Shown one piece after another: positions 1 through 64,000 of a stretch of 64,000 nucleotides of DNA (the stretch's first letter is position 1; each line of letters begins with the position of its first letter). The DNA is from an uncultured Gammaproteobacteria bacterium. Its GTDB lineage: Bacteria; Pseudomonadota; Gammaproteobacteria; Steroidobacterales; Rariloculaceae. The notes beneath the pieces are model-generated. The model saw nothing but the letters and a program-made list of their open reading frames with translations. It was not told the origin of the DNA and ran no database searches. Made by a program: the position numbers and the translations under genes. The stretch lies in the NCBI GenBank assembly GCA_963782445.1, contig CAWAJM010000001.1:926224-990223 (forward strand). The letters are read 5' to 3'.

Positions 1-120
1 GTGCTCCTTGAAGGCCACGCGGACGTCGCGGCCGAGCAGCTGATGCTTGAACCACGACGGGCGCGGATAGGAACCCACCATCGTGGTCGGGAGTACAGTA
101 TCGACTATCTTTCTTGGCAT
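1..120 (-). CDS. N-terminal 40 codons of a MetE-like (cobalamin-independent methionine synthase II family) protein; the gene runs off the left edge
   Basis: A reverse-strand ATG at 120-118 opens MPRKIVDTVLPTTMVGSYPRPSWFKHQLLGRDVRVAFKEH and stays open to base 1. The MVGSYPRPxW N-terminus is typical of this family. It is too short to appear in the ORF track. Confidence 0.5.
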   Translation of the reverse strand, partial: MPRKIVDTVLPTTMVGSYPRPSWFKHQLLGRDVRVAFKEH

Positions 121-256
121 TATCGGATTCTCCTTGGAATGAAACCGCCCGCGGCTGAGACTTATGGTGTTGTCGTAAAACCCCGGAGTATACGCAACGG
201 GCAACGTTGTCGGTAGCTCCCCCCTGGGGGCCCAGCCGCGGAAAGATCGGCGCTCG

Positions 257-1732
257 TCAGTGACCCATGACGAACGGCGGCGGGAAGTGGCGGCCGCCGC
301 GCTCGAGGGTGATCCAACGTAGCTCCGTGAACTGCTCGATGCCGGCGCGCCCACCGTGGCGGCCGACGCCGCTCGCGCCGATGCCTCCGAAGGGGGCGTG
401 CGGCTCGTCGTGGACCGAGCTGTCGTTGACGTGAGCCATGCCCGTATTGAGGCGGCGCGCGACCTCGAGCCCGCGCTCCTCGTCGCGCGTGATGATGCCC
501 GCCGAGAGGCCGTACTCGGAGTCGTTCGCGATCTCGACGGCCTCGTCCTCGTCGCGCGCACGCAGCACGGGCGCGACGGGCCCGAAAGTCTCTTCCCGGA
601 AAATGCGCATGTCGCGCTTGACACCGGCCAGCACCGTCGGCTCGTAAAAGAGGCCCTCGTGCTTGCCGCCGCAGAGCAGTTGTGCGCCCTGCGCGACGGC
701 CTCATCGACCTGTGCGCGGATCTTGTCGAGCTGCTTCTGGTTGATGATCGGGCCGATGCAGTTGGCGAGCTCGCGCGGGTTGCCGGTCTTGAGCTTCTTC
801 ACGTTGGCCACGAGCTTGTCCGTGAACTCGTCCGCGATGGTCTCGTGCACGATGACGCGCTCGACGGACATGCAGATCTGGCCCTGATGCATGAAAGCGC
901 CGAAGGTCGCGGCATTGACGGCGTGCTCGATGTCGGCATCCTCGAGGACGATGAGCGCGTCCTTGCCGCCGAGCTCGGCGCAGAATTTTTTGAGCAAGCC
1001 GCCGGCCTTGGCCGCGATCTGGCGCCCCACGGCCGTAGAGCCCGTGAAACTGATGCCGCGCACGGCCGGGTTCGAAAGCAGCTCGTCGCCGACCTCGCCG
1101 ACGTGGTCCCGCGAGCAGGTCACGACATTGAAAACGCCCTTCGGCATGCCGGCCTCCTCGAGGATCTCGGCGATCAGCAGGCCGCCGGCGACGGGCGTCT
1201 CCTCGGACGGCTTGAGCACGACGGCGTTGCCGACGGCCAGGGCCGTCGCGAAGCCGCGCGAGGACAGGATCAGCGGGAAGTTCCAGGGCGAGATCACGGA
1301 GACGACGCCGAGCGGTTCGCGCACGATGAGGCTCAGCTTGCCGAGGTCGGACGGGAGGATCTCGCCCGTCACCTGATAGGCCGCCGCGGCGGCCGCGCGA
1401 TAGACGCCGGCGCTGTAGCCGGTCTCGAACATGGCCTTGCCGATCCAGGAGCCGCCTTCGTCGACGAGCACGTCGTGGAACTCCTTCTGGCGCGCCTCGA
1501 GCACGTCTGCCACCCGGGCCAGGATCTGCGCGCGCTGGGAATGGGGCAGGGCGGCCCAGCCGGGTTGCGCCGCCTTCGCGGCGGCGATGGCCGCGGCGGC
1601 ATCGGCCCGGGAGCCATCCGCGACGCGCGTGAACTCGCCGCTCGTCGACGGGTTATAGACCGGAAATTCGGCGCCGTCGCGCGCCGCGCACCATTCGCCG
1701 TTGATATAGAGATTTCTGTTGTTGCTGGCCAT
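257..1732 (-). CDS. NAD(P)-dependent aldehyde dehydrogenase
   Basis: ORF 257-1756. It carries ALDH signatures ELGGKDA and the catalytic-Cys region HQGQICMSVERV. Start is set at MASNNR (1732), preceded by GGAGAGGAGAA. Confidence 0.9.
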   Translation of the reverse strand: MASNNRNLYINGEWCAARDGAEFPVYNPSTSGEFTRVADGSRADAAAAIAAAKAAQPGWAALPHSQRAQILARVADVLEARQKEFHDVLVDEGGSWIGKAMFETGYSAGVYRAAAAAAYQVTGEILPSDLGKLSLIVREPLGVVSVISPWNFPLILSSRGFATALAVGNAVVLKPSEETPVAGGLLIAEILEEAGMPKGVFNVVTCSRDHVGEVGDELLSNPAVRGISFTGSTAVGRQIAAKAGGLLKKFCAELGGKDALIVLEDADIEHAVNAATFGAFMHQGQICMSVERVIVHETIADEFTDKLVANVKKLKTGNPRELANCIGPIINQKQLDKIRAQVDEAVAQGAQLLCGGKHEGLFYEPTVLAGVKRDMRIFREETFGPVAPVLRARDEDEAVEIANDSEYGLSAGIITRDEERGLEVARRLNTGMAHVNDSSVHDEPHAPFGGIGASGVGRHGGRAGIEQFTELRWITLERGGRHFPPPFVMGH

Positions 1733-2010
1733 CGAGTTCTCCTCTCCAGGGCCCATTTTGGTCCGTATGCATCAGGGCGCGGGCGCAAAGGCCCGAGCGC
1801 TCCGTGCAGATGCGGATACTCCCCTCGGTCCGGCCGCCGCATGATCTCCATACCGACTGCCAAGGCGGTGCTGGGCGTCGTTTTCTACCCTGCGACGGGG
1901 TGTCATCGTAGTATAGACAGAGGGTTAACGGCTTGTCAGGCCCGGGCCCGCGGGATTGACGCGGGGCGTTGAAGACTCATGACGACGACCGCGACAGCCG
2001 GACCGGCGCG

Positions 2011-3573
2011 ATGACGAGGGTCCGGAAAGGCACAGACAATCGGCGCCTCGCAGGGCTCATTCTCCTGGCCGGAAGCCTCGTCCTCCTGGCCGGAAGCCTC
2101 GTCGGCTGCGCGCCGCTGTCGCGGCTGCCCGACCCGCCGCCGACCTTCGCCGAAGCGCCGGCGGCCTCGGGCGTCCTCGCCGTCGATGCCGCGCGGCTCG
2201 CGGCCGCGGCGCCCGGCGAGTCTTCCTTTCGGCTGTTGCACGGCAACGAGAACGCGCTCAAGGCCCGTCTCGCTCTGACCGATCTCGCCGTCAAGAGCCT
2301 CGACATCCAGTATTTCATCTGGCAGCAGGACGCGACGGGGCGGCTCTTGCTGCAGCACGTCATCGCGGCCGCGGACCGTGGCGTGCGCGTGCGGCTGCTG
2401 CTCGACGACCTCGCGCTCGGCGGCCTCGATACGGAGCTGGCCGAGCTCGACGCCCATCCCGGCATCGAGGTTCGCGTCTTCAATCCCTGGACCGACCGCT
2501 CGACGTTCGTGCGGCCCCTGCAGTTCGTGGTCGAGCCCGGGCGCCTGAACCACCGTATGCACAACAAGAGCTTCATCGCGGACGGGCATTTCGGCATCGT
2601 GGGGGGGCGTAATATCGGCGACCGTTATTTCGGCGTGTATTCGCGCTTCGTGCAAAACGATCTCGACGTGCTCGTTTCCGGGCCTGTCGTGCACAAGCTT
2701 TCGGGCAGTTTCGACCTGTACTGGAACAGCGCCTTGGCGGTGCCGGTCTACTGGCAGAACGCGGCCGACAAGGCGGACGTTGCCGGTGTCGGCCGCAGGT
2801 GCGCGCAGACGGTGGCTGCGAATCGCGACCGCCTCGCGGCGTTTGCGACGCCGGCGGAAGGCTGGAGCGGGTATTTCGACGCCCTGCTCGGCCAGGCGAG
2901 CTTCGGCCGCGCGGAGGTCTTCGTCGATTCGCCGTCCGTCGAGCGCCACGCGCCGACGCAGCTCTACGAGCAATTCAAGCGCTTCGTTGCATCGGCACAG
3001 CACGAAGTCCTGCTGAGCTCGCCTTACCTCGTCCCGGACAGGACATTCATCGCCGAGCTGCATCGGCTCGTCGAGCGCGGCGTGCGCGTGCGCGTGCTCA
3101 CGAACTCCCTTGCCTCGAACAGCCACGTCATCGCGCATTCCGGCTACAAGAAATGGCGCCGGGCGCTGCTGAGGTCCGGCATCGAGCTGTACGAGATGCG
3201 TGCCGATCCGGCCGTGATCGAGCGCTTCGTCACGCCCCCCGCGGATCCGAGCAAGCTCGCGCTGCATGCGAAGGCCGTCGTCGTCGATGGGCGCTGGTCC
3301 TTCGTCGGCTCACCGAACGTCGATCCGCGTTCGATGATCCTGAACACGGAGATCGGGCTCCTCGTCGACGATCGCAAGTTCGCGGCCGCGGTCTCGAGGA
3401 TCCTCGAACGCGACATGCGGCCCCAGAACGCATGGCGCGTGACGCTCGACCCGCAGGGGTGGCTGCACTGGACGCGCGGGCGCATCACCGTCGACCGCGA
3501 GCCGGCCGAGGGATTCGGTCAGCGGGCCGAGGAGTTCTTTCTGAACCTCATACCGATCAAGAACCAGACCTGA
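2011..3573 (+). CDS. Phospholipase D / cardiolipin-synthase-like family lipoprotein
   Basis: Two HxKxxxxD motifs (HNKSFIADG, HAKAVVVDG). A hydrophobic leader ends in the lipobox LVGC. An alternative start lies at 1969. Confidence 0.85.
   Translation: MTRVRKGTDNRRLAGLILLAGSLVLLAGSLVGCAPLSRLPDPPPTFAEAPAASGVLAVDAARLAAAAPGESSFRLLHGNENALKARLALTDLAVKSLDIQYFIWQQDATGRLLLQHVIAAADRGVRVRLLLDDLALGGLDTELAELDAHPGIEVRVFNPWTDRSTFVRPLQFVVEPGRLNHRMHNKSFIADGHFGIVGGRNIGDRYFGVYSRFVQNDLDVLVSGPVVHKLSGSFDLYWNSALAVPVYWQNAADKADVAGVGRRCAQTVAANRDRLAAFATPAEGWSGYFDALLGQASFGRAEVFVDSPSVERHAPTQLYEQFKRFVASAQHEVLLSSPYLVPDRTFIAELHRLVERGVRVRVLTNSLASNSHVIAHSGYKKWRRALLRSGIELYEMRADPAVIERFVTPPADPSKLALHAKAVVVDGRWSFVGSPNVDPRSMILNTEIGLLVDDRKFAAAVSRILERDMRPQNAWRVTLDPQGWLHWTRGRITVDREPAEGFGQRAEEFFLNLIPIKNQT
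2062..2103 (+). repeat. Perfect 21-bp tandem duplication (2 copies) inside the PLD signal peptide
   Basis: CTCCTGGCCGGAAGCCTCGTC occurs at 2062-2082 and again at 2083-2103. It is in frame and gives LLAGSLV LLAGSLV. Confidence 0.95.
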
Positions 3574-3665
3574 GGCGCGGCGCTCGGCGCGAGGAGCTCG
3601 CTGCGCGGCTCCGGACGACCCTCAGAGTCGCCTGAACCGTGCGTTCTTCAGGTCACGGAAGGCGG

Positions 3666-3989
3666 CTAGCGCTCCAGGTACTGAAGCTTGTCCTTGACGT
3701 CCTTCCACTCGTCGGCGTCGTCGGGCGGCTCGTGGGCCTTCGTGAGCACGGGCCAGCTCTTCGAGAGCTCTGCGTTGAGCTCCAGGAACTGCTCCTGACC
3801 CGAGGGCACGTCGTCTTCCGACACGATGGCCTCCACGGGGCATTCGGGCTCGCAGAGGGTGCAGTCGATGCACTCCTCCGGGTCGATGACGAGCATGTTC
3901 GGGCCTTCGTGGAAACAATCGACCGGGCACACTTCGACGCAGTCTGTGTATTTGCACTTGATGCAGCTTTCGGTGACTACAAAAGTCAT
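3666..3989 (-). CDS. fdxA: 7Fe ferredoxin (3Fe-4S/4Fe-4S, Azotobacter FdxA type)
   Basis: The protein starts [26 protein letters not shown] and contains [16 protein letters not shown]. It is 107 aa, the classical FdI architecture. Confidence 0.92.
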
Positions 3990-4088
3990 GCCCTGGTTCC
4001 TCGGTGCGGGTAATGGGGAAGGTCGCGAATTTTGCTACAAAAATCGACGCCGGTCCAAGGCGGCCGGCGGCGATACGGCCGCCCGCCG

Positions 4089-4409
4089 TCAGATTTGCGA
4101 ATCGGGCACGCGCACGAGCAGGCCGTCGAGCTCCTCGACGAGCTCGATCTGGCAGCTCAGGCGGCTGTTGGGCTGTCTGTCGAGGACGCAGTCGAGCATG
4201 CCGTCCTCCTGGGCGTCCGGCGGCGGCAGCTTGTCCAGCCATTGCTCGTCGACGTAGACGTGACACGTGGCGCACGAGCAGGCCCCGCCGCACTCGGCGA
4301 CGATGCCCTCCACGTCGTTGTCCACGGCGGTTTCCATGACCGTCGCGCCGGTCTGCGCCTCGATTTCGCGCGCCGTCCCGTCGGGTTCGATATAGGTGAC
4401 TTTAGGCAT
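4089..4409 (-). CDS. [2Fe-2S] ferredoxin, adrenodoxin/putidaredoxin type
   Basis: The internal start MPKVTYIEPDG gives a 106-aa protein. Cluster ligands are CGGACSCATCH plus a distal Cys (RLSCQI). The 167-aa ORF-track version has an implausible N-terminal extension. Confidence 0.88.
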   Translation of the reverse strand: MPKVTYIEPDGTAREIEAQTGATVMETAVDNDVEGIVAECGGACSCATCHVYVDEQWLDKLPPPDAQEDGMLDCVLDRQPNSRLSCQIELVEELDGLLVRVPDSQI

Positions 4410-4740
4410 TGCTCCATGGTCCCTGCCGGGACCCTCGCTCGTAATGGATGGACTCCGGAACCGGATCTTGTGAAATATGCTTATGAACATTGAGTTGCCT
4501 GGGCCGGCGGCCCGCCAAGCTATAATTCGCCGTTCATTTGGGCAGGCCTCGGCCGTTCCGCGGTAGGCAACAACCCCCGGCTCTTTCGGCACGTTCGCCC
4601 CCGAACGCCGTCCATTAGTTTATTGCAAAATAGCGGGTTTGTCGGCGGATCGGGATCCGCGCCGGGATAGAGTGGCCCGGCGCGGGGCCTAAGCAGGTAT
4701 CGAAGCGGACTTCGGGCTTATTGAATTGCGACAAATTGAT

Positions 4741-6630
4741 ATGAGCGATCCCGACAGCATCGACTCCGAATCGATCGTGATTCGCTTCGCGGGCGACTCG
4801 GGCGACGGCGTGCAGCTCATGGGCACGCAATTCGTTGCCGCGACGGCGCTCGCTGGCAGCGATTTCGCGACGTTTCCGGACTATCCGGCCGAGATCCGCG
4901 CGCCCGCCGGCACGACCTTCGGGGTCTCGGCCTATCAGATCAACCTCGGCGCGGGTCCGATCACGACGGCCGGCGACGCGCCGCAGGTGCTGGTGGCCTT
5001 CAACCCAGCGGCCCTCAAGGTCAACCTCGGCTCGCTGGCCCGCGGCGCACTCATCGTGCTCAATACGGACAGCTTCACGAGCCGCGGGCTCGCGAAGGCG
5101 GGCTACGAGCAGGATCCGCGCGCGAGCGGCGCGCTCGACGGCTACCAGGTCGTAGAGCTCGATATCGCCAAGCTCACGAGCGAGGCCGTCAAGACCTTCG
5201 GGCTCAGCAAGAGCGACGCGGGGCGCTGCAAAAACTTCTGGTCGCTCGGCCTCGTGCATTGGATGTTCGGCTACGACGTGGCGGCCGTCGAGGAGTGGGT
5301 CGGCAAACGTTTTGCGAAGAACGAGGCGATCCGCGACGCCAACGTCGCTGCGCTGCATGCCGGCCATGCCTACGGCGAGACGGCCGAGCTGACGGCGGCG
5401 ATCCCGCACCTGCATACGCGGCGCGCCAAGTTTCCACCGGGCGAGTACCGCGGCGTGCGGGGCAGCGAGGCCCTCGCGCTCGGGCTCGCGGCCGGCGGCG
5501 AGCTCGCCGATCGGCCCATCATGTTCTGCTCGTATCCGATCACCCCGGCCTCGCCGCTGCTGCATCGGCTTGCGCAGATGGGTGAGCACGGCGTCGGCGT
5601 GTTTCAGGCCGAGGACGAGATTGCCGCGGCCTGTGCCGCAATCGGGGCCTCCTACGGCGGCGCCATCGGCGTCACGTCGAGCTCGGGCCCCGGCGTCGCG
5701 CTCAAGACCGAGGCCATCGGCCTCGCGATCAACGCGGAGCTGCCGCTCGTCGTCGTCGACTCGCAGCGCGGCGGTCCCTCGACGGGGTTGCCGACGAAGA
5801 CCGAGCAATCGGATCTTTACCAAGCCGTCTACGGCCGCAACGCCGACGCGCCGCTGCCGGTGCTCGCGGCACGCTCGCCGAGCGACTGCTTCGACGTCGC
5901 GGTCGAGGCCGTGCGCATCGCACTGCGGCACATGACGCCGGTCTTTCTGCTGACGGACGGCTATCTCGCGAACGCCGCCGAGCCGTGGCGGATTCCGGAC
6001 ATGAGCACGTATGCGCCGATCGAATCCCAGGCGGCGCCCAGCGAAGCCATCGAGCCCGGCAAGACGGAGGCGGTGTTCGCGCGCGATCCGCGGAGTCTCG
6101 GCCGGCCGTGGATCACGCCCGGGATGCCCGGGCTCATGCACCGCATCGGCGGCCTCGAGAAGGACATCCGCACGGGTAACATCTCGTACGACGCCGCGAA
6201 CCACCAGGCCATGACGCGGCTGCGCGCCGACAAGGTGGCGGCCGTCGCCAAGTTCATCCCGGAGCAGACCGTCGAGATCGGTGCGCACGAGGGCCTCGCC
6301 GTCGTCGGCTGGGGCTCGACCTACGGCGCGCTGTATCAGGCCGTGCGTGCGGTTTCGCGCAGCGGCGGGCGCGTCGGCCTCGTGCACATCCGGTATCTGT
6401 CGCCGTTCCCGAGCAATCTCGGGGATCTGCTTGCGCGGTTCGACCGGATCCTCGTGCCCGAGATGAACATGGGGCAGCTCGCGACTCTGTTGCGGGACAA
6501 GCTCGGTCTCGATCCCGTGCAGCTCAACAAGGTCACGGGGCAGCCTTTCCTCGTCTCCGAGCTCATCGCCGCGATCCGGCGCGAGCTCGCGCAGATTCCC
6601 GCCGCGCAGCATGCGCCGCGCGCGGTTTGA
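4741..6630 (+). CDS. korA: 2-oxoglutarate (2-oxoacid):ferredoxin oxidoreductase, alpha subunit
   Basis: About 630 aa with the fused alpha/gamma-type architecture. The N-terminus reads IVIRFAGDSGDGVQLMG. It lies directly upstream of the TPP-binding beta subunit. The track start at 4726 is a TTG, so ATG 4741 is preferred. Confidence 0.85.
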   Translation: MSDPDSIDSESIVIRFAGDSGDGVQLMGTQFVAATALAGSDFATFPDYPAEIRAPAGTTFGVSAYQINLGAGPITTAGDAPQVLVAFNPAALKVNLGSLARGALIVLNTDSFTSRGLAKAGYEQDPRASGALDGYQVVELDIAKLTSEAVKTFGLSKSDAGRCKNFWSLGLVHWMFGYDVAAVEEWVGKRFAKNEAIRDANVAALHAGHAYGETAELTAAIPHLHTRRAKFPPGEYRGVRGSEALALGLAAGGELADRPIMFCSYPITPASPLLHRLAQMGEHGVGVFQAEDEIAAACAAIGASYGGAIGVTSSSGPGVALKTEAIGLAINAELPLVVVDSQRGGPSTGLPTKTEQSDLYQAVYGRNADAPLPVLAARSPSDCFDVAVEAVRIALRHMTPVFLLTDGYLANAAEPWRIPDMSTYAPIESQAAPSEAIEPGKTEAVFARDPRSLGRPWITPGMPGLMHRIGGLEKDIRTGNISYDAANHQAMTRLRADKVAAVAKFIPEQTVEIGAHEGLAVVGWGSTYGALYQAVRAVSRSGGRVGLVHIRYLSPFPSNLGDLLARFDRILVPEMNMGQLATLLRDKLGLDPVQLNKVTGQPFLVSELIAAIRRELAQIPAAQHAPRAV

Positions 6631-6646
6631 TGAGCGGAGAACGGCC

Positions 6647-7654
6647 ATGAGTGCTGTCGTTTCGAACAAGCTCGACGCCAAGGATTTCGCCTCGGGCCAG
6701 GAGGTGCGGTGGTGCCCCGGCTGCGGCGATTATGCGATTCTCAAGTCGATGACGCGGGCGCTGGCGGACTTGGGCTGCAAGCCCGAGAACACGGTGTTCG
6801 TCTCCGGCATCGGCTGCTCGTCGCGTTTCCCGTATTACCTCGAGACCTACGGCTTTCACACGATTCACGGTCGCGCGCCGGCCATTGCGACGGGGCTCAA
6901 GCTCTCGCGCCCCGAGCTCGACGTATGGGTCGTGACGGGCGACGGGGACGGGCTCTCGATCGGCGGTAACCATCTGCTGCATGCGCTGCGCCGCAACGTC
7001 GGGCTCAAGATCCTGCTGTTCAACAACGAGGTCTACGGGCTCACGAAGGGGCAATACTCGCCCACGTCGCGGCCCGGGACGCGCACGCCCTCGACGCCGC
7101 AGGGCTCGATCGACACGCCGGTCGTGCCGGGACTCTTCGCGCTCGGTGCGGGTGCCCGCTTCATCGCCCGGGCCGTGGACACGGACAAGACAGGTCTCGG
7201 CGGCGTGCTCGAGGCCGCGCACGGCTTCGAAGGCGCGGCTTTCGTGGAGATCTTCCAGAACTGCATCGTCTACAACGACGATGTCTTCAAGTCCTTCACG
7301 GCACGCGAGACGAGCGCTGAGGGCCAAATTCACGTGGAGCACGGCAAGCCGCTCGCCTTCGGCGAGGGCGGCGCCAGGGGCCTGCGCTTCGATCCGGCCG
7401 CCATGGCGCTCGAGGTCATCGACGCCAAGGCGCGGCCCGAGGACGTGCTGCGTCACGACGAGACGAATGCCGTGCTGGCGCAGTTGCTGCTCGGCATGGC
7501 GCCCCCGGCCTTTCCCGTCGCCATGGGCGTCGTGCACCGCAGGCCGGCCGAGAGCTTCGAGCGCGCGTATTACGCGCGCCACCCGACGGGGCTCAAGCGT
7601 ACGGCCCGCGTGGCCGACGCGCTGCGGCAGACCAGCACCTGGCGAGTGGACTAG
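6647..7654 (+). CDS. korB: 2-oxoglutarate (2-oxoacid):ferredoxin oxidoreductase, beta (TPP-binding) subunit
   Basis: Motifs WCPGCGDYAIL, GIGCSSRF and GDGDGLSIGGNH are present. Start is set at MSAVV (6647). Confidence 0.88.
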   Translation: MSAVVSNKLDAKDFASGQEVRWCPGCGDYAILKSMTRALADLGCKPENTVFVSGIGCSSRFPYYLETYGFHTIHGRAPAIATGLKLSRPELDVWVVTGDGDGLSIGGNHLLHALRRNVGLKILLFNNEVYGLTKGQYSPTSRPGTRTPSTPQGSIDTPVVPGLFALGAGARFIARAVDTDKTGLGGVLEAAHGFEGAAFVEIFQNCIVYNDDVFKSFTARETSAEGQIHVEHGKPLAFGEGGARGLRFDPAAMALEVIDAKARPEDVLRHDETNAVLAQLLLGMAPPAFPVAMGVVHRRPAESFERAYYARHPTGLKRTARVADALRQTSTWRVD

Positions 7655-7658
7655 GAGA

Positions 7659-7752
7659 AGAAAAAGGGGTCAGAGCCCTTTTTTCGCGGTTGAGTCGCCG
7701 TAGCCGTGCGGCGTCCGCAGCACGCGAAAAAAGGGCTCTGACCCCTTTTTCT
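7659..7752. repeat. REP-like palindromic element, copy 1 (inverted pair); probable bidirectional terminator
   Basis: AGAAAAAGGGGTCAGAGCCCTTTTTTCGCG (7659-7688) and its exact reverse complement (7723-7752) are separated by a 34-nt spacer. The element lies between the convergent stops of korB (7654) and the MFS gene (7755). Confidence 0.9.
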
Positions 7753-7754
7753 TT

Positions 7755-9494
7755 TTACCGCTCGTGCAGCGCCGCCACGCCGAGGTCGACCTCGTCCTCG
7801 GGATCCGGCGCCTCCATATGGTGCCGCGGGTCCACGGGCCGCATGAGCGCGTTGCAGAGCAATCCGGCGGCCAGCAGCCCGGCCATGAGATACATCGTCG
7901 TGTTGTAGAGACTGCTCGTCGGGTCCACGGTACCGGGCGGCGCGATGGCCATGAGCTTCGCGATCGTGACCGTGTGCTGCGAGACCAGCGTATCGAGCTG
8001 ATCGAGCCCCGCGCCGAAGGCGGCGCGAAAACGCTCGGGGTCGACGGCGGCGGCGAGCGTATGGATCGCGCCGCGCATGGCGTGCTCGCGCAGCGACGTA
8101 ATCGCGAGCGGGCCGAACACGCCGGCTGCGCTCCAGGCCGTCAAGATTCGCCCATGAATGCCGCCGACATAGCGCGTGCCGAAGACGTCGGCGAGGTAGG
8201 CCGGGATCGTCGAGAAGCCGCCGCCGTACATCGTGAAAATGATCATCGTCGCCGCATAGAAGTAGACGAGCCAGAGCACCGCCGGGTTCACGCTGACGCG
8301 GGCGGCCGTGTAGGGGATGGACAGGTACAGCAGCAGGCCTAGCCCCAGGAAGATCGCATACGTATTGCGCCGGCCGATGTAGTCCGAGGCACTGGCCCAG
8401 AGGAAGCGGCCGAGCATGTTGAACACGCTGATCATGACGACGTAGGTTGCCGCGAAGGCGCCGTCGACGATGCCGGGCAGGGCTGTGCCGAAGATCTCGC
8501 TCATCATCGTGCGCGCGACGCTGAGCACGCCGATGCCTGCTGTGACGTTGAGGCAGAGCACGAGCCACAGCTGATAGAACTGCGGGGTCCGCTGGGCCGT
8601 ATCGATGTGCACATGCTTGCCGGAGATCATCTTGCGCTCGCGATGCGCGGCATCGGGCGGCGCCCAGCCGGCGGGCTTCCAGCCCGGCGGCGGCACGCGG
8701 TACGAGAACGACGCGACAAGCATGACGAGCAGGTAGACGAAGCCCAGCGTGACGAACGTCTGCCCGACGCCGACACTGCCCGTGCCGACGAGATAGACCC
8801 CCGCTGGCCCCGGCACGATCATGTTTGCCGTCTCGTTGGCGCCGACGACGACGGCCTCGCGCTCGCCGCCGTCGATCTGCACGTAGCGGCGGCCCGCGCG
8901 CGTCTCGAGATTCACGCTTTGCACCGGCCCGACGTACTGCGGCGGCGTGTAGTATGCCTCGATGAGGTGATTCTGCAGCGGCGCACCGATCATGGCGCCG
9001 CCGCCGAAGCCCATGATCGCGAGGCCGGCAGCCATGCCGCGCCGGTCCGGAAACCAGCGGATCAAGGTGCTGACGGGGGAGACGTAACCGAGCCCGAGAC
9101 CGCAGCCGCCGATGACGCCGTAGCCGAGATAGACGAGCCAGAGCGCGTGGGCGAAGACGCCGATGCCGCCGACGACGTAGCCCCCTCCCCAGCATAGCGC
9201 CGCGACGACGCCGACCTTGCGCGGCCCCACGTCCTCGAGCCACTTGCCGGCGAACGCGGCCGCGAGGCCCAGCACGAGAATCGCGACCGTGAAGATCTGC
9301 ACGACGCTGCCGAGCGACCAGTCCTCGGCGGCCGGCGTCACGACGCCGAAGACGCGCACGAGCGCCGGGTTGTAGATGCTCCATGCATAGACCGAGCCGA
9401 TGCACAGGTGAATTGCGACGGACGCGACCGGCACCCACCAGCGGTTGTAGCGTGCGGGCGCAACGATGCGCTCCTTGGAAAGTATTGCCCCCAT
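7755..9494 (-). CDS. MFS transporter, oxalate/formate antiporter (OFA)-like family
   Basis: 579 aa and polytopic. The N-terminus reads RYNRWWVPVASVAIHLCIGSVYAWS, typical of OFA-family MFS. GGAGGAG precedes the ATG. Confidence 0.75.
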   Translation of the reverse strand: MGAILSKERIVAPARYNRWWVPVASVAIHLCIGSVYAWSIYNPALVRVFGVVTPAAEDWSLGSVVQIFTVAILVLGLAAAFAGKWLEDVGPRKVGVVAALCWGGGYVVGGIGVFAHALWLVYLGYGVIGGCGLGLGYVSPVSTLIRWFPDRRGMAAGLAIMGFGGGAMIGAPLQNHLIEAYYTPPQYVGPVQSVNLETRAGRRYVQIDGGEREAVVVGANETANMIVPGPAGVYLVGTGSVGVGQTFVTLGFVYLLVMLVASFSYRVPPPGWKPAGWAPPDAAHRERKMISGKHVHIDTAQRTPQFYQLWLVLCLNVTAGIGVLSVARTMMSEIFGTALPGIVDGAFAATYVVMISVFNMLGRFLWASASDYIGRRNTYAIFLGLGLLLYLSIPYTAARVSVNPAVLWLVYFYAATMIIFTMYGGGFSTIPAYLADVFGTRYVGGIHGRILTAWSAAGVFGPLAITSLREHAMRGAIHTLAAAVDPERFRAAFGAGLDQLDTLVSQHTVTIAKLMAIAPPGTVDPTSSLYNTTMYLMAGLLAAGLLCNALMRPVDPRHHMEAPDPEDEVDLGVAALHER

Positions 9495-9517
9495 GACTCC
9501 TCCCCGGAAGTGAAAAA

Positions 9518-9540
9518 GCTATCTAATCCGATAAGATAGC
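9518..9540. promoter_or_regulatory. Candidate operator: 23-bp near-perfect palindrome centred in a 72-bp divergent intergenic region
   Basis: GCTATCTAATCCGATAAGATAGC matches its own reverse complement at 20 of 23 positions. Its centre (9529) is about the midpoint between the two start codons (9494 and 9567). Confidence 0.35.
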
Positions 9541-9566
9541 CGCTCTTATTGTAATTCGGGCCGCGG

Positions 9567-11348
9567 ATGACGCACGATCAGAGCATTCTATTTGGGCTGC
9601 TGGCATTTGTATTCGTTTTCCTGATCTGGGGCCGCTGGCGTTACGATCTCGTCGCGTTCGCGGCGCTCGTCGTCGCCGTGCTGGCCGGCGTGATTCCGGC
9701 GGAGCGCGCTTTCTCGGGGTTCGGCCACCCCGCGACGGTCATCGTCGCGCTCGTCCTCATCGTGAGCCGCGCGTTATCGAACTCCGGTGTCGTCGAGCTC
9801 ATCGGCCGCCGGCTCGTCTCGGCTTCGCGCAGCCTCGTCGGCCATATAGGCATCATGGCTGGCGTCGCGGCCGCGCTTTCGGCCGTCATGAACAACGTCG
9901 CCGCCCTCGCGCTGCTCATACCCGTCGATCTCGACGCAGCGGCCAAGGCCGAGCGCAGCCCCGCGCTGACGCTCATGCCGATGTCCTTCGCCGCGATTCT
10001 GGGCGGCATGGTTACGCTGATCGGGACCCCGCCGAACATCATCGTCGCGGAGTTCCGCCGCACGGCCGTCGGGGCGCCGTTCTCGATGTTCGACTTCGCG
10101 CCCGTCGGCCTCGTCTGCGCCGGCGTCGGCGTCGCGTTCGTTGCGCTGCTCGGCTGGCGGCTGCTGCCCGCGGACCGCCGCGAGCACGACAGCGCGCGCG
10201 AGCTCGACCACCTCAAGGATTACGTCGCCGAGGTGCGGGTGCCGGATGGTGCGTCTGCGATCGGCAAACGCCTCGCGGAGCTCGACGCCGTCGCGGCGGA
10301 GCGCGGCGTCGAAATCGCGGGGCTCGAGCGCGGCGGCCGCCGCAGTTTCGGCCCGCCGCGCGGGCTCGCGCTGCTCGCGGGCGACGTGCTCGTGCTCGAA
10401 GCGACGCCCGAAGGCATCGAGAAGTTCGTCGGCGCCTTGCGGCTCGAGTACCTCCCCGAGCGCGGGCGCCCGCAGAGCGCGCCTCCCCGGGAGGCGCTGG
10501 CGTTCGTCGAAGCCGTCGTGCCCGAAGGCGCCCGCATCGAGCGCCGCTCGGCCGCCGAGCTCAGGCTTCTGGCCCACCACGATGTGACGCTGCTCGGCGT
10601 TTCCCGGCAAGGGCGGCGTTTTCGCGAGCGCGTGCGCGATCTGCCGATCCGTGCCGGGGACGTGCTGCTGCTGCTCGGCGCCGAGGAGCGGCTCGCGGAT
10701 GCCGTGAGCTGGCTCGGCTGCCTGCCGCTCGCCGAGCGCGGCCTCAAGGTGCTGCAGCGCAACAAGGCGCTGCTCACGATCTGGGTCTTCGGCGCCGCCG
10801 TCGCGGCCGCGACCTTCGGCTGGGTATCTCTGGACGTCGGCCTCGCCGCGGCCGTCGCCGTGCTCGCGGCGAGCCGCGTCGTACCGCTGCGCGAGCTCTA
10901 CGACGCCGTCGAATGGCCCGTGATCATTCTGCTGGGATCCATGATTCCGCTCGGCACGGCGCTCGAGACGACCGGCGGCACGGACCTCATCGCCAACGCA
11001 ATCGTCGCGGCCGTCGGCCGGGGTTCGCCCGCCCTCGTGCTGACGCTGCTCATGGTCGTCACGATGTCGTTGTCCGATGTCATGAACAACACGGCGACGG
11101 CCGTGATCGGCGCGCCCATCGCGATCCGGCTCGCTGCCGATCTGGGCGTGCGGCCCGATCCGTTCCTCATGGCCGTGGCCGTCGCGGCTTCGTGCGCGTT
11201 TCTGACCCCCATCGGCCACAAGAACAACACGTTGATCATGGGGCCGGGCGGCTATCGCTTCGGCGATTACTGGCGCATGGGCCTGCCGCTCGAGCTGCTC
11301 ATCGTCGGCGTCGGGGTGCCGGCCATTCTTTGGATCTGGCCTTTCTAG
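9567..11348 (+). CDS. SLC13/DASS-type anion permease with two central TrkA-C (RCK_C) domains
   Basis: 593 aa. Hydrophobic N- and C-terminal halves flank a soluble, duplicated roughly 80-aa segment (VAEVRVPDGASAIGKRLAEL... and VEAVVPEGARIERRSAAEL...). Confidence 0.7.
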   Translation: MTHDQSILFGLLAFVFVFLIWGRWRYDLVAFAALVVAVLAGVIPAERAFSGFGHPATVIVALVLIVSRALSNSGVVELIGRRLVSASRSLVGHIGIMAGVAAALSAVMNNVAALALLIPVDLDAAAKAERSPALTLMPMSFAAILGGMVTLIGTPPNIIVAEFRRTAVGAPFSMFDFAPVGLVCAGVGVAFVALLGWRLLPADRREHDSARELDHLKDYVAEVRVPDGASAIGKRLAELDAVAAERGVEIAGLERGGRRSFGPPRGLALLAGDVLVLEATPEGIEKFVGALRLEYLPERGRPQSAPPREALAFVEAVVPEGARIERRSAAELRLLAHHDVTLLGVSRQGRRFRERVRDLPIRAGDVLLLLGAEERLADAVSWLGCLPLAERGLKVLQRNKALLTIWVFGAAVAAATFGWVSLDVGLAAAVAVLAASRVVPLRELYDAVEWPVIILLGSMIPLGTALETTGGTDLIANAIVAAVGRGSPALVLTLLMVVTMSLSDVMNNTATAVIGAPIAIRLAADLGVRPDPFLMAVAVAASCAFLTPIGHKNNTLIMGPGGYRFGDYWRMGLPLELLIVGVGVPAILWIWPF

Positions 11349-11450
11349 CCCGCAGCCGATACTGTCTGTTGCACTCCCGTCCCGCCTGGCGTGCGGCAGG
11401 GAGAACGTCTGCCGGCCGGTCGCGCTGCCGGCGCTTGCCGAGGAGAAAAC

Positions 11451-12392
11451 ATGAAAAGACTCACCCGCCTCGCCCTGATTGCCGCGGCGCTCGCGCTGCT
11501 GCAGGCCGCAGCGTCCGCGCAAACCGACGGCACGCCCGCCACGTCCTGCGACCGTCGCTGCCTGCTGACGTTCCTGACGCACTACACCGAGGCGCTGACC
11601 GACGACGACACTTCGCGCCTCGCCGTCGCGCCGAACCTGCGCGTGACGAGCAACGGCGCCGTGACCGAGCTCGGCAAAGGGCAAGTCTGGGGACCGGGCC
11701 GGCGCCTGCCGTATCGGCAGGCCTTCGTCGATCCGATCACGGGTGCGGCCGTGTTCTACGGCGTCGTCACCAACGTCATTCATTCGGCGCGCGCCGCCGC
11801 CAAGTCGGAAGGACCGAACGCGGCCGAGCACGCGTGGTTCTACGTCGTACGGCTCAAGATCGTCGGCCGCCGCATCGCGGAGGTCGAAGAGGTCTCGTAC
11901 GAGCCGCCCAAAGGCGGCTTCGGCGCCGATCCGTCCACGCTGCACCTGCCGGACCGCATCTTCGATGCCGTGCTGCCCGCCGAGGAGCGCACGCCGCGGG
12001 CCGAGCTGTTCCACATCGCCGACCTGTACTTCGACGCCGTGTCCAAGACGATCGACTACCGCAAGGTGCCGTGGCATCCGGAGTGCGAGCGCGTCGAGCT
12101 GGGCGTATTCACGGTCAACTCGGAGCGCTCGCCCGGCAGCTGCGGCGGCGAGTTTCAGGTCCCTTCGGTCAAGTGGAACGTCGAGAACCGCCGGTTCTAC
12201 GTGGCCGACGAAGCCCGCGGCCTCGTGCTGGCCGTCGCGAACTTCACGACGCCGCCCGAGTACCCCCACAACAACGGCTCGGTCGTGTTCGAGCTGTTCA
12301 AGGTGCAGGACGGCATGATCCGCCAGATCCAGGCCTTCTTCCGCGGCAACGGGCAGCTGCATTCGGGTTGGGGCAAGGGGCCGGGCTCGTAG
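11451..12392 (+). CDS. Secreted hypothetical protein
   Basis: Start is MKRLTRLALIAAALALLQAAASAQ (signal peptide), preceded by AGGAGAA. Codon usage looks like that of neighbouring genes. I recognise no family. Confidence 0.6.
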   Translation: MKRLTRLALIAAALALLQAAASAQTDGTPATSCDRRCLLTFLTHYTEALTDDDTSRLAVAPNLRVTSNGAVTELGKGQVWGPGRRLPYRQAFVDPITGAAVFYGVVTNVIHSARAAAKSEGPNAAEHAWFYVVRLKIVGRRIAEVEEVSYEPPKGGFGADPSTLHLPDRIFDAVLPAEERTPRAELFHIADLYFDAVSKTIDYRKVPWHPECERVELGVFTVNSERSPGSCGGEFQVPSVKWNVENRRFYVADEARGLVLAVANFTTPPEYPHNNGSVVFELFKVQDGMIRQIQAFFRGNGQLHSGWGKGPGS

Positions 12393-12429
12393 CGGCTCCG
12401 GTTTTGCTTGACGGTTGGAGGTCAACGGC

Positions 12430-12828
12430 ATGAAACGCGAGATCCCGCGCGCGGCCGCCTTGGCGGCGCTCGCGTTCTTCGTCGGTTCGGCGGCGGCCCA
12501 GGCACCCGGCGCGCAGGGCTCCAGGCCAACGGCCGCGCAGCCGACGCTCGAGCAGCGCGTCGCGGCCCTCGAGAAGCAGGTCGCGGGCCTCGAGACGCGG
12601 CTGCGCGCGTATACGAGCGCGAATCCGAGTGTGCCGAACGTGCCGCAGGCGGGGGCGTCTACGGCCGAGCGCGTCCAGCAGCTGCAGGCGACGGTCTCCT
12701 CACTGGCGGCCAAGGTCGAGGCGGCGACGCGCACGGCCGATCAGGCCCTGCGCGAGGCGCAGCAGGCGCAGCGCGTTGCGCAGGATGCGCAGCGGACGGT
12801 GAGCCGGCTGCAGTTGCGCGTACGTTGA
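12430..12828 (+). CDS. Secreted coiled-coil protein (Lpp-like alanine-zipper repeats, no lipobox)
   Basis: Start is MKREIPRAAALAALAFFVGSAAAQA (signal peptide), with GGAGG 8 nt upstream. The C-terminal heptad-like region reads ERVQQLQATVSSLAAKVEAATRTADQALREAQQAQRVAQDAQ. Confidence 0.55.
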   Translation: MKREIPRAAALAALAFFVGSAAAQAPGAQGSRPTAAQPTLEQRVAALEKQVAGLETRLRAYTSANPSVPNVPQAGASTAERVQQLQATVSSLAAKVEAATRTADQALREAQQAQRVAQDAQRTVSRLQLRVR

Positions 12829-12898
12829 CGCGCGCCCGATCTTTCAAAATAGTGAACATGTCACATTAAGTGTATCGGCTACGTACTATCGTTCTCGC

Positions 12899-13282
12899 AT
12901 GTCGGCCTTGAGAACGAACGAGCTTCTGGACAGCGCTACCGTCGAAGCCTTCGAGGCGTTCAGGTGCGGGATAGTGGAAGAGATCTCCGCCTACGAGAGA
13001 CGCGATCTTGCGCAGGATACCTATGAAGCCGTGACGCTGGCCCTCAGGGAACTGGATTCGATCGCGGGGCGAATCAGCAAGGAAAAGGCGCGGTTCGTAA
13101 GGGGGCTCAGCCGCGATCAGCTCAATCACATGAATCTGCATCGCAACAGCTACACCGTGAGTTTTCGTCCTCTGACGCTGCGCGTAAACAAGCAGATCAA
13201 CCGCTATCGGGCCTACAAGTTCCTGCGGCAGCGAGGTCGGTTTCCGGCGTGGAGCGAGATCGTCCGGCTATCCGAAACGTAA
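12899..13282 (+). CDS. Orphan hypothetical protein in a low-GC patch
   Basis: 127-aa ORF with no recognised motifs. Local GC is clearly below that of the flanks. It lies immediately upstream of tRNA-Arg. Confidence 0.35.
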   Translation: MSALRTNELLDSATVEAFEAFRCGIVEEISAYERRDLAQDTYEAVTLALRELDSIAGRISKEKARFVRGLSRDQLNHMNLHRNSYTVSFRPLTLRVNKQINRYRAYKFLRQRGRFPAWSEIVRLSET

Positions 13283-13374
13283 GGAAGCCCCGTGCAAACG
13301 GGCCCGAGCCGCGTCGATTCGCGGCAGCGCAGTTCTTTCTTTCCGGCAAGTCTAATGGGGTAGAATGCAGGCAT

Positions 13375-13450
<76 letters not shown>

Positions 13451-13659
13451 TTCGCCCATGGTCCATTCCCGCGTCTCACCCCGTCCGGCCTCCAAAAGAC
13501 GGCCCCCCTCCTGCGGGCTCGCGGAACCCGGCGTTGGCGTGGCCAATTCGTGACTCAATTACTGGAAGCTAACTTGCAGCGCCGGGAATATCCGGCAGAG
13601 TGAATATTGCGTCGCAGCCGCGGACTGCAAGCCGCAGAGCCAAACGGAGGAGACCAAGA

Positions 13660-14049
13660 ATGAAAAACATCGCTTTGTTGATCCTCGTTTCCATGGCGGC
13701 GCCGGCATGGGCCGGTGATACGGCCTTGAAGTGCGTTGAGAACGGCAACGCGAATCCCATAGTCATTCGGTTCGATGCAGAACGGAAAACGTTCCACCTC
13801 ACGGGCAAGGCGACCTGGGTGGTTCGCAAGCACCACGGTGAGGCCGCGGTCAAATCGGTCACGTTTGGGCCGGAGAAGATAATCGTGCGGTTCAAGAAGC
13901 GCGGCGTGCGGTTTCTTTCATTGGGCGCAATTGCCGCCGGTGCGGCTTCGTCGGGGACCGGAGTACTGGACCGTGTCCTTGGGACCTGGACGCTGGGCCC
14001 GCATACCTACAAATGCAGCCGCGTCTCGGACGAGACCCGAAAGTTCTAG
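13660..14049 (+). CDS. Small secreted hypothetical protein
   Basis: Start is MKNIALLILVSMAAPAWAG (signal peptide), preceded by GGAGGAG. GC is lower than in the core genes. No family recognised. Confidence 0.5.
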   Translation: MKNIALLILVSMAAPAWAGDTALKCVENGNANPIVIRFDAERKTFHLTGKATWVVRKHHGEAAVKSVTFGPEKIIVRFKKRGVRFLSLGAIAAGAASSGTGVLDRVLGTWTLGPHTYKCSRVSDETRKF

Positions 14050-14101
14050 AGGGACCCCCCGAAGCCCCGGCCAGCGCCCGGGCGCCGTCCGCGCGCCCGT
14101 C

Positions 14102-15559
14102 TCAGGCCGTCGCCGGCATGTCCGCGTCGGCGCTGGCCGGGACGCGGACCCTGAATACCGATCCTTCGCCGGGGCGGCTTTCGACCGTGATCGTGCCTGC
14201 GTGGGCGACGACGATCTTGCGGACCACCGAGAGGCCGAGCCCGGTACCGCTGCGCTTACCGACGCCGTCGCCGCGCCAGAACGGCTCAAAGATGCGCTCG
14301 CGGTCTTCGGCCTTGATGCCGGCGCCTTCGTCGGTCACGTAGAGCTCGGCCGTGCCGTCCAGGCACCTCGCGCCGATCCCGATCCGGCTTCCGGGCGGCG
14401 AGTATTTGATGGAGTTGCTGAGCAGATTGCCGACCACCTGCTCGATGCGCGTGCGGTCCGCGTACACGGGCACGGGGGCGTCGGCGAGTGCGAGCTCGAC
14501 GGTGTGGTCCGCGGCCGCCGGGCCGTATAGATCGACGACGGCCTTCACGGCCTCGCGAAGGTCGAACGGCTCGCGCGACAGCGTGAGCTCCCCGGCCTCG
14601 ATGTAGCAGGTCTCGAGCAGGTCGCTGACCATGCGTCTGAGATGGGCGAGCTGGCGGTCCAGCACGCCGACGAGCCGCTCGGTCTCGGCGTCCCAGCCGC
14701 GGTTCTGCACCTGCATGGCGTCGAGGCTGTACTGCAGGGCGGCCAAGGGATTGCGCAGATCGTGCGCGACGCCGGCGATGAAGGTGAGCTCGCGGGCCTT
14801 GCGGCGCTCGAGCTCATGGCTCATTTCATTGAAGGCACGGGCGATATCCGCGATCTCGCGCGGCGCGTTTTCGTCGGCTCGGGCGTTCGGGTCCCCGCCC
14901 CGATACCGATCGATCGTATCGCGCAGGCCGAGCACGGGCCGCAGCAGCAGATTGCGGATGGCCACGGTCATGAGCACGAGCAGGAGGGCGGCCAGCGCGA
15001 CGGTCGCGGCCGCCGCCGCGATGAAAAAAGAGCCGACGCGCTGCGCGTCCGCATAGGCCGCGTGGACTTCCTGCTCGTCCCGCTCGGCCAGCTTGCGCAG
15101 GCTTTCCAGCGCGCTGTTGAGATAGGGTCTGGCTCGCCGCTGGATCTCCTTGACGGGGATTCCGCTCTGGGCGAGCTCGGTGCGCTGCTCTAGATAGGCG
15201 TCGACGTCCTGCGCCGAGCGGCCGATGAGCGCGTTCTCTCTCGCGGATGCCGCCAACGCGACGATCTGGCGGATGCTGGCTTGGAGATCCGCGCTGACGG
15301 AGCCGCTGTCCTGCTGGGCGCGCGGGTCGTCGGTCAGGGCGGCCAGACGCTGGTAGTTCAGCAGCAACAGCTCGATGCGTGTCGCGAGGCGCAGGCTCTC
15401 GGAGTCGCGCACGAGCGAGCTGCTCGTGCCCTGGAGCTGACCCGCGACCCACGCCACACTGCCGGCCACGACGAGGCACAGCAGTACGAGCGCGGTCAGG
15501 CCGACGGCGGCCAGCCCGCGAACGCTCAATCCCGAGCCTCTCGGCGCCTGCATCTTCAC
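14102..15559 (-). CDS. Sensor histidine kinase (TM-sensor-TM-HAMP-HisKA-HATPase)
   Basis: H-box GVAHDLRNPL, N-box LLSNSIKYS, G-boxes DEGAGI and GTGLGLS. Confidence 0.9.
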   Translation of the reverse strand: MKMQAPRGSGLSVRGLAAVGLTALVLLCLVVAGSVAWVAGQLQGTSSSLVRDSESLRLATRIELLLLNYQRLAALTDDPRAQQDSGSVSADLQASIRQIVALAASARENALIGRSAQDVDAYLEQRTELAQSGIPVKEIQRRARPYLNSALESLRKLAERDEQEVHAAYADAQRVGSFFIAAAAATVALAALLLVLMTVAIRNLLLRPVLGLRDTIDRYRGGDPNARADENAPREIADIARAFNEMSHELERRKARELTFIAGVAHDLRNPLAALQYSLDAMQVQNRGWDAETERLVGVLDRQLAHLRRMVSDLLETCYIEAGELTLSREPFDLREAVKAVVDLYGPAAADHTVELALADAPVPVYADRTRIEQVVGNLLSNSIKYSPPGSRIGIGARCLDGTAELYVTDEGAGIKAEDRERIFEPFWRGDGVGKRSGTGLGLSVVRKIVVAHAGTITVESRPGEGSVFRVRVPASADADMPATA

Positions 15560-15683
15560 TCCCGACCCGGCCGGCGCTCTAAGACGGGCGCCGGTCCGGC
15601 CCGAGAAAGTCTGCCATACGGGCGAAGGCCTAGGCGAGGGCCTCAGGCACCGATGCCTAGGTGCCTGTAGCCCTTACAGGCCA

Positions 15684-16103
15684 TTAGTCGGGCCCGGGCA
15701 GCTCGACGACCTTCCAATAGTTCTCGACGAGCTCGATGGCGCGCATGAAGCTCGTGCCCATATCGGACTTGAGCATATATCCGGCGACATTGAGGTGATA
15801 CGCGTCGATCTTGTCCTGCTCGTCGTTCAACGTCGTCAGCACGAAGACGATCGAATCGCGCAACTCGCTGGAATCGCGGATCTTGCGGATCAGCTCGATG
15901 CCGTTCATGCGCGGCATGTTGATGTCGGTGATGATGAGAAACGGCCTGGGCAGCCTTTCGAGCGCAGCCACCGCCTCGACCCCGTCGCGCGCGACCTCGA
16001 CGGGATTGGCGATCTTGAGCTTGGCGAACGCCCACTTGAGCGCCTTGATGTCGACCTCGTCGTCCTCGACGAGCAGGATGGTCACCGCGCGGCTGGACGG
16101 CAT
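15684..16103 (-). CDS. Single-domain CheY/Rcp1-like response regulator
   Basis: 139 aa starting at MPSSRAVTILLVEDDEVD, with the phospho-acceptor region FLIITDINMP. Its start overlaps the stop of the upstream kinase (TGATG). The 418-aa ORF-track version is an artefactual extension. Confidence 0.88.
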   Translation of the reverse strand: MPSSRAVTILLVEDDEVDIKALKWAFAKLKIANPVEVARDGVEAVAALERLPRPFLIITDINMPRMNGIELIRKIRDSSELRDSIVFVLTTLNDEQDKIDAYHLNVAGYMLKSDMGTSFMRAIELVENYWKVVELPGPD

Positions 16104-17638
16104 CACGACACCTCTTCGACGGTGGGAGGGGGGCGCTTGCGCCACTCGAATCTGAACACGGCGCCGGAACCCTCCGGCGCGGGCTCGAACCATACGCGGC
16201 CGCGCTGCCAGGCGACGATGCGGTTCACGATGGCGAGGCCCATGCCGCTGCCCTCGACCTGGTCGCGCGGCTTGAGTGTCTGGAACATCTCGAAGACGCG
16301 GTCGGCGTACTCCGGCGGAATGCCGGGGCCGTCGTCGCGGATCGAGAAGACATACAGCTCGTCGCGCTCCTCGCAGGAAACCGTGATATGCCCGGCGGGG
16401 CCCGGGTGGTGCTTGAGCGCATTGCCGATCAGGTTCCTGAACACCTGCTCGAGCGGCGCGGGGTAAGTTTCGAAGGTCGGCAGCCGGCCTTCGATGCCGC
16501 AGGCGAACGATTCCGGCGGGTTCAGCAGCTGGATCGCGTCGAGCACGAGCGCGTGGACGTCCGTCTCTCGGCAGGCGCCGATTTTGCGGCCCGCGCGCGA
16601 ATAGGCCAGCAGGTCGTCGAGCAGCCGGCCGAGACGCTGCGTGCGCTGGCCGAGAAGTTGGAGATTCTCCTGCACGCTGCCGGCGTCGTAGTCGCCGATC
16701 TCCTCCTTGATCCATTGCACGAGCAGGTCGATGGCGCGCAACGGTGCCTTGAGGTCGTGGGACGCGACGTAGGCGAACTGCTCGAGGTCCTTGTTCGAGC
16801 GCACGAGCTCGGCCTGTTTGGCCTCGAGCGCAAGCTCGATGTTGCGCCGCTCCGTGACGTCGACGGCAAGGGAGAAGATGCCCTGGATGTGGCCCTCGGC
16901 GTCGAAGCTCGGGCGGTAGGAGAAGCGGAAGTAACCCCATTCGCTGCCGGCCGCGCCCGTCATTTCGTAGGAGACGGTTTCGCCCGCGAGCGCCCGGGCG
17001 TAGTACGGGCGGCGGGTCTCGAAGCGCTCCGCGCCGAGGAGCTCCGAGATGTGCCGGCCCTTCGCGTGCTCGGCGCTCCAGCCCGAGGCCTGGAGGAAAA
17101 CGTCATTGGCGAACTCGATGCGCAGGTCGCGGTCGAGGAACAGCAGCTGATCCGGCACGCCTGCGGCAAGCATGCGGAAGCGGGCCTCGTTTGCCCGGGC
17201 GTCGCGCTCGAGGCGCTCGTGGTCGGTGATGTCGGCGGCCTCGGAGCAGACGCCGCGGACGGTGCCGTCGGGACCGCGCACGGGCCGGTGCGAAACTCTG
17301 AAGTGACGCGTCGGGCCGCCGGGCCCGGCGATGGCCGTGTCGTAGGTGACTTCCTCGCCTCCGAGCGCGCGCTGCAGGGGCTGCGCATGCCGCGCGTACT
17401 CGGCCCCGAGCACCTCGCGCAGCGGCCGTCCCTCGAGCTCGGCCGGGCTGCGGCCGAACTGCTGGGCGAAGCGCGCATTGGCGAACTCGATCTCGAGTGC
17501 CGCATTCGCGTAGAAGAAGGCATTCGGCATGCCCGCCGCGATCAAGGCGAGCTTCTCGGCCGCGGCATTGGAGGTACGCATGAGCGTGTCGGCGCCCGGC
17601 GGGCGGGCTTCGGTCAGCGACTCCGCGCGTGTGCTCAT
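16103..17638 (-). CDS. Cytoplasmic PAS-PAS sensor histidine kinase
   Basis: 511 aa starting at MSTRAESL. Two PAS-like repeats precede the H-box ASHDLKAPLRAI, followed by NLIGNALKHH, DDGPGIP and GSGMGLAIV. Its start overlaps the upstream stop (ATGA). Confidence 0.88.
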   Translation of the reverse strand: MSTRAESLTEARPPGADTLMRTSNAAAEKLALIAAGMPNAFFYANAALEIEFANARFAQQFGRSPAELEGRPLREVLGAEYARHAQPLQRALGGEEVTYDTAIAGPGGPTRHFRVSHRPVRGPDGTVRGVCSEAADITDHERLERDARANEARFRMLAAGVPDQLLFLDRDLRIEFANDVFLQASGWSAEHAKGRHISELLGAERFETRRPYYARALAGETVSYEMTGAAGSEWGYFRFSYRPSFDAEGHIQGIFSLAVDVTERRNIELALEAKQAELVRSNKDLEQFAYVASHDLKAPLRAIDLLVQWIKEEIGDYDAGSVQENLQLLGQRTQRLGRLLDDLLAYSRAGRKIGACRETDVHALVLDAIQLLNPPESFACGIEGRLPTFETYPAPLEQVFRNLIGNALKHHPGPAGHITVSCEERDELYVFSIRDDGPGIPPEYADRVFEMFQTLKPRDQVEGSGMGLAIVNRIVAWQRGRVWFEPAPEGSGAVFRFEWRKRPPPTVEEVS

Positions 17639-19374
17639 GCGAAACTCTCCGATGCGATCTTGCGGGGTTGCAGTTGCGGGCCGGCGGGCGGCGCCGCGGC
17701 TCTCGTCCTCGAGAGTTCGAGTGCCGCACTCGCGGGCACGGCCGCGCTGAAATAGTGTCCCTGGCCGAATCGGCAGCCGTGCTCCAGCAGGAAGCGCAGC
17801 TGCGCCTCGCGCTCGATGCCCTCGGCGACGGTCTCGAGCGAGAGCCGTTGCGCGATCGAAAGGATCACGCGGCAGATCTCGCGGCCGCCCGCGCCCTCCT
17901 CGAGATCGGTCACGAAGCTGCGGTCGATCTTGAGAACGTCGATCGGGAACTGCCGCAGGTAATTGAGGCACGAGTAGCCCGTGCCGAAGTCGTCGATGGC
18001 GAGCCGCAACCCGGCGTCCTTGAGCGCGCGCAGGCAGGCGCGCACGTCCTCGGTGTCCTCCATGAGCGAGGTCTCCGTCAGCTCGAGCTCGATGAGGCAG
18101 GGGTTCGTGCCGTGGCGGCGCAGGATCTTGCGGACCTGGGCCAGGAAATCGGCCTGATGGAAATGGATGGGGGCGACGTTGATCGCGATTCTCGGCACCT
18201 CGAAGCCCGCCTGTTCCCAGTCGCGGATCTGCCTGCATACGCGCTCGAACACCCACAGGCCGATGGGGACGATGTAGCCGCTGTCCTCGGCGACCTGGAT
18301 GAACTCGTCGGGGGAGACGAGCCCGCGCGTCGGATGCTGCCAGCGCAGCAGGGCTTCGAGCGCATGCACCTTGCCGTCGGCCAGGCCGACCTGCGGCTGA
18401 TACAGCAGGTGAAACTCGCCTTCGGCCAGCGCGTTTTTGAGATCCGTCTCGATGCGGTGATAGCGCACGATCTCCTCGTGCATGCTCTTCGTGAAGAACT
18501 TGAACGTATTGCGGCCGCTCTCCTTGGCCTGGTACATGGCGATGTCCGCGTTGTGCAGCAGCGCCATGGGATCGTTGTTGTCGAGCGGAAAGACGGTGAG
18601 ACCGATGCTCGCGGTCACGAAGAGCTGGCGATTGCCGACCTCGAACGGGTCCTGGAAGGCCGCGATGATGTTGTTGGCCACGGACTCGAGCTCGAGCGGG
18701 CTCTCTACCTCCTCGAGCAGGACCGCGAACTCGTCGCCGCCGAGGCGGGCGAGCAGATCGCCGGCGCGGATGCTGCTCTGCAGCCGACGCACGACGGCCC
18801 TGAGCAGGGCGTCGCCGAACTGGTGGCCAAGCGTGTCGTTGACCATCTTGAAGCGGTCGAGGTCGAGGAACAGCAGCCCCATGCGATTGCGGCTGCGCAG
18901 CGCGCGCGTCGTGGCGCGCTCGAGCTGGTCCTGCAGATACTGCCGGTTGGGAATGCCGGTCAGCGAGTCGTAGCGGGCGAGGTAGTTGAGCTTCGTCTCC
19001 GAGCGCTTGCGTTCGATGGCATAGCGGATCGAACGCAGGATGATGCGGCCGTCACCCTCCCACTTCACGAGGTAATCCTGCACGCCGCGGTTCAGGATCT
19101 CGACGGCGTAATCCTCGTCGCCGTGGCCGCTCAGCACGACGATCGGAATCGTAGGCTGGTGCTCGAGCACGGTCTCCACGCATTCGACGCCGGTGCCGTC
19201 CGGCAGGTGCAGGTCGAGCAGCACGACGTCGAAGCCGCCCGCACCGAGGCGTTCGACGGCCGCCGTGAGGCAGTCGCAGCGCTCGATCTCGAGGCCCGGG
19301 CCGCTGGCCCTGTTCAGGCAGGCGTTGAGAAACGCCGCGTCGTCGGCGTCGTCTTCGATGAGCAGGATCTTCAC
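17635..19374 (-). CDS. Response-regulator receiver fused to GGDEF and EAL domains (c-di-GMP turnover)
   Basis: The REC domain starts MKILLIEDDADD and includes VVLLDLHLPDG. The GGDEF motif is RLGGDEFAV. EAL motifs are EALLRW and DDFGTGYS. Confidence 0.92.
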   Translation of the reverse strand: MKILLIEDDADDAAFLNACLNRASGPGLEIERCDCLTAAVERLGAGGFDVVLLDLHLPDGTGVECVETVLEHQPTIPIVVLSGHGDEDYAVEILNRGVQDYLVKWEGDGRIILRSIRYAIERKRSETKLNYLARYDSLTGIPNRQYLQDQLERATTRALRSRNRMGLLFLDLDRFKMVNDTLGHQFGDALLRAVVRRLQSSIRAGDLLARLGGDEFAVLLEEVESPLELESVANNIIAAFQDPFEVGNRQLFVTASIGLTVFPLDNNDPMALLHNADIAMYQAKESGRNTFKFFTKSMHEEIVRYHRIETDLKNALAEGEFHLLYQPQVGLADGKVHALEALLRWQHPTRGLVSPDEFIQVAEDSGYIVPIGLWVFERVCRQIRDWEQAGFEVPRIAINVAPIHFHQADFLAQVRKILRRHGTNPCLIELELTETSLMEDTEDVRACLRALKDAGLRLAIDDFGTGYSCLNYLRQFPIDVLKIDRSFVTDLEEGAGGREICRVILSIAQRLSLETVAEGIEREAQLRFLLEHGCRFGQGHYFSAAVPASAALELSRTRAAAPPAGPQLQPRKIASESFA

Positions 19375-19592
19375 GGCGCCGGCGCGGCAGCAGAGGCTAC
19401 ATGCGGACGCAGGCGCCGGCCGTCAAAGGCGACGAGCGAGGATTGCCCCTGGCGTGCGTCCAACACGTGCTCCCCGAGTGCCGATCGCTGATCGATGGAA
19501 CGTAAGACGCTACCGCTCGCCCTCTGGCGAGCCCAGGAAATCGATCACATATTCACGGATGCACGCGGGGCGCGGCCGCCGTAGGGGCATCG

Positions 19593-20357
19593 TTACTCGG
19601 ACAGACTCCTAGGCGTGCCCGGCCGGCTCGCCCATTCGATGGCGCGCTCGAGCTCGCCGTAGCCGAAGTGTCTGATCTCGGCGCCGACGAAGGTCTCGAC
19701 GAGCGCGGGCGCGAGCTTGGCGATCTTGCCGTCGGCCGCGAGCGCGACGCGCCGGATCCGGCGGTGATGGTTGCGCACGAACTCCACGTGCCGCAGGAAG
19801 CTGCCGAGCGTCTCCCAGCCCGGGAACTCGCGCGAGTGCACGACGATGCCGTGGAGCTCGTGGCCCGCTTCGATCCATGGATCGACGCTCATGGCGATTG
19901 CGTCGAAATCCTCGACCGTGAGGCGGCCGTGCGGCTCGACGACGAGCACGTCGCGATCCGGAATCAGCCGATGCTCGAGTTGCGCGGCCGCGGCCGGCGC
20001 CGCGAGCCATGCGACGGCATCGTCCCGCTCGATGTCGCGGAAAACTCTGACGGGGCACGGCAGCAGGGTGCCGACGACGCGCGACGTGCCGCGTATCCAG
20101 TCCTTGTCGCTGACGATCGCGCAGCGCTCGAACAGCCGCAGATACCGCAGGCCGATCTCGGCGTCCTCCCAGGCACCGCCCGGCGTGAAGCCGGAAAAGC
20201 CGGGCGCGAAGTGGTACAGGAAGCGAATGCGGCGGCCCTCGCGCCGCGCCTCCTCGAGCATCGGGGCGACGACGCGGTCGTAATCCTCTTTCGCTACCTT
20301 GCCGGTTGCCCTGATGCCGTCGATCCCGGCCGGAAGGTCCTGCATTCGTTCGAGCAT
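19593..20357 (-). CDS. Tandem STAS/SEC14-like (SpoIIAA-like, DUF3478-type) domain protein
   Basis: 254 aa with two repeats of about 120 aa, each resembling STAS/SEC14-like domain proteins (for example RFLYHFAPGFSGFTPGGAWED and RVALAADGKIAKLAP). It lies 30 nt downstream of the DUF4397 gene. Confidence 0.55.
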   Translation of the reverse strand: MLERMQDLPAGIDGIRATGKVAKEDYDRVVAPMLEEARREGRRIRFLYHFAPGFSGFTPGGAWEDAEIGLRYLRLFERCAIVSDKDWIRGTSRVVGTLLPCPVRVFRDIERDDAVAWLAAPAAAAQLEHRLIPDRDVLVVEPHGRLTVEDFDAIAMSVDPWIEAGHELHGIVVHSREFPGWETLGSFLRHVEFVRNHHRRIRRVALAADGKIAKLAPALVETFVGAEIRHFGYGELERAIEWASRPGTPRSLSE

Positions 20358-20387
20358 GGTGCCTCCGTTGGCGTTGGGCCCGTCAGT

Positions 20388-21719
20388 TCAATTGAAGCCC
20401 TGCAGCTGCACGACGTTCGCGGTTCCCGAGGCGCCGTTCGTCACGAGAATCGTAAACAGGCCCTGCGTCAGGGTAACCGATTGCGGCCCGGCGACGATCG
20501 TGCTCGTCGTGGGATCGCGGACCACGAGGTCGTAGGTGCCGGGCGCCATGTCGAGCCAGGCGCCGATCGACGGCGGCGTCAGCTCGGATTGCGGGACGAC
20601 CGTCGTCACATCCGTGCCGGGCTGCACGAGGTAGAAATCGAGGTACGTGAATAGCCCCGCGGCGTTGATGAAGCGGAGGCGGGCGTCGTTCGCGATCGTG
20701 CGTTTGTCGTTCGTGCTGCCGACGACGGCCAGGCTGCCCGGGTCGCCGGCGATGAGCAGCGTCTCCGTGGCGCCTTGCGAGGCCGTGAACGCGCCCTGCA
20801 CCTCGCTCGCGCCCGGATTGCCGGCCGGCGTCACGTTCGCCGAGTGGTCGCCGGGCGGGATCTGAATCGTCTGCGTGACGGACGGGCTCGGCACGGCCGC
20901 GAAGCGCGGCGTGGTTTCCGAGTCGAGGTAAAGGTCGCGGGCGCCGCCGTCGCTCGCCGCATTGACGACCTCGAGGCCCGACTGGGCGTTCTGGTCGTAG
21001 AGCACGCTGCTGGCTGGGCCCGCCACGACGACGCTGAGCGGCGTGAGCCCGCCGTTCGCCCCGTCCGCGATAACGAAGGTGCTTGCGCTGCCGGCGGCCA
21101 GCGTGACGGTCGGCGAGCGGAACAGCACGTTGGCCGGGTTACCGGACTCCGTCAGCACGAGCTGATAGTCGCCGGCCGTGAGGCCGGTTGGAGACAGCGT
21201 GCCCTTGAAGGCGACATTGCCGAGCGGCGTTGCGGCGGCCGGGTCCGCGCCCGGCGCGAGAACGTAGGCGTCCACGGCGGCGGCGGAGTGGGCCGCATGG
21301 ACGACGGCGATCTGTGCGTCCGTCGAGCTCGTAAAGACCGGGGCCGCGAGCGTGATCGGCGCGATGCCGCCGTTCCCGTCGTCGGCGAGCACGAAGAGAT
21401 AGTCGGTGCCGTGCTGGACCTGTTTCGTGAAGCTCGTGACTTCCGTTGCGCTGGTCGCGCCCGGCGGCGTCGTCCGGACGTGGAAGTCGTAGGTGTCCTC
21501 GTCGAAGACGAGGTTGCTCGAGACCTGGCGGAACGCCAGGGTCGACTCGATGTGCGCCTGGCGCACGAAGTCCAGCGAGCCGAGCGCCGAGGCCGCATCG
21601 ACGACCTGGACATTCACGCTCGGTGGGCGAGTGATGCCGCCCTTGCAGCCGGAGACGGTGAACGCGAACGCGGCGAGGAGGAGCCCGGCGAGCGCCGGGC
21701 GCAGAGTGCGTGAGGGCAT
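20388..21719 (-). CDS. DUF4397-like repeat lipoprotein
   Basis: Start is MPSRTLRPALAGLLLAAFAFTVSGC (lipobox). It has four roughly 100-aa beta-rich repeats rich in T/V/A/G. Confidence 0.6.
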   Translation of the reverse strand: MPSRTLRPALAGLLLAAFAFTVSGCKGGITRPPSVNVQVVDAASALGSLDFVRQAHIESTLAFRQVSSNLVFDEDTYDFHVRTTPPGATSATEVTSFTKQVQHGTDYLFVLADDGNGGIAPITLAAPVFTSSTDAQIAVVHAAHSAAAVDAYVLAPGADPAAATPLGNVAFKGTLSPTGLTAGDYQLVLTESGNPANVLFRSPTVTLAAGSASTFVIADGANGGLTPLSVVVAGPASSVLYDQNAQSGLEVVNAASDGGARDLYLDSETTPRFAAVPSPSVTQTIQIPPGDHSANVTPAGNPGASEVQGAFTASQGATETLLIAGDPGSLAVVGSTNDKRTIANDARLRFINAAGLFTYLDFYLVQPGTDVTTVVPQSELTPPSIGAWLDMAPGTYDLVVRDPTTSTIVAGPQSVTLTQGLFTILVTNGASGTANVVQLQGFN

Positions 21720-21853
21720 GCGATTCGGGGGGCGTTGGTACGGGCCGCCCATGTTACAGGGTCCCCGGGCGCCGGGACAGGCCGTGCGCGGGCCGCGACG
21801 GGCAGGCGGGCGGCCTGCCCGCTACAATGCCGACCGCAGATCAAGGACACGCG

Positions 21854-22831
21854 ATGCAGGGATTCGTCGTAAGGACACTCGTCACGGGCGCCGGGCTCGC
21901 GTTCGCGGTCTGTGCCCACGGGCAGCAGGTCGAGCCGTTCCGCACGCTCAACCTGAGCCCGACGGTCGCGGTCTTCGGCCTGCCGAGTTGGGAAACGCCT
22001 GCCGCGGGCACGCGTGTGGCCGTCGTGGGCGATATCGCCAACGACTACCGCTTCTCTTCGAGCGGCGCCGATGTCCTGGCGCTCGACGGGGAGACCTGGC
22101 GGGGGAGCGTCGAGATCGAGCATGCCTTCGCTGCGAGCTGGACGGCCGGCATCGCGATTCCCTACGAGCGGCAGACGGGCGGGGTGCTCGACGATCCCAT
22201 CGACGCCTGGCACTCGGCTTTCAACCTGCCGGACGGCGGCCGCAACGAGCGGCCCCAGGATCAGCTGCTTTTCCTGCTCGGCAGCCGGACCGGCGGCCTC
22301 ACGAGCCTGCGTCACGGTGCGGGCGGCCGGGGCGACGTGCGCCTCGGGCTCGGCCGCCGCTTCGACGCGGCAGCGGGCGACTACTACGTGCACGCGACCG
22401 TCAAGCTGCCGACCGGCGACGCCGCGATCCTGACCGGCAGCGGCTCGGCGGATCTCGCGGTGACGCTGTTGCGCTCCCGGCCGCTGCCGCTGAAGCGGCG
22501 GCCGGCCGGCATCTTCTGGGGCGTCGGCGGCGTGCGCCTCGGCGAGGCCGAGCGCGTCCCGTACGTCCAGCGGCGCAACGTCTTTGCCGGGACGATCGGC
22601 GCCGGCGTCAGGATCCTGCCGCGCACGGGGTTCGAGGTGCAGCTCGAGGTGCACAGCGCGCTCTACGATTCGGCGCTCACGGAGCTCGGTCGGCCGGCCG
22701 TGCAGGCCAGTCTCGGCGGATGGCGGGAACTCGAGCGCGGCCGCAGGCTCGAATTCGCGATCAACGAGGATTTGAGCGTCGGCACGGCGCCGGATGTCGC
22801 CGTGCATGTCGCCTACGTTTGGAATCTATGA
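21854..22831 (+). CDS. DUF3187-like outer-membrane beta-barrel protein
   Basis: Start is MQGFVVRTLVTGAGLAFAVCAHGQ (signal peptide). The sequence alternates in beta-strand style and ends aromatically (VAYVWNL). Confidence 0.55.
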   Translation: MQGFVVRTLVTGAGLAFAVCAHGQQVEPFRTLNLSPTVAVFGLPSWETPAAGTRVAVVGDIANDYRFSSSGADVLALDGETWRGSVEIEHAFAASWTAGIAIPYERQTGGVLDDPIDAWHSAFNLPDGGRNERPQDQLLFLLGSRTGGLTSLRHGAGGRGDVRLGLGRRFDAAAGDYYVHATVKLPTGDAAILTGSGSADLAVTLLRSRPLPLKRRPAGIFWGVGGVRLGEAERVPYVQRRNVFAGTIGAGVRILPRTGFEVQLEVHSALYDSALTELGRPAVQASLGGWRELERGRRLEFAINEDLSVGTAPDVAVHVAYVWNL

Positions 22832-23499
22832 ACCCATCGAAGAAGGCGGCGGCCGCGCTCGGGCTCGGGTGCGCGGTGGGGCTCGGGCTCGCGGGCTGCG
22901 GTCCCGCCGGCGGCGGTGCGGCGCCCAACGCGCCGGCAGGGCAGGCCGCGGCCGCGGCGTCGGGAGACGGAGCACCAGACCCGAGCGCGTCGAGTCCGGC
23001 CGTCCCGAGCGCGGCGCAGTTCCGCGGCGCCGAGGCCGAGCGCGCGGCGGCGTACCTGGCGGAGCCGCGCTATGCGCAGGCCGACGCGAAACGCGGTGCG
23101 CTGCTCGTGCTCGCGTGCAAGGCCTGCCATGCAATCGATCCCGGCGAGACGAACGATCACGCGCCGAGGCTCGCGGGCGTCATCGGCCGCGTCGCCGGCT
23201 CGCGCGGCGACTTCGACTACTCGGACGCCTTGAAAGCCTCCGGCATCGTCTGGACCCCGGCCGCGATCGAGGCCTGGCTCGCAAACCCGGCGAATTTCGT
23301 GCCGGGGACCAAGATGAAGTTCACGGGTTTCGCCTCGGCCGAGGACCGCCGCGACGTCGTCGCCTACCTGCTCCGACACGCCGGCAGTGCCGGCAAGGCC
23401 CCTTCGGCTGCCGCGTCCGGGACGGCGGACGGGGCGGCCGGCGGCGAAGCGGGCGCCGCAGCGGATGCCCCGGATGCCGAGGCGCGCGCGAGCCGCTGA
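22828..23499 (+). CDS. Lipoprotein class I (c2-like) cytochrome c
   Basis: Start is MNPSKKAAAALGLGCAVGLGLAGC (lipobox). It has the heme motif CKACH and a distal Met in PGTKMKF. Ala/Gly/Pro-rich linkers lie at both ends. Its start overlaps the DUF3187 stop (ATGA). Confidence 0.8.
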   Translation: MNPSKKAAAALGLGCAVGLGLAGCGPAGGGAAPNAPAGQAAAAASGDGAPDPSASSPAVPSAAQFRGAEAERAAAYLAEPRYAQADAKRGALLVLACKACHAIDPGETNDHAPRLAGVIGRVAGSRGDFDYSDALKASGIVWTPAAIEAWLANPANFVPGTKMKFTGFASAEDRRDVVAYLLRHAGSAGKAPSAAASGTADGAAGGEAGAAADAPDAEARASR

Positions 23500-23596
23500 G
23501 CCGGCCGGCCCGCGTCGAATTGCTTTACGCCGTACGCCGCCGAGCGGCGCGGAATCCGCTTCCAGGCTCGTTTCGTGCCTGCGGTCCGGATTTTGC

Positions 23597-24157
23597 ATGA
23601 CGGGTGCGAGCCAAAGACGGAAGGGCGGCATGTCGAACAGGATGGTGGGAAGCAGGAGCGGGATGGACGGCAGCGCGGGCGCGGCGATGACCGTGGCCGT
23701 AGGCAGCGAGGACACGGTGCTCGTCGAACGCCGCCAGGGGGACCGCCGGCGATTGACGCTGCGCACCTTCCTCCGGGGCGGCTTCACGCCCCGCCGGCGG
23801 CGCGGGCGCCGCAAGGCGGATGCCCATTTTCTCGTCGACTGGCACGAGCCCCATCTGCTGTTTCTCTCGGTGGCGATCCTGCTGCTCAGCATGGCCGATG
23901 CGTTCCTGACGCTTTCGCTGTTGACGCGGGGCGCGCAGGAGGTCAACCCGGTCCTGCGTTACGTGCTGCAATTCCACCCGCAGCTGTTCGCCGGTGCCAA
24001 GATGGCGCTGACGGGCGCAGGCGTGCTCGTGCTCGTCGCGCTCGGGCGCGCCCGCGTGTTCCGGATCATCCGAGTCAGCTCCATCATGCACTGGGCGCTG
24101 CTCGGCTACTCGGCGCTCATCGCCTACGAGTGGTTTCTGCTGCACGTCGTCTCGTAG
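23597..24157 (+). CDS. DUF5658-like small membrane protein with an Arg-rich N-terminus
   Basis: The C-terminal half has 3-4 TM segments (LLFLSVAILLLSMADAFLTLSLL...). The N-terminal region ERRQGDRRRLTLRTFLRGGFTPRRRRGRR is typical of this family. The start is uncertain, with several in-frame ATGs between 23597 and 23690. Confidence 0.5.
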   Translation: MTGASQRRKGGMSNRMVGSRSGMDGSAGAAMTVAVGSEDTVLVERRQGDRRRLTLRTFLRGGFTPRRRRGRRKADAHFLVDWHEPHLLFLSVAILLLSMADAFLTLSLLTRGAQEVNPVLRYVLQFHPQLFAGAKMALTGAGVLVLVALGRARVFRIIRVSSIMHWALLGYSALIAYEWFLLHVVS

Positions 24158-24268
24158 CGCCGCGCGTTTGAACTTGACCGGCGTTTAGCTACACTACGCC
24201 GGCTTTTCGAGGCCCGAGCGGACTCAGCGCGCGCACTCGCGCCTCGCCCGCCTCAGGCCTTTGCGGCA

Positions 24269-27181
<2,913 letters not shown>

Positions 27182-27192
27182 GTGAGGCAATA

Positions 27193-28506
27193 GTGAATAT
27201 CGAGGTCAAGGTTCCCCAACTTCCCGAGTCCGTTACCGACGCGACGCTCGTCACCTGGCACAAGAAGGCCGGCGACACGGTGCGCCGCGACGAGAATCTC
27301 GTCGATCTCGAGACCGACAAGGTCGTGCTCGAGGTGCCGGCGCCGAGCAGCGGCGTGCTCAAGGAGATCAAAGTCGGCGACGGCGCGACCGTGACGAGCG
27401 GCCAGGTGCTGGCCGTGCTCGAGCCCGGCGAGGCGGCCGCGGAGACGCGGGCCCAGCAAGAGGCGCCCGCGTCGGCTGCGCCGACGGCCGCGCCCGAGGC
27501 CCCGGCCAGAGGCCGTCCGGCGGCTGCCGCGCCGAGTGCGCCGCCCGAACGGCGGGCCGAGGGGCAGCGCGAGCGGGTCGAGACGGCGCCGCGACCGGCC
27601 GAGGGCCGCGACGCGCAGCGCGTGGGGCCGGCGGTCCGAAAGCTCGTCGAGGAGCACGATCTCGATGTCTCGTCCATTCACGGCACGGGCCGCGAAGGCC
27701 GCGTGACCAAGGGCGACGTCCTCGGCTATCTCGCCACGAACCAGGCCGCGAGCTTCGGGCTCGAGGAAGAGGAGCCCGCCGGCGAGGAGGGCGGCGCCGT
27801 CGGCATGCGGCGCGAGGAACGCGTGGCCATGACCCGCCTGCGCCGGCGTATCGCCGAGCGGCTCGTCGACGCACAGCACACCGCCGCGATGCTCACGACG
27901 TTCAACGAGATCGACATGTCGGCCGTCATGGCGCTGCGCAGCCGTTACCAGGAGGCGTTCCAGAAGCGCTACGACATCAAGCTCGGCTTCATGTCGTTTT
28001 TCGTGCGGGCGTCCATCGAGGCGCTGCGGCAGTATCCGCTGCTCAACGCCTCGATCGACGGCGCCGAGATCGTCTACCACGAGTATTTCGACGTCGGCGT
28101 CGCCGTCTCGACGGAGCGCGGGCTGCTCGTGCCCGTGCTGCGCAACGCCGAGACCATGAGCTTCGCCGAGATCGAGAGCACGATCGCGGACTTCGCGCGC
28201 CGCGGCGCCGCGGGCACGATCGACCTCGAAGAGCTCACGGGCGGCACGTTCACGATCACGAACGGCGGCATCTTCGGCTCGCTCATGTCGACGCCGATCC
28301 TGAATCCGCCGCAGTGCGGCATACTCGGCATGCACAAAATCGAGCAGCGGCCCGTCGTCGTCGACGGGCAGATCGTCGCGCGGCCCATGATGTACGTCGC
28401 GCTGACCTACGACCACCGCCTCATCGACGGGCGCGAAGCGGTACAGTTCCTCGTCGCGCTCAAGCAGTCCCTCGAAGATCCCGCGCGACTCATCTTGCAG
28501 GTTTGA
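27193..28506 (+). CDS. sucB: Dihydrolipoyllysine-residue succinyltransferase (E2o)
   Basis: A GTG start gives (M)[24 protein letters not shown]. The lipoyl Lys lies in [10 protein letters not shown], and the catalytic motif is DHRLIDG. Confidence 0.93.
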
Positions 28507-28509
28507 TCC

Positions 28510-29937
28510 ATGACTGAGCAGAATTTCGACGTCGTTGTGATCGGCGGCGGCCCCGCCGGCTACCCCGCCGCCATTCGCGCCGCGCAGCTCGGCCTTTCGG
28601 CCGCCTGCGTCGACGAATGGGCCTCCGCCGACGGCGGCCGGCCCTTCGGCGGCACCTGCCTCAACGTCGGCTGCATTCCCTCGAAGGCGCTGCTCGAGTC
28701 CTCCGAGCTCTACCATCGGGCCGAGCACGAGTTCGAGGCGCACGGCATCGACGTGGGCTCGCTCGCGGTCGATGTCGGGCGCATGCTCGAGCGCAAGCGT
28801 TCGATCGTGAAGCAGCTCACGACCGGCATCGAGGCGCTGTTCAAGTCGTCGGGCGTCACGGCGATCAAGGGCCACGGGCGGCTGCTCGCGGGCAACCGTG
28901 TCGAGGTCACGGACGGCGGGGAGACGCGCACGCTCGAGGCGCGCCACGTCGTCATCGCGACGGGCTCGACGCCGGTCGAGCTCCCGATTGCGAAGTTCGA
29001 CGGCGAGCGCATCGTCGATTCGGCAGGTGCGTTGGAATTTGCCGAGGTGCCGAAGCGCCTCGGCGTCATCGGTGCGGGTGTCATCGGCCTCGAGCTCGGC
29101 AGCGTGTGGCGCCGGCTCGGCGCCGAGGTCGTGCTGCTCGAGGCGCTCGAGACGTTCCTGCCGGCCGTCGACCGCCAGGTCGCGAACGAGGCGCTGCGCC
29201 AGTTCAAGCGCCAGGGGCTCGACGTGCGGCTCGGTGCGAAGGTCACGGGCGCCGAGGCCGCGGGCGGCGGCGTCAAGGTGCGCTACGAGCAGGACGGCGC
29301 GAGCGCCGGCCTCGAGGTCGACAAGCTCATTGTCTGCGTCGGCCGGCGGCCGTTCACGGAGGGGCTGCTCGGCGCGGACATGGGCGTCGTGCTCGACGGC
29401 CGGGGCTTCGTCGAAGTGGACGACTTCTGCCGCACGGGCGCGCCGAACGTCTGGGCCGTCGGCAACGTCGTGCGCGGCCCGATGCTCGCGCACAAGGGCA
29501 CCGAGGAGGGCGTCATGGTCGCCGAGCTCATCGCGGGACAGACGGCCGAGGTCAACTACGGCGCGATCCCGTCCGTCATCTACACGGCGCCCGAAGTCGC
29601 CTGGGTCGGCCAGAGCGAGGAGCAGGTCAAGGCCTCCGGCCGGCCTTACAAGGTCGGCACGTTCCCGTTCAGCGCCAACGGCCGCGCCAAGGCCATGCAG
29701 CAGACGAGCGGCCTCGTGAAGCTCATCGCCGACGAGCAGTACGACGACATCCTGGGCGTCCACATCGTGGGCCCGCTCGCGGGCGAGCTCATCGCCGAAG
29801 CCGTGCTCGCCATGGAGTTCTCGGCATCGGCCGAGGACCTGCAGCGGACCGTGCATGCCCACCCGACGCTCAGCGAAGCCGTGCACGAGGCGGCGCTGTC
29901 GGCCGACAAGCACGCGATTCACGCGATCAATAAATAG
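28510..29937 (+). CDS. lpdA: Dihydrolipoyl dehydrogenase (E3)
   Basis: The FAD motif is VVVIGGGPAGY, the redox disulfide is GGTCLNVGCIPSK, and the C-terminal motif is HAHPTLSE. Confidence 0.95.
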   Translation: MTEQNFDVVVIGGGPAGYPAAIRAAQLGLSAACVDEWASADGGRPFGGTCLNVGCIPSKALLESSELYHRAEHEFEAHGIDVGSLAVDVGRMLERKRSIVKQLTTGIEALFKSSGVTAIKGHGRLLAGNRVEVTDGGETRTLEARHVVIATGSTPVELPIAKFDGERIVDSAGALEFAEVPKRLGVIGAGVIGLELGSVWRRLGAEVVLLEALETFLPAVDRQVANEALRQFKRQGLDVRLGAKVTGAEAAGGGVKVRYEQDGASAGLEVDKLIVCVGRRPFTEGLLGADMGVVLDGRGFVEVDDFCRTGAPNVWAVGNVVRGPMLAHKGTEEGVMVAELIAGQTAEVNYGAIPSVIYTAPEVAWVGQSEEQVKASGRPYKVGTFPFSANGRAKAMQQTSGLVKLIADEQYDDILGVHIVGPLAGELIAEAVLAMEFSASAEDLQRTVHAHPTLSEAVHEAALSADKHAIHAINK

Positions 29938-29943
29938 GCACAA

Positions 29944-30024
29944 AAAAAGGGGTCAGAGCCCTTTTTCGCGCCGCAGCCGCAACGCCGCCGGCCCAAGGGC
30001 GAAAAAGGGCTCTGACCCCTTTTT
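29944..30024. repeat. REP-like palindromic element, copy 2 (inverted pair); probable terminator of suc-lpd
   Basis: AAAAAGGGGTCAGAGCCCTTTTTCGC (29944-29969) and its reverse complement (29999-30024) are separated by a 29-nt spacer. The element starts 7 nt after the lpdA stop. Confidence 0.9.
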
Positions 30025-30196
30025 CCGTTTCCGTCGCATACATTACGTAAATCCCGTTATGATAGGCGCCGGCAGGTTCCGCAAGGGACCGGCCGAGTGG
30101 GATACGGAGTTCGAATACGGTTTTCGGGGTGCGTGACGGGCGGCCAGGGAGCGGCGCGTCCGCGCTCCGCACAGGACAGGCTGGGAGTGCAGTGAC

Positions 30197-30940
30197 ATGG
30201 CTGGTCACAGCAAATGGGCCAATATCCGCTTCCGGAAGGGCGCCCAGGACGCCAAGCGCGGCAAAATCTTCACCAAGCTGATCCGCGAGATCACGATCGC
30301 GGCCCGGGCGGGCGGCGGCGACATCGCTTCCAATCCGCGTCTGCGCCTCGCCATCGACAAGGCCAAGGCGCAGAGCATGCCCAAGGACAACATCGACCGG
30401 GCCGTCAAGCGCGGCACGGGCGAGCTCGAAGGCGTGCATTACGAGGAAACGCGCTATGAAGGCTACGGCCCGGGCGGCGCCGCCGTCATGGTCGACTGCC
30501 TCACGGACAACCGCAACCGCACGGTCGCCGACGTGCGTCATGCGTTCTCGAAGTACGGCGGCAACCTCGGCGCCGACGGCTCGGTGGCCTACCTGTTCGA
30601 TCACGTCGGCCAGTTGAGCTTTCCGAAGGGCAGCGACGAGAACCGCATCATGGAGGTCGCCATAGAGGCCGGTGCGAGCAACGTCGTCACGAACGACGAC
30701 GGCTCGATCGAGGTGCTCTCCACGCCCGAGGATTACGAGAGTGTGCAGCAGGCCATGACGGCGGCCGGGGTCGAGCCCGAGTCGGCCGAGATCACGATGC
30801 GTCCCTCGACGAAGGCGGAGGTCTCGGTCGACGAGGCCGAGACGCTGCTCAAGCTACTCGACGCCCTGGACGAGCTCGACGATGTGCAGAACGTCTACTC
30901 GAACGCCGAGATCCCGGACGAAGTCCTGGAGGAGCCCTAA
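30197..30940 (+). CDS. yebC: YebC/PmpR family DNA-binding regulator
   Basis: The N-terminus [28 protein letters not shown] is the hallmark of this family. Confidence 0.93.
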
Positions 30941-30955
30941 CCCGGCGATGAACGC

Positions 30956-31465
30956 GTGAGCGGCCGAATTCGCATACTCGGGATCGACCCCGGTTCGCAG
31001 ATCACGGGATTCGGCATCGTGGACCTCGACGGTCTCAAGGCCTCGGCCGTGCGCTGGGGCAGCATCAAGACCGCCGGTGATCACAGCGCGCGGCTGCGCA
31101 CGATCTTCGCCGAGCTCGGCAGCGTCGTGCGCGAGCTAGAGCCCGCCGAGATCGCCATCGAGAGCGTCTTCGTGCATCGCAATCCAGACAGCGCGCTCAA
31201 GCTCGGCCAGGCTCGCGCGGCCGCGCTCTGCGCTACGTTCCAGGCCGAGCTGCCCGTGTACGAGTACACACCGCGGCACATCAAGAAGGCCGTCGTCGGC
31301 ACGGGCCGGGCGGAGAAGACGCAGGTGCAGCACATGGTCAAGCTCATGCTCGGGCTGCGCGAGGCCATCCAGCCCGATGCGGCCGACGCGCTCGCGGCGG
31401 CGCTGTGCCACGCACATTCGCGCGGGCCGCGTGCCGTGATCCGCGAGGCGGCGGGGGCGACGTGA
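30956..31465 (+). CDS. ruvC: Holliday junction resolvase RuvC
   Basis: GTG start. The N-terminus reads [18 protein letters not shown]. 169 aa. Confidence 0.92.
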
Positions 31466-32061
31466 TCGGCTACCTCAAAGGCACGCTGGCCGCGAAGCGG
31501 CCGCCGTCGCTCATGGTCGAGGTCGGCGGCGTCGGCTACGAGCTCGCCGCGCCCATGTCCACGTTCTACCGGCTGCCGGAGGTCGGCCAGCCGCTCACGC
31601 TCATCACGCACCTCGTGATTCGCGAGGACGCCCACACCCTCTACGGCTTCTCCACGGAGAGCGAGCGCGCGCTTTTCCGCAGCCTCATCAAGGTCGGCGG
31701 CGTCGGCGCGCGCATGGCGCTCGCCGTGCTCTCGGGCATGACGGTCGAGGGCTTCTACGACTGCATCCGGGCCAAGGACATGGCGAGCCTCGTGCGCCTG
31801 CCCGGCATCGGCCGCAAGACCGCCGAGCGGCTGCTGCTCGAGATGGCGGACCGGCTGCCGGCCGAGATTCTGAAATTTCCCGAGGGCACGCGCGCGAGCG
31901 CGACGCCGGCCAACGAGGCGCAGGAGGCTCTGCTTGCGCTCGGGTACAAGGCCGGCGAGATCGACAAGATGCTCAAGGGCCTCGATACGGCCAAGCTCTC
32001 CACCGAGGAGCTCATCCGCGAGGCGCTGCGCCGCGTGCACAAGAGCGGGGCCAAGCCGTGA
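31462..32061 (+). CDS. ruvA: Holliday junction branch migration complex subunit RuvA
   Basis: A GTG start gives (M)IGYLKGTL, in a GTGA overlap with the ruvC stop. The helix-hairpin-helix region reads [15 protein letters not shown]. Confidence 0.92.
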
Positions 32062-33098
32062 ACGACGATGCGCGCCTCGTCGACGCGGCGGCCGGCGGCG
32101 AGGACGAGGCCTTCGACCGCGCCGTCCGCCCGCGCCGGCTCGCCGACTACATCGGCCAGCCGCGCGTCAAGGAGCAGATGACGATCTTCATCACGGCGGC
32201 GCGCAACCGCGGCGAGGCGCTCGATCACACGCTGCTCTTCGGCCCGCCCGGCCTCGGCAAGACGACGCTCGCGCACATCGTCGCGAACGAGCTCGGCGCG
32301 ACGCTCCATCAGACTTCCGGTCCCGTGCTCGAGCGCCCGGGCGATCTCGCGGCGCAGCTCACGAACCTCGAGCCGCGCGACGTGCTGTTCGTCGACGAGA
32401 TTCATCGCTTGAGCCCCGTCGTCGAGGAGGTGCTGTATCCGGCGCTCGAGGACTTCCAGCTCGACATCATGATCGGCGAGGGGCCGGGCGCGCGCTCGAT
32501 CAAGCTCGACCTGCCGCCGTTCACGCTCGTCGGCGCGACGACGCGCGCGGGGCTTCTGACCTCGCCCTTGCGCGACCGCTTCGGCATCACCCAACACCTC
32601 GAGTTCTACGGGCAGGACGAGCTCACGCGCATCGCCGAGCGCACGGCACGCATCCTCGATCTGCCGATCGACGAGGCCGGTGCGCGCGAGATCGCGTCGC
32701 GCTCGCGCGGTACCCCGCGCATCGCGATCCGGCTCGTCCGGCGCGTGCGCGACTACGCCCAGGTCAAGGCCGACGGGCGCGTGGACCGCGAGGTCGCGCG
32801 CGCGGCCATGGACTTGCTCGAGGTCGATCCGCACGGCTTCGACGCCATGGACCGACGCCTGCTGCTCACGATCATCGAGAAGTTCGACGGCGGCCCGGTC
32901 GGCGTCGAGAGTCTCGCGGCCGCAGTCGGCGAGGAGCGCGGCACGCTCGAGGAGGTCATCGAGCCGTATCTGATCCAGGAAGGCTTCCTGCAGCGCACGG
33001 CCCGGGGGCGGATCGCGACGAAGTCCGCATTTCGGCATTTCGATCTGGCTCTGCCGTCCGGGCGCGAGCGTGCGGACGCGCCGGACCTGTTCGACTGA
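32058..33098 (+). CDS. ruvB: Holliday junction branch migration helicase RuvB
   Basis: Walker A is GPPGLGKTT and Walker B is FVDEIHRL. Its start overlaps the ruvA stop (GTGA). Confidence 0.95.
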
Positions 33099-33111
33099 GC
33101 ACCGATCCGCG

Positions 33112-33522
33112 ATGGCGCCGTTCGTGCTCAGGGTCAGGGTTTATCTCGAGGACACCGATGCGCAGGGTGTCGTTTACAACGCGGGTTATTTCCGCTTTAT
33201 GGAGCGCGCGCGCACGGAGTGGCTCAGAGCGCAGGGCGTCGACCATACGGCGCTGCTGCGCGAGCACGGCATGCAGCTCGTGCTCGCGCGCGTCGAGGCC
33301 GAGTTCCGCGCCCCGGCGCGGCTCGACGATCTGCTCGAGGTCGAGGCGCGCGTCGCCAGCGCGCGCGGGGCACGCGTCGTTTTCGAGCAGGCCGTCCGGC
33401 GGGCGGGTGAGGCCGACGCGCCGGCGCTTTGCCGCGCCACGGCCGAGGTCGCCTGCGTGGACGCGGCGCAGGGCCGGCCGAAGCGGCTGCCCGCGGCACT
33501 TTTGAACGGGTTGAAGCAATGA
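33112..33522 (+). CDS. ybgC: Tol-Pal-associated acyl-CoA thioesterase
   Basis: The 4HBT hot-dog motif is VYLEDTDAQGVVYNAGYFRFME. Position upstream of tolQ supports the call. Confidence 0.88.
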   Translation: MAPFVLRVRVYLEDTDAQGVVYNAGYFRFMERARTEWLRAQGVDHTALLREHGMQLVLARVEAEFRAPARLDDLLEVEARVASARGARVVFEQAVRRAGEADAPALCRATAEVACVDAAQGRPKRLPAALLNGLKQ

Positions 33523-34214
33523 ATGATCTATCTATCTTGACTCTCGTCGTCGATGCGAGCCCCATCGTCAAAGGCGTGCTCGCGCTGTTGCTGATTGCGT
33601 CGATCGCATCGTGGGCCGTGATCTTCGAGAAGAGCCGCCTCGTGCGGCGCGCGGTTCGCAGCGCCGACGAATTCGAGAGCGACTTCTGGTCGGGCGGCGA
33701 TCTCGCGACGCTATACCGCGACATCTCGCAGGGCGACGACGCGCCTTTCGGCATGGCCGGCATCTTCGAGTCCGGATTCCGCGAGTTCGGGCGGCTGCGC
33801 CAGGAGGCCGGGCTGCCGGCCGAGCAGCTCGTCGAAGGCGCCCGCCGCTCGATGCACGTCTCGCAGCTGCGCGAGGTCGACCGGCTCGAGAGCAATCTCG
33901 CGTTCCTCGCGACGGTCAGCAACACGAGCCCCTACATCGGCCTTTTCGGCACGGTCTGGGGAATCATGAGCGCGTTCCACGGGCTCGGGAACGTGCAGAC
34001 GGCGACGATCTCGATGGTGGCGCCGGGCATCTCCGAGGCGCTGATCGCGACGGCCATGGGCCTGTTCGCCGCGATCCCGGCCGGCTACTCCTACAACCTG
34101 TTCGCCGACAAAGTCGGCCGGCTCGAGGTGCGCTACGACACGTTCATGGAAGAGCTTACGGCCATCTTCCAGCGCAGCGCGGCGCGCAAGGACACGCACG
34201 GAGCCGCCGCATGA
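33519..34214 (+). CDS. tolQ: Tol-Pal system protein TolQ
   Basis: MotA/TolQ/ExbB family (PYIGLFGTVWGIM). Its start overlaps the ybgC stop (ATGA). Confidence 0.93.
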   Translation: MNDLSILTLVVDASPIVKGVLALLLIASIASWAVIFEKSRLVRRAVRSADEFESDFWSGGDLATLYRDISQGDDAPFGMAGIFESGFREFGRLRQEAGLPAEQLVEGARRSMHVSQLREVDRLESNLAFLATVSNTSPYIGLFGTVWGIMSAFHGLGNVQTATISMVAPGISEALIATAMGLFAAIPAGYSYNLFADKVGRLEVRYDTFMEELTAIFQRSAARKDTHGAAA

Positions 34215-34654
34215 TGGCCGCCAAGGGCAGGCGCCGGCTAATGGCGGACATTAACGTCGTGCCCTACATCGACGTCATGCTCGTGCTGCTCATCATCTTC
34301 ATGATCACGGCGCCGCTGCTGAGCCAGGGAATCAAGGTGGATCTGCCGAAGGCCGGTGCGAAGCCCATGCAGCCGACGAACGACGCCCCGCTCGTGCTCA
34401 GCATCGACAAGGACGGCAAGCTCTATCTCAACGTCGGCGGCAAGGACACCGACGAGCCGGTGGACGAGAAGACCGTCGTCGACCGCACGGTGGCCGTGCT
34501 GCGCCGCAACCCGAAGACAGACGTCCTCGTCAAGGCCGACCGCGCCGTGCCGTACGGCCGCGTCGTCGCCGGCATGGTGCTGCTGCAGCAGGCCGGCGCG
34601 GAGAAGGTCGGCTTCCTGACCGAGCCGCCGAGGAACGCGCCCGCGCGGCGCTGA
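34211..34654 (+). CDS. tolR: Tol-Pal system protein TolR
   Basis: The ExbD/TolR motif is INVVPYIDVMLVLLIIFMITAP. Its start overlaps the tolQ stop (ATGA). Confidence 0.92.
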   Translation: MMAAKGRRRLMADINVVPYIDVMLVLLIIFMITAPLLSQGIKVDLPKAGAKPMQPTNDAPLVLSIDKDGKLYLNVGGKDTDEPVDEKTVVDRTVAVLRRNPKTDVLVKADRAVPYGRVVAGMVLLQQAGAEKVGFLTEPPRNAPARR

Positions 34655-34675
34655 GCGCGTGAGGCCGGCGCACGC

Positions 34676-35581
34676 ATGCGATCGTTCTTCAGCCAGCATT
34701 CCGGGGCCATGGTATGGTCCGTCGTGCTGCATGTGGCGATCTTTGCGGCGCTTACGCTCGGAGTCGCGTTTCCGCGTGTTCAGCGGCCGGACTCGGAGGG
34801 CGTCGTGATCCGCGCGACAGTCGTGGACGCCGCGGCGATTCGCGAGGAGCAAGCGAAATTGGAGGCGCAGAAGCAGGCGGAGGCGCAGCGCCGCGAGGAG
34901 CAGGCACGCGCCGAGCAGCAGAAACAGGCCGCTGCCGAGGCCGCGCGCAAGGCGCAGGCCGAAGCCGCCGCCGAGGCCAAGGCGCAGGCCGAGCAGAAGG
35001 CCGCGGCCGAGCGTGCGCGCAAGGCGAAGGCAGCCGCGGAGCTTGCGGCCAAGCAGGAAGCCGAGCGCAAGGCCAAGGCCGAGGCGGAACGCAAGGCGAA
35101 GGAAGCGGCCGCCGCCAAGGCGGCGGCCGAGCGCAAGGCCAAAGAGGAGGCGGCGCGCAAAGCCAAAGAGGAGGCCGAGCGCAAGGCCAAGGAAGCCGCC
35201 GAGCGCAAGCGCAAGGAAGCCGAGGCGCGCGAGCAGGCGCGGCTCGACGCCGAGGTTCAGCGCGAGGCGGCCGAGGAAGCCGCGCGGCTCAAGGCGCGGC
35301 AGTCGGGGCTCGAGGATCAATACGTACGCATGCTGCAGAACCGCATAGAGCAAAACTGGAACCGCCCGCCGAGCGCGCAGAAGGGGCTCGACTGCTGGGT
35401 CAACGTCACGCAGATACCGAGCGGCAACGTCATCAGCGTCTCCGTCGACAAGTGCAACGGCGACGACGCGGTCGTGCAGTCCATCGAGCGTGCCGTGCAG
35501 CGCGCTTCGCCGCTGCCGCTGCCGCCCGTGCAGGCGCTGTTCGAACGCAATCTGAGGTTGGAGTTCAAGCCCGACGACTGA
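34676..35581 (+). CDS. tolA: Tol-Pal system protein TolA
   Basis: It has an N-terminal TM segment, a long Ala/Lys/Glu-rich helical domain II (repeated AERKAKE) and a C-terminal TolA domain III. Confidence 0.9.
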   Translation: MRSFFSQHSGAMVWSVVLHVAIFAALTLGVAFPRVQRPDSEGVVIRATVVDAAAIREEQAKLEAQKQAEAQRREEQARAEQQKQAAAEAARKAQAEAAAEAKAQAEQKAAAERARKAKAAAELAAKQEAERKAKAEAERKAKEAAAAKAAAERKAKEEAARKAKEEAERKAKEAAERKRKEAEAREQARLDAEVQREAAEEAARLKARQSGLEDQYVRMLQNRIEQNWNRPPSAQKGLDCWVNVTQIPSGNVISVSVDKCNGDDAVVQSIERAVQRASPLPLPPVQALFERNLRLEFKPDD

Positions 35582-35653
35582 GTACTCCTCCGGCCGCGCG
35601 GCCGGGAAGACTCGGCCGGGCCGGGCCACTGTATAGAATTCATGGGGACCTTC

Positions 35654-37021
35654 ATGAGCCTTGTTAGCAAATCGAAATTGTGCGGGCGCATTATCCGCGC
35701 GCTGGCGGCCCCGGCCGCCTCGGCCGCGCTCGCGCTGGCTCTCGGCCTCGGCGCCGCGGCGCCCGCGAGCGCCCAGCTCACCATCCAAATCACGCGCGGC
35801 GTCGAGCGCCCCGTGCCGATCGCCGTCGTGCCTTTCGGCTGGAGCGGGACCGGGTCTGCGCCATTTGATGTAGCGGGCCTGGTCGCGCAGGACCTGCGCA
35901 ACAGCGGCCGCTTCGCGCCCATGGCGCCCGCCGACATGGTCTCGCGCCCGACGCAGCCGACCGACGTGAACTTCCAGGACTGGCGCGTCGCGAAGGCCGA
36001 CGTGCTCGTGATCGGCACGATGACGCAGACCGCCCCCGATTCCTACAGGATCGAGTTCGAGCTCTTCGACGTGCTGCGCGCCCAGCAGCTGCTGGGCTTC
36101 CGGCTCACGTCGGACAAAGCGAGCCTGCGCGCGAGCGGCCACAAGATCGCGGACATGGTGTTCGAGAAGCTCACGGGCATCCGCGGCGTATTCAGCACGC
36201 GCATCGCCTATGTGAGCCAGAAGAACGGCCCGCAGGGCAAGCCCCGCTACCAGCTCATCGTCGCCGACGCCGACGGCGAAAATGCTACCGTCGTCGCCGA
36301 CTCGCCGGATCCGCTCATGTCCCCGGACTGGTCGCCGGACGGGCGCCGCATCGCTTACGTCTCCTTCGAGGGCAATCAAGCCTCGATTTACGTGCAGACG
36401 CTCAAGACCGGCAACCGCGAGCGCGTCTCTGCGCGCCCCGGCGTCAACGGTGCGCCCGTTTTCTCGCCGGACGGTCGCCTGCTCGCGCTCACGCTGTCCG
36501 ACGCGAACGGCAACCTCGATATCTACACGCTCGATCTCGCGACGCAGGTGCTGCGCCGCCTCACGAGCGACCCGGCCATCGACACCGAGCCGAGCTGGAC
36601 GCCCGACGGCAAGACGATCTACTTCACCTCGGACCGCTCCGGCGGCCCGCAGATCTACCGCATGGCCTCCGAGCCGAGCCGGCGCGCGCCCGAGCGCGTG
36701 ACGTTCGAAGGCAGCTACAATTCCCGGCCGCGCGTCTCGCCCGACGGCAAGCACATCGCCGTGGTCCACCGGAGCAAGGAGGGCAACGACCAGATCGCAC
36801 TCGTCGACCCGAAGACGGGCCTCATCGAGGTTCTTTCCAATGGCCGCCTCGACGAGGCGCCGGACTTCGCGCCGAACGGTGCCATGCTGATTTACGCGAC
36901 ACGCGACAAGGGCAAGGGCGTGCTTGAGTGGGTCAGCACGGACGGCCGCATTCAGCAGGAGATCGAATCGGGCACGGGCGACGTGCGCGAGCCCGTGTGG
37001 TCGCCGTTCCCGTTGCCGTGA
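35654..37021 (+). CDS. tolB: Tol-Pal system beta-propeller protein TolB
   Basis: A signal peptide is followed by repeated SPDG/TPDG propeller motifs (SPDWSPDGRRIAYVS, FSPDGRLLA, WTPDGKTIYF). An alternative start lies at 35642. Confidence 0.93.
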   Translation: MSLVSKSKLCGRIIRALAAPAASAALALALGLGAAAPASAQLTIQITRGVERPVPIAVVPFGWSGTGSAPFDVAGLVAQDLRNSGRFAPMAPADMVSRPTQPTDVNFQDWRVAKADVLVIGTMTQTAPDSYRIEFELFDVLRAQQLLGFRLTSDKASLRASGHKIADMVFEKLTGIRGVFSTRIAYVSQKNGPQGKPRYQLIVADADGENATVVADSPDPLMSPDWSPDGRRIAYVSFEGNQASIYVQTLKTGNRERVSARPGVNGAPVFSPDGRLLALTLSDANGNLDIYTLDLATQVLRRLTSDPAIDTEPSWTPDGKTIYFTSDRSGGPQIYRMASEPSRRAPERVTFEGSYNSRPRVSPDGKHIAVVHRSKEGNDQIALVDPKTGLIEVLSNGRLDEAPDFAPNGAMLIYATRDKGKGVLEWVSTDGRIQQEIESGTGDVREPVWSPFPLP

Positions 37022-37102
37022 CCAGGCCTCGTCCGCGCACATCGAGATGAGCCACTGAACATGCGTTTCGAAAATGTATTGCGTTACCTAGAGGTAAACC
37101 AT

Positions 37103-37645
37103 ATGGTCCGATCCAGCGTCATGATCGCCTGCGCCGTGGCGATGCTCGCCGTGGCCGGCTGCGCCAGCCATTCCACCGTTCCCGATTACTCGTCCGGGGC
37201 GGCCGCGAACGGCGCAACGGCCGACTCGGGTGCCTCGACGAGCGCGCTCGGCTCGGGCAGCGGTGTCGGTGTCGAGGAGCAGCAGGGCGGGGCCGCCGGC
37301 CAGCAGGATCTGCTCAAGCAGCTCGTCATCTACTTCGATTTCGATACGAGCGAGATCAAGCCGGAGTTCAACGACGTCCTCGCGGCCCACGCCAAGTACC
37401 TGGCCTCGCACCCGAACGCCCGCGTGCGCCTCGAAGGCCACGCCGATGAGCGCGGCACGCGCGAGTACAATATCGGCCTCGGCGAGCGGCGCGCGCAGGC
37501 CGTGCGCCGCGTGCTCATGCTGCAGGGGGCCTCGGCCGACCAGATCAGCACCGTGAGCTACGGCGAGGAGCGGCCGGCGGTGCAGGGGCACGACGAAGCG
37601 GCCTATCGACTGAACCGCCGCGTCGAGATCGTCTACCGGCAGTGA
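37103..37645 (+). CDS. pal: Peptidoglycan-associated lipoprotein Pal
   Basis: The lipobox is LAVAGC. The OmpA-like domain reads GHADERGTREYNIGLGERRA...NRRVEIV. GAGG lies upstream of ATG 37103. Confidence 0.93.
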   Translation: MVRSSVMIACAVAMLAVAGCASHSTVPDYSSGAAANGATADSGASTSALGSGSGVGVEEQQGGAAGQQDLLKQLVIYFDFDTSEIKPEFNDVLAAHAKYLASHPNARVRLEGHADERGTREYNIGLGERRAQAVRRVLMLQGASADQISTVSYGEERPAVQGHDEAAYRLNRRVEIVYRQ

Positions 37646-37679
37646 GCGGCCGCCGGCGCTACAACGCGAGGAGAATGCG

Positions 37680-38582
37680 GTGAGAAACGCACTACTTGTA
37701 CTGACATTCGGGGCCGTCTGCGGCTGCACGTCGCTGACGCCGCAGGACGACCCCGTCAATCTGCGCCTGCAGGATCTCGACGCGCGCTTAGGCCGCATCG
37801 AGAAGGTGGTCAACAACCAGAGCCTCGTGCAGCTGGCCAACCAGCTCGATCAGCTCCAGGCCGAGACCAAGGAGCTGCGCGGGGAGATCGAGACGCTCCA
37901 GCACGATAACGAGATGGGGCAGGACCGCCAGCGGCAGCTGTATCTCGACGTCGATCGGCGCCTGCAGGCGCTCGAGCGGGCGCAGGGTGGCGCGGCGGGC
38001 GCCGGCGGCGCGGCCGGGCAAGGCGCCGGCGCGCCCGGCGGCGGGCAGTTCGCGAACCAGGCGGCCGGAGCCGGCGGCGCGGGCGGCGGCGGCGCTTCGG
38101 GCGCAACCGGTGCCGGCGCGACGGGCGCGGCCGGGGCGGCCTTCGGGGCGGCCGGGTCCGGCGCGGCGCCGGGCGGTCCCGGGGGTGCGCAGGCCGGCAA
38201 CGACCAGCAGGCCTACGAGGCCGCGTTCAACCTGATCCAGTCGCGTCATTACCCCGAGGCCGCGAAGGCCTTCGAGAACTTCCTCGCGAACTATCCGCAA
38301 AGCACGCTCGCCGACAACGCGCAGTACTGGCTCGCCGAGACGCATTACGTGCAGCGGGATTTTTCCGGCGCGCTGCCGCTGTTCCAGAAGGTCGTCGATA
38401 TGTACGGCCAGTCGTCGAAGGTGCCGGACGCGCTGCTCAAGGTCGGCTACTGCAACTACGAGCTCAAGCAGATGGACCAGGCGCGCGCGGCGCTGCAGAA
38501 GGTCGTGCACGACTACCCGGACACCACGGCCGCGCGGCTCGCGCAGCAGCGGCTCGACCGCATGACGCAGGAGGGCGGCTGA
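37680..38582 (+). CDS. cpoB: Cell division coordinator CpoB (YbgF)
   Basis: It has an N-terminal coiled coil and C-terminal TPR repeats (YPQSTLADNAQYWLAETHY, YPDTTAARLAQQRL). The central linker is Gly/Ala-rich. Confidence 0.88.
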   Translation: MRNALLVLTFGAVCGCTSLTPQDDPVNLRLQDLDARLGRIEKVVNNQSLVQLANQLDQLQAETKELRGEIETLQHDNEMGQDRQRQLYLDVDRRLQALERAQGGAAGAGGAAGQGAGAPGGGQFANQAAGAGGAGGGGASGATGAGATGAAGAAFGAAGSGAAPGGPGGAQAGNDQQAYEAAFNLIQSRHYPEAAKAFENFLANYPQSTLADNAQYWLAETHYVQRDFSGALPLFQKVVDMYGQSSKVPDALLKVGYCNYELKQMDQARAALQKVVHDYPDTTAARLAQQRLDRMTQEGG

Positions 38583-38598
38583 CGCCGCCTCGCCGGCC

Positions 38599-39297
38599 GT
38601 GAACGCGCGGATCGAAGCCGGCGCCCAGGTGGCCGCGGCCGGCCTCGAGCCGCGCCGGGACGAGCGGCTCAAGATCACCGAGATCTTCCACTCGATCCAG
38701 GGCGAGGCGCTAACGAGCGGCTGGCCGACGGTCTTCGTGCGGCTCACGGGCTGCCCGCTGCGCTGCGGCTACTGCGATACCGCCTATGCATTCGGCGGCG
38801 GCGAGTGGTGGACGATCGGCGAGGTGCTCGAGGAGGTCGGCCGCCACGGCCCGCGCTTCGTCTGCGTCACGGGCGGCGAGCCGCTCGCGCAGCCGCGCTG
38901 CTCCGCGCTGTTGACCGCGCTCTGCGAGGCCGGCTACGACGTCTCCCTCGAGACGAGCGGCGCCTACGAGGTGACAGGCCTCGACCCGCGCGTGAGCCGC
39001 ATCGTGGACGTGAAGACCCCGGGGGCCGGCGAGGTCGAGCGCAACCGCTGGGAGAATCTTGCGGCGTTGACGGCGCGCGACGCGCTGAAGCTCGTAATCT
39101 GCGATCGGGTCGATTACGAATGGGCCAAGGACGTTTTGCAACGGTATCCTGAACTCGGGTGCACCGTGTTTTTGTCGCCGAGTTACGGGGAGCTCGCGGC
39201 CGGCGAACTCGCCGAATGGATCCTTCGGGATAAGCTCGGCGTCCGGCTGCAGGTACAGCTGCACAAGACGCTCTGGGGCGACGTGCCGGGCCGTTAG
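38599..39297 (+). CDS. queE: 7-carboxy-7-deazaguanine synthase (radical SAM)
   Basis: The motif [12 protein letters not shown] is followed by the CxxxCxxC cluster [10 protein letters not shown]. The start (GTG 38599) is uncertain. Confidence 0.88.
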
Positions 39298-39329
39298 GCT
39301 CTGGCCGGCCGATTTTTGGGAATTACGTC

Positions 39330-39995
39330 ATGCGGGCGGTCGTTCTGCTTTCCGGGGGGCTCGATTCGACGACCGCGCTCGCGCATGCGAGGCGCGCGGG
39401 TTACGCCTGTCACACGATGAGCTTCGACTACGGGCAGCGGCATCGGGCCGAGCTTGCGGCCGCGGTAAGCGTCTCCGCGGCGCTCGGCGCCACGGACCAC
39501 TGCGAGTTTTCGATTCCGATCGGGCGCTTCGGCGGCTCGGCGCTCACGGACGCCTCGATCGACGTGCCGGACGCAGGCGGGGAAGGGATCCCGGTGACCT
39601 ACGTGCCGGCGCGCAATACGGTGTTCTTGAGCCTCGGGCTCGCGCGGGCCGAGGTGCTCGGCGCCGACGCGATATTCATCGGCGTCAACGCCGTCGACTA
39701 TTCCGGGTATCCGGATTGCCGGCCGGAGTTCGTGGACGCGTTCAACGCGCTGAGCCGCGTGGCCACGAAGCAGGGGATCGAAGGGCGGCCCGTGCGCATC
39801 GAGGCGCCGTTGATCCAAATGACGAAGGCGGACATCATTCGGCACGGGATTGCGCTCGGGGTGGACTACTCATTGACGGTGTCGTGTTACAGGGCCGACG
39901 ATGAGGGGCGCGCATGCGGGCATTGCGATGCGTGCCGGTTCCGGCGGGAAGGGTTCGCGGCCGCGGGGATTGCGGATCCGACCCGGTACTATTAG
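39330..39995 (+). CDS. queC: 7-cyano-7-deazaguanine synthase
   Basis: The PP-loop is [12 protein letters not shown]. The C-terminal zinc-binding Cys cluster is [10 protein letters not shown]. Confidence 0.93.
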
Positions 39996-39997
39996 CG

Positions 39998-40021
39998 GAA
40001 AAAGGGGTCAGAGCCCTTTTA
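39998..40021. repeat. REP-like element, copy 3 (solitary half-unit) directly after the queC stop
   Basis: GAAAAAGGGGTCAGAGCCCTTTTA has no inverted partner. A degenerate same-orientation GGGGTCAGGGC lies at 40047-40057. The unit can fold as AAAAGGG-N7-CCCTTTT. Confidence 0.8.
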
Positions 40022-40177
40022 TTGGAGTCGACCGCGAAGGAGGTGTGGGGTCAGGGCGGCACGGTTGCCCAAACCGGGCGATGGACGGGTTGTGCTCGGC
40101 GGCTCATTTAGTATGATCGCAGCCGCGTGTGAGCGCTCGCCGTCGGCGCTTGGTGCGGAAGGCGAAGAATAAGGAAT

Positions 40178-40253
40178 GGGCCGTTAGCTCAGTTGGTAGA
40201 GCACCGGACTTTTAATCCGTTGGTCGTAGGTTCGAGCCCTACACGGCCCACCA
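40178..40253 (+). tRNA. tRNA-Lys (anticodon UUU)
   Basis: 76-nt cloverleaf. The acceptor stem is GGGCCGT/ACGGCCC, the anticodon loop is CTTTTAA, the T-arm is GTAGGTTCGAGCCCTAC, and CCA is encoded. Confidence 0.93.
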
Positions 40254-41019
40254 ACGAATACAAAGACTTACGTGAAACATCGGGGGTCTCGGAGCCCGGA
40301 TTCCCAAAACCTCCCGCCTGATTTGGGGACTGGTTCCCCCGTAGCCGCTGTAACCGGCGATCTCGGGAAGCCCTTTCCCACACATCCTCCCCACGATCCG
40401 ATCCGCCCAGTTGGCGTCTGTCATCAGGGACACTAGGGACGGTTCAATCGACGGGACGCGATGTCGAACTGAGTGCTTCCACGGCACCGGGCCCCCGCCA
40501 TTCGACAAACGCAACGAAGAGGGTGCGGGAAGGATGCCCGGTGCCACTACGTTTGCAGTTGATTGCATCGTTAGTGGTGCAACTAATTGCATTTTAGACC
40601 CGCGTACGAGACCATTTTACTTCTAGCGGGGCATTCAGGTATGCTCTTCACCGGTCCCCAGCAGCGGCACCATTGCCAAGCCTTAGTGCCCAGTCGTGGC
40701 ACGATATGTGGCCAGATCAGGGCCACAAGATCCCGAACTGAGTTTGTTGTTCTTCAGCTCCGGTTACCGGGCTCCAGAAATTGGAAAGCCCGGAGGTTTG
40801 CCGACCTGCCGGGCTGAATGCTGAAAGCGCTCATATTGTTGTAGCCCGACCCGGGTAACCATACCACCGCTGAAATCGAATCCGGGACGCTGAAATCGCG
40901 TAGTCCCGGCGCGGCGTGTGTGCCGTGCGAGCGGTCCGGGGAGCTACGACATCGCGGGCAGGGGTCGCACCGTCTGTAACGTCCCCGGCAGCCGAGCGTT
41001 GTGCGACGAGGCGGAGCCC

Positions 41020-41406
41020 TCAGATGCCGCGAGGAAGGACATGACGGTTTACCGCGACGTAGTCCTCGAAGTCGCCGGTCGTAACGGAGCTCGAATACAT
41101 CGAGCCCAGGTAGAGCGTCTTGGAATCCGGGAACACGACGATGAGCCCGCCGGCGCCCTTGGCGAACGCGCCCTCGAGCGTTTGCGGCACATGGATTTCC
41201 TTCGACCACAGCATCACGGGCGCACTCCGGTCCACGGCGTTGCCTTCGAGATTGCCCTCGAGCGAGCGCCCGTGAATCTTAACGTGTTCGACCTTGACGG
41301 GCTTTGCGCCGGCCACGACGTCGGAAACCGCCGTTTTGACCTGGCCGAAGACGCCACCGGCGACGAGGGGACAAGCGGCGGCGAGGACGAGAGCAAGCTT
41401 CGACAT
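41020..41406 (-). pseudogene. Remnant of a secreted 'putative esterase' (esterase D-like alpha/beta hydrolase): internally deleted and C-terminally truncated
   Basis: The 128-aa ORF MSKLALVLAAACPL... keeps family blocks SLEGNLEGNAVDR and GSMYSSSVTTGDFEDY. It lacks the YPVxYLLHG block between them and the catalytic GxSxG region. Confidence 0.45.
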
Positions 41407-41420
41407 GGCGCCTGCTTCGA

Positions 41421-42359
41421 CTATTCGGCCCAACGCAGGACCAGCGGATCGAGTGTTCTGGCGATATTGAGCAGTCCCGCGCGCTGGCGCGGGTGAACGG
41501 GCTGCACGGGCAGCCTGACCGCATCGGAGCGGATCACGCCGCCTTCCTTCATGAGGACCTTCGCCGTCGCGAAACCGCACTGCCGGTTCTCGTAGTTGAT
41601 GAGCGGCAGCCAGCGTGCGTAGGCGGCCGCGGCCTCCTCGCGGCGGCCGGCCGCGAATGCATCGTAGATCTCGCGGATGCCGTCGGGATAACCGCCGCCC
41701 GTCATCGTGCCGGTGGCGCCCGCCTCGAGATCGGCCATGAGCGTGATGCCTTCCTCGCCGTCCCACGGGCCCTCGATCCGATCGCCGCCCAGCGCGATCA
41801 CCGCGGCCAACTTGTTCGCCACGGGCGGCACCTCGAGCTTGACGTAGCGCACGTTCGCGGTCTCGCGGGCGATACGCGCGAGCAATTCGGCCGACAACGG
41901 CGTGCCTGCGACCGGTGCGTCCTGAATCATGATCGGGATGGACACCGCGGCCGACACGTCGGCGAAGAAATCCGCAATGGCGGGCTCGGGCACTCGCAGC
42001 GTCGCGCCGTGATACGGCGGCATGATCATGACGAGCGCCGCGCCCGCGGCCTGTGCCCGCCGGCAGCGCTCGGCGCATACGCGCGTGCTGAAGTGCGTCG
42101 TCGTCACGATGATCGGCACGCGGCCCGCGACGTGGTCGAGCACGAGGTGCATGACGCGTTCGCGCTCGTCGTCGGTCAACGAAAACTGCTCCGAGAAGTT
42201 CGCGAGGATGCAGATGCCGTGCGATCCGGCGTCGATCATGAAGTCGATACAGCGGCGCTGCCCATCGGGATCGAGCGCCCCTTCGGCGTCGAAGATGGTC
42301 GGGGCGACAGGGAAGACGCCGCGGTACGGACGCGTGCGTTCCGGGTCCGAATCCGCCAT
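41421..42359 (-). CDS. DHDPS/NAL-family L-2-keto-3-deoxyarabinonate dehydratase (Azospirillum AraD-like)
   Basis: 312 aa. By my recollection, long stretches match A. brasilense AraD: GVFPVAPT, DFMIDAGSHGICILANFSEQF, GRVPIIVTTTH, MPPYHGAT, IPIMIQDAP, GPWDGEE, LDPLVLRWA. Confidence 0.8.
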   Translation of the reverse strand: MADSDPERTRPYRGVFPVAPTIFDAEGALDPDGQRRCIDFMIDAGSHGICILANFSEQFSLTDDERERVMHLVLDHVAGRVPIIVTTTHFSTRVCAERCRRAQAAGAALVMIMPPYHGATLRVPEPAIADFFADVSAAVSIPIMIQDAPVAGTPLSAELLARIARETANVRYVKLEVPPVANKLAAVIALGGDRIEGPWDGEEGITLMADLEAGATGTMTGGGYPDGIREIYDAFAAGRREEAAAAYARWLPLINYENRQCGFATAKVLMKEGGVIRSDAVRLPVQPVHPRQRAGLLNIARTLDPLVLRWAE

Positions 42360-42368
42360 GGTGCGCTC

Positions 42369-42650
42369 CTAATGGTTGTAACGGCCGACGGGCGCGCCGC
42401 TGCGCCCGGCCGGGAAATCGAAATCCACGCCCCGGTCCGCCAGCAGCACGTGCTCGATATAGAGCTTCGCATAGCCGCGCTCGGTGTGCAGCGCGGGCCG
42501 GCGCCATTCGGCAAAGCCGCGGGCGAGCTCGGCGTCGGTGACGTGCAGGTGGACGCCCCCACGCAACGGGCTCTTCGGCAGCGGCAGATTGCCCACTTCG
42601 TTTATGCCCGGATAACCCTTCGGGTCGCAGTTCGATTCGGAGGCGCTCAT
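42369..42650 (-). pseudogene. C-terminal remnant of an IlvD/Edd-family (AraC-like arabinonate) dehydratase
   Basis: The 93-aa ORF reads DPKGYPGINEVGNLPLPKSPLRGGV | HLHVTDAELARGFAEWRRP...ERGYAKLYIEHVLLADRGVDFDF. This corresponds to the last roughly 150 aa of the family with about 55 aa missing at the bar. The N-terminal roughly 430 aa are absent. Confidence 0.6.
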
Positions 42651-42927
42651 TACTCAGACAATATACGGCGGCGCCGGGCGATTCAATGGTCCCTGTCCTC
42701 GCTTCGACAGCACGCGCCGCCGCCGTCAATTCATCGAGCGCTGCGGCGTTCCTTGGAGCGCGCGATGCGTATGCGCGCAAACTTCTTTGCCCGGCCCATT
42801 ACCGAAAACATCCAGAATTTCTGCGGCTTGTGATCATGAACCTCGCCGTGCACGAGCGCAAAAGCCGGTGTTGCGGGCACTTGGCCTACAATCGATTCCG
42901 GTCGTGAAAAGGGGGGCGTGGCGAACG

Positions 42928-43827
42928 ATGAACCGAAGCGCAAACGACGCCGATGCGCAGCCATCGATGCGGAGCGGGACCCGTTGCGTGTGCGACGCGC
43001 GGGCGCTGCTCGGCGAGGGGCCGTTGTGGGTGGCTCGAGAGAACGCCGTCTATTGGGTGGACATCAAGGGCAGGGCGCTGCACCGCCTGCTTCTCGATAC
43101 CGGTGTCCATACGAGCTGGGCGATGCCGGAGATGCTCGGCTGGATCGTCGCGCGGCGCGAGCGGCCCGGGTTCATCGCGGGGTTCGAGAGCGGCTTCGCG
43201 CACTTGTTCCTCGACCCGGTGCGCATCGAGCCGATCTGCGCGCCGGAGGCTCACCTGCCAGCGAGCCGGATGAACGACGCGGCCGTCGATCGGGCCGGCC
43301 GCATCTGGGCGGGCACTATGGACGACGCGGAGACGGAAGCTACGGGATGCCTGTACCGGCTCGATACCGAAGGGAGCTGCACGCGGCACGACACGGGTTA
43401 CGTCGTCAGCAACGGTCCGACGTTCGGCCCGGACCACGACGTGCTGTATCACACGGACACGACGCGGCGCACGATTTATCGGTTTGCGCTCGCTCCGGAC
43501 GGCAGCCTCGGCAAGCGGGAACCGTTCGTCGTTTTCCCGCAGGAGTGGGGGTGGCCGGACGGCATGGCGACGGACGCCGACGGCGGCATTTGGGTCGCGC
43601 ATTGGGGCGGCGCTCGGCTCAGCCGCTTCCTACCCGACGGCCGGCTCGATCGCGTGATTACGATGCCCGTTTCACAGGTCACGAGCTGTTGCTTTGCCGG
43701 CCCGGGCTTGGAGCGAATGTTCGTGACGACGGCAGCGATCGAACGCGAGAGCGAACCCCTGGCTGGCTGCCTTTTCGAGGTCGAGCCCGGCGTTCGCGGT
43801 GCGCCCACTTACGCCTACGGGGGCTAG
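42928..43827 (+). CDS. SMP-30/gluconolactonase/LRE-family lactonase (candidate pentono-1,4-lactonase)
   Basis: Motifs GEGPLW, NDAAVDRAGRIWAGTM and WPDGMATDADGGIWVAHWGG are present. An alternative start lies at MRSG (42967). Confidence 0.8.
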   Translation: MNRSANDADAQPSMRSGTRCVCDARALLGEGPLWVARENAVYWVDIKGRALHRLLLDTGVHTSWAMPEMLGWIVARRERPGFIAGFESGFAHLFLDPVRIEPICAPEAHLPASRMNDAAVDRAGRIWAGTMDDAETEATGCLYRLDTEGSCTRHDTGYVVSNGPTFGPDHDVLYHTDTTRRTIYRFALAPDGSLGKREPFVVFPQEWGWPDGMATDADGGIWVAHWGGARLSRFLPDGRLDRVITMPVSQVTSCCFAGPGLERMFVTTAAIERESEPLAGCLFEVEPGVRGAPTYAYGG

Positions 43828-43908
43828 CAGGCCAGGTTAGACGCCATCGCGGATCACTGGAAAGATGTGCCCAGCCCTGACGAGGGCGGGTAGCGGGCGC
43901 TCTCGGGC

Positions 43909-45306
43909 CTATTGGGCGGAGGCGGACTCGATGGCCGCCGCAACACCGAAGTGCTTGCAGGTCGCAGCGATGAGGCCGCCGGCGATCATCATAGCGCCCC
44001 CGAGGATGGCGATCCCCGCGGAGGGATTGCCGAATACATCGGTCAAGGAACCCAGCAGATAGGGGCCGAAGAAGCCGCCGAGATTGCCGATAGAGTTGAT
44101 GATGGCCAAGCCCGCCGCCACGCCCAAACCCATGAGAACCGATCCTGGAAAACTCCAGAATAGGGCCGAGGAGACGAGGCCGCCCGCGCTCGCGAGCGTG
44201 ATGAATGTGACGGTCACCAACGTGCTGCCGGGCAAGACCGCGCTGAGCGCAAGGCTTGCGCCGCCGATGACGGCGGCAGCCGTCGCGTGCCAACGTTTCT
44301 CGTTTCGGCGCTCCGCGTGGCGGGTGCCGAGCAGCGCGATGATCGCCGCGACGAGATAGGACGCCGCCGTGATGAGGCCGATGTTGAACACGGACTTCAC
44401 GCCGCTGTTCTCGATGATCGTAGGAAGCCAGAAGTTGATGCCGTACACGCCCATTACGATCAGCAGAAAAATGCCGGTGAACAGCCATAGCTCCCGTACT
44501 GCCAGAAGAGCACGCAGCGGAAAATCGCGTTTGGTCTTCGCATCTTGCTCGAGACGCTCGTTCAACAACGTCTTCTCGTGAGCCGCAAGCCAGGGCGCGT
44601 CGTCGATCTTGTCCTTGAGATAGAACATGATCGATACGCTGAACAGCAGCGCCGGGGCCGCTTCGATCAGGTAGAGCCATTGCCAGTCGTAAAGGCCGCC
44701 CAGTCCGTTGAACCTATCCATGATACCGCCGGAGATAGGCCCGCCCACGACGTAGGACAGGGGCTGTGCGGTCAGCAGCAGGGCGACGGCGCGGCTCTGC
44801 CTGTGCGCCGGGTACCAGTAATTCAGATATAGAATCACGCCGGGGTAGAATCCGGCTTCGGCGGCCCCGAGCAGAAATCGCAGGCCGTAGAACACCTTGT
44901 CGACGCCGAGCCCGGTCATGTGGGCGAAGGGTTCGGTGAATGCCATGGCCCCCGATATGATGCCCCAGGTCACCATGATGCGGGCCATCCAGGTGCGCGC
45001 ACCGACGCGGTGCAGGATCAGGTTGCTCGGCACTTCGAAGAGGAAATAGCCGATGAAAAACACGCCGGCGCCGAAGCCATAGGCCGTTTCCGAAAGGTTC
45101 AGATCGGAAAGCATGTGCAGCTTCGCGAAGCCGACGTTCACGCGGTCCAGATAGGCGACGAGGTAGCAGGCGCCGAGAAACGGCAGAAGACGCCAGGTAA
45201 CCTTCTCGTAGAGGCGCTCTTCGGTCTCTAACTTGTCGTTCGCATCCGCGTAAGCAACGTGATCGCTGTGAACGTCTCTAACCTTCGTAACGCTCTGTTC
45301 CGTCAC
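43909..45306 (-). CDS. MFS transporter, anion:cation symporter (ACS; sugar-acid/galactonate permease-like) family
   Basis: A GTG start gives (M)TEQSV. Motifs YLDRVNVGFAK and GFYPGVILYLNYWY are typical of ACS-family MFS. The 580-aa track ORF is an over-extension. Confidence 0.7.
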   Translation of the reverse strand: MTEQSVTKVRDVHSDHVAYADANDKLETEERLYEKVTWRLLPFLGACYLVAYLDRVNVGFAKLHMLSDLNLSETAYGFGAGVFFIGYFLFEVPSNLILHRVGARTWMARIMVTWGIISGAMAFTEPFAHMTGLGVDKVFYGLRFLLGAAEAGFYPGVILYLNYWYPAHRQSRAVALLLTAQPLSYVVGGPISGGIMDRFNGLGGLYDWQWLYLIEAAPALLFSVSIMFYLKDKIDDAPWLAAHEKTLLNERLEQDAKTKRDFPLRALLAVRELWLFTGIFLLIVMGVYGINFWLPTIIENSGVKSVFNIGLITAASYLVAAIIALLGTRHAERRNEKRWHATAAAVIGGASLALSAVLPGSTLVTVTFITLASAGGLVSSALFWSFPGSVLMGLGVAAGLAIINSIGNLGGFFGPYLLGSLTDVFGNPSAGIAILGGAMMIAGGLIAATCKHFGVAAAIESASAQ

Positions 45307-45397
45307 CGCGCAGCCTTTTCTGTTAATCGTTCTTATGGAGCCGTGGCGATCGAGACGATCGCGCGCGGAGAACGCGTGGCGTTCGCACGGTCCTGAC

Positions 45398-46948
45398 TCA
45401 TCGGCCGCTGTCTCGAAGAATGTCAGGCAGCAGAGCCTGAGGCACATCCTGATAACAGACCGGCCGCAGGAACCGGTCGATCGCCAGCGTGCCGACGGAT
45501 GTGCTGCGGCCGTCCGAAGTCGCGGGGAATGGACCACCGTGGACCATGGCGTGGGCCACTTCGACCCCGGTGGGCCAGCCATTGGCCAGGATGCGTCCCG
45601 CGCGTCGCTCCAGGAGCGGCAGGAGTCTTTTCGCCAGCTGCAGGTCGCCATCCTCCATGTGCAGCGTGGCCGTCAACTGGCCTTCCAAAGCCTCGAGGAT
45701 CGCGCAAAGTTCGTCTTTGTCTTCACACCGGATGATCAGCGCGCTGGGCCCGAAGACTTCATGGGTGAGCGAGGGATCGCTGAGAATTTCAGCGGCCTTC
45801 ACAGCGAACAGATAGGTCTCGGCTGAATTGGGCGCGGTGCCGGCCGGTCCGTGGGCCAGAAGCTCTGCCTTTGTCTCACGCCGCAAGCGGTCCACCCCGC
45901 TTTTGTAGGCCGCGTGTATGCCGCTCGTGAGCATCGTGCTGGCGGGCCTCGAGCTCAGCCCCTCGCAGGCGGCAGCTATGAAACGGTTCAGCTCAGCGCC
46001 CTCGAGGGCAATCACGAGACCCGGATTGGTGCAGAACTGCCCGACGCCCATCGTGAGCGAATTGAGGAAACCGTCGGCGATGGCCTCGGCCCGGGCCGTG
46101 AGCGCTCCCGGCAGCAGCACGATCGGATTGACGCTGCTCATTTCGGCATAGACGGGGATAGGCTCGTCACGTCGGGCTGCGATTTCCATCAATGCGAGGC
46201 CGCCCTTGCGCGACCCCGTGAAGCCTACCGCCTTGATGTGCGGATCGGCCACGAGCGTCGCACCCAGTTCGTTGGAGGGACCGGCCAACATCGAAAACAC
46301 GCCTTCCGGTAATTTGCAGGCCTTCACAGCCGCCACGAGCGCGCCCGCCACCATCTCGCTGGTACCGGGATGCGCCGGATGCGCCTTCGCAACCACGGGA
46401 CAACCCGCCGCCAACGCGGCTGCCGTGTCCCCGCCGGCGACGGAAAAGGCCAGCGGGAAGTTGCTCGCGCCGAAGACCGCCACGGGCCCCAGAGGAATCT
46501 TTCTCAGCCTCAGATCCGGCCTCGGTATGGGCTTGCGATCCGGGAGCGCGGGATCGATGCGGACGCCTTGCCAGCGATCGTCGCGCACTTCCTCCGCGAA
46601 CAACCGAAGCTGGTTGCAGGTCCGCGCAAGCTCGCCGCTGAGCCGCGCCTGAGGCAAACCGGTCTCGGCTTCCGCGCGTTCGGTCAGCAAGGTGCCGAGC
46701 CCGGCAATCTTGTCTGCCGCAGTCTCGAGAAAGGCGGCGCGGGTTTCAGGATCGGTGGCGCTGTAGGGGCCGAACGCTGCCGCCGCGAATTCGCACGCTC
46801 GACGGACGTCCGCCGGCCCCGACACGCTGAAGGCCGGCGTCAGTGCCTTGTCCCGCTTTGGATCGACGGCGTGAAAGGTCTCGTTCGACCTGACGCGGCG
46901 GGAACCGATAAAGAACTCGCCCGTTAGGGCGAGCTTATTCTCCGGCAT
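45398..46948 (-). CDS. Alpha-ketoglutaric semialdehyde (2,5-dioxovalerate) dehydrogenase, long (~520 aa) ALDH subtype
   Basis: Start is MPENKLALTGEFFIG. Family blocks include VFGASNFPLAFSVAGGDTAAALAAGCPVVAKAHPAHPGTSE, FTGSRKGG and GVGQFCTNPG. Confidence 0.8.
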   Translation of the reverse strand: MPENKLALTGEFFIGSRRVRSNETFHAVDPKRDKALTPAFSVSGPADVRRACEFAAAAFGPYSATDPETRAAFLETAADKIAGLGTLLTERAEAETGLPQARLSGELARTCNQLRLFAEEVRDDRWQGVRIDPALPDRKPIPRPDLRLRKIPLGPVAVFGASNFPLAFSVAGGDTAAALAAGCPVVAKAHPAHPGTSEMVAGALVAAVKACKLPEGVFSMLAGPSNELGATLVADPHIKAVGFTGSRKGGLALMEIAARRDEPIPVYAEMSSVNPIVLLPGALTARAEAIADGFLNSLTMGVGQFCTNPGLVIALEGAELNRFIAAACEGLSSRPASTMLTSGIHAAYKSGVDRLRRETKAELLAHGPAGTAPNSAETYLFAVKAAEILSDPSLTHEVFGPSALIIRCEDKDELCAILEALEGQLTATLHMEDGDLQLAKRLLPLLERRAGRILANGWPTGVEVAHAMVHGGPFPATSDGRSTSVGTLAIDRFLRPVCYQDVPQALLPDILRDSGR

Positions 46949-47233
46949 GAAGGCGGCTCTCCGGATTGAGACGTGTCGAAGGGCTAAAGCCCGCACCGTA
47001 GCCAATTACTCCTACATAAAAGCACCGACGCGTCGTCCGATCAAGACTCGTATCCCCGGAAGCCGTCTCTACCAAAGAGGCGATTTGATTGCAAGCGTGC
47101 TGCCATGCCCTCGCTTCCGGTCCGAGCCTTGGCTAGAAGTCTGTTGTATGAGTTAATTGGAGGGGCGAGCGTCGCCGTGTTGCCCGCTAGTCAAGTGGGC
47201 CTTCATGCCAGCGCCGCTCTCAGGGGGGATCGC

Positions 47234-48556
47234 ATGGTCATAAGCGGCGAAACCAATCCGCCGGGGGCGCTCGCTCGCGGGCACGGGAACATTCGCTACG
47301 GTCTCGCGCTCAGCATTCTGGCGACCGTGTTCTTCATGTGGGGATTCGCCACGGTGCTGAACGACATTCTCGTTCCGCATCTGAAGGCCGTGTTCGAACT
47401 GAACTACGCGAAGTCTCTGCTCATTCAGTTTGTGTTCTATCTCGCCTACCTGCTGATGTCCCTGCCGTCGGCGAAGCTTCTGGAACGCATCGGCTACAAG
47501 CCCTCGATCATCGTGGGGCTCATGGGCATGGCGCTCGGTGCGTTCATGTTCGTGCCGGCTGCCGTATTCGTGTCCTACGGCACCTTCCTCGCCGCGCTCT
47601 TCGTGCTCGGGACCGCAATCGCGCTTCTACAGGTTGCGGCAAATCCTTATGTCGCCGTGATCGGTCCGCCGGAGACGGCATCGAGCCGGCTCAATCTCGT
47701 GCAGGCGCTGAATTCCGCCGGCACCATGGTCGCGCCCGTCTTCGGCGGCCTGTTGATCCTGGGCCGCAGCGCATCCGGCACTGCGAGCGACGAGGCCTCG
47801 GCAGGCCTGAGCCTGGCCCAACGCATCGCCGATGCCCAAGCCGTGCGCTTGCCCTATGTTCTGATTGCCGTAGTCCTGATCGTGCTGGCCCTGATCGTCT
47901 GGCGCACGAAGCTGCCGGCACTGGGCGAGGCGACCCGGCGCGCCGCCCGTGAGGAACGCAAGAAGCATTCTCTCTGGCGCCACCGCAATCTCGTCCTCGG
48001 CGTTCCTGCGATCTTCATCTATCTGATCGCGGAGATTGGCGTCGGCTCCACGCTTGTCAACTTTATTTCGCTGCCCCAAATCGGCGCGATGACTCATGAA
48101 CGCGCGGCGGACTATCTGGTGCTATTCTGGGGCGGTGCGATGGTGGGCCGTTTTCTCGGCGCCGGCATCATGCGTTTCGTGAGCGGCGAGCGTTTGCTGG
48201 CTTTGGTCAGCATTTGCGCACTGGTGTTGAGCGTCACCGGCGTGATGACGGACGGGCACGTCGCGATGTGGTGCCTGATCTCGCTCGGCCTATTCCACTC
48301 GATCATGTTCCCGACCATCTTCACGCTCGGCATCCGGGGCCTCGGCCCGCTGACCGAAGAAGGTTCGGGCCTGCTGATCATGGCGATCGCCGGCGGCGCG
48401 CTCTCGGCGCTGCAGGGCGTGATCGCGGATCATTTCGGGCTGCAGTTCTCCTATTTGCTGCCGGCCGCATGCTACGTTTATGTATTGTTCTACGCGGTTT
48501 GGGGCTGCCGTCCGACGGAGGTTTTGCCGGCGGAGCAGCTCGCCGAGGCCGAGTGA
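47234..48556 (+). CDS. FucP/glucose-galactose-type MFS sugar:H+ symporter
   Basis: The block FFMWGFATVLNDILVPHLKAVFELNY is characteristic of the L-fucose permease family. Start is set at MVISGE. Confidence 0.8.
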   Translation: MVISGETNPPGALARGHGNIRYGLALSILATVFFMWGFATVLNDILVPHLKAVFELNYAKSLLIQFVFYLAYLLMSLPSAKLLERIGYKPSIIVGLMGMALGAFMFVPAAVFVSYGTFLAALFVLGTAIALLQVAANPYVAVIGPPETASSRLNLVQALNSAGTMVAPVFGGLLILGRSASGTASDEASAGLSLAQRIADAQAVRLPYVLIAVVLIVLALIVWRTKLPALGEATRRAAREERKKHSLWRHRNLVLGVPAIFIYLIAEIGVGSTLVNFISLPQIGAMTHERAADYLVLFWGGAMVGRFLGAGIMRFVSGERLLALVSICALVLSVTGVMTDGHVAMWCLISLGLFHSIMFPTIFTLGIRGLGPLTEEGSGLLIMAIAGGALSALQGVIADHFGLQFSYLLPAACYVYVLFYAVWGCRPTEVLPAEQLAEAE

Positions 48557-49306
48557 TCAGCGGGCCTTCTTGATCTTCTTCACTTTCTTCGGCGAGCTCC
48601 GCGCGTTCATCGTGTCGGCAAGGGCCAGATCCACCAGATTGGACGTTGCCGCATAGGCCGCATTGGCGTTCGAAGCCGCGATGGCGTCGAACACCTTGCG
48701 GTGGTCCGGAACCGGATCGCGCGGCAGCGGGCTTTCCCGCTGCTTGAAGATCGTCGTCCAGGATATCGCCGCGCCTACGCCGCTCGTTAGCGAGACGAGA
48801 AATACATTGCCCGTAGCGCGCAGGATTGCCGCGTGAAAGGCGAGATCGGCATCGCGGCCCGAAGGCGTGGCAAGCGTATCGGACGCCATCGTCGCCAGGG
48901 CGTCCTCCATCTCGGCCAGATCCTTGTCGGTGCGGCGTTGGGCGGCGAGCGCGGCGGCCTCCGGTTCGATCATGCGGCGGAGCTCGAACAGATTATTGAG
49001 GAAGGCCTCATCCGGCTCGAACTCGAACACCCATGACAGCACGTCCGGGTCGAGCAAATGCCAGGTCGACTGCGGGCTTACCTTTGTTCCGACCTTGGGC
49101 CGCGAGACGACGAGTCCCTTGGCGGCCAGAATGCGGACGGCCTCGCGATAGACGGTGCGAGAGACATGGAGGGTCTCGCTCGCGGAGATTTCCCCCTCGA
49201 GCAACTGCCCGGGCTCGTATTTGCCGGAGATGATCTTGACGCCGATATTCCTGGCTATTTCGCCGTGCAGACGAAGCCGCTTCTTGGTATTGGAGTTGCG
49301 CGGCAT
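48557..49306 (-). CDS. GntR/FadR-family transcriptional regulator (FCD ligand domain)
   Basis: The N-terminal wHTH reads SETLHVSRTVYREAVRILAAKGLVVSRPKVGT. The C-terminal all-helical FCD-like domain contains DLAFHAAIL. Confidence 0.88.
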   Translation of the reverse strand: MPRNSNTKKRLRLHGEIARNIGVKIISGKYEPGQLLEGEISASETLHVSRTVYREAVRILAAKGLVVSRPKVGTKVSPQSTWHLLDPDVLSWVFEFEPDEAFLNNLFELRRMIEPEAAALAAQRRTDKDLAEMEDALATMASDTLATPSGRDADLAFHAAILRATGNVFLVSLTSGVGAAISWTTIFKQRESPLPRDPVPDHRKVFDAIAASNANAAYAATSNLVDLALADTMNARSSPKKVKKIKKAR

Positions 49307-49341
49307 GGGATGCCTCCGTTCAGGACGGGCGACGCCGCGAG

Positions 49342-51159
49342 TCAGTGATTATCGCGCGGCGGTCCGAACTTGCGCGCGATGTCCTGATACTTCATTGCCA
49401 TTTCGAGCACCATGCCGTCGCCCATCTGTCCGACGAGCCCGCGCTGGATTTCCTGCCATGGCGTTTGTGAAGCCGGGTAGGAGTAGCCGCCGCGCGCCTC
49501 GAGATCGGCGCGCCGGCGCGCGAGTTCCTTCTCCGAGATGAGAATATTCGCCGTACCGCGCCTGAGGTCGACGCGCACCCCGTCGCCGTTCTGCACTAGC
49601 GCGAGACCGCCGCCCGCTGCCGCTTCCGGCGAGGCGTTGAGGATCGAGGGTGACGCGGACGTGCCGGATTGCCGTCCGTCGCCGACGCAGGGCAGCGCCG
49701 TAATCCCGCGTTTGATGAGCGCCGCAGGCGGCTGCATGTTGACGACTTCGGCGCCGCCCGGATAGCCGATCGGCCCCGTGCCCCGGATGAAGAGGATGCA
49801 GTGCTCGTCGATATCCAGCGCCGGGTCCTCGATACGTGCGTGATAGTCCTCCGGCCCATCGAACACGATGGCACGTCCTTCGAACGCCTCGAGATCCCTC
49901 GGGTTGGAGAGAAAGCGCTCGCGGAACTCGTCGCTGATCACGCTCGTCTTCATGATGGCGTTATCGAAAAGGTTTCCGCTCAACACGATGAAGCCGGCGT
50001 CCCGCCGCAGCGGATCATCGAATGGGCGGATCACCTTCGTGTCCATGATCTCGCGCCCGCGACAGTTCTCGCCGAGCGTCCTGCCGTTGACCGTCTTGGC
50101 GTCTTCCGCAATGAGCTCGTGCTTCATGAGCTCGTTCACGACGACAGGCACGCCGCCCGCACGATGGTAGTCCTCGCCGAGATACTCTCCGGCGGGCTGC
50201 AGATTCACGAGCAGCGGGATCTTGCGGCCATAGGTCTGCCAGTCTTCGAGCGGCAGGTCGACGCCGACGTGGCGTGCGATCGCGGTGATATGGATCGGCG
50301 CGTTGGTCGAGCCCCCGATGGCGGAATTGACCACGATCGCGTTGCGGAAGGCATCGGGGGTCAGGATGTCGGTGGGCTTCAAGTCTTCCGCCACCATCTC
50401 GACGACGCGCTTGCCGGTGAGATAGGCCATCTGCTGGCGCTCCCGGTAAGGCGCGGGGATCGATGCGGAGCCCGGCAGCTGCATGCCGAGCACCTCGGCG
50501 AGCGAATTCATCGTCGTCGCCGTACCCATCGTGTTGCAGTAGCCCGTCGAGGGGGCGGAGCTCGCGACGAGCTCAATGAACTCAGCATAGTCGAGCTCGC
50601 CTGCGGCCATCATCTGGCGCGCCTTCCACACGATGGTGCCGGAACCGGTGCGTTCGCCGCGATGCCAGCCATTCAGCATCGGGCCGACCGAAAGCGCGAT
50701 CGCCGGAATGTTCACGGTGGCCGCCGCCATGAGACAAGCCGGCGTGGTCTTGTCGCAGCCGATGGTCAGCACCACGCCGTCGAGCGGATAACCGTAGATC
50801 AGTTCGACGAGGCCGAGATAGGCGAGGTTGCGATCGAGGCTCGCCGTCGGTCGTTTGCCGGTTTCCTGAATCGGGTGAACGGGAAATTCGATGGCGATGC
50901 CGCCGGCCTCACGGATGCCTTCACGGATCCGATCTGCGAGCACTATATGGTGACGATTGCAGGGCGAGAGATCCGAGCCGGTCTGAGCAATGCCGATGAT
51001 CGGCTTACCCGACTGCAGCTCCTCCCGGGTCAGGCCGAAATTCAAATAGCGCTCCAGGTAGAGCGCCGTCATCGACGGGTTGTCCGGGTTGTCGAACCAG
51101 GCCCGCGAGCGCAACCGGCGCGGGGCGGACGATGAACCGTCATCGCGATCGTCAGCCAT
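49342..51159 (-). CDS. IlvD/Edd-family pentonate dehydratase (Caulobacter XylD-like)
   Basis: 605 aa. Blocks [72 protein letters not shown] and C-terminal [16 protein letters not shown] closely parallel XylD as I recall it. Confidence 0.85.
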
Positions 51160-51215
51160 GCTTTTGCCTTAACCTTGGCCCTGAAAGTCTTTGACAGCTT
51201 TCGCCGTCGATGTCA

Positions 51216-51230
51216 ATTTGTACTAGAAAT
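51216..51230. promoter_or_regulatory. Candidate GntR-type operator in the divergent dehydratase/dehydrogenase promoter region
   Basis: ATTTGTACTAGAAAT is palindromic at 12 of 15 positions and contains the GT-N-AC core typical of FadR-subfamily operators. A perfect TTGACA lies at 51191-51196. Confidence 0.3.
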
Positions 51231-51239
51231 GTCCACGAA

Positions 51240-52175
51240 ATGGGAGGGCGATTGGGGAAGCTGCGCATCGGCCTCGTGGGAGCCGGAAAGATTGCGCGGG
51301 ACCAGCACGTGCCGGCCATCGCAGCAAACGAAGACTTTGAGCTCGTAGGCGTCGTCGATTCTGCCGCGCGGCTCGAGAACGTCGCAAGCTTCGGCTCGCT
51401 GGAGGATCTGTTCGGCGCGGGTCCGACCGCGATCGTCGTTTGCACGCCGCCGCAGGTGCGCTACGCCGTTGCCCGCGCGGCGCTCGCCGCCGGCAAGCAC
51501 GTGCTGCTGGAAAAGCCGCCCGCGGCCACCGTCGGCGAGTTGGCGGATTTGCGCAGCAGGGCCGAGGGGCCTGGCCTCACACTGTTCACCGCGTGGCACT
51601 CGCAATTTGGCCCGGCGGTTCCCGCGGCCAAGCAGTGGATCTGCGCACATCGACCGCGTCGAATCACGGTGACATGGCGCGAGGATGTGCGCCGCTGGCA
51701 TCCCGGTCAGGCCTGGATCTGGGAGGAAGGCGGCTTCGGGGTATTCGATCCCGGCATCAACGCCTTATCGATCCTAACGGCGATTCTGCCCGGTCGCGTC
51801 TTCGTAACCGCCGCGAGTATCAACGTCCCGGAAAACCGTGCTACGCCGATTGCCGCCAGACTGAACCTCGGCACGAGCGAGGGGGCGCAGATCGGGGCGG
51901 AATTCGACTGGCGGCAAACCGGCACGCAGACCTGGGACATCGCTGTCGAAGCCCAGGATGGTGCCGGAATGCGGCTCTCGCTGGGCGGCCATCGGCTCTC
52001 GGGCAACGATGTGCCGGCCGCCGATGCACTCGAAGGCGAGTATCCGGCGATCTACCGCCGATTCGCGACGCTTGTCGCGCACGGGAGAAGCGAAGTTCAT
52101 CCCGATCCATTGCGGCTCGTCGCAGACGCGTTCCTCGTCGCGGAGCGGCGTACCGTCGCGCCGTTTGTCGAGTGA
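51240..52175 (+). CDS. Gfo/Idh/MocA-family aldose 1-dehydrogenase (L-arabinose / D-galactose 1-dehydrogenase-like)
   Basis: The Rossmann N-terminus is RIGLVGAGKIARDQHVPAI. Blocks GKHVLLEKPPAAT and FTAWHSQF resemble Pseudomonas galactose 1-dehydrogenase and Azospirillum AraA. An alternative start lies at 51210. Confidence 0.78.
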   Translation: MGGRLGKLRIGLVGAGKIARDQHVPAIAANEDFELVGVVDSAARLENVASFGSLEDLFGAGPTAIVVCTPPQVRYAVARAALAAGKHVLLEKPPAATVGELADLRSRAEGPGLTLFTAWHSQFGPAVPAAKQWICAHRPRRITVTWREDVRRWHPGQAWIWEEGGFGVFDPGINALSILTAILPGRVFVTAASINVPENRATPIAARLNLGTSEGAQIGAEFDWRQTGTQTWDIAVEAQDGAGMRLSLGGHRLSGNDVPAADALEGEYPAIYRRFATLVAHGRSEVHPDPLRLVADAFLVAERRTVAPFVE

Positions 52176-52329
52176 GTCGGACGAGGGATAAGCCGAGGGG
52201 TCGGATGCGCCTTACGTCGCTTTTGACCGGCGCGCAACAATCCCCTATTGTATGAGTAATCTAGAACGATAAGAGGCTGCGCCTGATCGACCGCCGACGC
52301 TCGACATATTGCGCAGCGGAAGGAAGAAG

Positions 52330-53499
52330 ATGGGGTCTCACAGCAAACGGACGGGCACCCTGCCTGCGGGTTTGATGCTCGCCGGGGCAGTCATCGCGAG
52401 CGTCGTCGTGGGCCATGCTGCATCGGCGGCCACGGCTGCGAAGAGCGTCTTCGGTACGCTGCGCGACGGCACAAAGATCGAATCGGTTACCCTCCGCAAC
52501 GCCGAGGGCATGACTGCGCGGATCATGACGCTCGGCGCCGCTCTCCAGTCGCTCAACGTCCCGGACCGCGACGGCCGGAGCGCCAATGTGGTGCTCGGCT
52601 ACGCCACGCCGCAGAAGTATCTCGACGTGCCGAACTATTTCGGCGCCACCGTCGGCCGTTTCGCCAACCGCATCGCGGGCGCCAGCTTCAAGCTCGACGG
52701 CAAGACCTATCACCTCGAGGCGAACGACCACGGCAACTCGCTTCACGGCGGCTTCAAGGGCTTCGATAAGCGGATCTGGACGATCCAGTCGGTGTCGTCC
52801 GGCCAGCCCGCGAGCGTCACGCTGACCTATCGGAGCCCGGACGGCTCGGGCGGCTATCCCGGCAACCTGAACGTCACGGCCGTCTATGCGCTGAGCGACG
52901 ACAATGTTCTGTCGTTGACCTACACGGCGACGACGGATGCGCCCACCATCGTCAACATCTCTAACCACAGCTTCTGGAACCTGCGCGGCGAGGCGAGCGG
53001 CCACGATGTGATGGACGAGGAGTTGACCATCGACGCGGACGCCATCACGCCGGTCGACAAAAAGCTGATCCCGACGGGCGAGATCCGCAAGGTCGACGGC
53101 ACGCCGTTCGATTTTCGCAAGGGTCGGGCCATCGGCGCACGGATCCGGGACGGTAAGGCGGAGCAGCTTCTGATCGGCAAGGGCTACGACCACAATTTCG
53201 TGCTCAATGGCCGTTCGGGCGGCGCGGCGCGCTTTGCCGCGCGTCTTGCGGATCCTCATTCCGGTCGCGTGATGGAGATCTACACGAATCAGCCTGGCGT
53301 GCAGCTCTATACCGGCAACTTCCTGGATGGGTCTGTCGCGGGCACCAGCGATCATGTCTATCGTCAGACCGACGCGGTGGTCATGGAGCCGCAGCATTTC
53401 CCGGACGCGCCCAATCAGTCGAATTTCGCGCCCGCCACGCTGCGGCCGGGCGAGACTTACACGAACAAGATCGAGTACCGGTTCTCGACGATCAAGTGA
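52330..53499 (+). CDS. galM: Aldose 1-epimerase (mutarotase), secreted
   Basis: A signal peptide is followed by NSLHGG, YDHNFVLN and EPQHFPDAPN. AGGAAGAAG precedes the ATG. Confidence 0.85.
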   Translation: MGSHSKRTGTLPAGLMLAGAVIASVVVGHAASAATAAKSVFGTLRDGTKIESVTLRNAEGMTARIMTLGAALQSLNVPDRDGRSANVVLGYATPQKYLDVPNYFGATVGRFANRIAGASFKLDGKTYHLEANDHGNSLHGGFKGFDKRIWTIQSVSSGQPASVTLTYRSPDGSGGYPGNLNVTAVYALSDDNVLSLTYTATTDAPTIVNISNHSFWNLRGEASGHDVMDEELTIDADAITPVDKKLIPTGEIRKVDGTPFDFRKGRAIGARIRDGKAEQLLIGKGYDHNFVLNGRSGGAARFAARLADPHSGRVMEIYTNQPGVQLYTGNFLDGSVAGTSDHVYRQTDAVVMEPQHFPDAPNQSNFAPATLRPGETYTNKIEYRFSTIK

Positions 53500-53559
53500 C
53501 CGTCGTCGGCCGGCGCCGGCCCGAATAGGGGCCGTGGCGAAATCCATAAGGAGGCGAGG

Positions 53560-55137
53560 GTGACGAGGCAGGCTAAACAGCGCCATGCGGCGATCCTGAC
53601 GGTTTTCGCAGCTTTTGTCTCGGGCCCCGCCCTGACTCAAACGACGCTCTCGGCAAGTGTGACTATCCATGCGGAAAAGCCGGGAGCGCAGATCAGTCCC
53701 GAGCTTTTCGGCCAGTTTTCAGAGCATCTCGGTCACGGTATCTACGGCGGTCTCTGGGTCGGCAAGGACTCGAAGATCCCCAACACGGACGGTCTCCGGA
53801 ACGATGTGATCGCCGCGCTCAAGGACCTGCGCGTGCCGGTCGTGCGCTGGCCCGGCGGCTGCTTCGCCGATGAATATCACTGGCGCGACGGCGTCGGGCC
53901 GGCGGACAAAAGGCCCGTCACCGTAAACACCAACTGGGGCGGCGTCCCGGAACCGAATTCGTTCGGCACCGACGAGTTCATGAGATTCGTCCAGATGATC
54001 GGCACGAAGGCCTATGTGAACGCCAACGTCGGCACCGGCACGCCGGCCGAGATGGCCGACTGGCTCAAATACATGACCGCCGATCAGGACACGACGCTCG
54101 TCCGCATGCGCACGGCGAACGGCCACAAGGATCCCTACAAGGTGCCCTTCTGGGCGATCGGCAACGAAACCTGGGGCTGCGGCGGCAACATGACGCCGGA
54201 GTATTACGTCGACCTGTTCCGCCGCTATTCGACCTTCCTCAAATCGCCCCCGGGCACCCGACCGCTGATCATCGCAAGCGGCGGCCACGACGATAACGGC
54301 CCGGTCTGGACCCGCACGATTCTCGAAAGTGGCGGCCCGAATGTCGGCGCCATCACGTATCACTACTACACGATCCCCTCGCGCACTCACGACTGGCAGC
54401 ACAAGGGCAATTCGACGGGGTTCCCGGAGAGCGAATGGATCTCGACCATGGTGAACGCGCTCGAGATCGGCGATCACATCGCCGATAACATCAAGGTCAT
54501 GGACGAGCTCGATCCGGACAGAAAGGTCGCTCTGTTCGTCGACGAATGGGGCACGTGGTACGACCCGGAACCGGGCCGCAACCCCGGCTTTCTCTATCAG
54601 CAGAACACGGTGCGCGATGCGGTGGTGGCCGCGACCGAGCTCCATATCTTCATGAAGCACGCAGACCGCATCCGCATGGCCAACATCGCGCAAACGATCA
54701 ATGTATTGCAGGCCATGATCCTGACAGACGGGCCGAAAATGGTTTTGACCCCGACCTACCACGTCTTTCACATGATGATTCCGTTCCAGGGAGCGACCAG
54801 CCTGCCGTCCGATGTCGATTCGCCGGCTTATGCCGATGCCGGCATGTCGGTCCCGGCGATCAGCGTAGCGGCCGCCCGGGATTCCAACGGGGAAATCGTC
54901 TATTCCTTGACCAACCGCGATCCGACACGGCCCGTGAAGGTGTCGACCGTGTTCGAGGGCGCCAACGCGAAGTCGGTGGGCGGTCTTGTGCTTACCGGCG
55001 CCGCGATGGATTCGCGCAACACTTTCGCCCATCCTGATGACGTACATCCAGTGGCGTTCAATGGGGCGAAGCTTTCCGGCGGCAAGCTGACGGTAGACTT
55101 GCCTGCGAAGTCTGTGGTGGTTCTCGAGTTAAGATAG
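53560..55137 (+). CDS. GH51 alpha-L-arabinofuranosidase, secreted
   Basis: GTG start after GGAGGCGAGG, followed by a signal peptide. Blocks VVRWPGGCFADEYHWRDGVGP, WAIGNETWGCGG (acid/base Glu) and FVDEWGTWY (nucleophile Glu) are present. Confidence 0.88.
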   Translation: MTRQAKQRHAAILTVFAAFVSGPALTQTTLSASVTIHAEKPGAQISPELFGQFSEHLGHGIYGGLWVGKDSKIPNTDGLRNDVIAALKDLRVPVVRWPGGCFADEYHWRDGVGPADKRPVTVNTNWGGVPEPNSFGTDEFMRFVQMIGTKAYVNANVGTGTPAEMADWLKYMTADQDTTLVRMRTANGHKDPYKVPFWAIGNETWGCGGNMTPEYYVDLFRRYSTFLKSPPGTRPLIIASGGHDDNGPVWTRTILESGGPNVGAITYHYYTIPSRTHDWQHKGNSTGFPESEWISTMVNALEIGDHIADNIKVMDELDPDRKVALFVDEWGTWYDPEPGRNPGFLYQQNTVRDAVVAATELHIFMKHADRIRMANIAQTINVLQAMILTDGPKMVLTPTYHVFHMMIPFQGATSLPSDVDSPAYADAGMSVPAISVAAARDSNGEIVYSLTNRDPTRPVKVSTVFEGANAKSVGGLVLTGAAMDSRNTFAHPDDVHPVAFNGAKLSGGKLTVDLPAKSVVVLELR

Positions 55138-55170
55138 CGAAGCTACCGCAAAAGGAACGCGCCGGTTCGC

Positions 55171-55572
55171 CTAACAGGGCTTGTTCAGCCCGCGTTCGGC
55201 GAGATTTCTCATATGTGCGCGCATCCAAAATGTCCACGGCGCGGCCGCCTTGGACGTGGTCACGTCGTTGATCAACGTACCGAGCCTCGAACTGGACACG
55301 GCGACTGTGTCGACAAGCTTGTGCAGGCGCATATCGGCGTCGGGCGCCCCAGAGAGTTCGATCGACTCCATGGCGCCGAGATCGTCGCCTTTCACGCTCC
55401 GCGGCTCGACTTCACGCAGGTCCGCGGATGTCGGGGCGAGGCACGACATATCGAAGAGATGACCGTTACGAACGAGAACCGGCGTTGGGCCGTCGGCCCG
55501 ATCGATCCGCCCCGCGAATATGCCCTCTCTCCAGTCTTCCGGTAGATGGCTATCAACGTCGAACAGATCCAT
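55171..55572 (-). pseudogene. In-frame internally deleted remnant of a FAH-family 2-keto-3-deoxy-pentonate dehydratase (Caulobacter XylX-like)
   Basis: MDLFDVDSHLPEDWREGIFAGRIDRADGPTPVLVRNGHLFDMSCLAPTSADL matches the XylX N-terminus. HKLVDTVAVSSSRLGTLINDVTTSKAAAPWTFWMRAHMRNLAERGL matches its C-terminus. About 270 central residues, including the catalytic FAH fold, are missing. Confidence 0.6.
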
Positions 55573-55925
55573 GGCTCGGCACTCCTGCTTGTCGCCCCTG
55601 TATCGATTACGCAAACGTCGCGGCACCGCGATTGCAGTCTCCCGAGACTCATCCGTTGCTCGCGTTGCGTTTTGCGATGTCATTACTCATACTAATTCCG
55701 AGACCGTAGATGGCGAAATTCCCATAAACAAGCCGGTCTGCTGTCCCACCAGGGCGTCGACGACGCGCTCTTCGGGCAGGACGTGATATTCGTGCGCATC
55801 GACGTATTCGTGCACGTTGACCCGAGGCTGTCCAACGAACGCCGTTTCTCGACCTTCTTCCAGCCGCTGGGGAGTGAAGCGGTCGAAAAGGCGAAGTTCC
55901 CGCGAATCGTGAGAGGAAACAAATC

Positions 55926-57610
55926 ATGACGGTCGATTCCAGCAACGGTGGGGTTTTCAATCGTCGGGGCCTCCTGAAGGGTGCAGCGGTGGCAGGGATG
56001 GGTGCCATGCTGGGCGCCGGCGAAGAAGCACGGGCGTACCCATTGCAGAACGGCGAACGCGACGGCCCTCGCGGCTGCAGCACGCCGCGGTCGGCGGTCG
56101 TCAAGACTCGGTACGGCAAGGTGCGTGGCTTCGTGGCCGGCGAAGTCTTCACGTTCAAGGGCATCCCGTATGGCGACGACACGGGCGGCGAGAACCGTTG
56201 GCTGCCAGCCAAGGCGCCGAAGATGTGGGACAACGAATATCCGGCCCTCGCCTACGGCGCCAATTGTCCTCAGGACCTGCACAATTTTCGGAACATCGAG
56301 CACACGTTCCTGCAGCAGTGGGACGATGGCTTCCTCGGCGAGGACATGCTGAAACTGAATATATGGACACCGGCGCTCTCGGGAAATCGGCCCGTCATGG
56401 TCTATTTTCACGGCGGCGGATACAGCTTCGGTTCCTCTTACGAGCTTGCTGCACATGACGGCGCGCAAATGGCGCGCAACCACAACGTCGTCCAAGTTTC
56501 GGTGAACCACCGCCTCAACGTTCTGGGCTTCTTCGATCTCGCCGAGATCGGCGGATCGCCTACGAAGACTCGGTCAACGTCGGCATGACGGATCTGGTCG
56601 CGGCGCTGCACTGGGTAAAGGAGAACATTCAGAAATTCGGCGGCAACCCGGACAACATCCTGATCTACGGCCAGTCCGGCGGCGGTTCTAAGGTCACCAC
56701 CCTTTTGGGCATGGCTTCGGCCAAGGGTCTCATTCAACGTGCGATCGTTCAGTCGGGCGGCGGAGGTACTCAGCCCACCGCCGAGCAATCCCGCGACTTC
56801 GCCCGCCGACTCCACGCGGCCCTCGGCAAGCCGGATGTTGCGGCGCTTCAAAAGATGAACTGGAAAGCGCTGTACGATGCCGGCAACCGCCTTGCCATGG
56901 AGATCAACGGCCCTCTCGACTTCGATAAGATGGTCATGACTCTCAACGCAGGCCCGGCGCGAGTGGGCTGGAGTCCCACGGTGGACGGGCGTCTGATTAC
57001 CGTCGCCTCATACAGTGCGGCTGTGGCCGACGTTTCGAAAGATGTGCCCGTGATCATCGGCAACGTCAGCGAAGAAGGCATGCGCTACAGCCAGAACCCC
57101 ACGGAGGCCGAATGGCGCGATCAGCTCGCTTCGCTGATGAGTGCCGAGAAGGCTTCCGCCCTCGTCAACTCAATGAAGAAGGCGCACCCCGAAAAGGCGA
57201 TCCGCACGCTTTCCTACGGTGTCGCGGGACTTGCTCAGCGCAACAACGTGCAGCACATGGTGAAGCTGAAGTATGACCAGCACGCGGCGCCGGTCTATCA
57301 GTATCTGTTCCAGTGGCAATCGCCGCAGCTCGATGGCGTCGCGGGTGCCTGGCATACCGCCGAGCTCGCGTTCTGTTTCGACAACACGAGGCGTTGCGAA
57401 CAGGGCACCGGCGATACACCGGAGGCGCGTACGCTGGCCGCCAAAATGGCGACGGCATGGGCCAATTTTGCACGCACGGGCAATCCGAGCCAGCCGGAAC
57501 TCGAATGGACGCCGAGCGACCCGGTGCGATGCCAAACCATGGTATTCGACGATCACTGCCGAATGGAGGACGACCCCGAGGGCGCATCGCGGCGGATACT
57601 GCTTTCTTGA
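55926..57610 (+). pseudogene. Type-B carboxylesterase (Tat-signal) interrupted by a -1 frameshift near 56553-56558
   Basis: ORFs 55926-56588 and 56585-57610 are the two halves of one family. The first half carries the Tat motif RRGLLKGAAVAG, FKGIPYG and VYFHGGGY. The second half carries SVNVGMTDLVAALHWVKENIQKFGGNPDNILIYGQSGGG. The second frame stays open upstream, back to (I)AYEDSVNVG. Confidence 0.75.
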
Positions 57611-57674
57611 TGCCAGCGATAGGGCGGTCTTCCGCGATCTAGCCGAGCCGGAACGACCCGCCGCTATTCGAGCG

Positions 57675-58862
57675 CTACTCGAACAGCAGCGGCGCGAGAT
57701 CGTGAAGATAGTGCCGCCATACGCGCCAGTGATGCGCGCCTTCGGATTGGACGAAAACGTGCTTGATGCCGGCTTCGGTGAGCGCGTCCGAGAGCGCCTT
57801 GGCACCTTTCATTGCCGTATCTTGTCTGCCGCAGGCGATCCAGATGAGTTTGGTTTCCTTGTTGATCTTTTCGGGTTCGGCGGCGAGCTTCGCGATCAGC
57901 TTTGAGTCCTTGCCAGTCGCGCCTGGGCCGATGCCCGCGCTCATCACGCCGACATAGCTGAACCTGTCCAGGTTGCCTAAGCCGAAACGCGCCGCCTGTC
58001 CGCCGCCCATCGAAAAGCCGGCGATTGCCCGATGTTCCCGATCCGCGATCGTGCGGTATTTTTTGTCGATCATCGGGATGATGTCTTCGAGAATGTCGCG
58101 CTCATAGAGTGCCATATCGCCGCCGAAGGCTCCCGCATTTGCGGCTGGAATTCCGGTGTCATCGCCATTCACATGAGCACCGCCGTAGCCGAGCGGCATG
58201 ACGACGAGAAACGGCCGTATCTTCCCGCGCGCCAGAAGATTGTCGAGGATGTCATTAGCTCGGCCGTAGCGATGCCAGGATTGCTGATCGTTCGCATACC
58301 CGTGCAGGAGATAAAGCACCGGATAGCGCTTATTCGGGTGATCGTCATATCCGGGGGGCACATAGACGGTCAATTGGCGAATGACGCCGCCATTCGATTT
58401 CGACTTGTACAGGATGTTCCGGATCTCGCCATGCGGCACATCCTGCACATCATAGAAAGCAGGCTCTTTCGCGGGCACGGTAAGGAGGCTTGTTGTTGTG
58501 CTCGTTACATAGCCGATCTTTACCCGCGGATTACTCGGATCGATCAGCCGCACTCCGTCCATGACGAAGAAATAGACGTACATTTCCGGTGGGAGCGGCC
58601 CGACGGTGACGCTCCAGACGCCGTCATCGCCCTTCGTCAACGCCGTGTCGTCGCCGAAATCGCCGGACACCGTCACGGATTTGGCTTCCGGCGCTTTCAG
58701 GCGGAACGTCACACGGCCGTCCTCCGCAACGGACGGGGATTCGATGCCCGTCCCGCCCCGCATTCCAACCTCCTGAGCCCAGACAGGGTGCGCCAAAAAC
58801 GCGCCGAGACACGATGCCGTTAGCGTGGCGCACATAACGAATACCGATAGCATTCGGTTCAT
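57675..58862 (-). CDS. Secreted CE1-type esterase (feruloyl/acetylxylan esterase-like) with an N-terminal E-set/CBM48-like domain
   Basis: A signal peptide is followed by GRVTFRLKAPEAKSVTVSGDF (Ig-like domain), RYPVLYLLHG, and the nucleophile elbow GFSMGG. Confidence 0.8.
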   Translation of the reverse strand: MNRMLSVFVMCATLTASCLGAFLAHPVWAQEVGMRGGTGIESPSVAEDGRVTFRLKAPEAKSVTVSGDFGDDTALTKGDDGVWSVTVGPLPPEMYVYFFVMDGVRLIDPSNPRVKIGYVTSTTTSLLTVPAKEPAFYDVQDVPHGEIRNILYKSKSNGGVIRQLTVYVPPGYDDHPNKRYPVLYLLHGYANDQQSWHRYGRANDILDNLLARGKIRPFLVVMPLGYGGAHVNGDDTGIPAANAGAFGGDMALYERDILEDIIPMIDKKYRTIADREHRAIAGFSMGGGQAARFGLGNLDRFSYVGVMSAGIGPGATGKDSKLIAKLAAEPEKINKETKLIWIACGRQDTAMKGAKALSDALTEAGIKHVFVQSEGAHHWRVWRHYLHDLAPLLFE

Positions 58863-58974
58863 TTTCTACCTCCGGGATTCACTTTTGGCTTTTTGGTCAA
58901 ACGAAAGGCCGAATCACTCGAGGGGCCTCGCTCAATGACCGAAATCTCCCCTTTCGGTCGACGCGAACGGCAAG

Positions 58975-59217
58975 TCATTTTGTAGGAGTAATGCCTAAGA
59001 GTCCAGCCGACGGTAAGCCTCCCGGTAAGCCGCATCCCGCGACCAGTGGGTCCGTGACGCCGAGCGGGAAAGGCCGCGCGCCGTCGAGACCGAAGCTCAC
59101 GCCGCGGTCCGTACCGCGATCGAGGCCGACCCAGACCTTATCGCCGTTGCGGTTGCGAGGACCGTCCCAGATCTTGTCGATTTGCGATGCGAACGACGGC
59201 GTCGTAGGCGGGACCAT
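58975..59217 (-). pseudogene. Possible fragment of a tannase/feruloyl-esterase-family gene
   Basis: The 80-aa ORF contains QIDKIWDGPRNRNGDKVWVGLDRGT...PFPL, which resembles the conserved (K)IYxGPRNxxTGxxIYPGxxPGS...PF block of that family. The rest of the roughly 550-aa protein is absent. Confidence 0.3.
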
Positions 59218-59293
59218 CGACGATCCGCGCAGCTAGCCTAATGCAGGAATGGGCAGACTATCTCGATCAAACTAAGGCGGATGGCGATTAAGC

Positions 59294-60757
59294 TTATGCG
59301 CCTTGTCGGGTCGACACATCTTCTCCAGGCATCACAAGTGCCGCGGAGGAGTCATCGTCGATCCGATTCGGCCCCCAGCCCTCCGCTAAGAGCGGCAGCT
59401 CTACCCGGAATTCGGAGCCGCAATGCCCGGCGCTCGCGGCTGTGATGTTTCCCTTGTGCGCCTCCACGATCCACCGTCCGATTGCGAGCCCGAGCCCCGC
59501 GCCGCCCCGATCTCGGGAGCGAGCGCGGTCGATGCGGTAAAAGCGCTCGAAGATACGGTCGAGCTCCGCCTGCGCAATGCCGATGCCCGTGTCGCGCACG
59601 GCGCCGACGACGCTCCGGCCCGACACGGTGACAATGACCTCACAGCGCCCGCCGGGCGGCGTGTACTTGATCGCGTTGTCGAGCAGAATCAGAAACAGGC
59701 GGCGGATCGAATGAGCATCCGCCTCGATCCATAAGGGCTCCTCGGGCAACTCGGTCCGCAGAGAAATGCCTTTTGCCTGCGCAAGCACACCTGCCTCTCG
59801 GCAAGCTTCGCCAACGGACTCGACGAAATTGATGCGCCGTCGCGGTAGCTGCGCGTTACCGGCGTCGGCTTTCGCGATCACCAACAGATTCTCGACGAGT
59901 TCCGACGTGCGCTCCAGCTCGACCAGGATGGTTTCGATAGCCTCGTGCCGGTCCGCATCGCCCTCGTCGGACCGGAGGGCGACTTCGGCGGTGGTGCGCA
60001 TCACGGCGAGCGGCGTTCGCAGCTCATGCGACGCGTCGAGCGTGAATTGGGAGACGCGCTTGAAGGCGTGCTCGAGCCGTTCGATCATTTCGTTGAGCGT
60101 TGTGGAGAGCCGCTCGAGCTCGTCGCCCGTTTTCGGCACCGACAGCCGCAGTGAGAGGTTGTCGCTCGTGATTGATCTCGCGGCTTGCGTGATGTCATCG
60201 ACCGGCGTAAGCGCCCGGCGGCTGAGCCAATAGCCGCCTGCCGCGGCGATCAGCAGCACGAGCGGGAACATCGGGAGTAACGCGCCGACCGCAGCAGTCA
60301 GCCCTCGCTCGAGATCGGCGAGCGGTGTCGCGACTTGCACCATATAGCGTTGCCCGTCGACGAGGACTGTGCGAGTGAAGCGGCGCAACGGAACTCCTTC
60401 CCGCGTGACCACGTCATCGACGATCCCGGCCGTCCCAATTCGCGTGTCGTCCGCGGGAGGCGGCACGCCCCGCATCGACTCCGTCCGGTAGAGCACGCGC
60501 CCAGCCTCGTCGTCGACCCGGAAGTAGTCGCCATGGGCGCGAAATTCGTCTTTGACCTCCGGAAGGGCCAGCCGAGTTTGATGCTCCTCGATGAAGCGCC
60601 GGATACCCTCGACCCGCTCGCCGAGCGAGTCGTCGATGGCATGATAGAGATTCTGGCGCACGACCAGCAGCGTCCCGGCGCCGAGCAGTACCAACGCGCA
60701 TGCGAAGGCCGCCGCGTACCGGATCGTCAAGCGGGCGCCGATCGAGCGCAGTCTCAT
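59294..60757 (-). CDS. Sensor histidine kinase (CusS/heavy-metal-sensor-like: TM-periplasmic-TM-HAMP-HisKA-HATPase)
   Basis: Start is MRLRSIGARLTIRYAAAF. The H-box is ASHELRTPLA, followed by LLDNAIKYTPPGG, DTGIGI and GAGLGLAIG. Its start overlaps the regulator stop (ATGA). Confidence 0.88.
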   Translation of the reverse strand: MRLRSIGARLTIRYAAAFACALVLLGAGTLLVVRQNLYHAIDDSLGERVEGIRRFIEEHQTRLALPEVKDEFRAHGDYFRVDDEAGRVLYRTESMRGVPPPADDTRIGTAGIVDDVVTREGVPLRRFTRTVLVDGQRYMVQVATPLADLERGLTAAVGALLPMFPLVLLIAAAGGYWLSRRALTPVDDITQAARSITSDNLSLRLSVPKTGDELERLSTTLNEMIERLEHAFKRVSQFTLDASHELRTPLAVMRTTAEVALRSDEGDADRHEAIETILVELERTSELVENLLVIAKADAGNAQLPRRRINFVESVGEACREAGVLAQAKGISLRTELPEEPLWIEADAHSIRRLFLILLDNAIKYTPPGGRCEVIVTVSGRSVVGAVRDTGIGIAQAELDRIFERFYRIDRARSRDRGGAGLGLAIGRWIVEAHKGNITAASAGHCGSEFRVELPLLAEGWGPNRIDDDSSAALVMPGEDVSTRQGA

Positions 60758-61434
60758 CTCGGCGGGCGCTCCGCCAGGCAATAGCCGACTCCGCGGACCG
60801 TGTGGATCAGCTTTTCATTTGGCGCCCCGTCAACCTTGACGCGGAGCAGGTGAATGAATGCGTCGAGCGTATTGCTTTCAATGCTGCATCCATAGCCCCA
60901 GACCGCTTCGATGAGCGTTTCGCGGGGCACGACCTGGCCCGCTCGATGCGCGAGATAGTGCAGCAGCCTGAATTCACGTCCGCTCAGTGCGATGTGCCGG
61001 CCGGCGCGAAATACTTTGTGGCCGGCAGGATCGAGCTCCAGATCGGCTACCTGTAAGAGCGGTCTGCGAGTGGCCGGGGCGCGGCGGGCAAGCGCCCGCA
61101 TGCGAGCCAGCAGCACCTCGAACGAGAACGGTTTGATCAAGTAGTCGTCGACACCGCTATCGAGGCCTTCGACGATGTTCGGCGGGGCATCCCGAGCCGT
61201 CAGCATGAGGATCGGCGTCTCGACTTTCGCGCCTCGGAGCCGGCGGGCGATCTCGCGGCCGTCGATCCCGGGCAGCATCCAATCGAGGATGATGAGGTCG
61301 TGCTCGACGTTGCGCGCGACATCGTAACCTTCGGGACCATCGTGCGCGAGCAGGATGGAATAGCCCTCCCTCTCGAGGCCCCGCCGCAATTGCTCGGCCA
61401 TTTGACGCTCGTCCTCGACGATCAGCACGCGCAT
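60754..61434 (-). CDS. OmpR/PhoB-family response regulator (CusR-like)
   Basis: The REC domain starts MRVLIVEDE and includes LIILDWMLPGIDG. The winged-helix C-terminus reads LIHTVRGVGYCL. Confidence 0.9.
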   Translation of the reverse strand: MRVLIVEDERQMAEQLRRGLEREGYSILLAHDGPEGYDVARNVEHDLIILDWMLPGIDGREIARRLRGAKVETPILMLTARDAPPNIVEGLDSGVDDYLIKPFSFEVLLARMRALARRAPATRRPLLQVADLELDPAGHKVFRAGRHIALSGREFRLLHYLAHRAGQVVPRETLIEAVWGYGCSIESNTLDAFIHLLRVKVDGAPNEKLIHTVRGVGYCLAERPPR

Positions 61435-61752
61435 TGTGAGGTATCCGACGAGTCAGGCTCCAGAGCGTGAAAGGAGGCGCAACACGAAAGAGGAGGATTG
61501 AAGCCCCTGCCGCCGATTATGCCCGGCTTCGGGCGCCGATCAAATCCGGGTTCGGCTTAGGCGGCTTGAGTCCGTCCTGCTGAAGTCATCCGGCGCCCGC
61601 CCATCCGTCGCAGAGGCGTTCCTCCGGATTTCACTGTCGAAATCGCAGGTTCGATGATCGCTTTGATCACCTTCGCGATCTCGCCCTCCCTGTCGGCCGG
61701 GTAGCTAGAGACGTCTTCAAACGTTTCGCCGAGCTCTCCTTCGTTCTCTCGC

Positions 61753-63255
61753 CTAATGCTGCGCAGGTAGCTTCAGCTGCGGCGAGTCGAGCGGGTTGCC
61801 CAATGCCGTGTAGAGGCGCATCTGCGCCTCGCTGTAGTCGGCCATCGCCTGGACGTTCGCGGCTTGGGCATCGGCGTACGCCTGAAGCGCCTGCAGCGCC
61901 TCGATCGGCAGGCCTTGACGGTCATAGATCCGCCCGCGATTCAGAGCGTAGGCCTCGCTGGCCCGAGCCAAGGCATCGCGCGTCAGTTGGAGCTGTGCCT
62001 CGAGGCTTGTTACGCGCGCGAAGTCCGTTTCGACCTCCGCGCTGATGGCGTCCCGAAGCTTGTCGCGCTCGAGCCCGCGGCGGCGAAGCACGGCTTGCTT
62101 CTCCTCGATCCGGGCTCGATTGCCGAATCCGAAGTGCTCGAACTGCCAGTACAACAGAACGCTCAGGTCGTCCCGATGCGCCGTGTTTTCGATCGACGTT
62201 CCAGGCCCTCCGCCGAAGCGTCCAGTACTATATCCGACCGCAACGCTCGGAATGAACAACCGGTAGTGCTCGGCGCGCAGGTCGTGGTCGGCCGCCGCGA
62301 CGAGAGCGTCGGCCTGATCCGTCTCTGGCCGTTCGGCCAGGGCGCGAGCGATGAGCTGCTGAACGTCGACCTTGTCGGAGACGAACTCGAGCCTCGGCAC
62401 GCCGGTTTCCATGGGATCGAGCTGCACGTCCGGGTCGAGATGCAGCAGGCGCGTAAGCGTCGCGGCGGAGGCCTGGGTCTTCGCCTGGGCCGCCAGCAGC
62501 CGCTGGCGCCAGAGCAGGGGCTGCACGGCGGCCATGTCCGCGTCGGACCGCAAACCTTCGCCGGACTGGGCGTAGCTCGCGGTGATGTCGGCCAGGTCCT
62601 GGGCGCGTTTGAGGGCGTCGGAGGCGGCCTGGACGTTGGCCCGGGCGGCCAGCCAATCGACATAGGCGGCGGCGACGTCGAGCAACACGGCGTGCCGGTT
62701 CGCGTCGGCCGCCGCTTCGACGGCGGCCTGGTTCTGCCGGGCGACGAGCGGCTGAAAAATGGCGTCGGCCACGTCCACGTCGAGGGAGACGCCGGGCAGG
62801 CGCGCGTCGCCGGCGCCGACGGCGCCCATCCCGAGGCCGAAGGACTGCGAGGCGCGGTCGGCGTCGAGCACCTGTCCGCCGGTCTCCTGGAGAGGGCCTT
62901 GATGACGGTTGTAGCCGCTGCCGGCGCGCAGGGTCGGGATGGCGAGGCTGCGCGCCTCGCTGAGGCGGGCGGAGGCTTCGGCCACGCGTTGCACGTAGAT
63001 CGCCACGTCGAGATTGCGCTGATCCGCGAGCTGCAAAGCGGTCGCGAGATCGATGCGCAGCGGCACGTCCTTTGGGATCTGCAGGTCCCCCGAACCGACG
63101 GCTGCGGCACGCTTCGATCCCGCTTCGGATGCGGCTCGCGGCTGCTGTTGCGCGTGCGCGGGGAACGACACGGCGAGACCGAGCAGGATACCGCCGCGCA
63201 AAAAAGGCCCCAATGCCGATCGTCCCGTCCTCACGCTCGTCGCTCGCGCGCTCAT
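61753..63255 (-). CDS. TolC-family outer-membrane efflux protein
   Basis: Start is MSARATSVRTGRS, followed by a signal peptide. It has the two-repeat OEP architecture, with alpha-helical coiled segments alternating with beta segments. Its start overlaps the adaptor stop (ATGA). Confidence 0.8.
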   Translation of the reverse strand: MSARATSVRTGRSALGPFLRGGILLGLAVSFPAHAQQQPRAASEAGSKRAAAVGSGDLQIPKDVPLRIDLATALQLADQRNLDVAIYVQRVAEASARLSEARSLAIPTLRAGSGYNRHQGPLQETGGQVLDADRASQSFGLGMGAVGAGDARLPGVSLDVDVADAIFQPLVARQNQAAVEAAADANRHAVLLDVAAAYVDWLAARANVQAASDALKRAQDLADITASYAQSGEGLRSDADMAAVQPLLWRQRLLAAQAKTQASAATLTRLLHLDPDVQLDPMETGVPRLEFVSDKVDVQQLIARALAERPETDQADALVAAADHDLRAEHYRLFIPSVAVGYSTGRFGGGPGTSIENTAHRDDLSVLLYWQFEHFGFGNRARIEEKQAVLRRRGLERDKLRDAISAEVETDFARVTSLEAQLQLTRDALARASEAYALNRGRIYDRQGLPIEALQALQAYADAQAANVQAMADYSEAQMRLYTALGNPLDSPQLKLPAQH

Positions 63256-64000
63256 CGCGCGATGCGCACCAGCGCGCCGCTCGTGATCGAAGCGGGCGCG
63301 GCGATGACGCGCTCCGAGCCCTGAAGGCCGCTCTTGATCTCCGTCCATTCGCCGTCGTCGAGTCCTAGGTCGACAGGTGTGCGCCGCGCCTCGCTGTCGC
63401 CCGCGACGATATAGACGAACGGGTTACCCTGCTCATAGTGCACGGCGCCGTCCGGCACGACGAGCGCCTGTTTCCGGCTCTCGAGCGCGATGCGCGCCTC
63501 TCCGTAATAGCCCGGCCGGATGCGGCCCTCGGGATTGGGGAGATCGATCTCGACCAGCAGCGTACGCGTGGCGGGATCGAGCGCGCCCGACATGCGCGAA
63601 ACCTTTCCCGTGAAAGGTTTGCCCGGCAGGGCGTCGAAGGCGACGGTCGCGGGATCGCCGATGTCCGCCCACGCCGCGTTGCGCTCCGGCACGTAAGTCT
63701 CCACGCGAATCCGATCGAGCTCCGCGACGCGCAGCAGCGCCTCGCCGTTGCCCTTGGGCGAGCTGGCCTCGAAGACCATGTCGCCCGGATCGATGGAACG
63801 GAAGGTCACGACGCCGTCGAAGGGGGCCTCGATCGTCGCATAAGACAGCTGGGCCTGGATCTGGTCCCGCTTGGCGACGGCGGCATCGAGGCGGCTCTTC
63901 GTCTCCGTCAGCGTCCTCTGCGTGACCGAATTGCGCGCCACGAGTTTCTCGACGCGCCCGTACTCGGACTCGAGCGCCTTCACGTCGGCGGCCGCCGCGT
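63252..64000 (-). CDS. Efflux periplasmic adaptor (HlyD/MFP family), C-terminal ~250 codons; the gene continues past the right edge
   Basis: A coiled-coil hairpin is followed by the lipoyl/beta-barrel block IEAPFDGVVTFRSIDPGDMV and the MP domain block ALVVPDGAV...FVYIV. The frame is open to base 64000. Confidence 0.8.
   Translation of the reverse strand, partial: AAAADVKALESEYGRVEKLVARNSVTQRTLTETKSRLDAAVAKRDQIQAQLSYATIEAPFDGVVTFRSIDPGDMVFEASSPKGNGEALLRVAELDRIRVETYVPERNAAWADIGDPATVAFDALPGKPFTGKVSRMSGALDPATRTLLVEIDLPNPEGRIRPGYYGEARIALESRKQALVVPDGAVHYEQGNPFVYIVAGDSEARRTPVDLGLDDGEWTEIKSGLQGSERVIAAPASITSGALVRIAR

Follow-up and report, generated by a model that had tools for sequence, protein, structure and literature searches.

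The window, which is the whole 64-kb stretch of DNA analysed, contains a candidate L-arabinose cluster (Table 1). A first-pass annotation had claimed that every step of the pathway is present and looks intact. Family searches found all of them at full length, and the earlier coordinates were right to within a few codons.

Table 1 Features of the candidate arabinose cluster, with positions in the window.
Feature	Position	Strand	Match
AraD-like DHDPS/NAL-family putative L-KDP dehydratase, intact	41421..42359	(-)	PF00701
AraC-type (PRK06131/PRK13016) IlvD/Edd pentonate dehydratase remnant, pseudogene	42369..42650	(-)	NF009559
SMP-30/gluconolactonase-family putative pentonolactonase (AraB/XylC-like), intact	42928..43827	(+)	PF08450, E 1.5e-78
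MFS permease, D-galactonate-transporter (sugar-acid) subfamily	43909..45306	(-)	PF07690, TIGR00893
Aldehyde dehydrogenase, probable 2-oxoglutarate semialdehyde dehydrogenase	45398..46948	(-)	PF00171
MFS permease, FucP/GluP sugar:H+ symporter type	47234..48556	(+)	TIGR01272, 320 bits
GntR/FCD transcriptional regulator	48557..49306	(-)	PF00392 + PF07729
IlvD/Edd putative pentonate dehydratase, PRK13017 (XylD) subfamily, intact	49342..51159	(-)	NF009560, 1048 bits
Gfo/Idh/MocA putative aldose 1-dehydrogenase, AraA-like L-arabinose/D-galactose type	51252..52175	(+)	PF01408
Aldose 1-epimerase (mutarotase)	52330..53499	(+)	PF01263, E 1.2e-90
GH51 alpha-L-arabinofuranosidase	53560..55137	(+)	PF06964
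XylX-like (COG3970 FAH) keto-deoxy-pentonate dehydratase, pseudogene	55171..55572	(-)	PDB 9kkt

Intact genes of the cluster

The AraD-like enzyme matches the L-KDA dehydratase structures PDB 3fkk/7c0c at E 4e-128 to 7e-128, with 3fkk itself at 7e-128. Its catalytic Lys is conserved, and so is the Gln in IMIQDAP. The intact IlvD scores 1056 bits against PDB 7m3k, annotated 'galactonate dehydratase', and 829 bits against C. crescentus XylD (5oyn); it shares 61% identity with a Phenylobacterium XylD. The aldehyde dehydrogenase (ALDH) is 58-66% identical to those of sphingomonad and Ancylobacter arabinose clusters, and the Gfo dehydrogenase is 51% identical to a Burkholderia gene that matches PDB 6jnj.

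The lactonase ORF runs from 42787 to 43827(+), and its start is likely at 42928. The GH51 protein reaches E 1.1e-68 against the ArfA model NF051901, which is under that model's curated cutoff. The FucP/GluP-type permease is 56-64% identical to the permease of most sphingomonad arabinose clusters, with one outlier at 34%. The window also holds a carboxylesterase gene, where one missing base splits the reading frame.

A sister genome can be aligned at ~94% nucleotide identity across window positions 41398-59033. Relative to this genome, dN/dS is 0.08-0.18 for the intact genes (AraD-like 0.09, IlvD 0.11, sugar-acid MFS 0.14, ALDH 0.18), and 0.45 for the Gfo dehydrogenase. The intact cluster genes are under purifying selection.

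Two decayed dehydratase genes

Pfam and NCBIfam searches gave no match for the FAH remnant. It does align with PDB 9kkt, a 383-aa FAH-family protein, at residues 2-73 and 336-382 (E 9.6e-24). At the corresponding position the sister genome has an intact 381-aa FAH gene, which over its C-terminal half is 71% identical to XylX of a Phenylobacterium, and the remnant aligns with residues 1-83 and 332-380 of this orthologue. A 744-bp in-frame deletion at 55323/55325 has taken out residues 84-331. The earlier reading of this ORF as a XylX-like FAH remnant is borne out by these two matches. That the XylX-like gene once shared a locus with the XylD-subfamily dehydratase is also upheld, as both L167 and L169 carry the two.

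The IlvD/Edd remnant lies 9 nt upstream of the AraD-like start. It aligns with NF009559, L-arabinonate dehydratase, at model positions 517-574 (E 1.4e-16), with PDB 8ej0 at residues 437-467 and 515-575 (E 3.8e-21), and also with PDB 5j83-5. This is far beyond chance and confirms the IlvD/Edd assignment. The last ~90 codons of the gene are kept, while the first ~436 and ~50 internal codons are missing; within the 64-kb window there is no further trace of it. Against the intact gene of comparison locus L089, 58 of 87 residues are identical (67%), around a 51-residue gap.

The AraC-like label holds as well, since in a Burkholderia-type cluster AraD sits directly downstream of a 583-aa PRK06131-type IlvD. 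The closest relatives of the AraD-like gene, in L089, L087 and L090 (81-88% identity, with L089 at 88%), have an intact AraC-type gene immediately upstream. In L015, L024 and L047 it is found 8 nt upstream of an AraD-like gene. The proposal that the AraD-like gene was once paired with an intact AraC-type gene is upheld by the pairing that L089, L087 and L090 still have.

The sister genome has no lactonase and a shorter IlvD remnant, and the deletion junctions are defined. The lactonase is missing through a 1106-bp deletion, and the IlvD remnant is short by a further 199 bp, start codon included. Both deletions are flanked by microhomology. By parsimony, the lactonase indel is probably a deletion in the sister rather than an insertion in the window genome. 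The AraC-type loss is older than the split from the sister, and the FAH loss is found only in the window genome. Judged from their sequences, neither of the two short ORFs is functional; one is the relic of an AraC-type dehydratase gene and the other of a XylX-like FAH gene.

It is extremely improbable that the ORFs are genuine small genes, such as regulatory or moonlighting peptides under selection. Both do have an ATG and an open frame (93-aa and 133-aa products), the FAH deletion is in frame, and both are called as proteins in an NCBI/ENA-derived collection, where each is however a singleton cluster. In the sister, FAH is full-length instead of short and the IlvD ORF has lost its start. The FAH pieces have dN/dS values of 0.67 and 1.13, which rest on ~28 substitutions, against 0.08-0.18 for most neighbours. 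The IlvD remnant is also much further from L089 than the adjoining AraD is (67% versus 88%). Somewhat less improbable, but still very unlikely, is that the broken genes are artefacts of assembly. The genomes seem to be assembled from metagenomes, and some small indels may therefore come from sequencing error; the split carboxylesterase of the window could be of this kind, and related contigs of similar assembly show broken genes too. A clean 744-bp deletion and an IlvD loss of ~1.3 kb are however unlike typical indel errors. The non-synonymous excess in the FAH pieces fits real inactivation, and the IlvD truncation is common to two independently assembled genomes.

Related loci and known systems

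The orthologous loci L167 and L169, from more distant relatives within the lineage, resemble the window in IlvD (89-90% identity), GntR (88%, the regulator adjoining IlvD), GH51 (83-84%) and FAH (76-79%). They also hold a XylB equivalog (NF053674, 425 bits), a XylC-like lactonase, an SSF transporter and a third type of keto-deoxy-pentonate dehydratase, GguC/AraD1 (NF040903, 518 bits). The window locus has no trace of GguC/AraD1, and the XylB SDR is missing from all 64 kb of the window. Beyond the locus, L169 is flanked by just IS fragments and genes for an esterase and an MFS protein. Its GguC and carboxylesterase genes are both in pieces.

An L-arabinose pathway, AraA-AraE, was reportedly described for 'Azospirillum brasilense' by Watanabe et al. 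in 2006. PDB 6JNJ and 3FKK are its AraA and AraD, and both sequences map to a Burkholderia-type cluster. The window shares the Gfo, SMP-30, IlvD/Edd, DHDPS-type and ALDH families with this pathway, and its five reaction types. In the published cluster, however, a PRK06131/PRK13016 dehydratase adjoins AraD, where the window has a ~90-codon relic and a PRK13017 paralogue instead. Transport there is by an ABC system rather than MFS permeases, and GH51 and mutarotase are part of the window cluster only.

Genuine Azospirillum clusters, on A. brasilense Sp7 plasmid p3 (NZ_CP012917) and in A. canadense, have a PRK13017-type IlvD at 80-81% identity (81% in Sp7) and an AraD homologue at 71-73%. The Sp7 cluster also has the Gfo dehydrogenase, the SMP-30 lactonase and, adjoining the AraD homologue, an ALDH at 63%. 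These clusters differ in having no relics, ABC transport, a LysR regulator and another gene order. The same pairing of XylD-subfamily IlvD and AraD is intact and free of relics in metagenome loci L100, L122 and L139. The surviving combination therefore has precedents, and the claim that such a hybrid is undescribed does not stand.

The Caulobacter-type xylXABCD operon for D-xylose has a XylD of the same NCBIfam subfamily as the intact IlvD, and a XylX that the dead FAH gene resembles. The window ALDH is however only 26% identical to the XylA type, its XylX is non-functional, and one has to go to the more distant L167 and L169 for XylB and XylC-like genes. L-arabinose clusters of sphingomonads and rhizobia that use GguC/AraD1 have in common with the window the IlvD type (75-81%), the Gfo dehydrogenase and the GntR regulator. 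Those of sphingomonads add a FucP-type MFS and mutarotase, and several also GH51 and ALDH. Their L-KDP dehydratase is GguC/AraD1 (NF040903), whereas the window has a DHDPS-type enzyme in its stead.

Function and history of the locus

The best explanation, at a probability of about 70%, is a working L-arabinose route in a composite locus, where redundant or orphaned genes have since decayed. Family membership suggests a Weimberg-type route, oxidative and without phosphorylation, that leads from the side chains of arabinan or arabinoxylan to 2-oxoglutarate. GH51 would free L-arabinose, mutarotase would equilibrate the anomers, and the Gfo-family dehydrogenase would turn the sugar into a lactone, to be opened by the SMP-30 lactonase. 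The PRK13017-type IlvD/Edd would then convert L-arabinonate to L-KDP, the AraD homologue would make 2-oxoglutarate semialdehyde from this, and the ALDH would yield 2-oxoglutarate. Two MFS permeases and the GntR/FCD regulator would round off the unit. That the intact IlvD is the L-arabinonate dehydratase is plausible from shared C2-C4 stereochemistry and context. Across the cluster, substrates are assigned from homology and from the genomic context.

The two ruined dehydratase genes show that the cluster was assembled from older sugar-acid modules. Against this history, none of the genomes of the lineage that were compared has both modules fully intact together. The core of the cluster (GntR and IlvD; Gfo, mutarotase and GH51; FAH; carboxylesterase) is the local form of a hemicellulose-sugar locus. 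XylB, the XylC-like lactonase, SSF and GguC/AraD1 in the distant relatives point to D-xylose and L-arabinose branches around one IlvD. A second block has joined this core, with AraD, the AraC-type IlvD, the lactonase and the sugar-acid MFS. It is like the L089 module, where the lactonase is 78% identical and the MFS directly upstream of IlvD_B-AraD is 69% identical. The L089 likeness covers these four genes, and the adjacent ALDH and sugar MFS are provisionally counted with the block. GguC, SSF, xylB, the xylC-like lactonase and GH3 were lost first, followed by truncation of the AraC-type IlvD before the sister diverged. A single 744-bp deletion then killed FAH in the window genome, while in the sister the lactonase and a further part of the IlvD remnant were deleted instead.

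A cluster mainly for D-galactose or another sugar acid is improbable. The best solved IlvD match is annotated as a galactonate dehydratase, one MFS is of the D-galactonate-transporter subfamily, and in orthologous Ancylobacter-type clusters DgoK and DgoA come next after IlvD. General searches of the window, not aimed at either, turned up no DgoK or DgoA however. The GH51 arabinofuranosidase, the close homologue of L-KDP-specific AraD and the semialdehyde-type ALDH argue for arabinose, and the same IlvD type is found in sphingomonad arabinose clusters with GH51 and GguC. More credible, but still doubtful, is the first-pass proposal that two complete, redundant modules, araC-araD and xylD-xylX, each lost a dehydratase and left an undescribed hybrid. 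Part of this stands: the remnants are genuine and belong to the two types named, elsewhere AraC-type and AraD genes are conserved neighbours, and relatives hold XylX-like, XylB and XylC-like genes beside this IlvD. The reciprocity does not. The losses were sequential and unpaired. The resident L-KDP dehydratase GguC was also lost, so that the history is no symmetric swap: AraD displaced GguC, and two other genes became pseudogenes. The surviving pairing is intact in Azospirillum and metagenome loci, and published work had already noted the mosaic make-up of such clusters (PMC6336799). Nor were the modules redundant, as FAH-type enzymes act specifically on D-KDP and DHDPS-type ones on L-KDP (PMC7374468, PMC6336799). 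For the composite L-arabinose locus, this means that the FAH loss ended a D-xylose branch and did not remove a spare copy of an arabinose step. The dead FAH gene is the last piece of that branch.

Gene content and the two relics

The region from 41.4 to 55.7 kb of the window has a G+C content of about 64%. Pfam, NCBIfam and PDB sequence searches recovered every gene that a first-pass annotation had listed for it.

Features of the arabinose-oxidation cluster and its flanks, in window positions
Feature	Positions	Strand	Evidence
tRNA-Lys(UUU)	40178-40253		
DHDPS-family protein (AraD homologue)	41421-42359	-	3FKK/7C0C, E about 1e-128 (3fkk, E 6.6e-128)
IlvD/Edd remnant, 93-codon ORF	42369-42650		C-terminus of L-arabinonate dehydratase model NF009559, E 1.4e-16
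SMP-30 lactonase	42928-43827	+	PF08450, E 1.5e-78, profile matched over full length
Sugar-acid MFS permease	43909-45306	-	D-galactonate-transporter subfamily
Aldehyde dehydrogenase (ALDH)	45398-46948	-	PF00171, full length
FucP/GluP-type MFS permease	47234-48556	+	TIGR01272
GntR/FCD regulator	48557-49306	-	PF00392, PF07729
IlvD/Edd dehydratase, 605 aa	49342-51159	-	NCBIfam subfamily PRK13017, 1048 bits
Gfo/Idh/MocA dehydrogenase	51252-52175	+	PF01408
Mutarotase	52330-53499	+	PF01263
GH51 arabinofuranosidase	53560-55137	+	PF06964
FAH remnant	55171-55572		9KKT residues 2-73 and 336-382, E 9.6e-24
TAT-signal carboxylesterase, two ORFs	55926-57610 (55926-56588, 56585-57610)	+	

The pathway itself is a known one, a Weimberg-type L-arabinose route of which the chemistry and all enzyme families have been described before. 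The lactonase qualifies as a pentonolactonase of the SMP-30 family. The intact IlvD is a full-length IlvD/Edd pentonate dehydratase: PF00920 and PF24877 cover it end to end, and it scores 1048 bits with NF009560, against a cutoff of 684. By family match and by residues, the DHDPS protein is an L-KDP (keto-deoxy-pentonate) dehydratase of the DHDPS/NAL type. Aligned with its A. brasilense homologue, it conserves both the Schiff-base lysine and the glutamine that stands in place of the aldolase tyrosine; the roles of these residues are taken from PMC9795676. The Gfo dehydrogenase, by family a candidate L-arabinose 1-dehydrogenase, is 51% identical to a Burkholderia gene equal to PDB 6jnj. The ALDH, a putative 2-oxoglutarate semialdehyde dehydrogenase, is 58-66% identical to those of other arabinose clusters and reaches no curated equivalog cutoff. 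We infer that dehydrogenase, lactonase, IlvD, AraD and ALDH form a complete route from L-arabinose to 2-oxoglutarate, fed by the GH51 enzyme.

Both relics are real, and belong to the families first proposed for them. The IlvD/Edd remnant ends 9 nt before the start of the DHDPS gene. It aligns only to residues 437-467 and 515-575 of the solved enzymes 8EJ0 and 5J83-5, which means that some 436 N-terminal and some 50 internal codons are gone. A complete AraC-type enzyme has about 575-585 residues and an N-terminal IlvD/Edd domain, which this ORF lacks, and tblastn found no further AraC-type IlvD fragment in the window. Comparing the remnant with the intact IlvD gave no information, because the paralogues diverge at the C-terminus.

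The FAH remnant has no Pfam or NCBIfam match; it was recognised by PDB sequence search and by comparison with relatives. Its match, 9KKT, is a 383-aa FAH-family structure for which a literature search found no publication. Relative to a complete XylX/D-KDP dehydratase (about 380 aa, COG3970 FAH, with the FAH catalytic domain), residues 84-331 are deleted.

Which dehydratase is which

An ungapped alignment gives the intact IlvD 81% identity to its counterpart in an arabinose-type cluster on plasmid p3 of A. brasilense Sp7. This raised the suspicion that the AraC-like and XylD-like labels had been inverted, which was ruled out: the published cluster is a different one from that on Sp7 p3, whose Gfo and DHDPS proteins show just moderate similarity to AraA (6JNJ) and AraD (3FKK) of the published pathway. 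The published AraD is 96.7% identical to a gene of Burkholderia cenocepacia (L172, NZ_CP091013), and the Gfo gene adjoining it matches 6JNJ with 642 bits over 303 residues. The IlvD directly upstream of AraD in this Burkholderia cluster, 583 aa long, is of the PRK06131/PRK13016 type, so AraC-like is the right name for the remnant. The intact gene falls in the XylD subfamily, PRK13017, with 61% identity to XylD of a Phenylobacterium xylXABCD-like operon. Among solved structures, its best relative is 7M3K, annotated as galactonate dehydratase (1056 bits); C. crescentus XylD 5OYN scores lower, at 829 bits.

As a side observation, the source strain of the classic 'A. brasilense' pathway may not have been an Azospirillum, or its genes may have been acquired.

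Relatives of the locus and its likely history

A sister genome was reached through exact and near-exact protein matches. It is a 5.45-Mb contig (L001, L085) whose DNA is about 94% identical to window positions 41398-59033. Exact look-ups with the proteins of the window itself gave no contig. Where the window has the FAH remnant, the sister keeps an intact 381-aa FAH gene, with PF01557 matching residues 164-352. In the window a single base takes the place of 745 at 55323/55325, which removes a net 248 codons and keeps the frame. This deletion is specific to the window genome.

The lactonase is absent from the sister's cluster, where 1106 bp are missing (window 42739-43844), flanked by the near-repeat CATCGAG / CATCGCG. 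By parsimony this would be a deletion in the sister, whose pathway would use either spontaneous lactone hydrolysis or another lactonase. Its IlvD remnant is shorter by another 199 bp (window 42458-42656, with ATATA microhomology), start codon included. The non-IlvD sequence immediately upstream of the remnant is common to both genomes, so the large 5' truncation is older than their split.

Between window and sister, most intact genes have a pairwise dN/dS of 0.08-0.18; the two FAH pieces stand at 0.67 and 1.13. Short ORFs kept under purifying selection would be another explanation of the relics; in the sister one is a full-length gene and the other has no start codon. Judged by sequence, both relics are decaying pseudogenes and not conserved small genes. 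Separately, Gfo stands out among the intact genes with a dN/dS of 0.45, three to five times the values of its neighbours, and its protein is 88% identical to the sister's where the neighbours reach 94-98%.

The first-pass annotation had proposed that relatives be checked for intact counterparts of both relics, and these exist. Among 80 metagenome loci centred on AraD homologues, an intact AraC-type gene lies directly upstream of the closest AraD relatives, L089 (88%), L087 (87%) and L090 (81%). L089 has a lactonase, followed by GntR, Gfo, mutarotase, sugar-acid MFS, IlvD and AraD. The remnant is 67% identical to its IlvD over 87 aligned residues, while lactonase and sugar-acid MFS are 78% and 69% identical to those of the window. 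Identity is no more than 52-56% for Gfo, mutarotase and GntR, which means that AraD, lactonase and sugar-acid MFS do not share their history with the other genes of the window locus.

For the other half, the comparison took in 80 genome loci built around the intact IlvD type (75-81% identical), and keto-deoxy-pentonate dehydratases were counted within 10 kb. The third type of this enzyme, GguC/AraD1 (NF040903), occurs at 33 of the 80 loci. The DHDPS type occurs at 4, three of which also carry an AraC-type IlvD, and the FAH type at one; at 42 none was detected. A sphingomonad gene between Gfo and ALDH was considered as XylX-like and rejected, as it is GguC/AraD1.

The sister's FAH has its closest homologues (76-79%) in L167 and L169, orthologous loci of more distant relatives. 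There IlvD is 89-90% identical, GntR 88%, GH51 83-84%, mutarotase 80-81% and carboxylesterase 82-87%. The order is GH3, XylC-like lactonase, XylB, carboxylesterase; SSF transporter, FAH; GH51; GguC/AraD1; mutarotase, Gfo; IlvD, GntR; esterase. Both XylB (NF053674, 425 bits against 400) and GguC (518 against 340) score above their curated cutoffs. AraD, AraC-type IlvD and ALDH are absent from both loci. A genome in which both modules are fully intact was not found; extending L169 yielded nothing past the locus but an MFS gene, an esterase and IS fragments.

In L169/L173, GguC/AraD1 and carboxylesterase are each in several pieces (L169 13054-14048 and 5843-7539; L173 5876-7053), and rve-type transposase fragments lie just past the locus. 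This suggests gene decay or long-read indel errors, plus a hotspot of IS-mediated rearrangement. The compared genomes appear to be metagenome assemblies, in which some broken genes may be sequencing errors.

These comparisons make one history the most likely. In it, the resident locus would have had two branches, one for D-xylose (XylB, XylC-like lactonase, XylX-like FAH) and one for L-arabinose (Gfo, GguC/AraD1, GH51, mutarotase), with one PRK13017-type IlvD common to both. D-xylonate dehydration would feed the first, and L-arabinonate the Gfo/GguC branch. A block of AraD, AraC-type IlvD, lactonase and sugar-acid MFS would then have joined in the ancestor of window and sister, along with the neighbouring ALDH and sugar MFS. 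GguC, SSF, XylB, XylC-like lactonase and GH3 would subsequently have gone from the locus, the AraC-type IlvD would have decayed, and the orphaned XylX-like gene would have been lost last, in the window. That one IlvD served both branches, and that the four genomes are successive snapshots of a non-orthologous replacement of GguC/AraD1 by DHDPS-type AraD with stepwise loss of the xylose branch, is tentative; we would put it at roughly one in three.

A different arrangement is seen in Xanthobacteraceae/Ancylobacter loci (L015, L024, L047), where both IlvD types are intact in one cluster ordered GntR, AraC-type IlvD, AraD, ALDH, Gfo, PRK13017-type IlvD, lactonase. DgoK and DgoA lie downstream in L015, the one locus checked for this. 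These paired paralogues suggest that work on L-arabinonate and D-galactonate is divided between them. The Caulobacter-type xylXABCD system also differs. No XylB-like SDR was found in the window, its ALDH is only 26% identical to the XylA type, and its XylX is dead; the set of XylB, XylC-like and XylX-like genes was seen only in the relatives L167 and L169.

It had been proposed earlier that two complete modules once coexisted and that each then lost a different dehydratase. The composite nature stands: the locus joins two modules that lost different dehydratases. The symmetry and the redundancy do not. L-KDP is the specific substrate of the DHDPS type, and D-KDP is preferred or required by the FAH type (PMC7374468; PMC6336799), so the FAH gene was no spare for the arabinose step. 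Nor is the resulting hybrid new, as had been supposed. A. brasilense Sp7 p3 and A. canadense (L027) have the same pairing of PRK13017 IlvD and DHDPS-type AraD without a relic, as do L100, L122 and L139. Since this combination is intact elsewhere, no new biology is implied.

The evolutionary value is modest. Together with three related genomes, the locus shows how a mosaic pentose cluster is assembled, with identifiable deletion junctions: modules merge, and small deletions then remove surplus dehydratases from the non-phosphorylative cluster. Mosaicism of these clusters is explicitly stated in PMC6336799; in the literature it has been inferred from phylogenies only. Should the shared-IlvD history be true, the locus would be a natural time series of mosaic sugar-acid pathway assembly. 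The lineage's PRK13017-type enzyme is also a candidate broad-specificity pentonate dehydratase, which may be of interest for the engineering of Weimberg pathways, in which the dehydratase step is reported to be rate-limiting (PMC9795676).

Flanks and further observations

A further mosaic variant is locus L082, in which the acid-sugar dehydratase is of the enolase type. Its XylX-like FAH consists of two overlapping ORFs (9151-10333) and adjoins an ALDH that shares 60% identity with that of the window; close by are a TonB-dependent receptor and a dehydratase of the enolase superfamily (MR/MLE).

The tRNA-Lys gene of the window directly follows a conserved ruvB / tol-pal / cpoB / queE / queC block. 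Past it lies about 1.1 kb of lower-GC DNA without a recognisable gene (within 40178-41420). Synteny with the sister runs from 41398 to 59033 and the flanks differ beyond; the sugar locus lies in a variable region. Scanning for repeats revealed none that flank the locus in the manner of an island.

The split of the carboxylesterase comes down to one missing base near 56560 (GGATC-GCC against GGATCGGC), which may reflect either a genuine frameshift or an error of sequencing. In the sister this gene is intact, at 561 aa.
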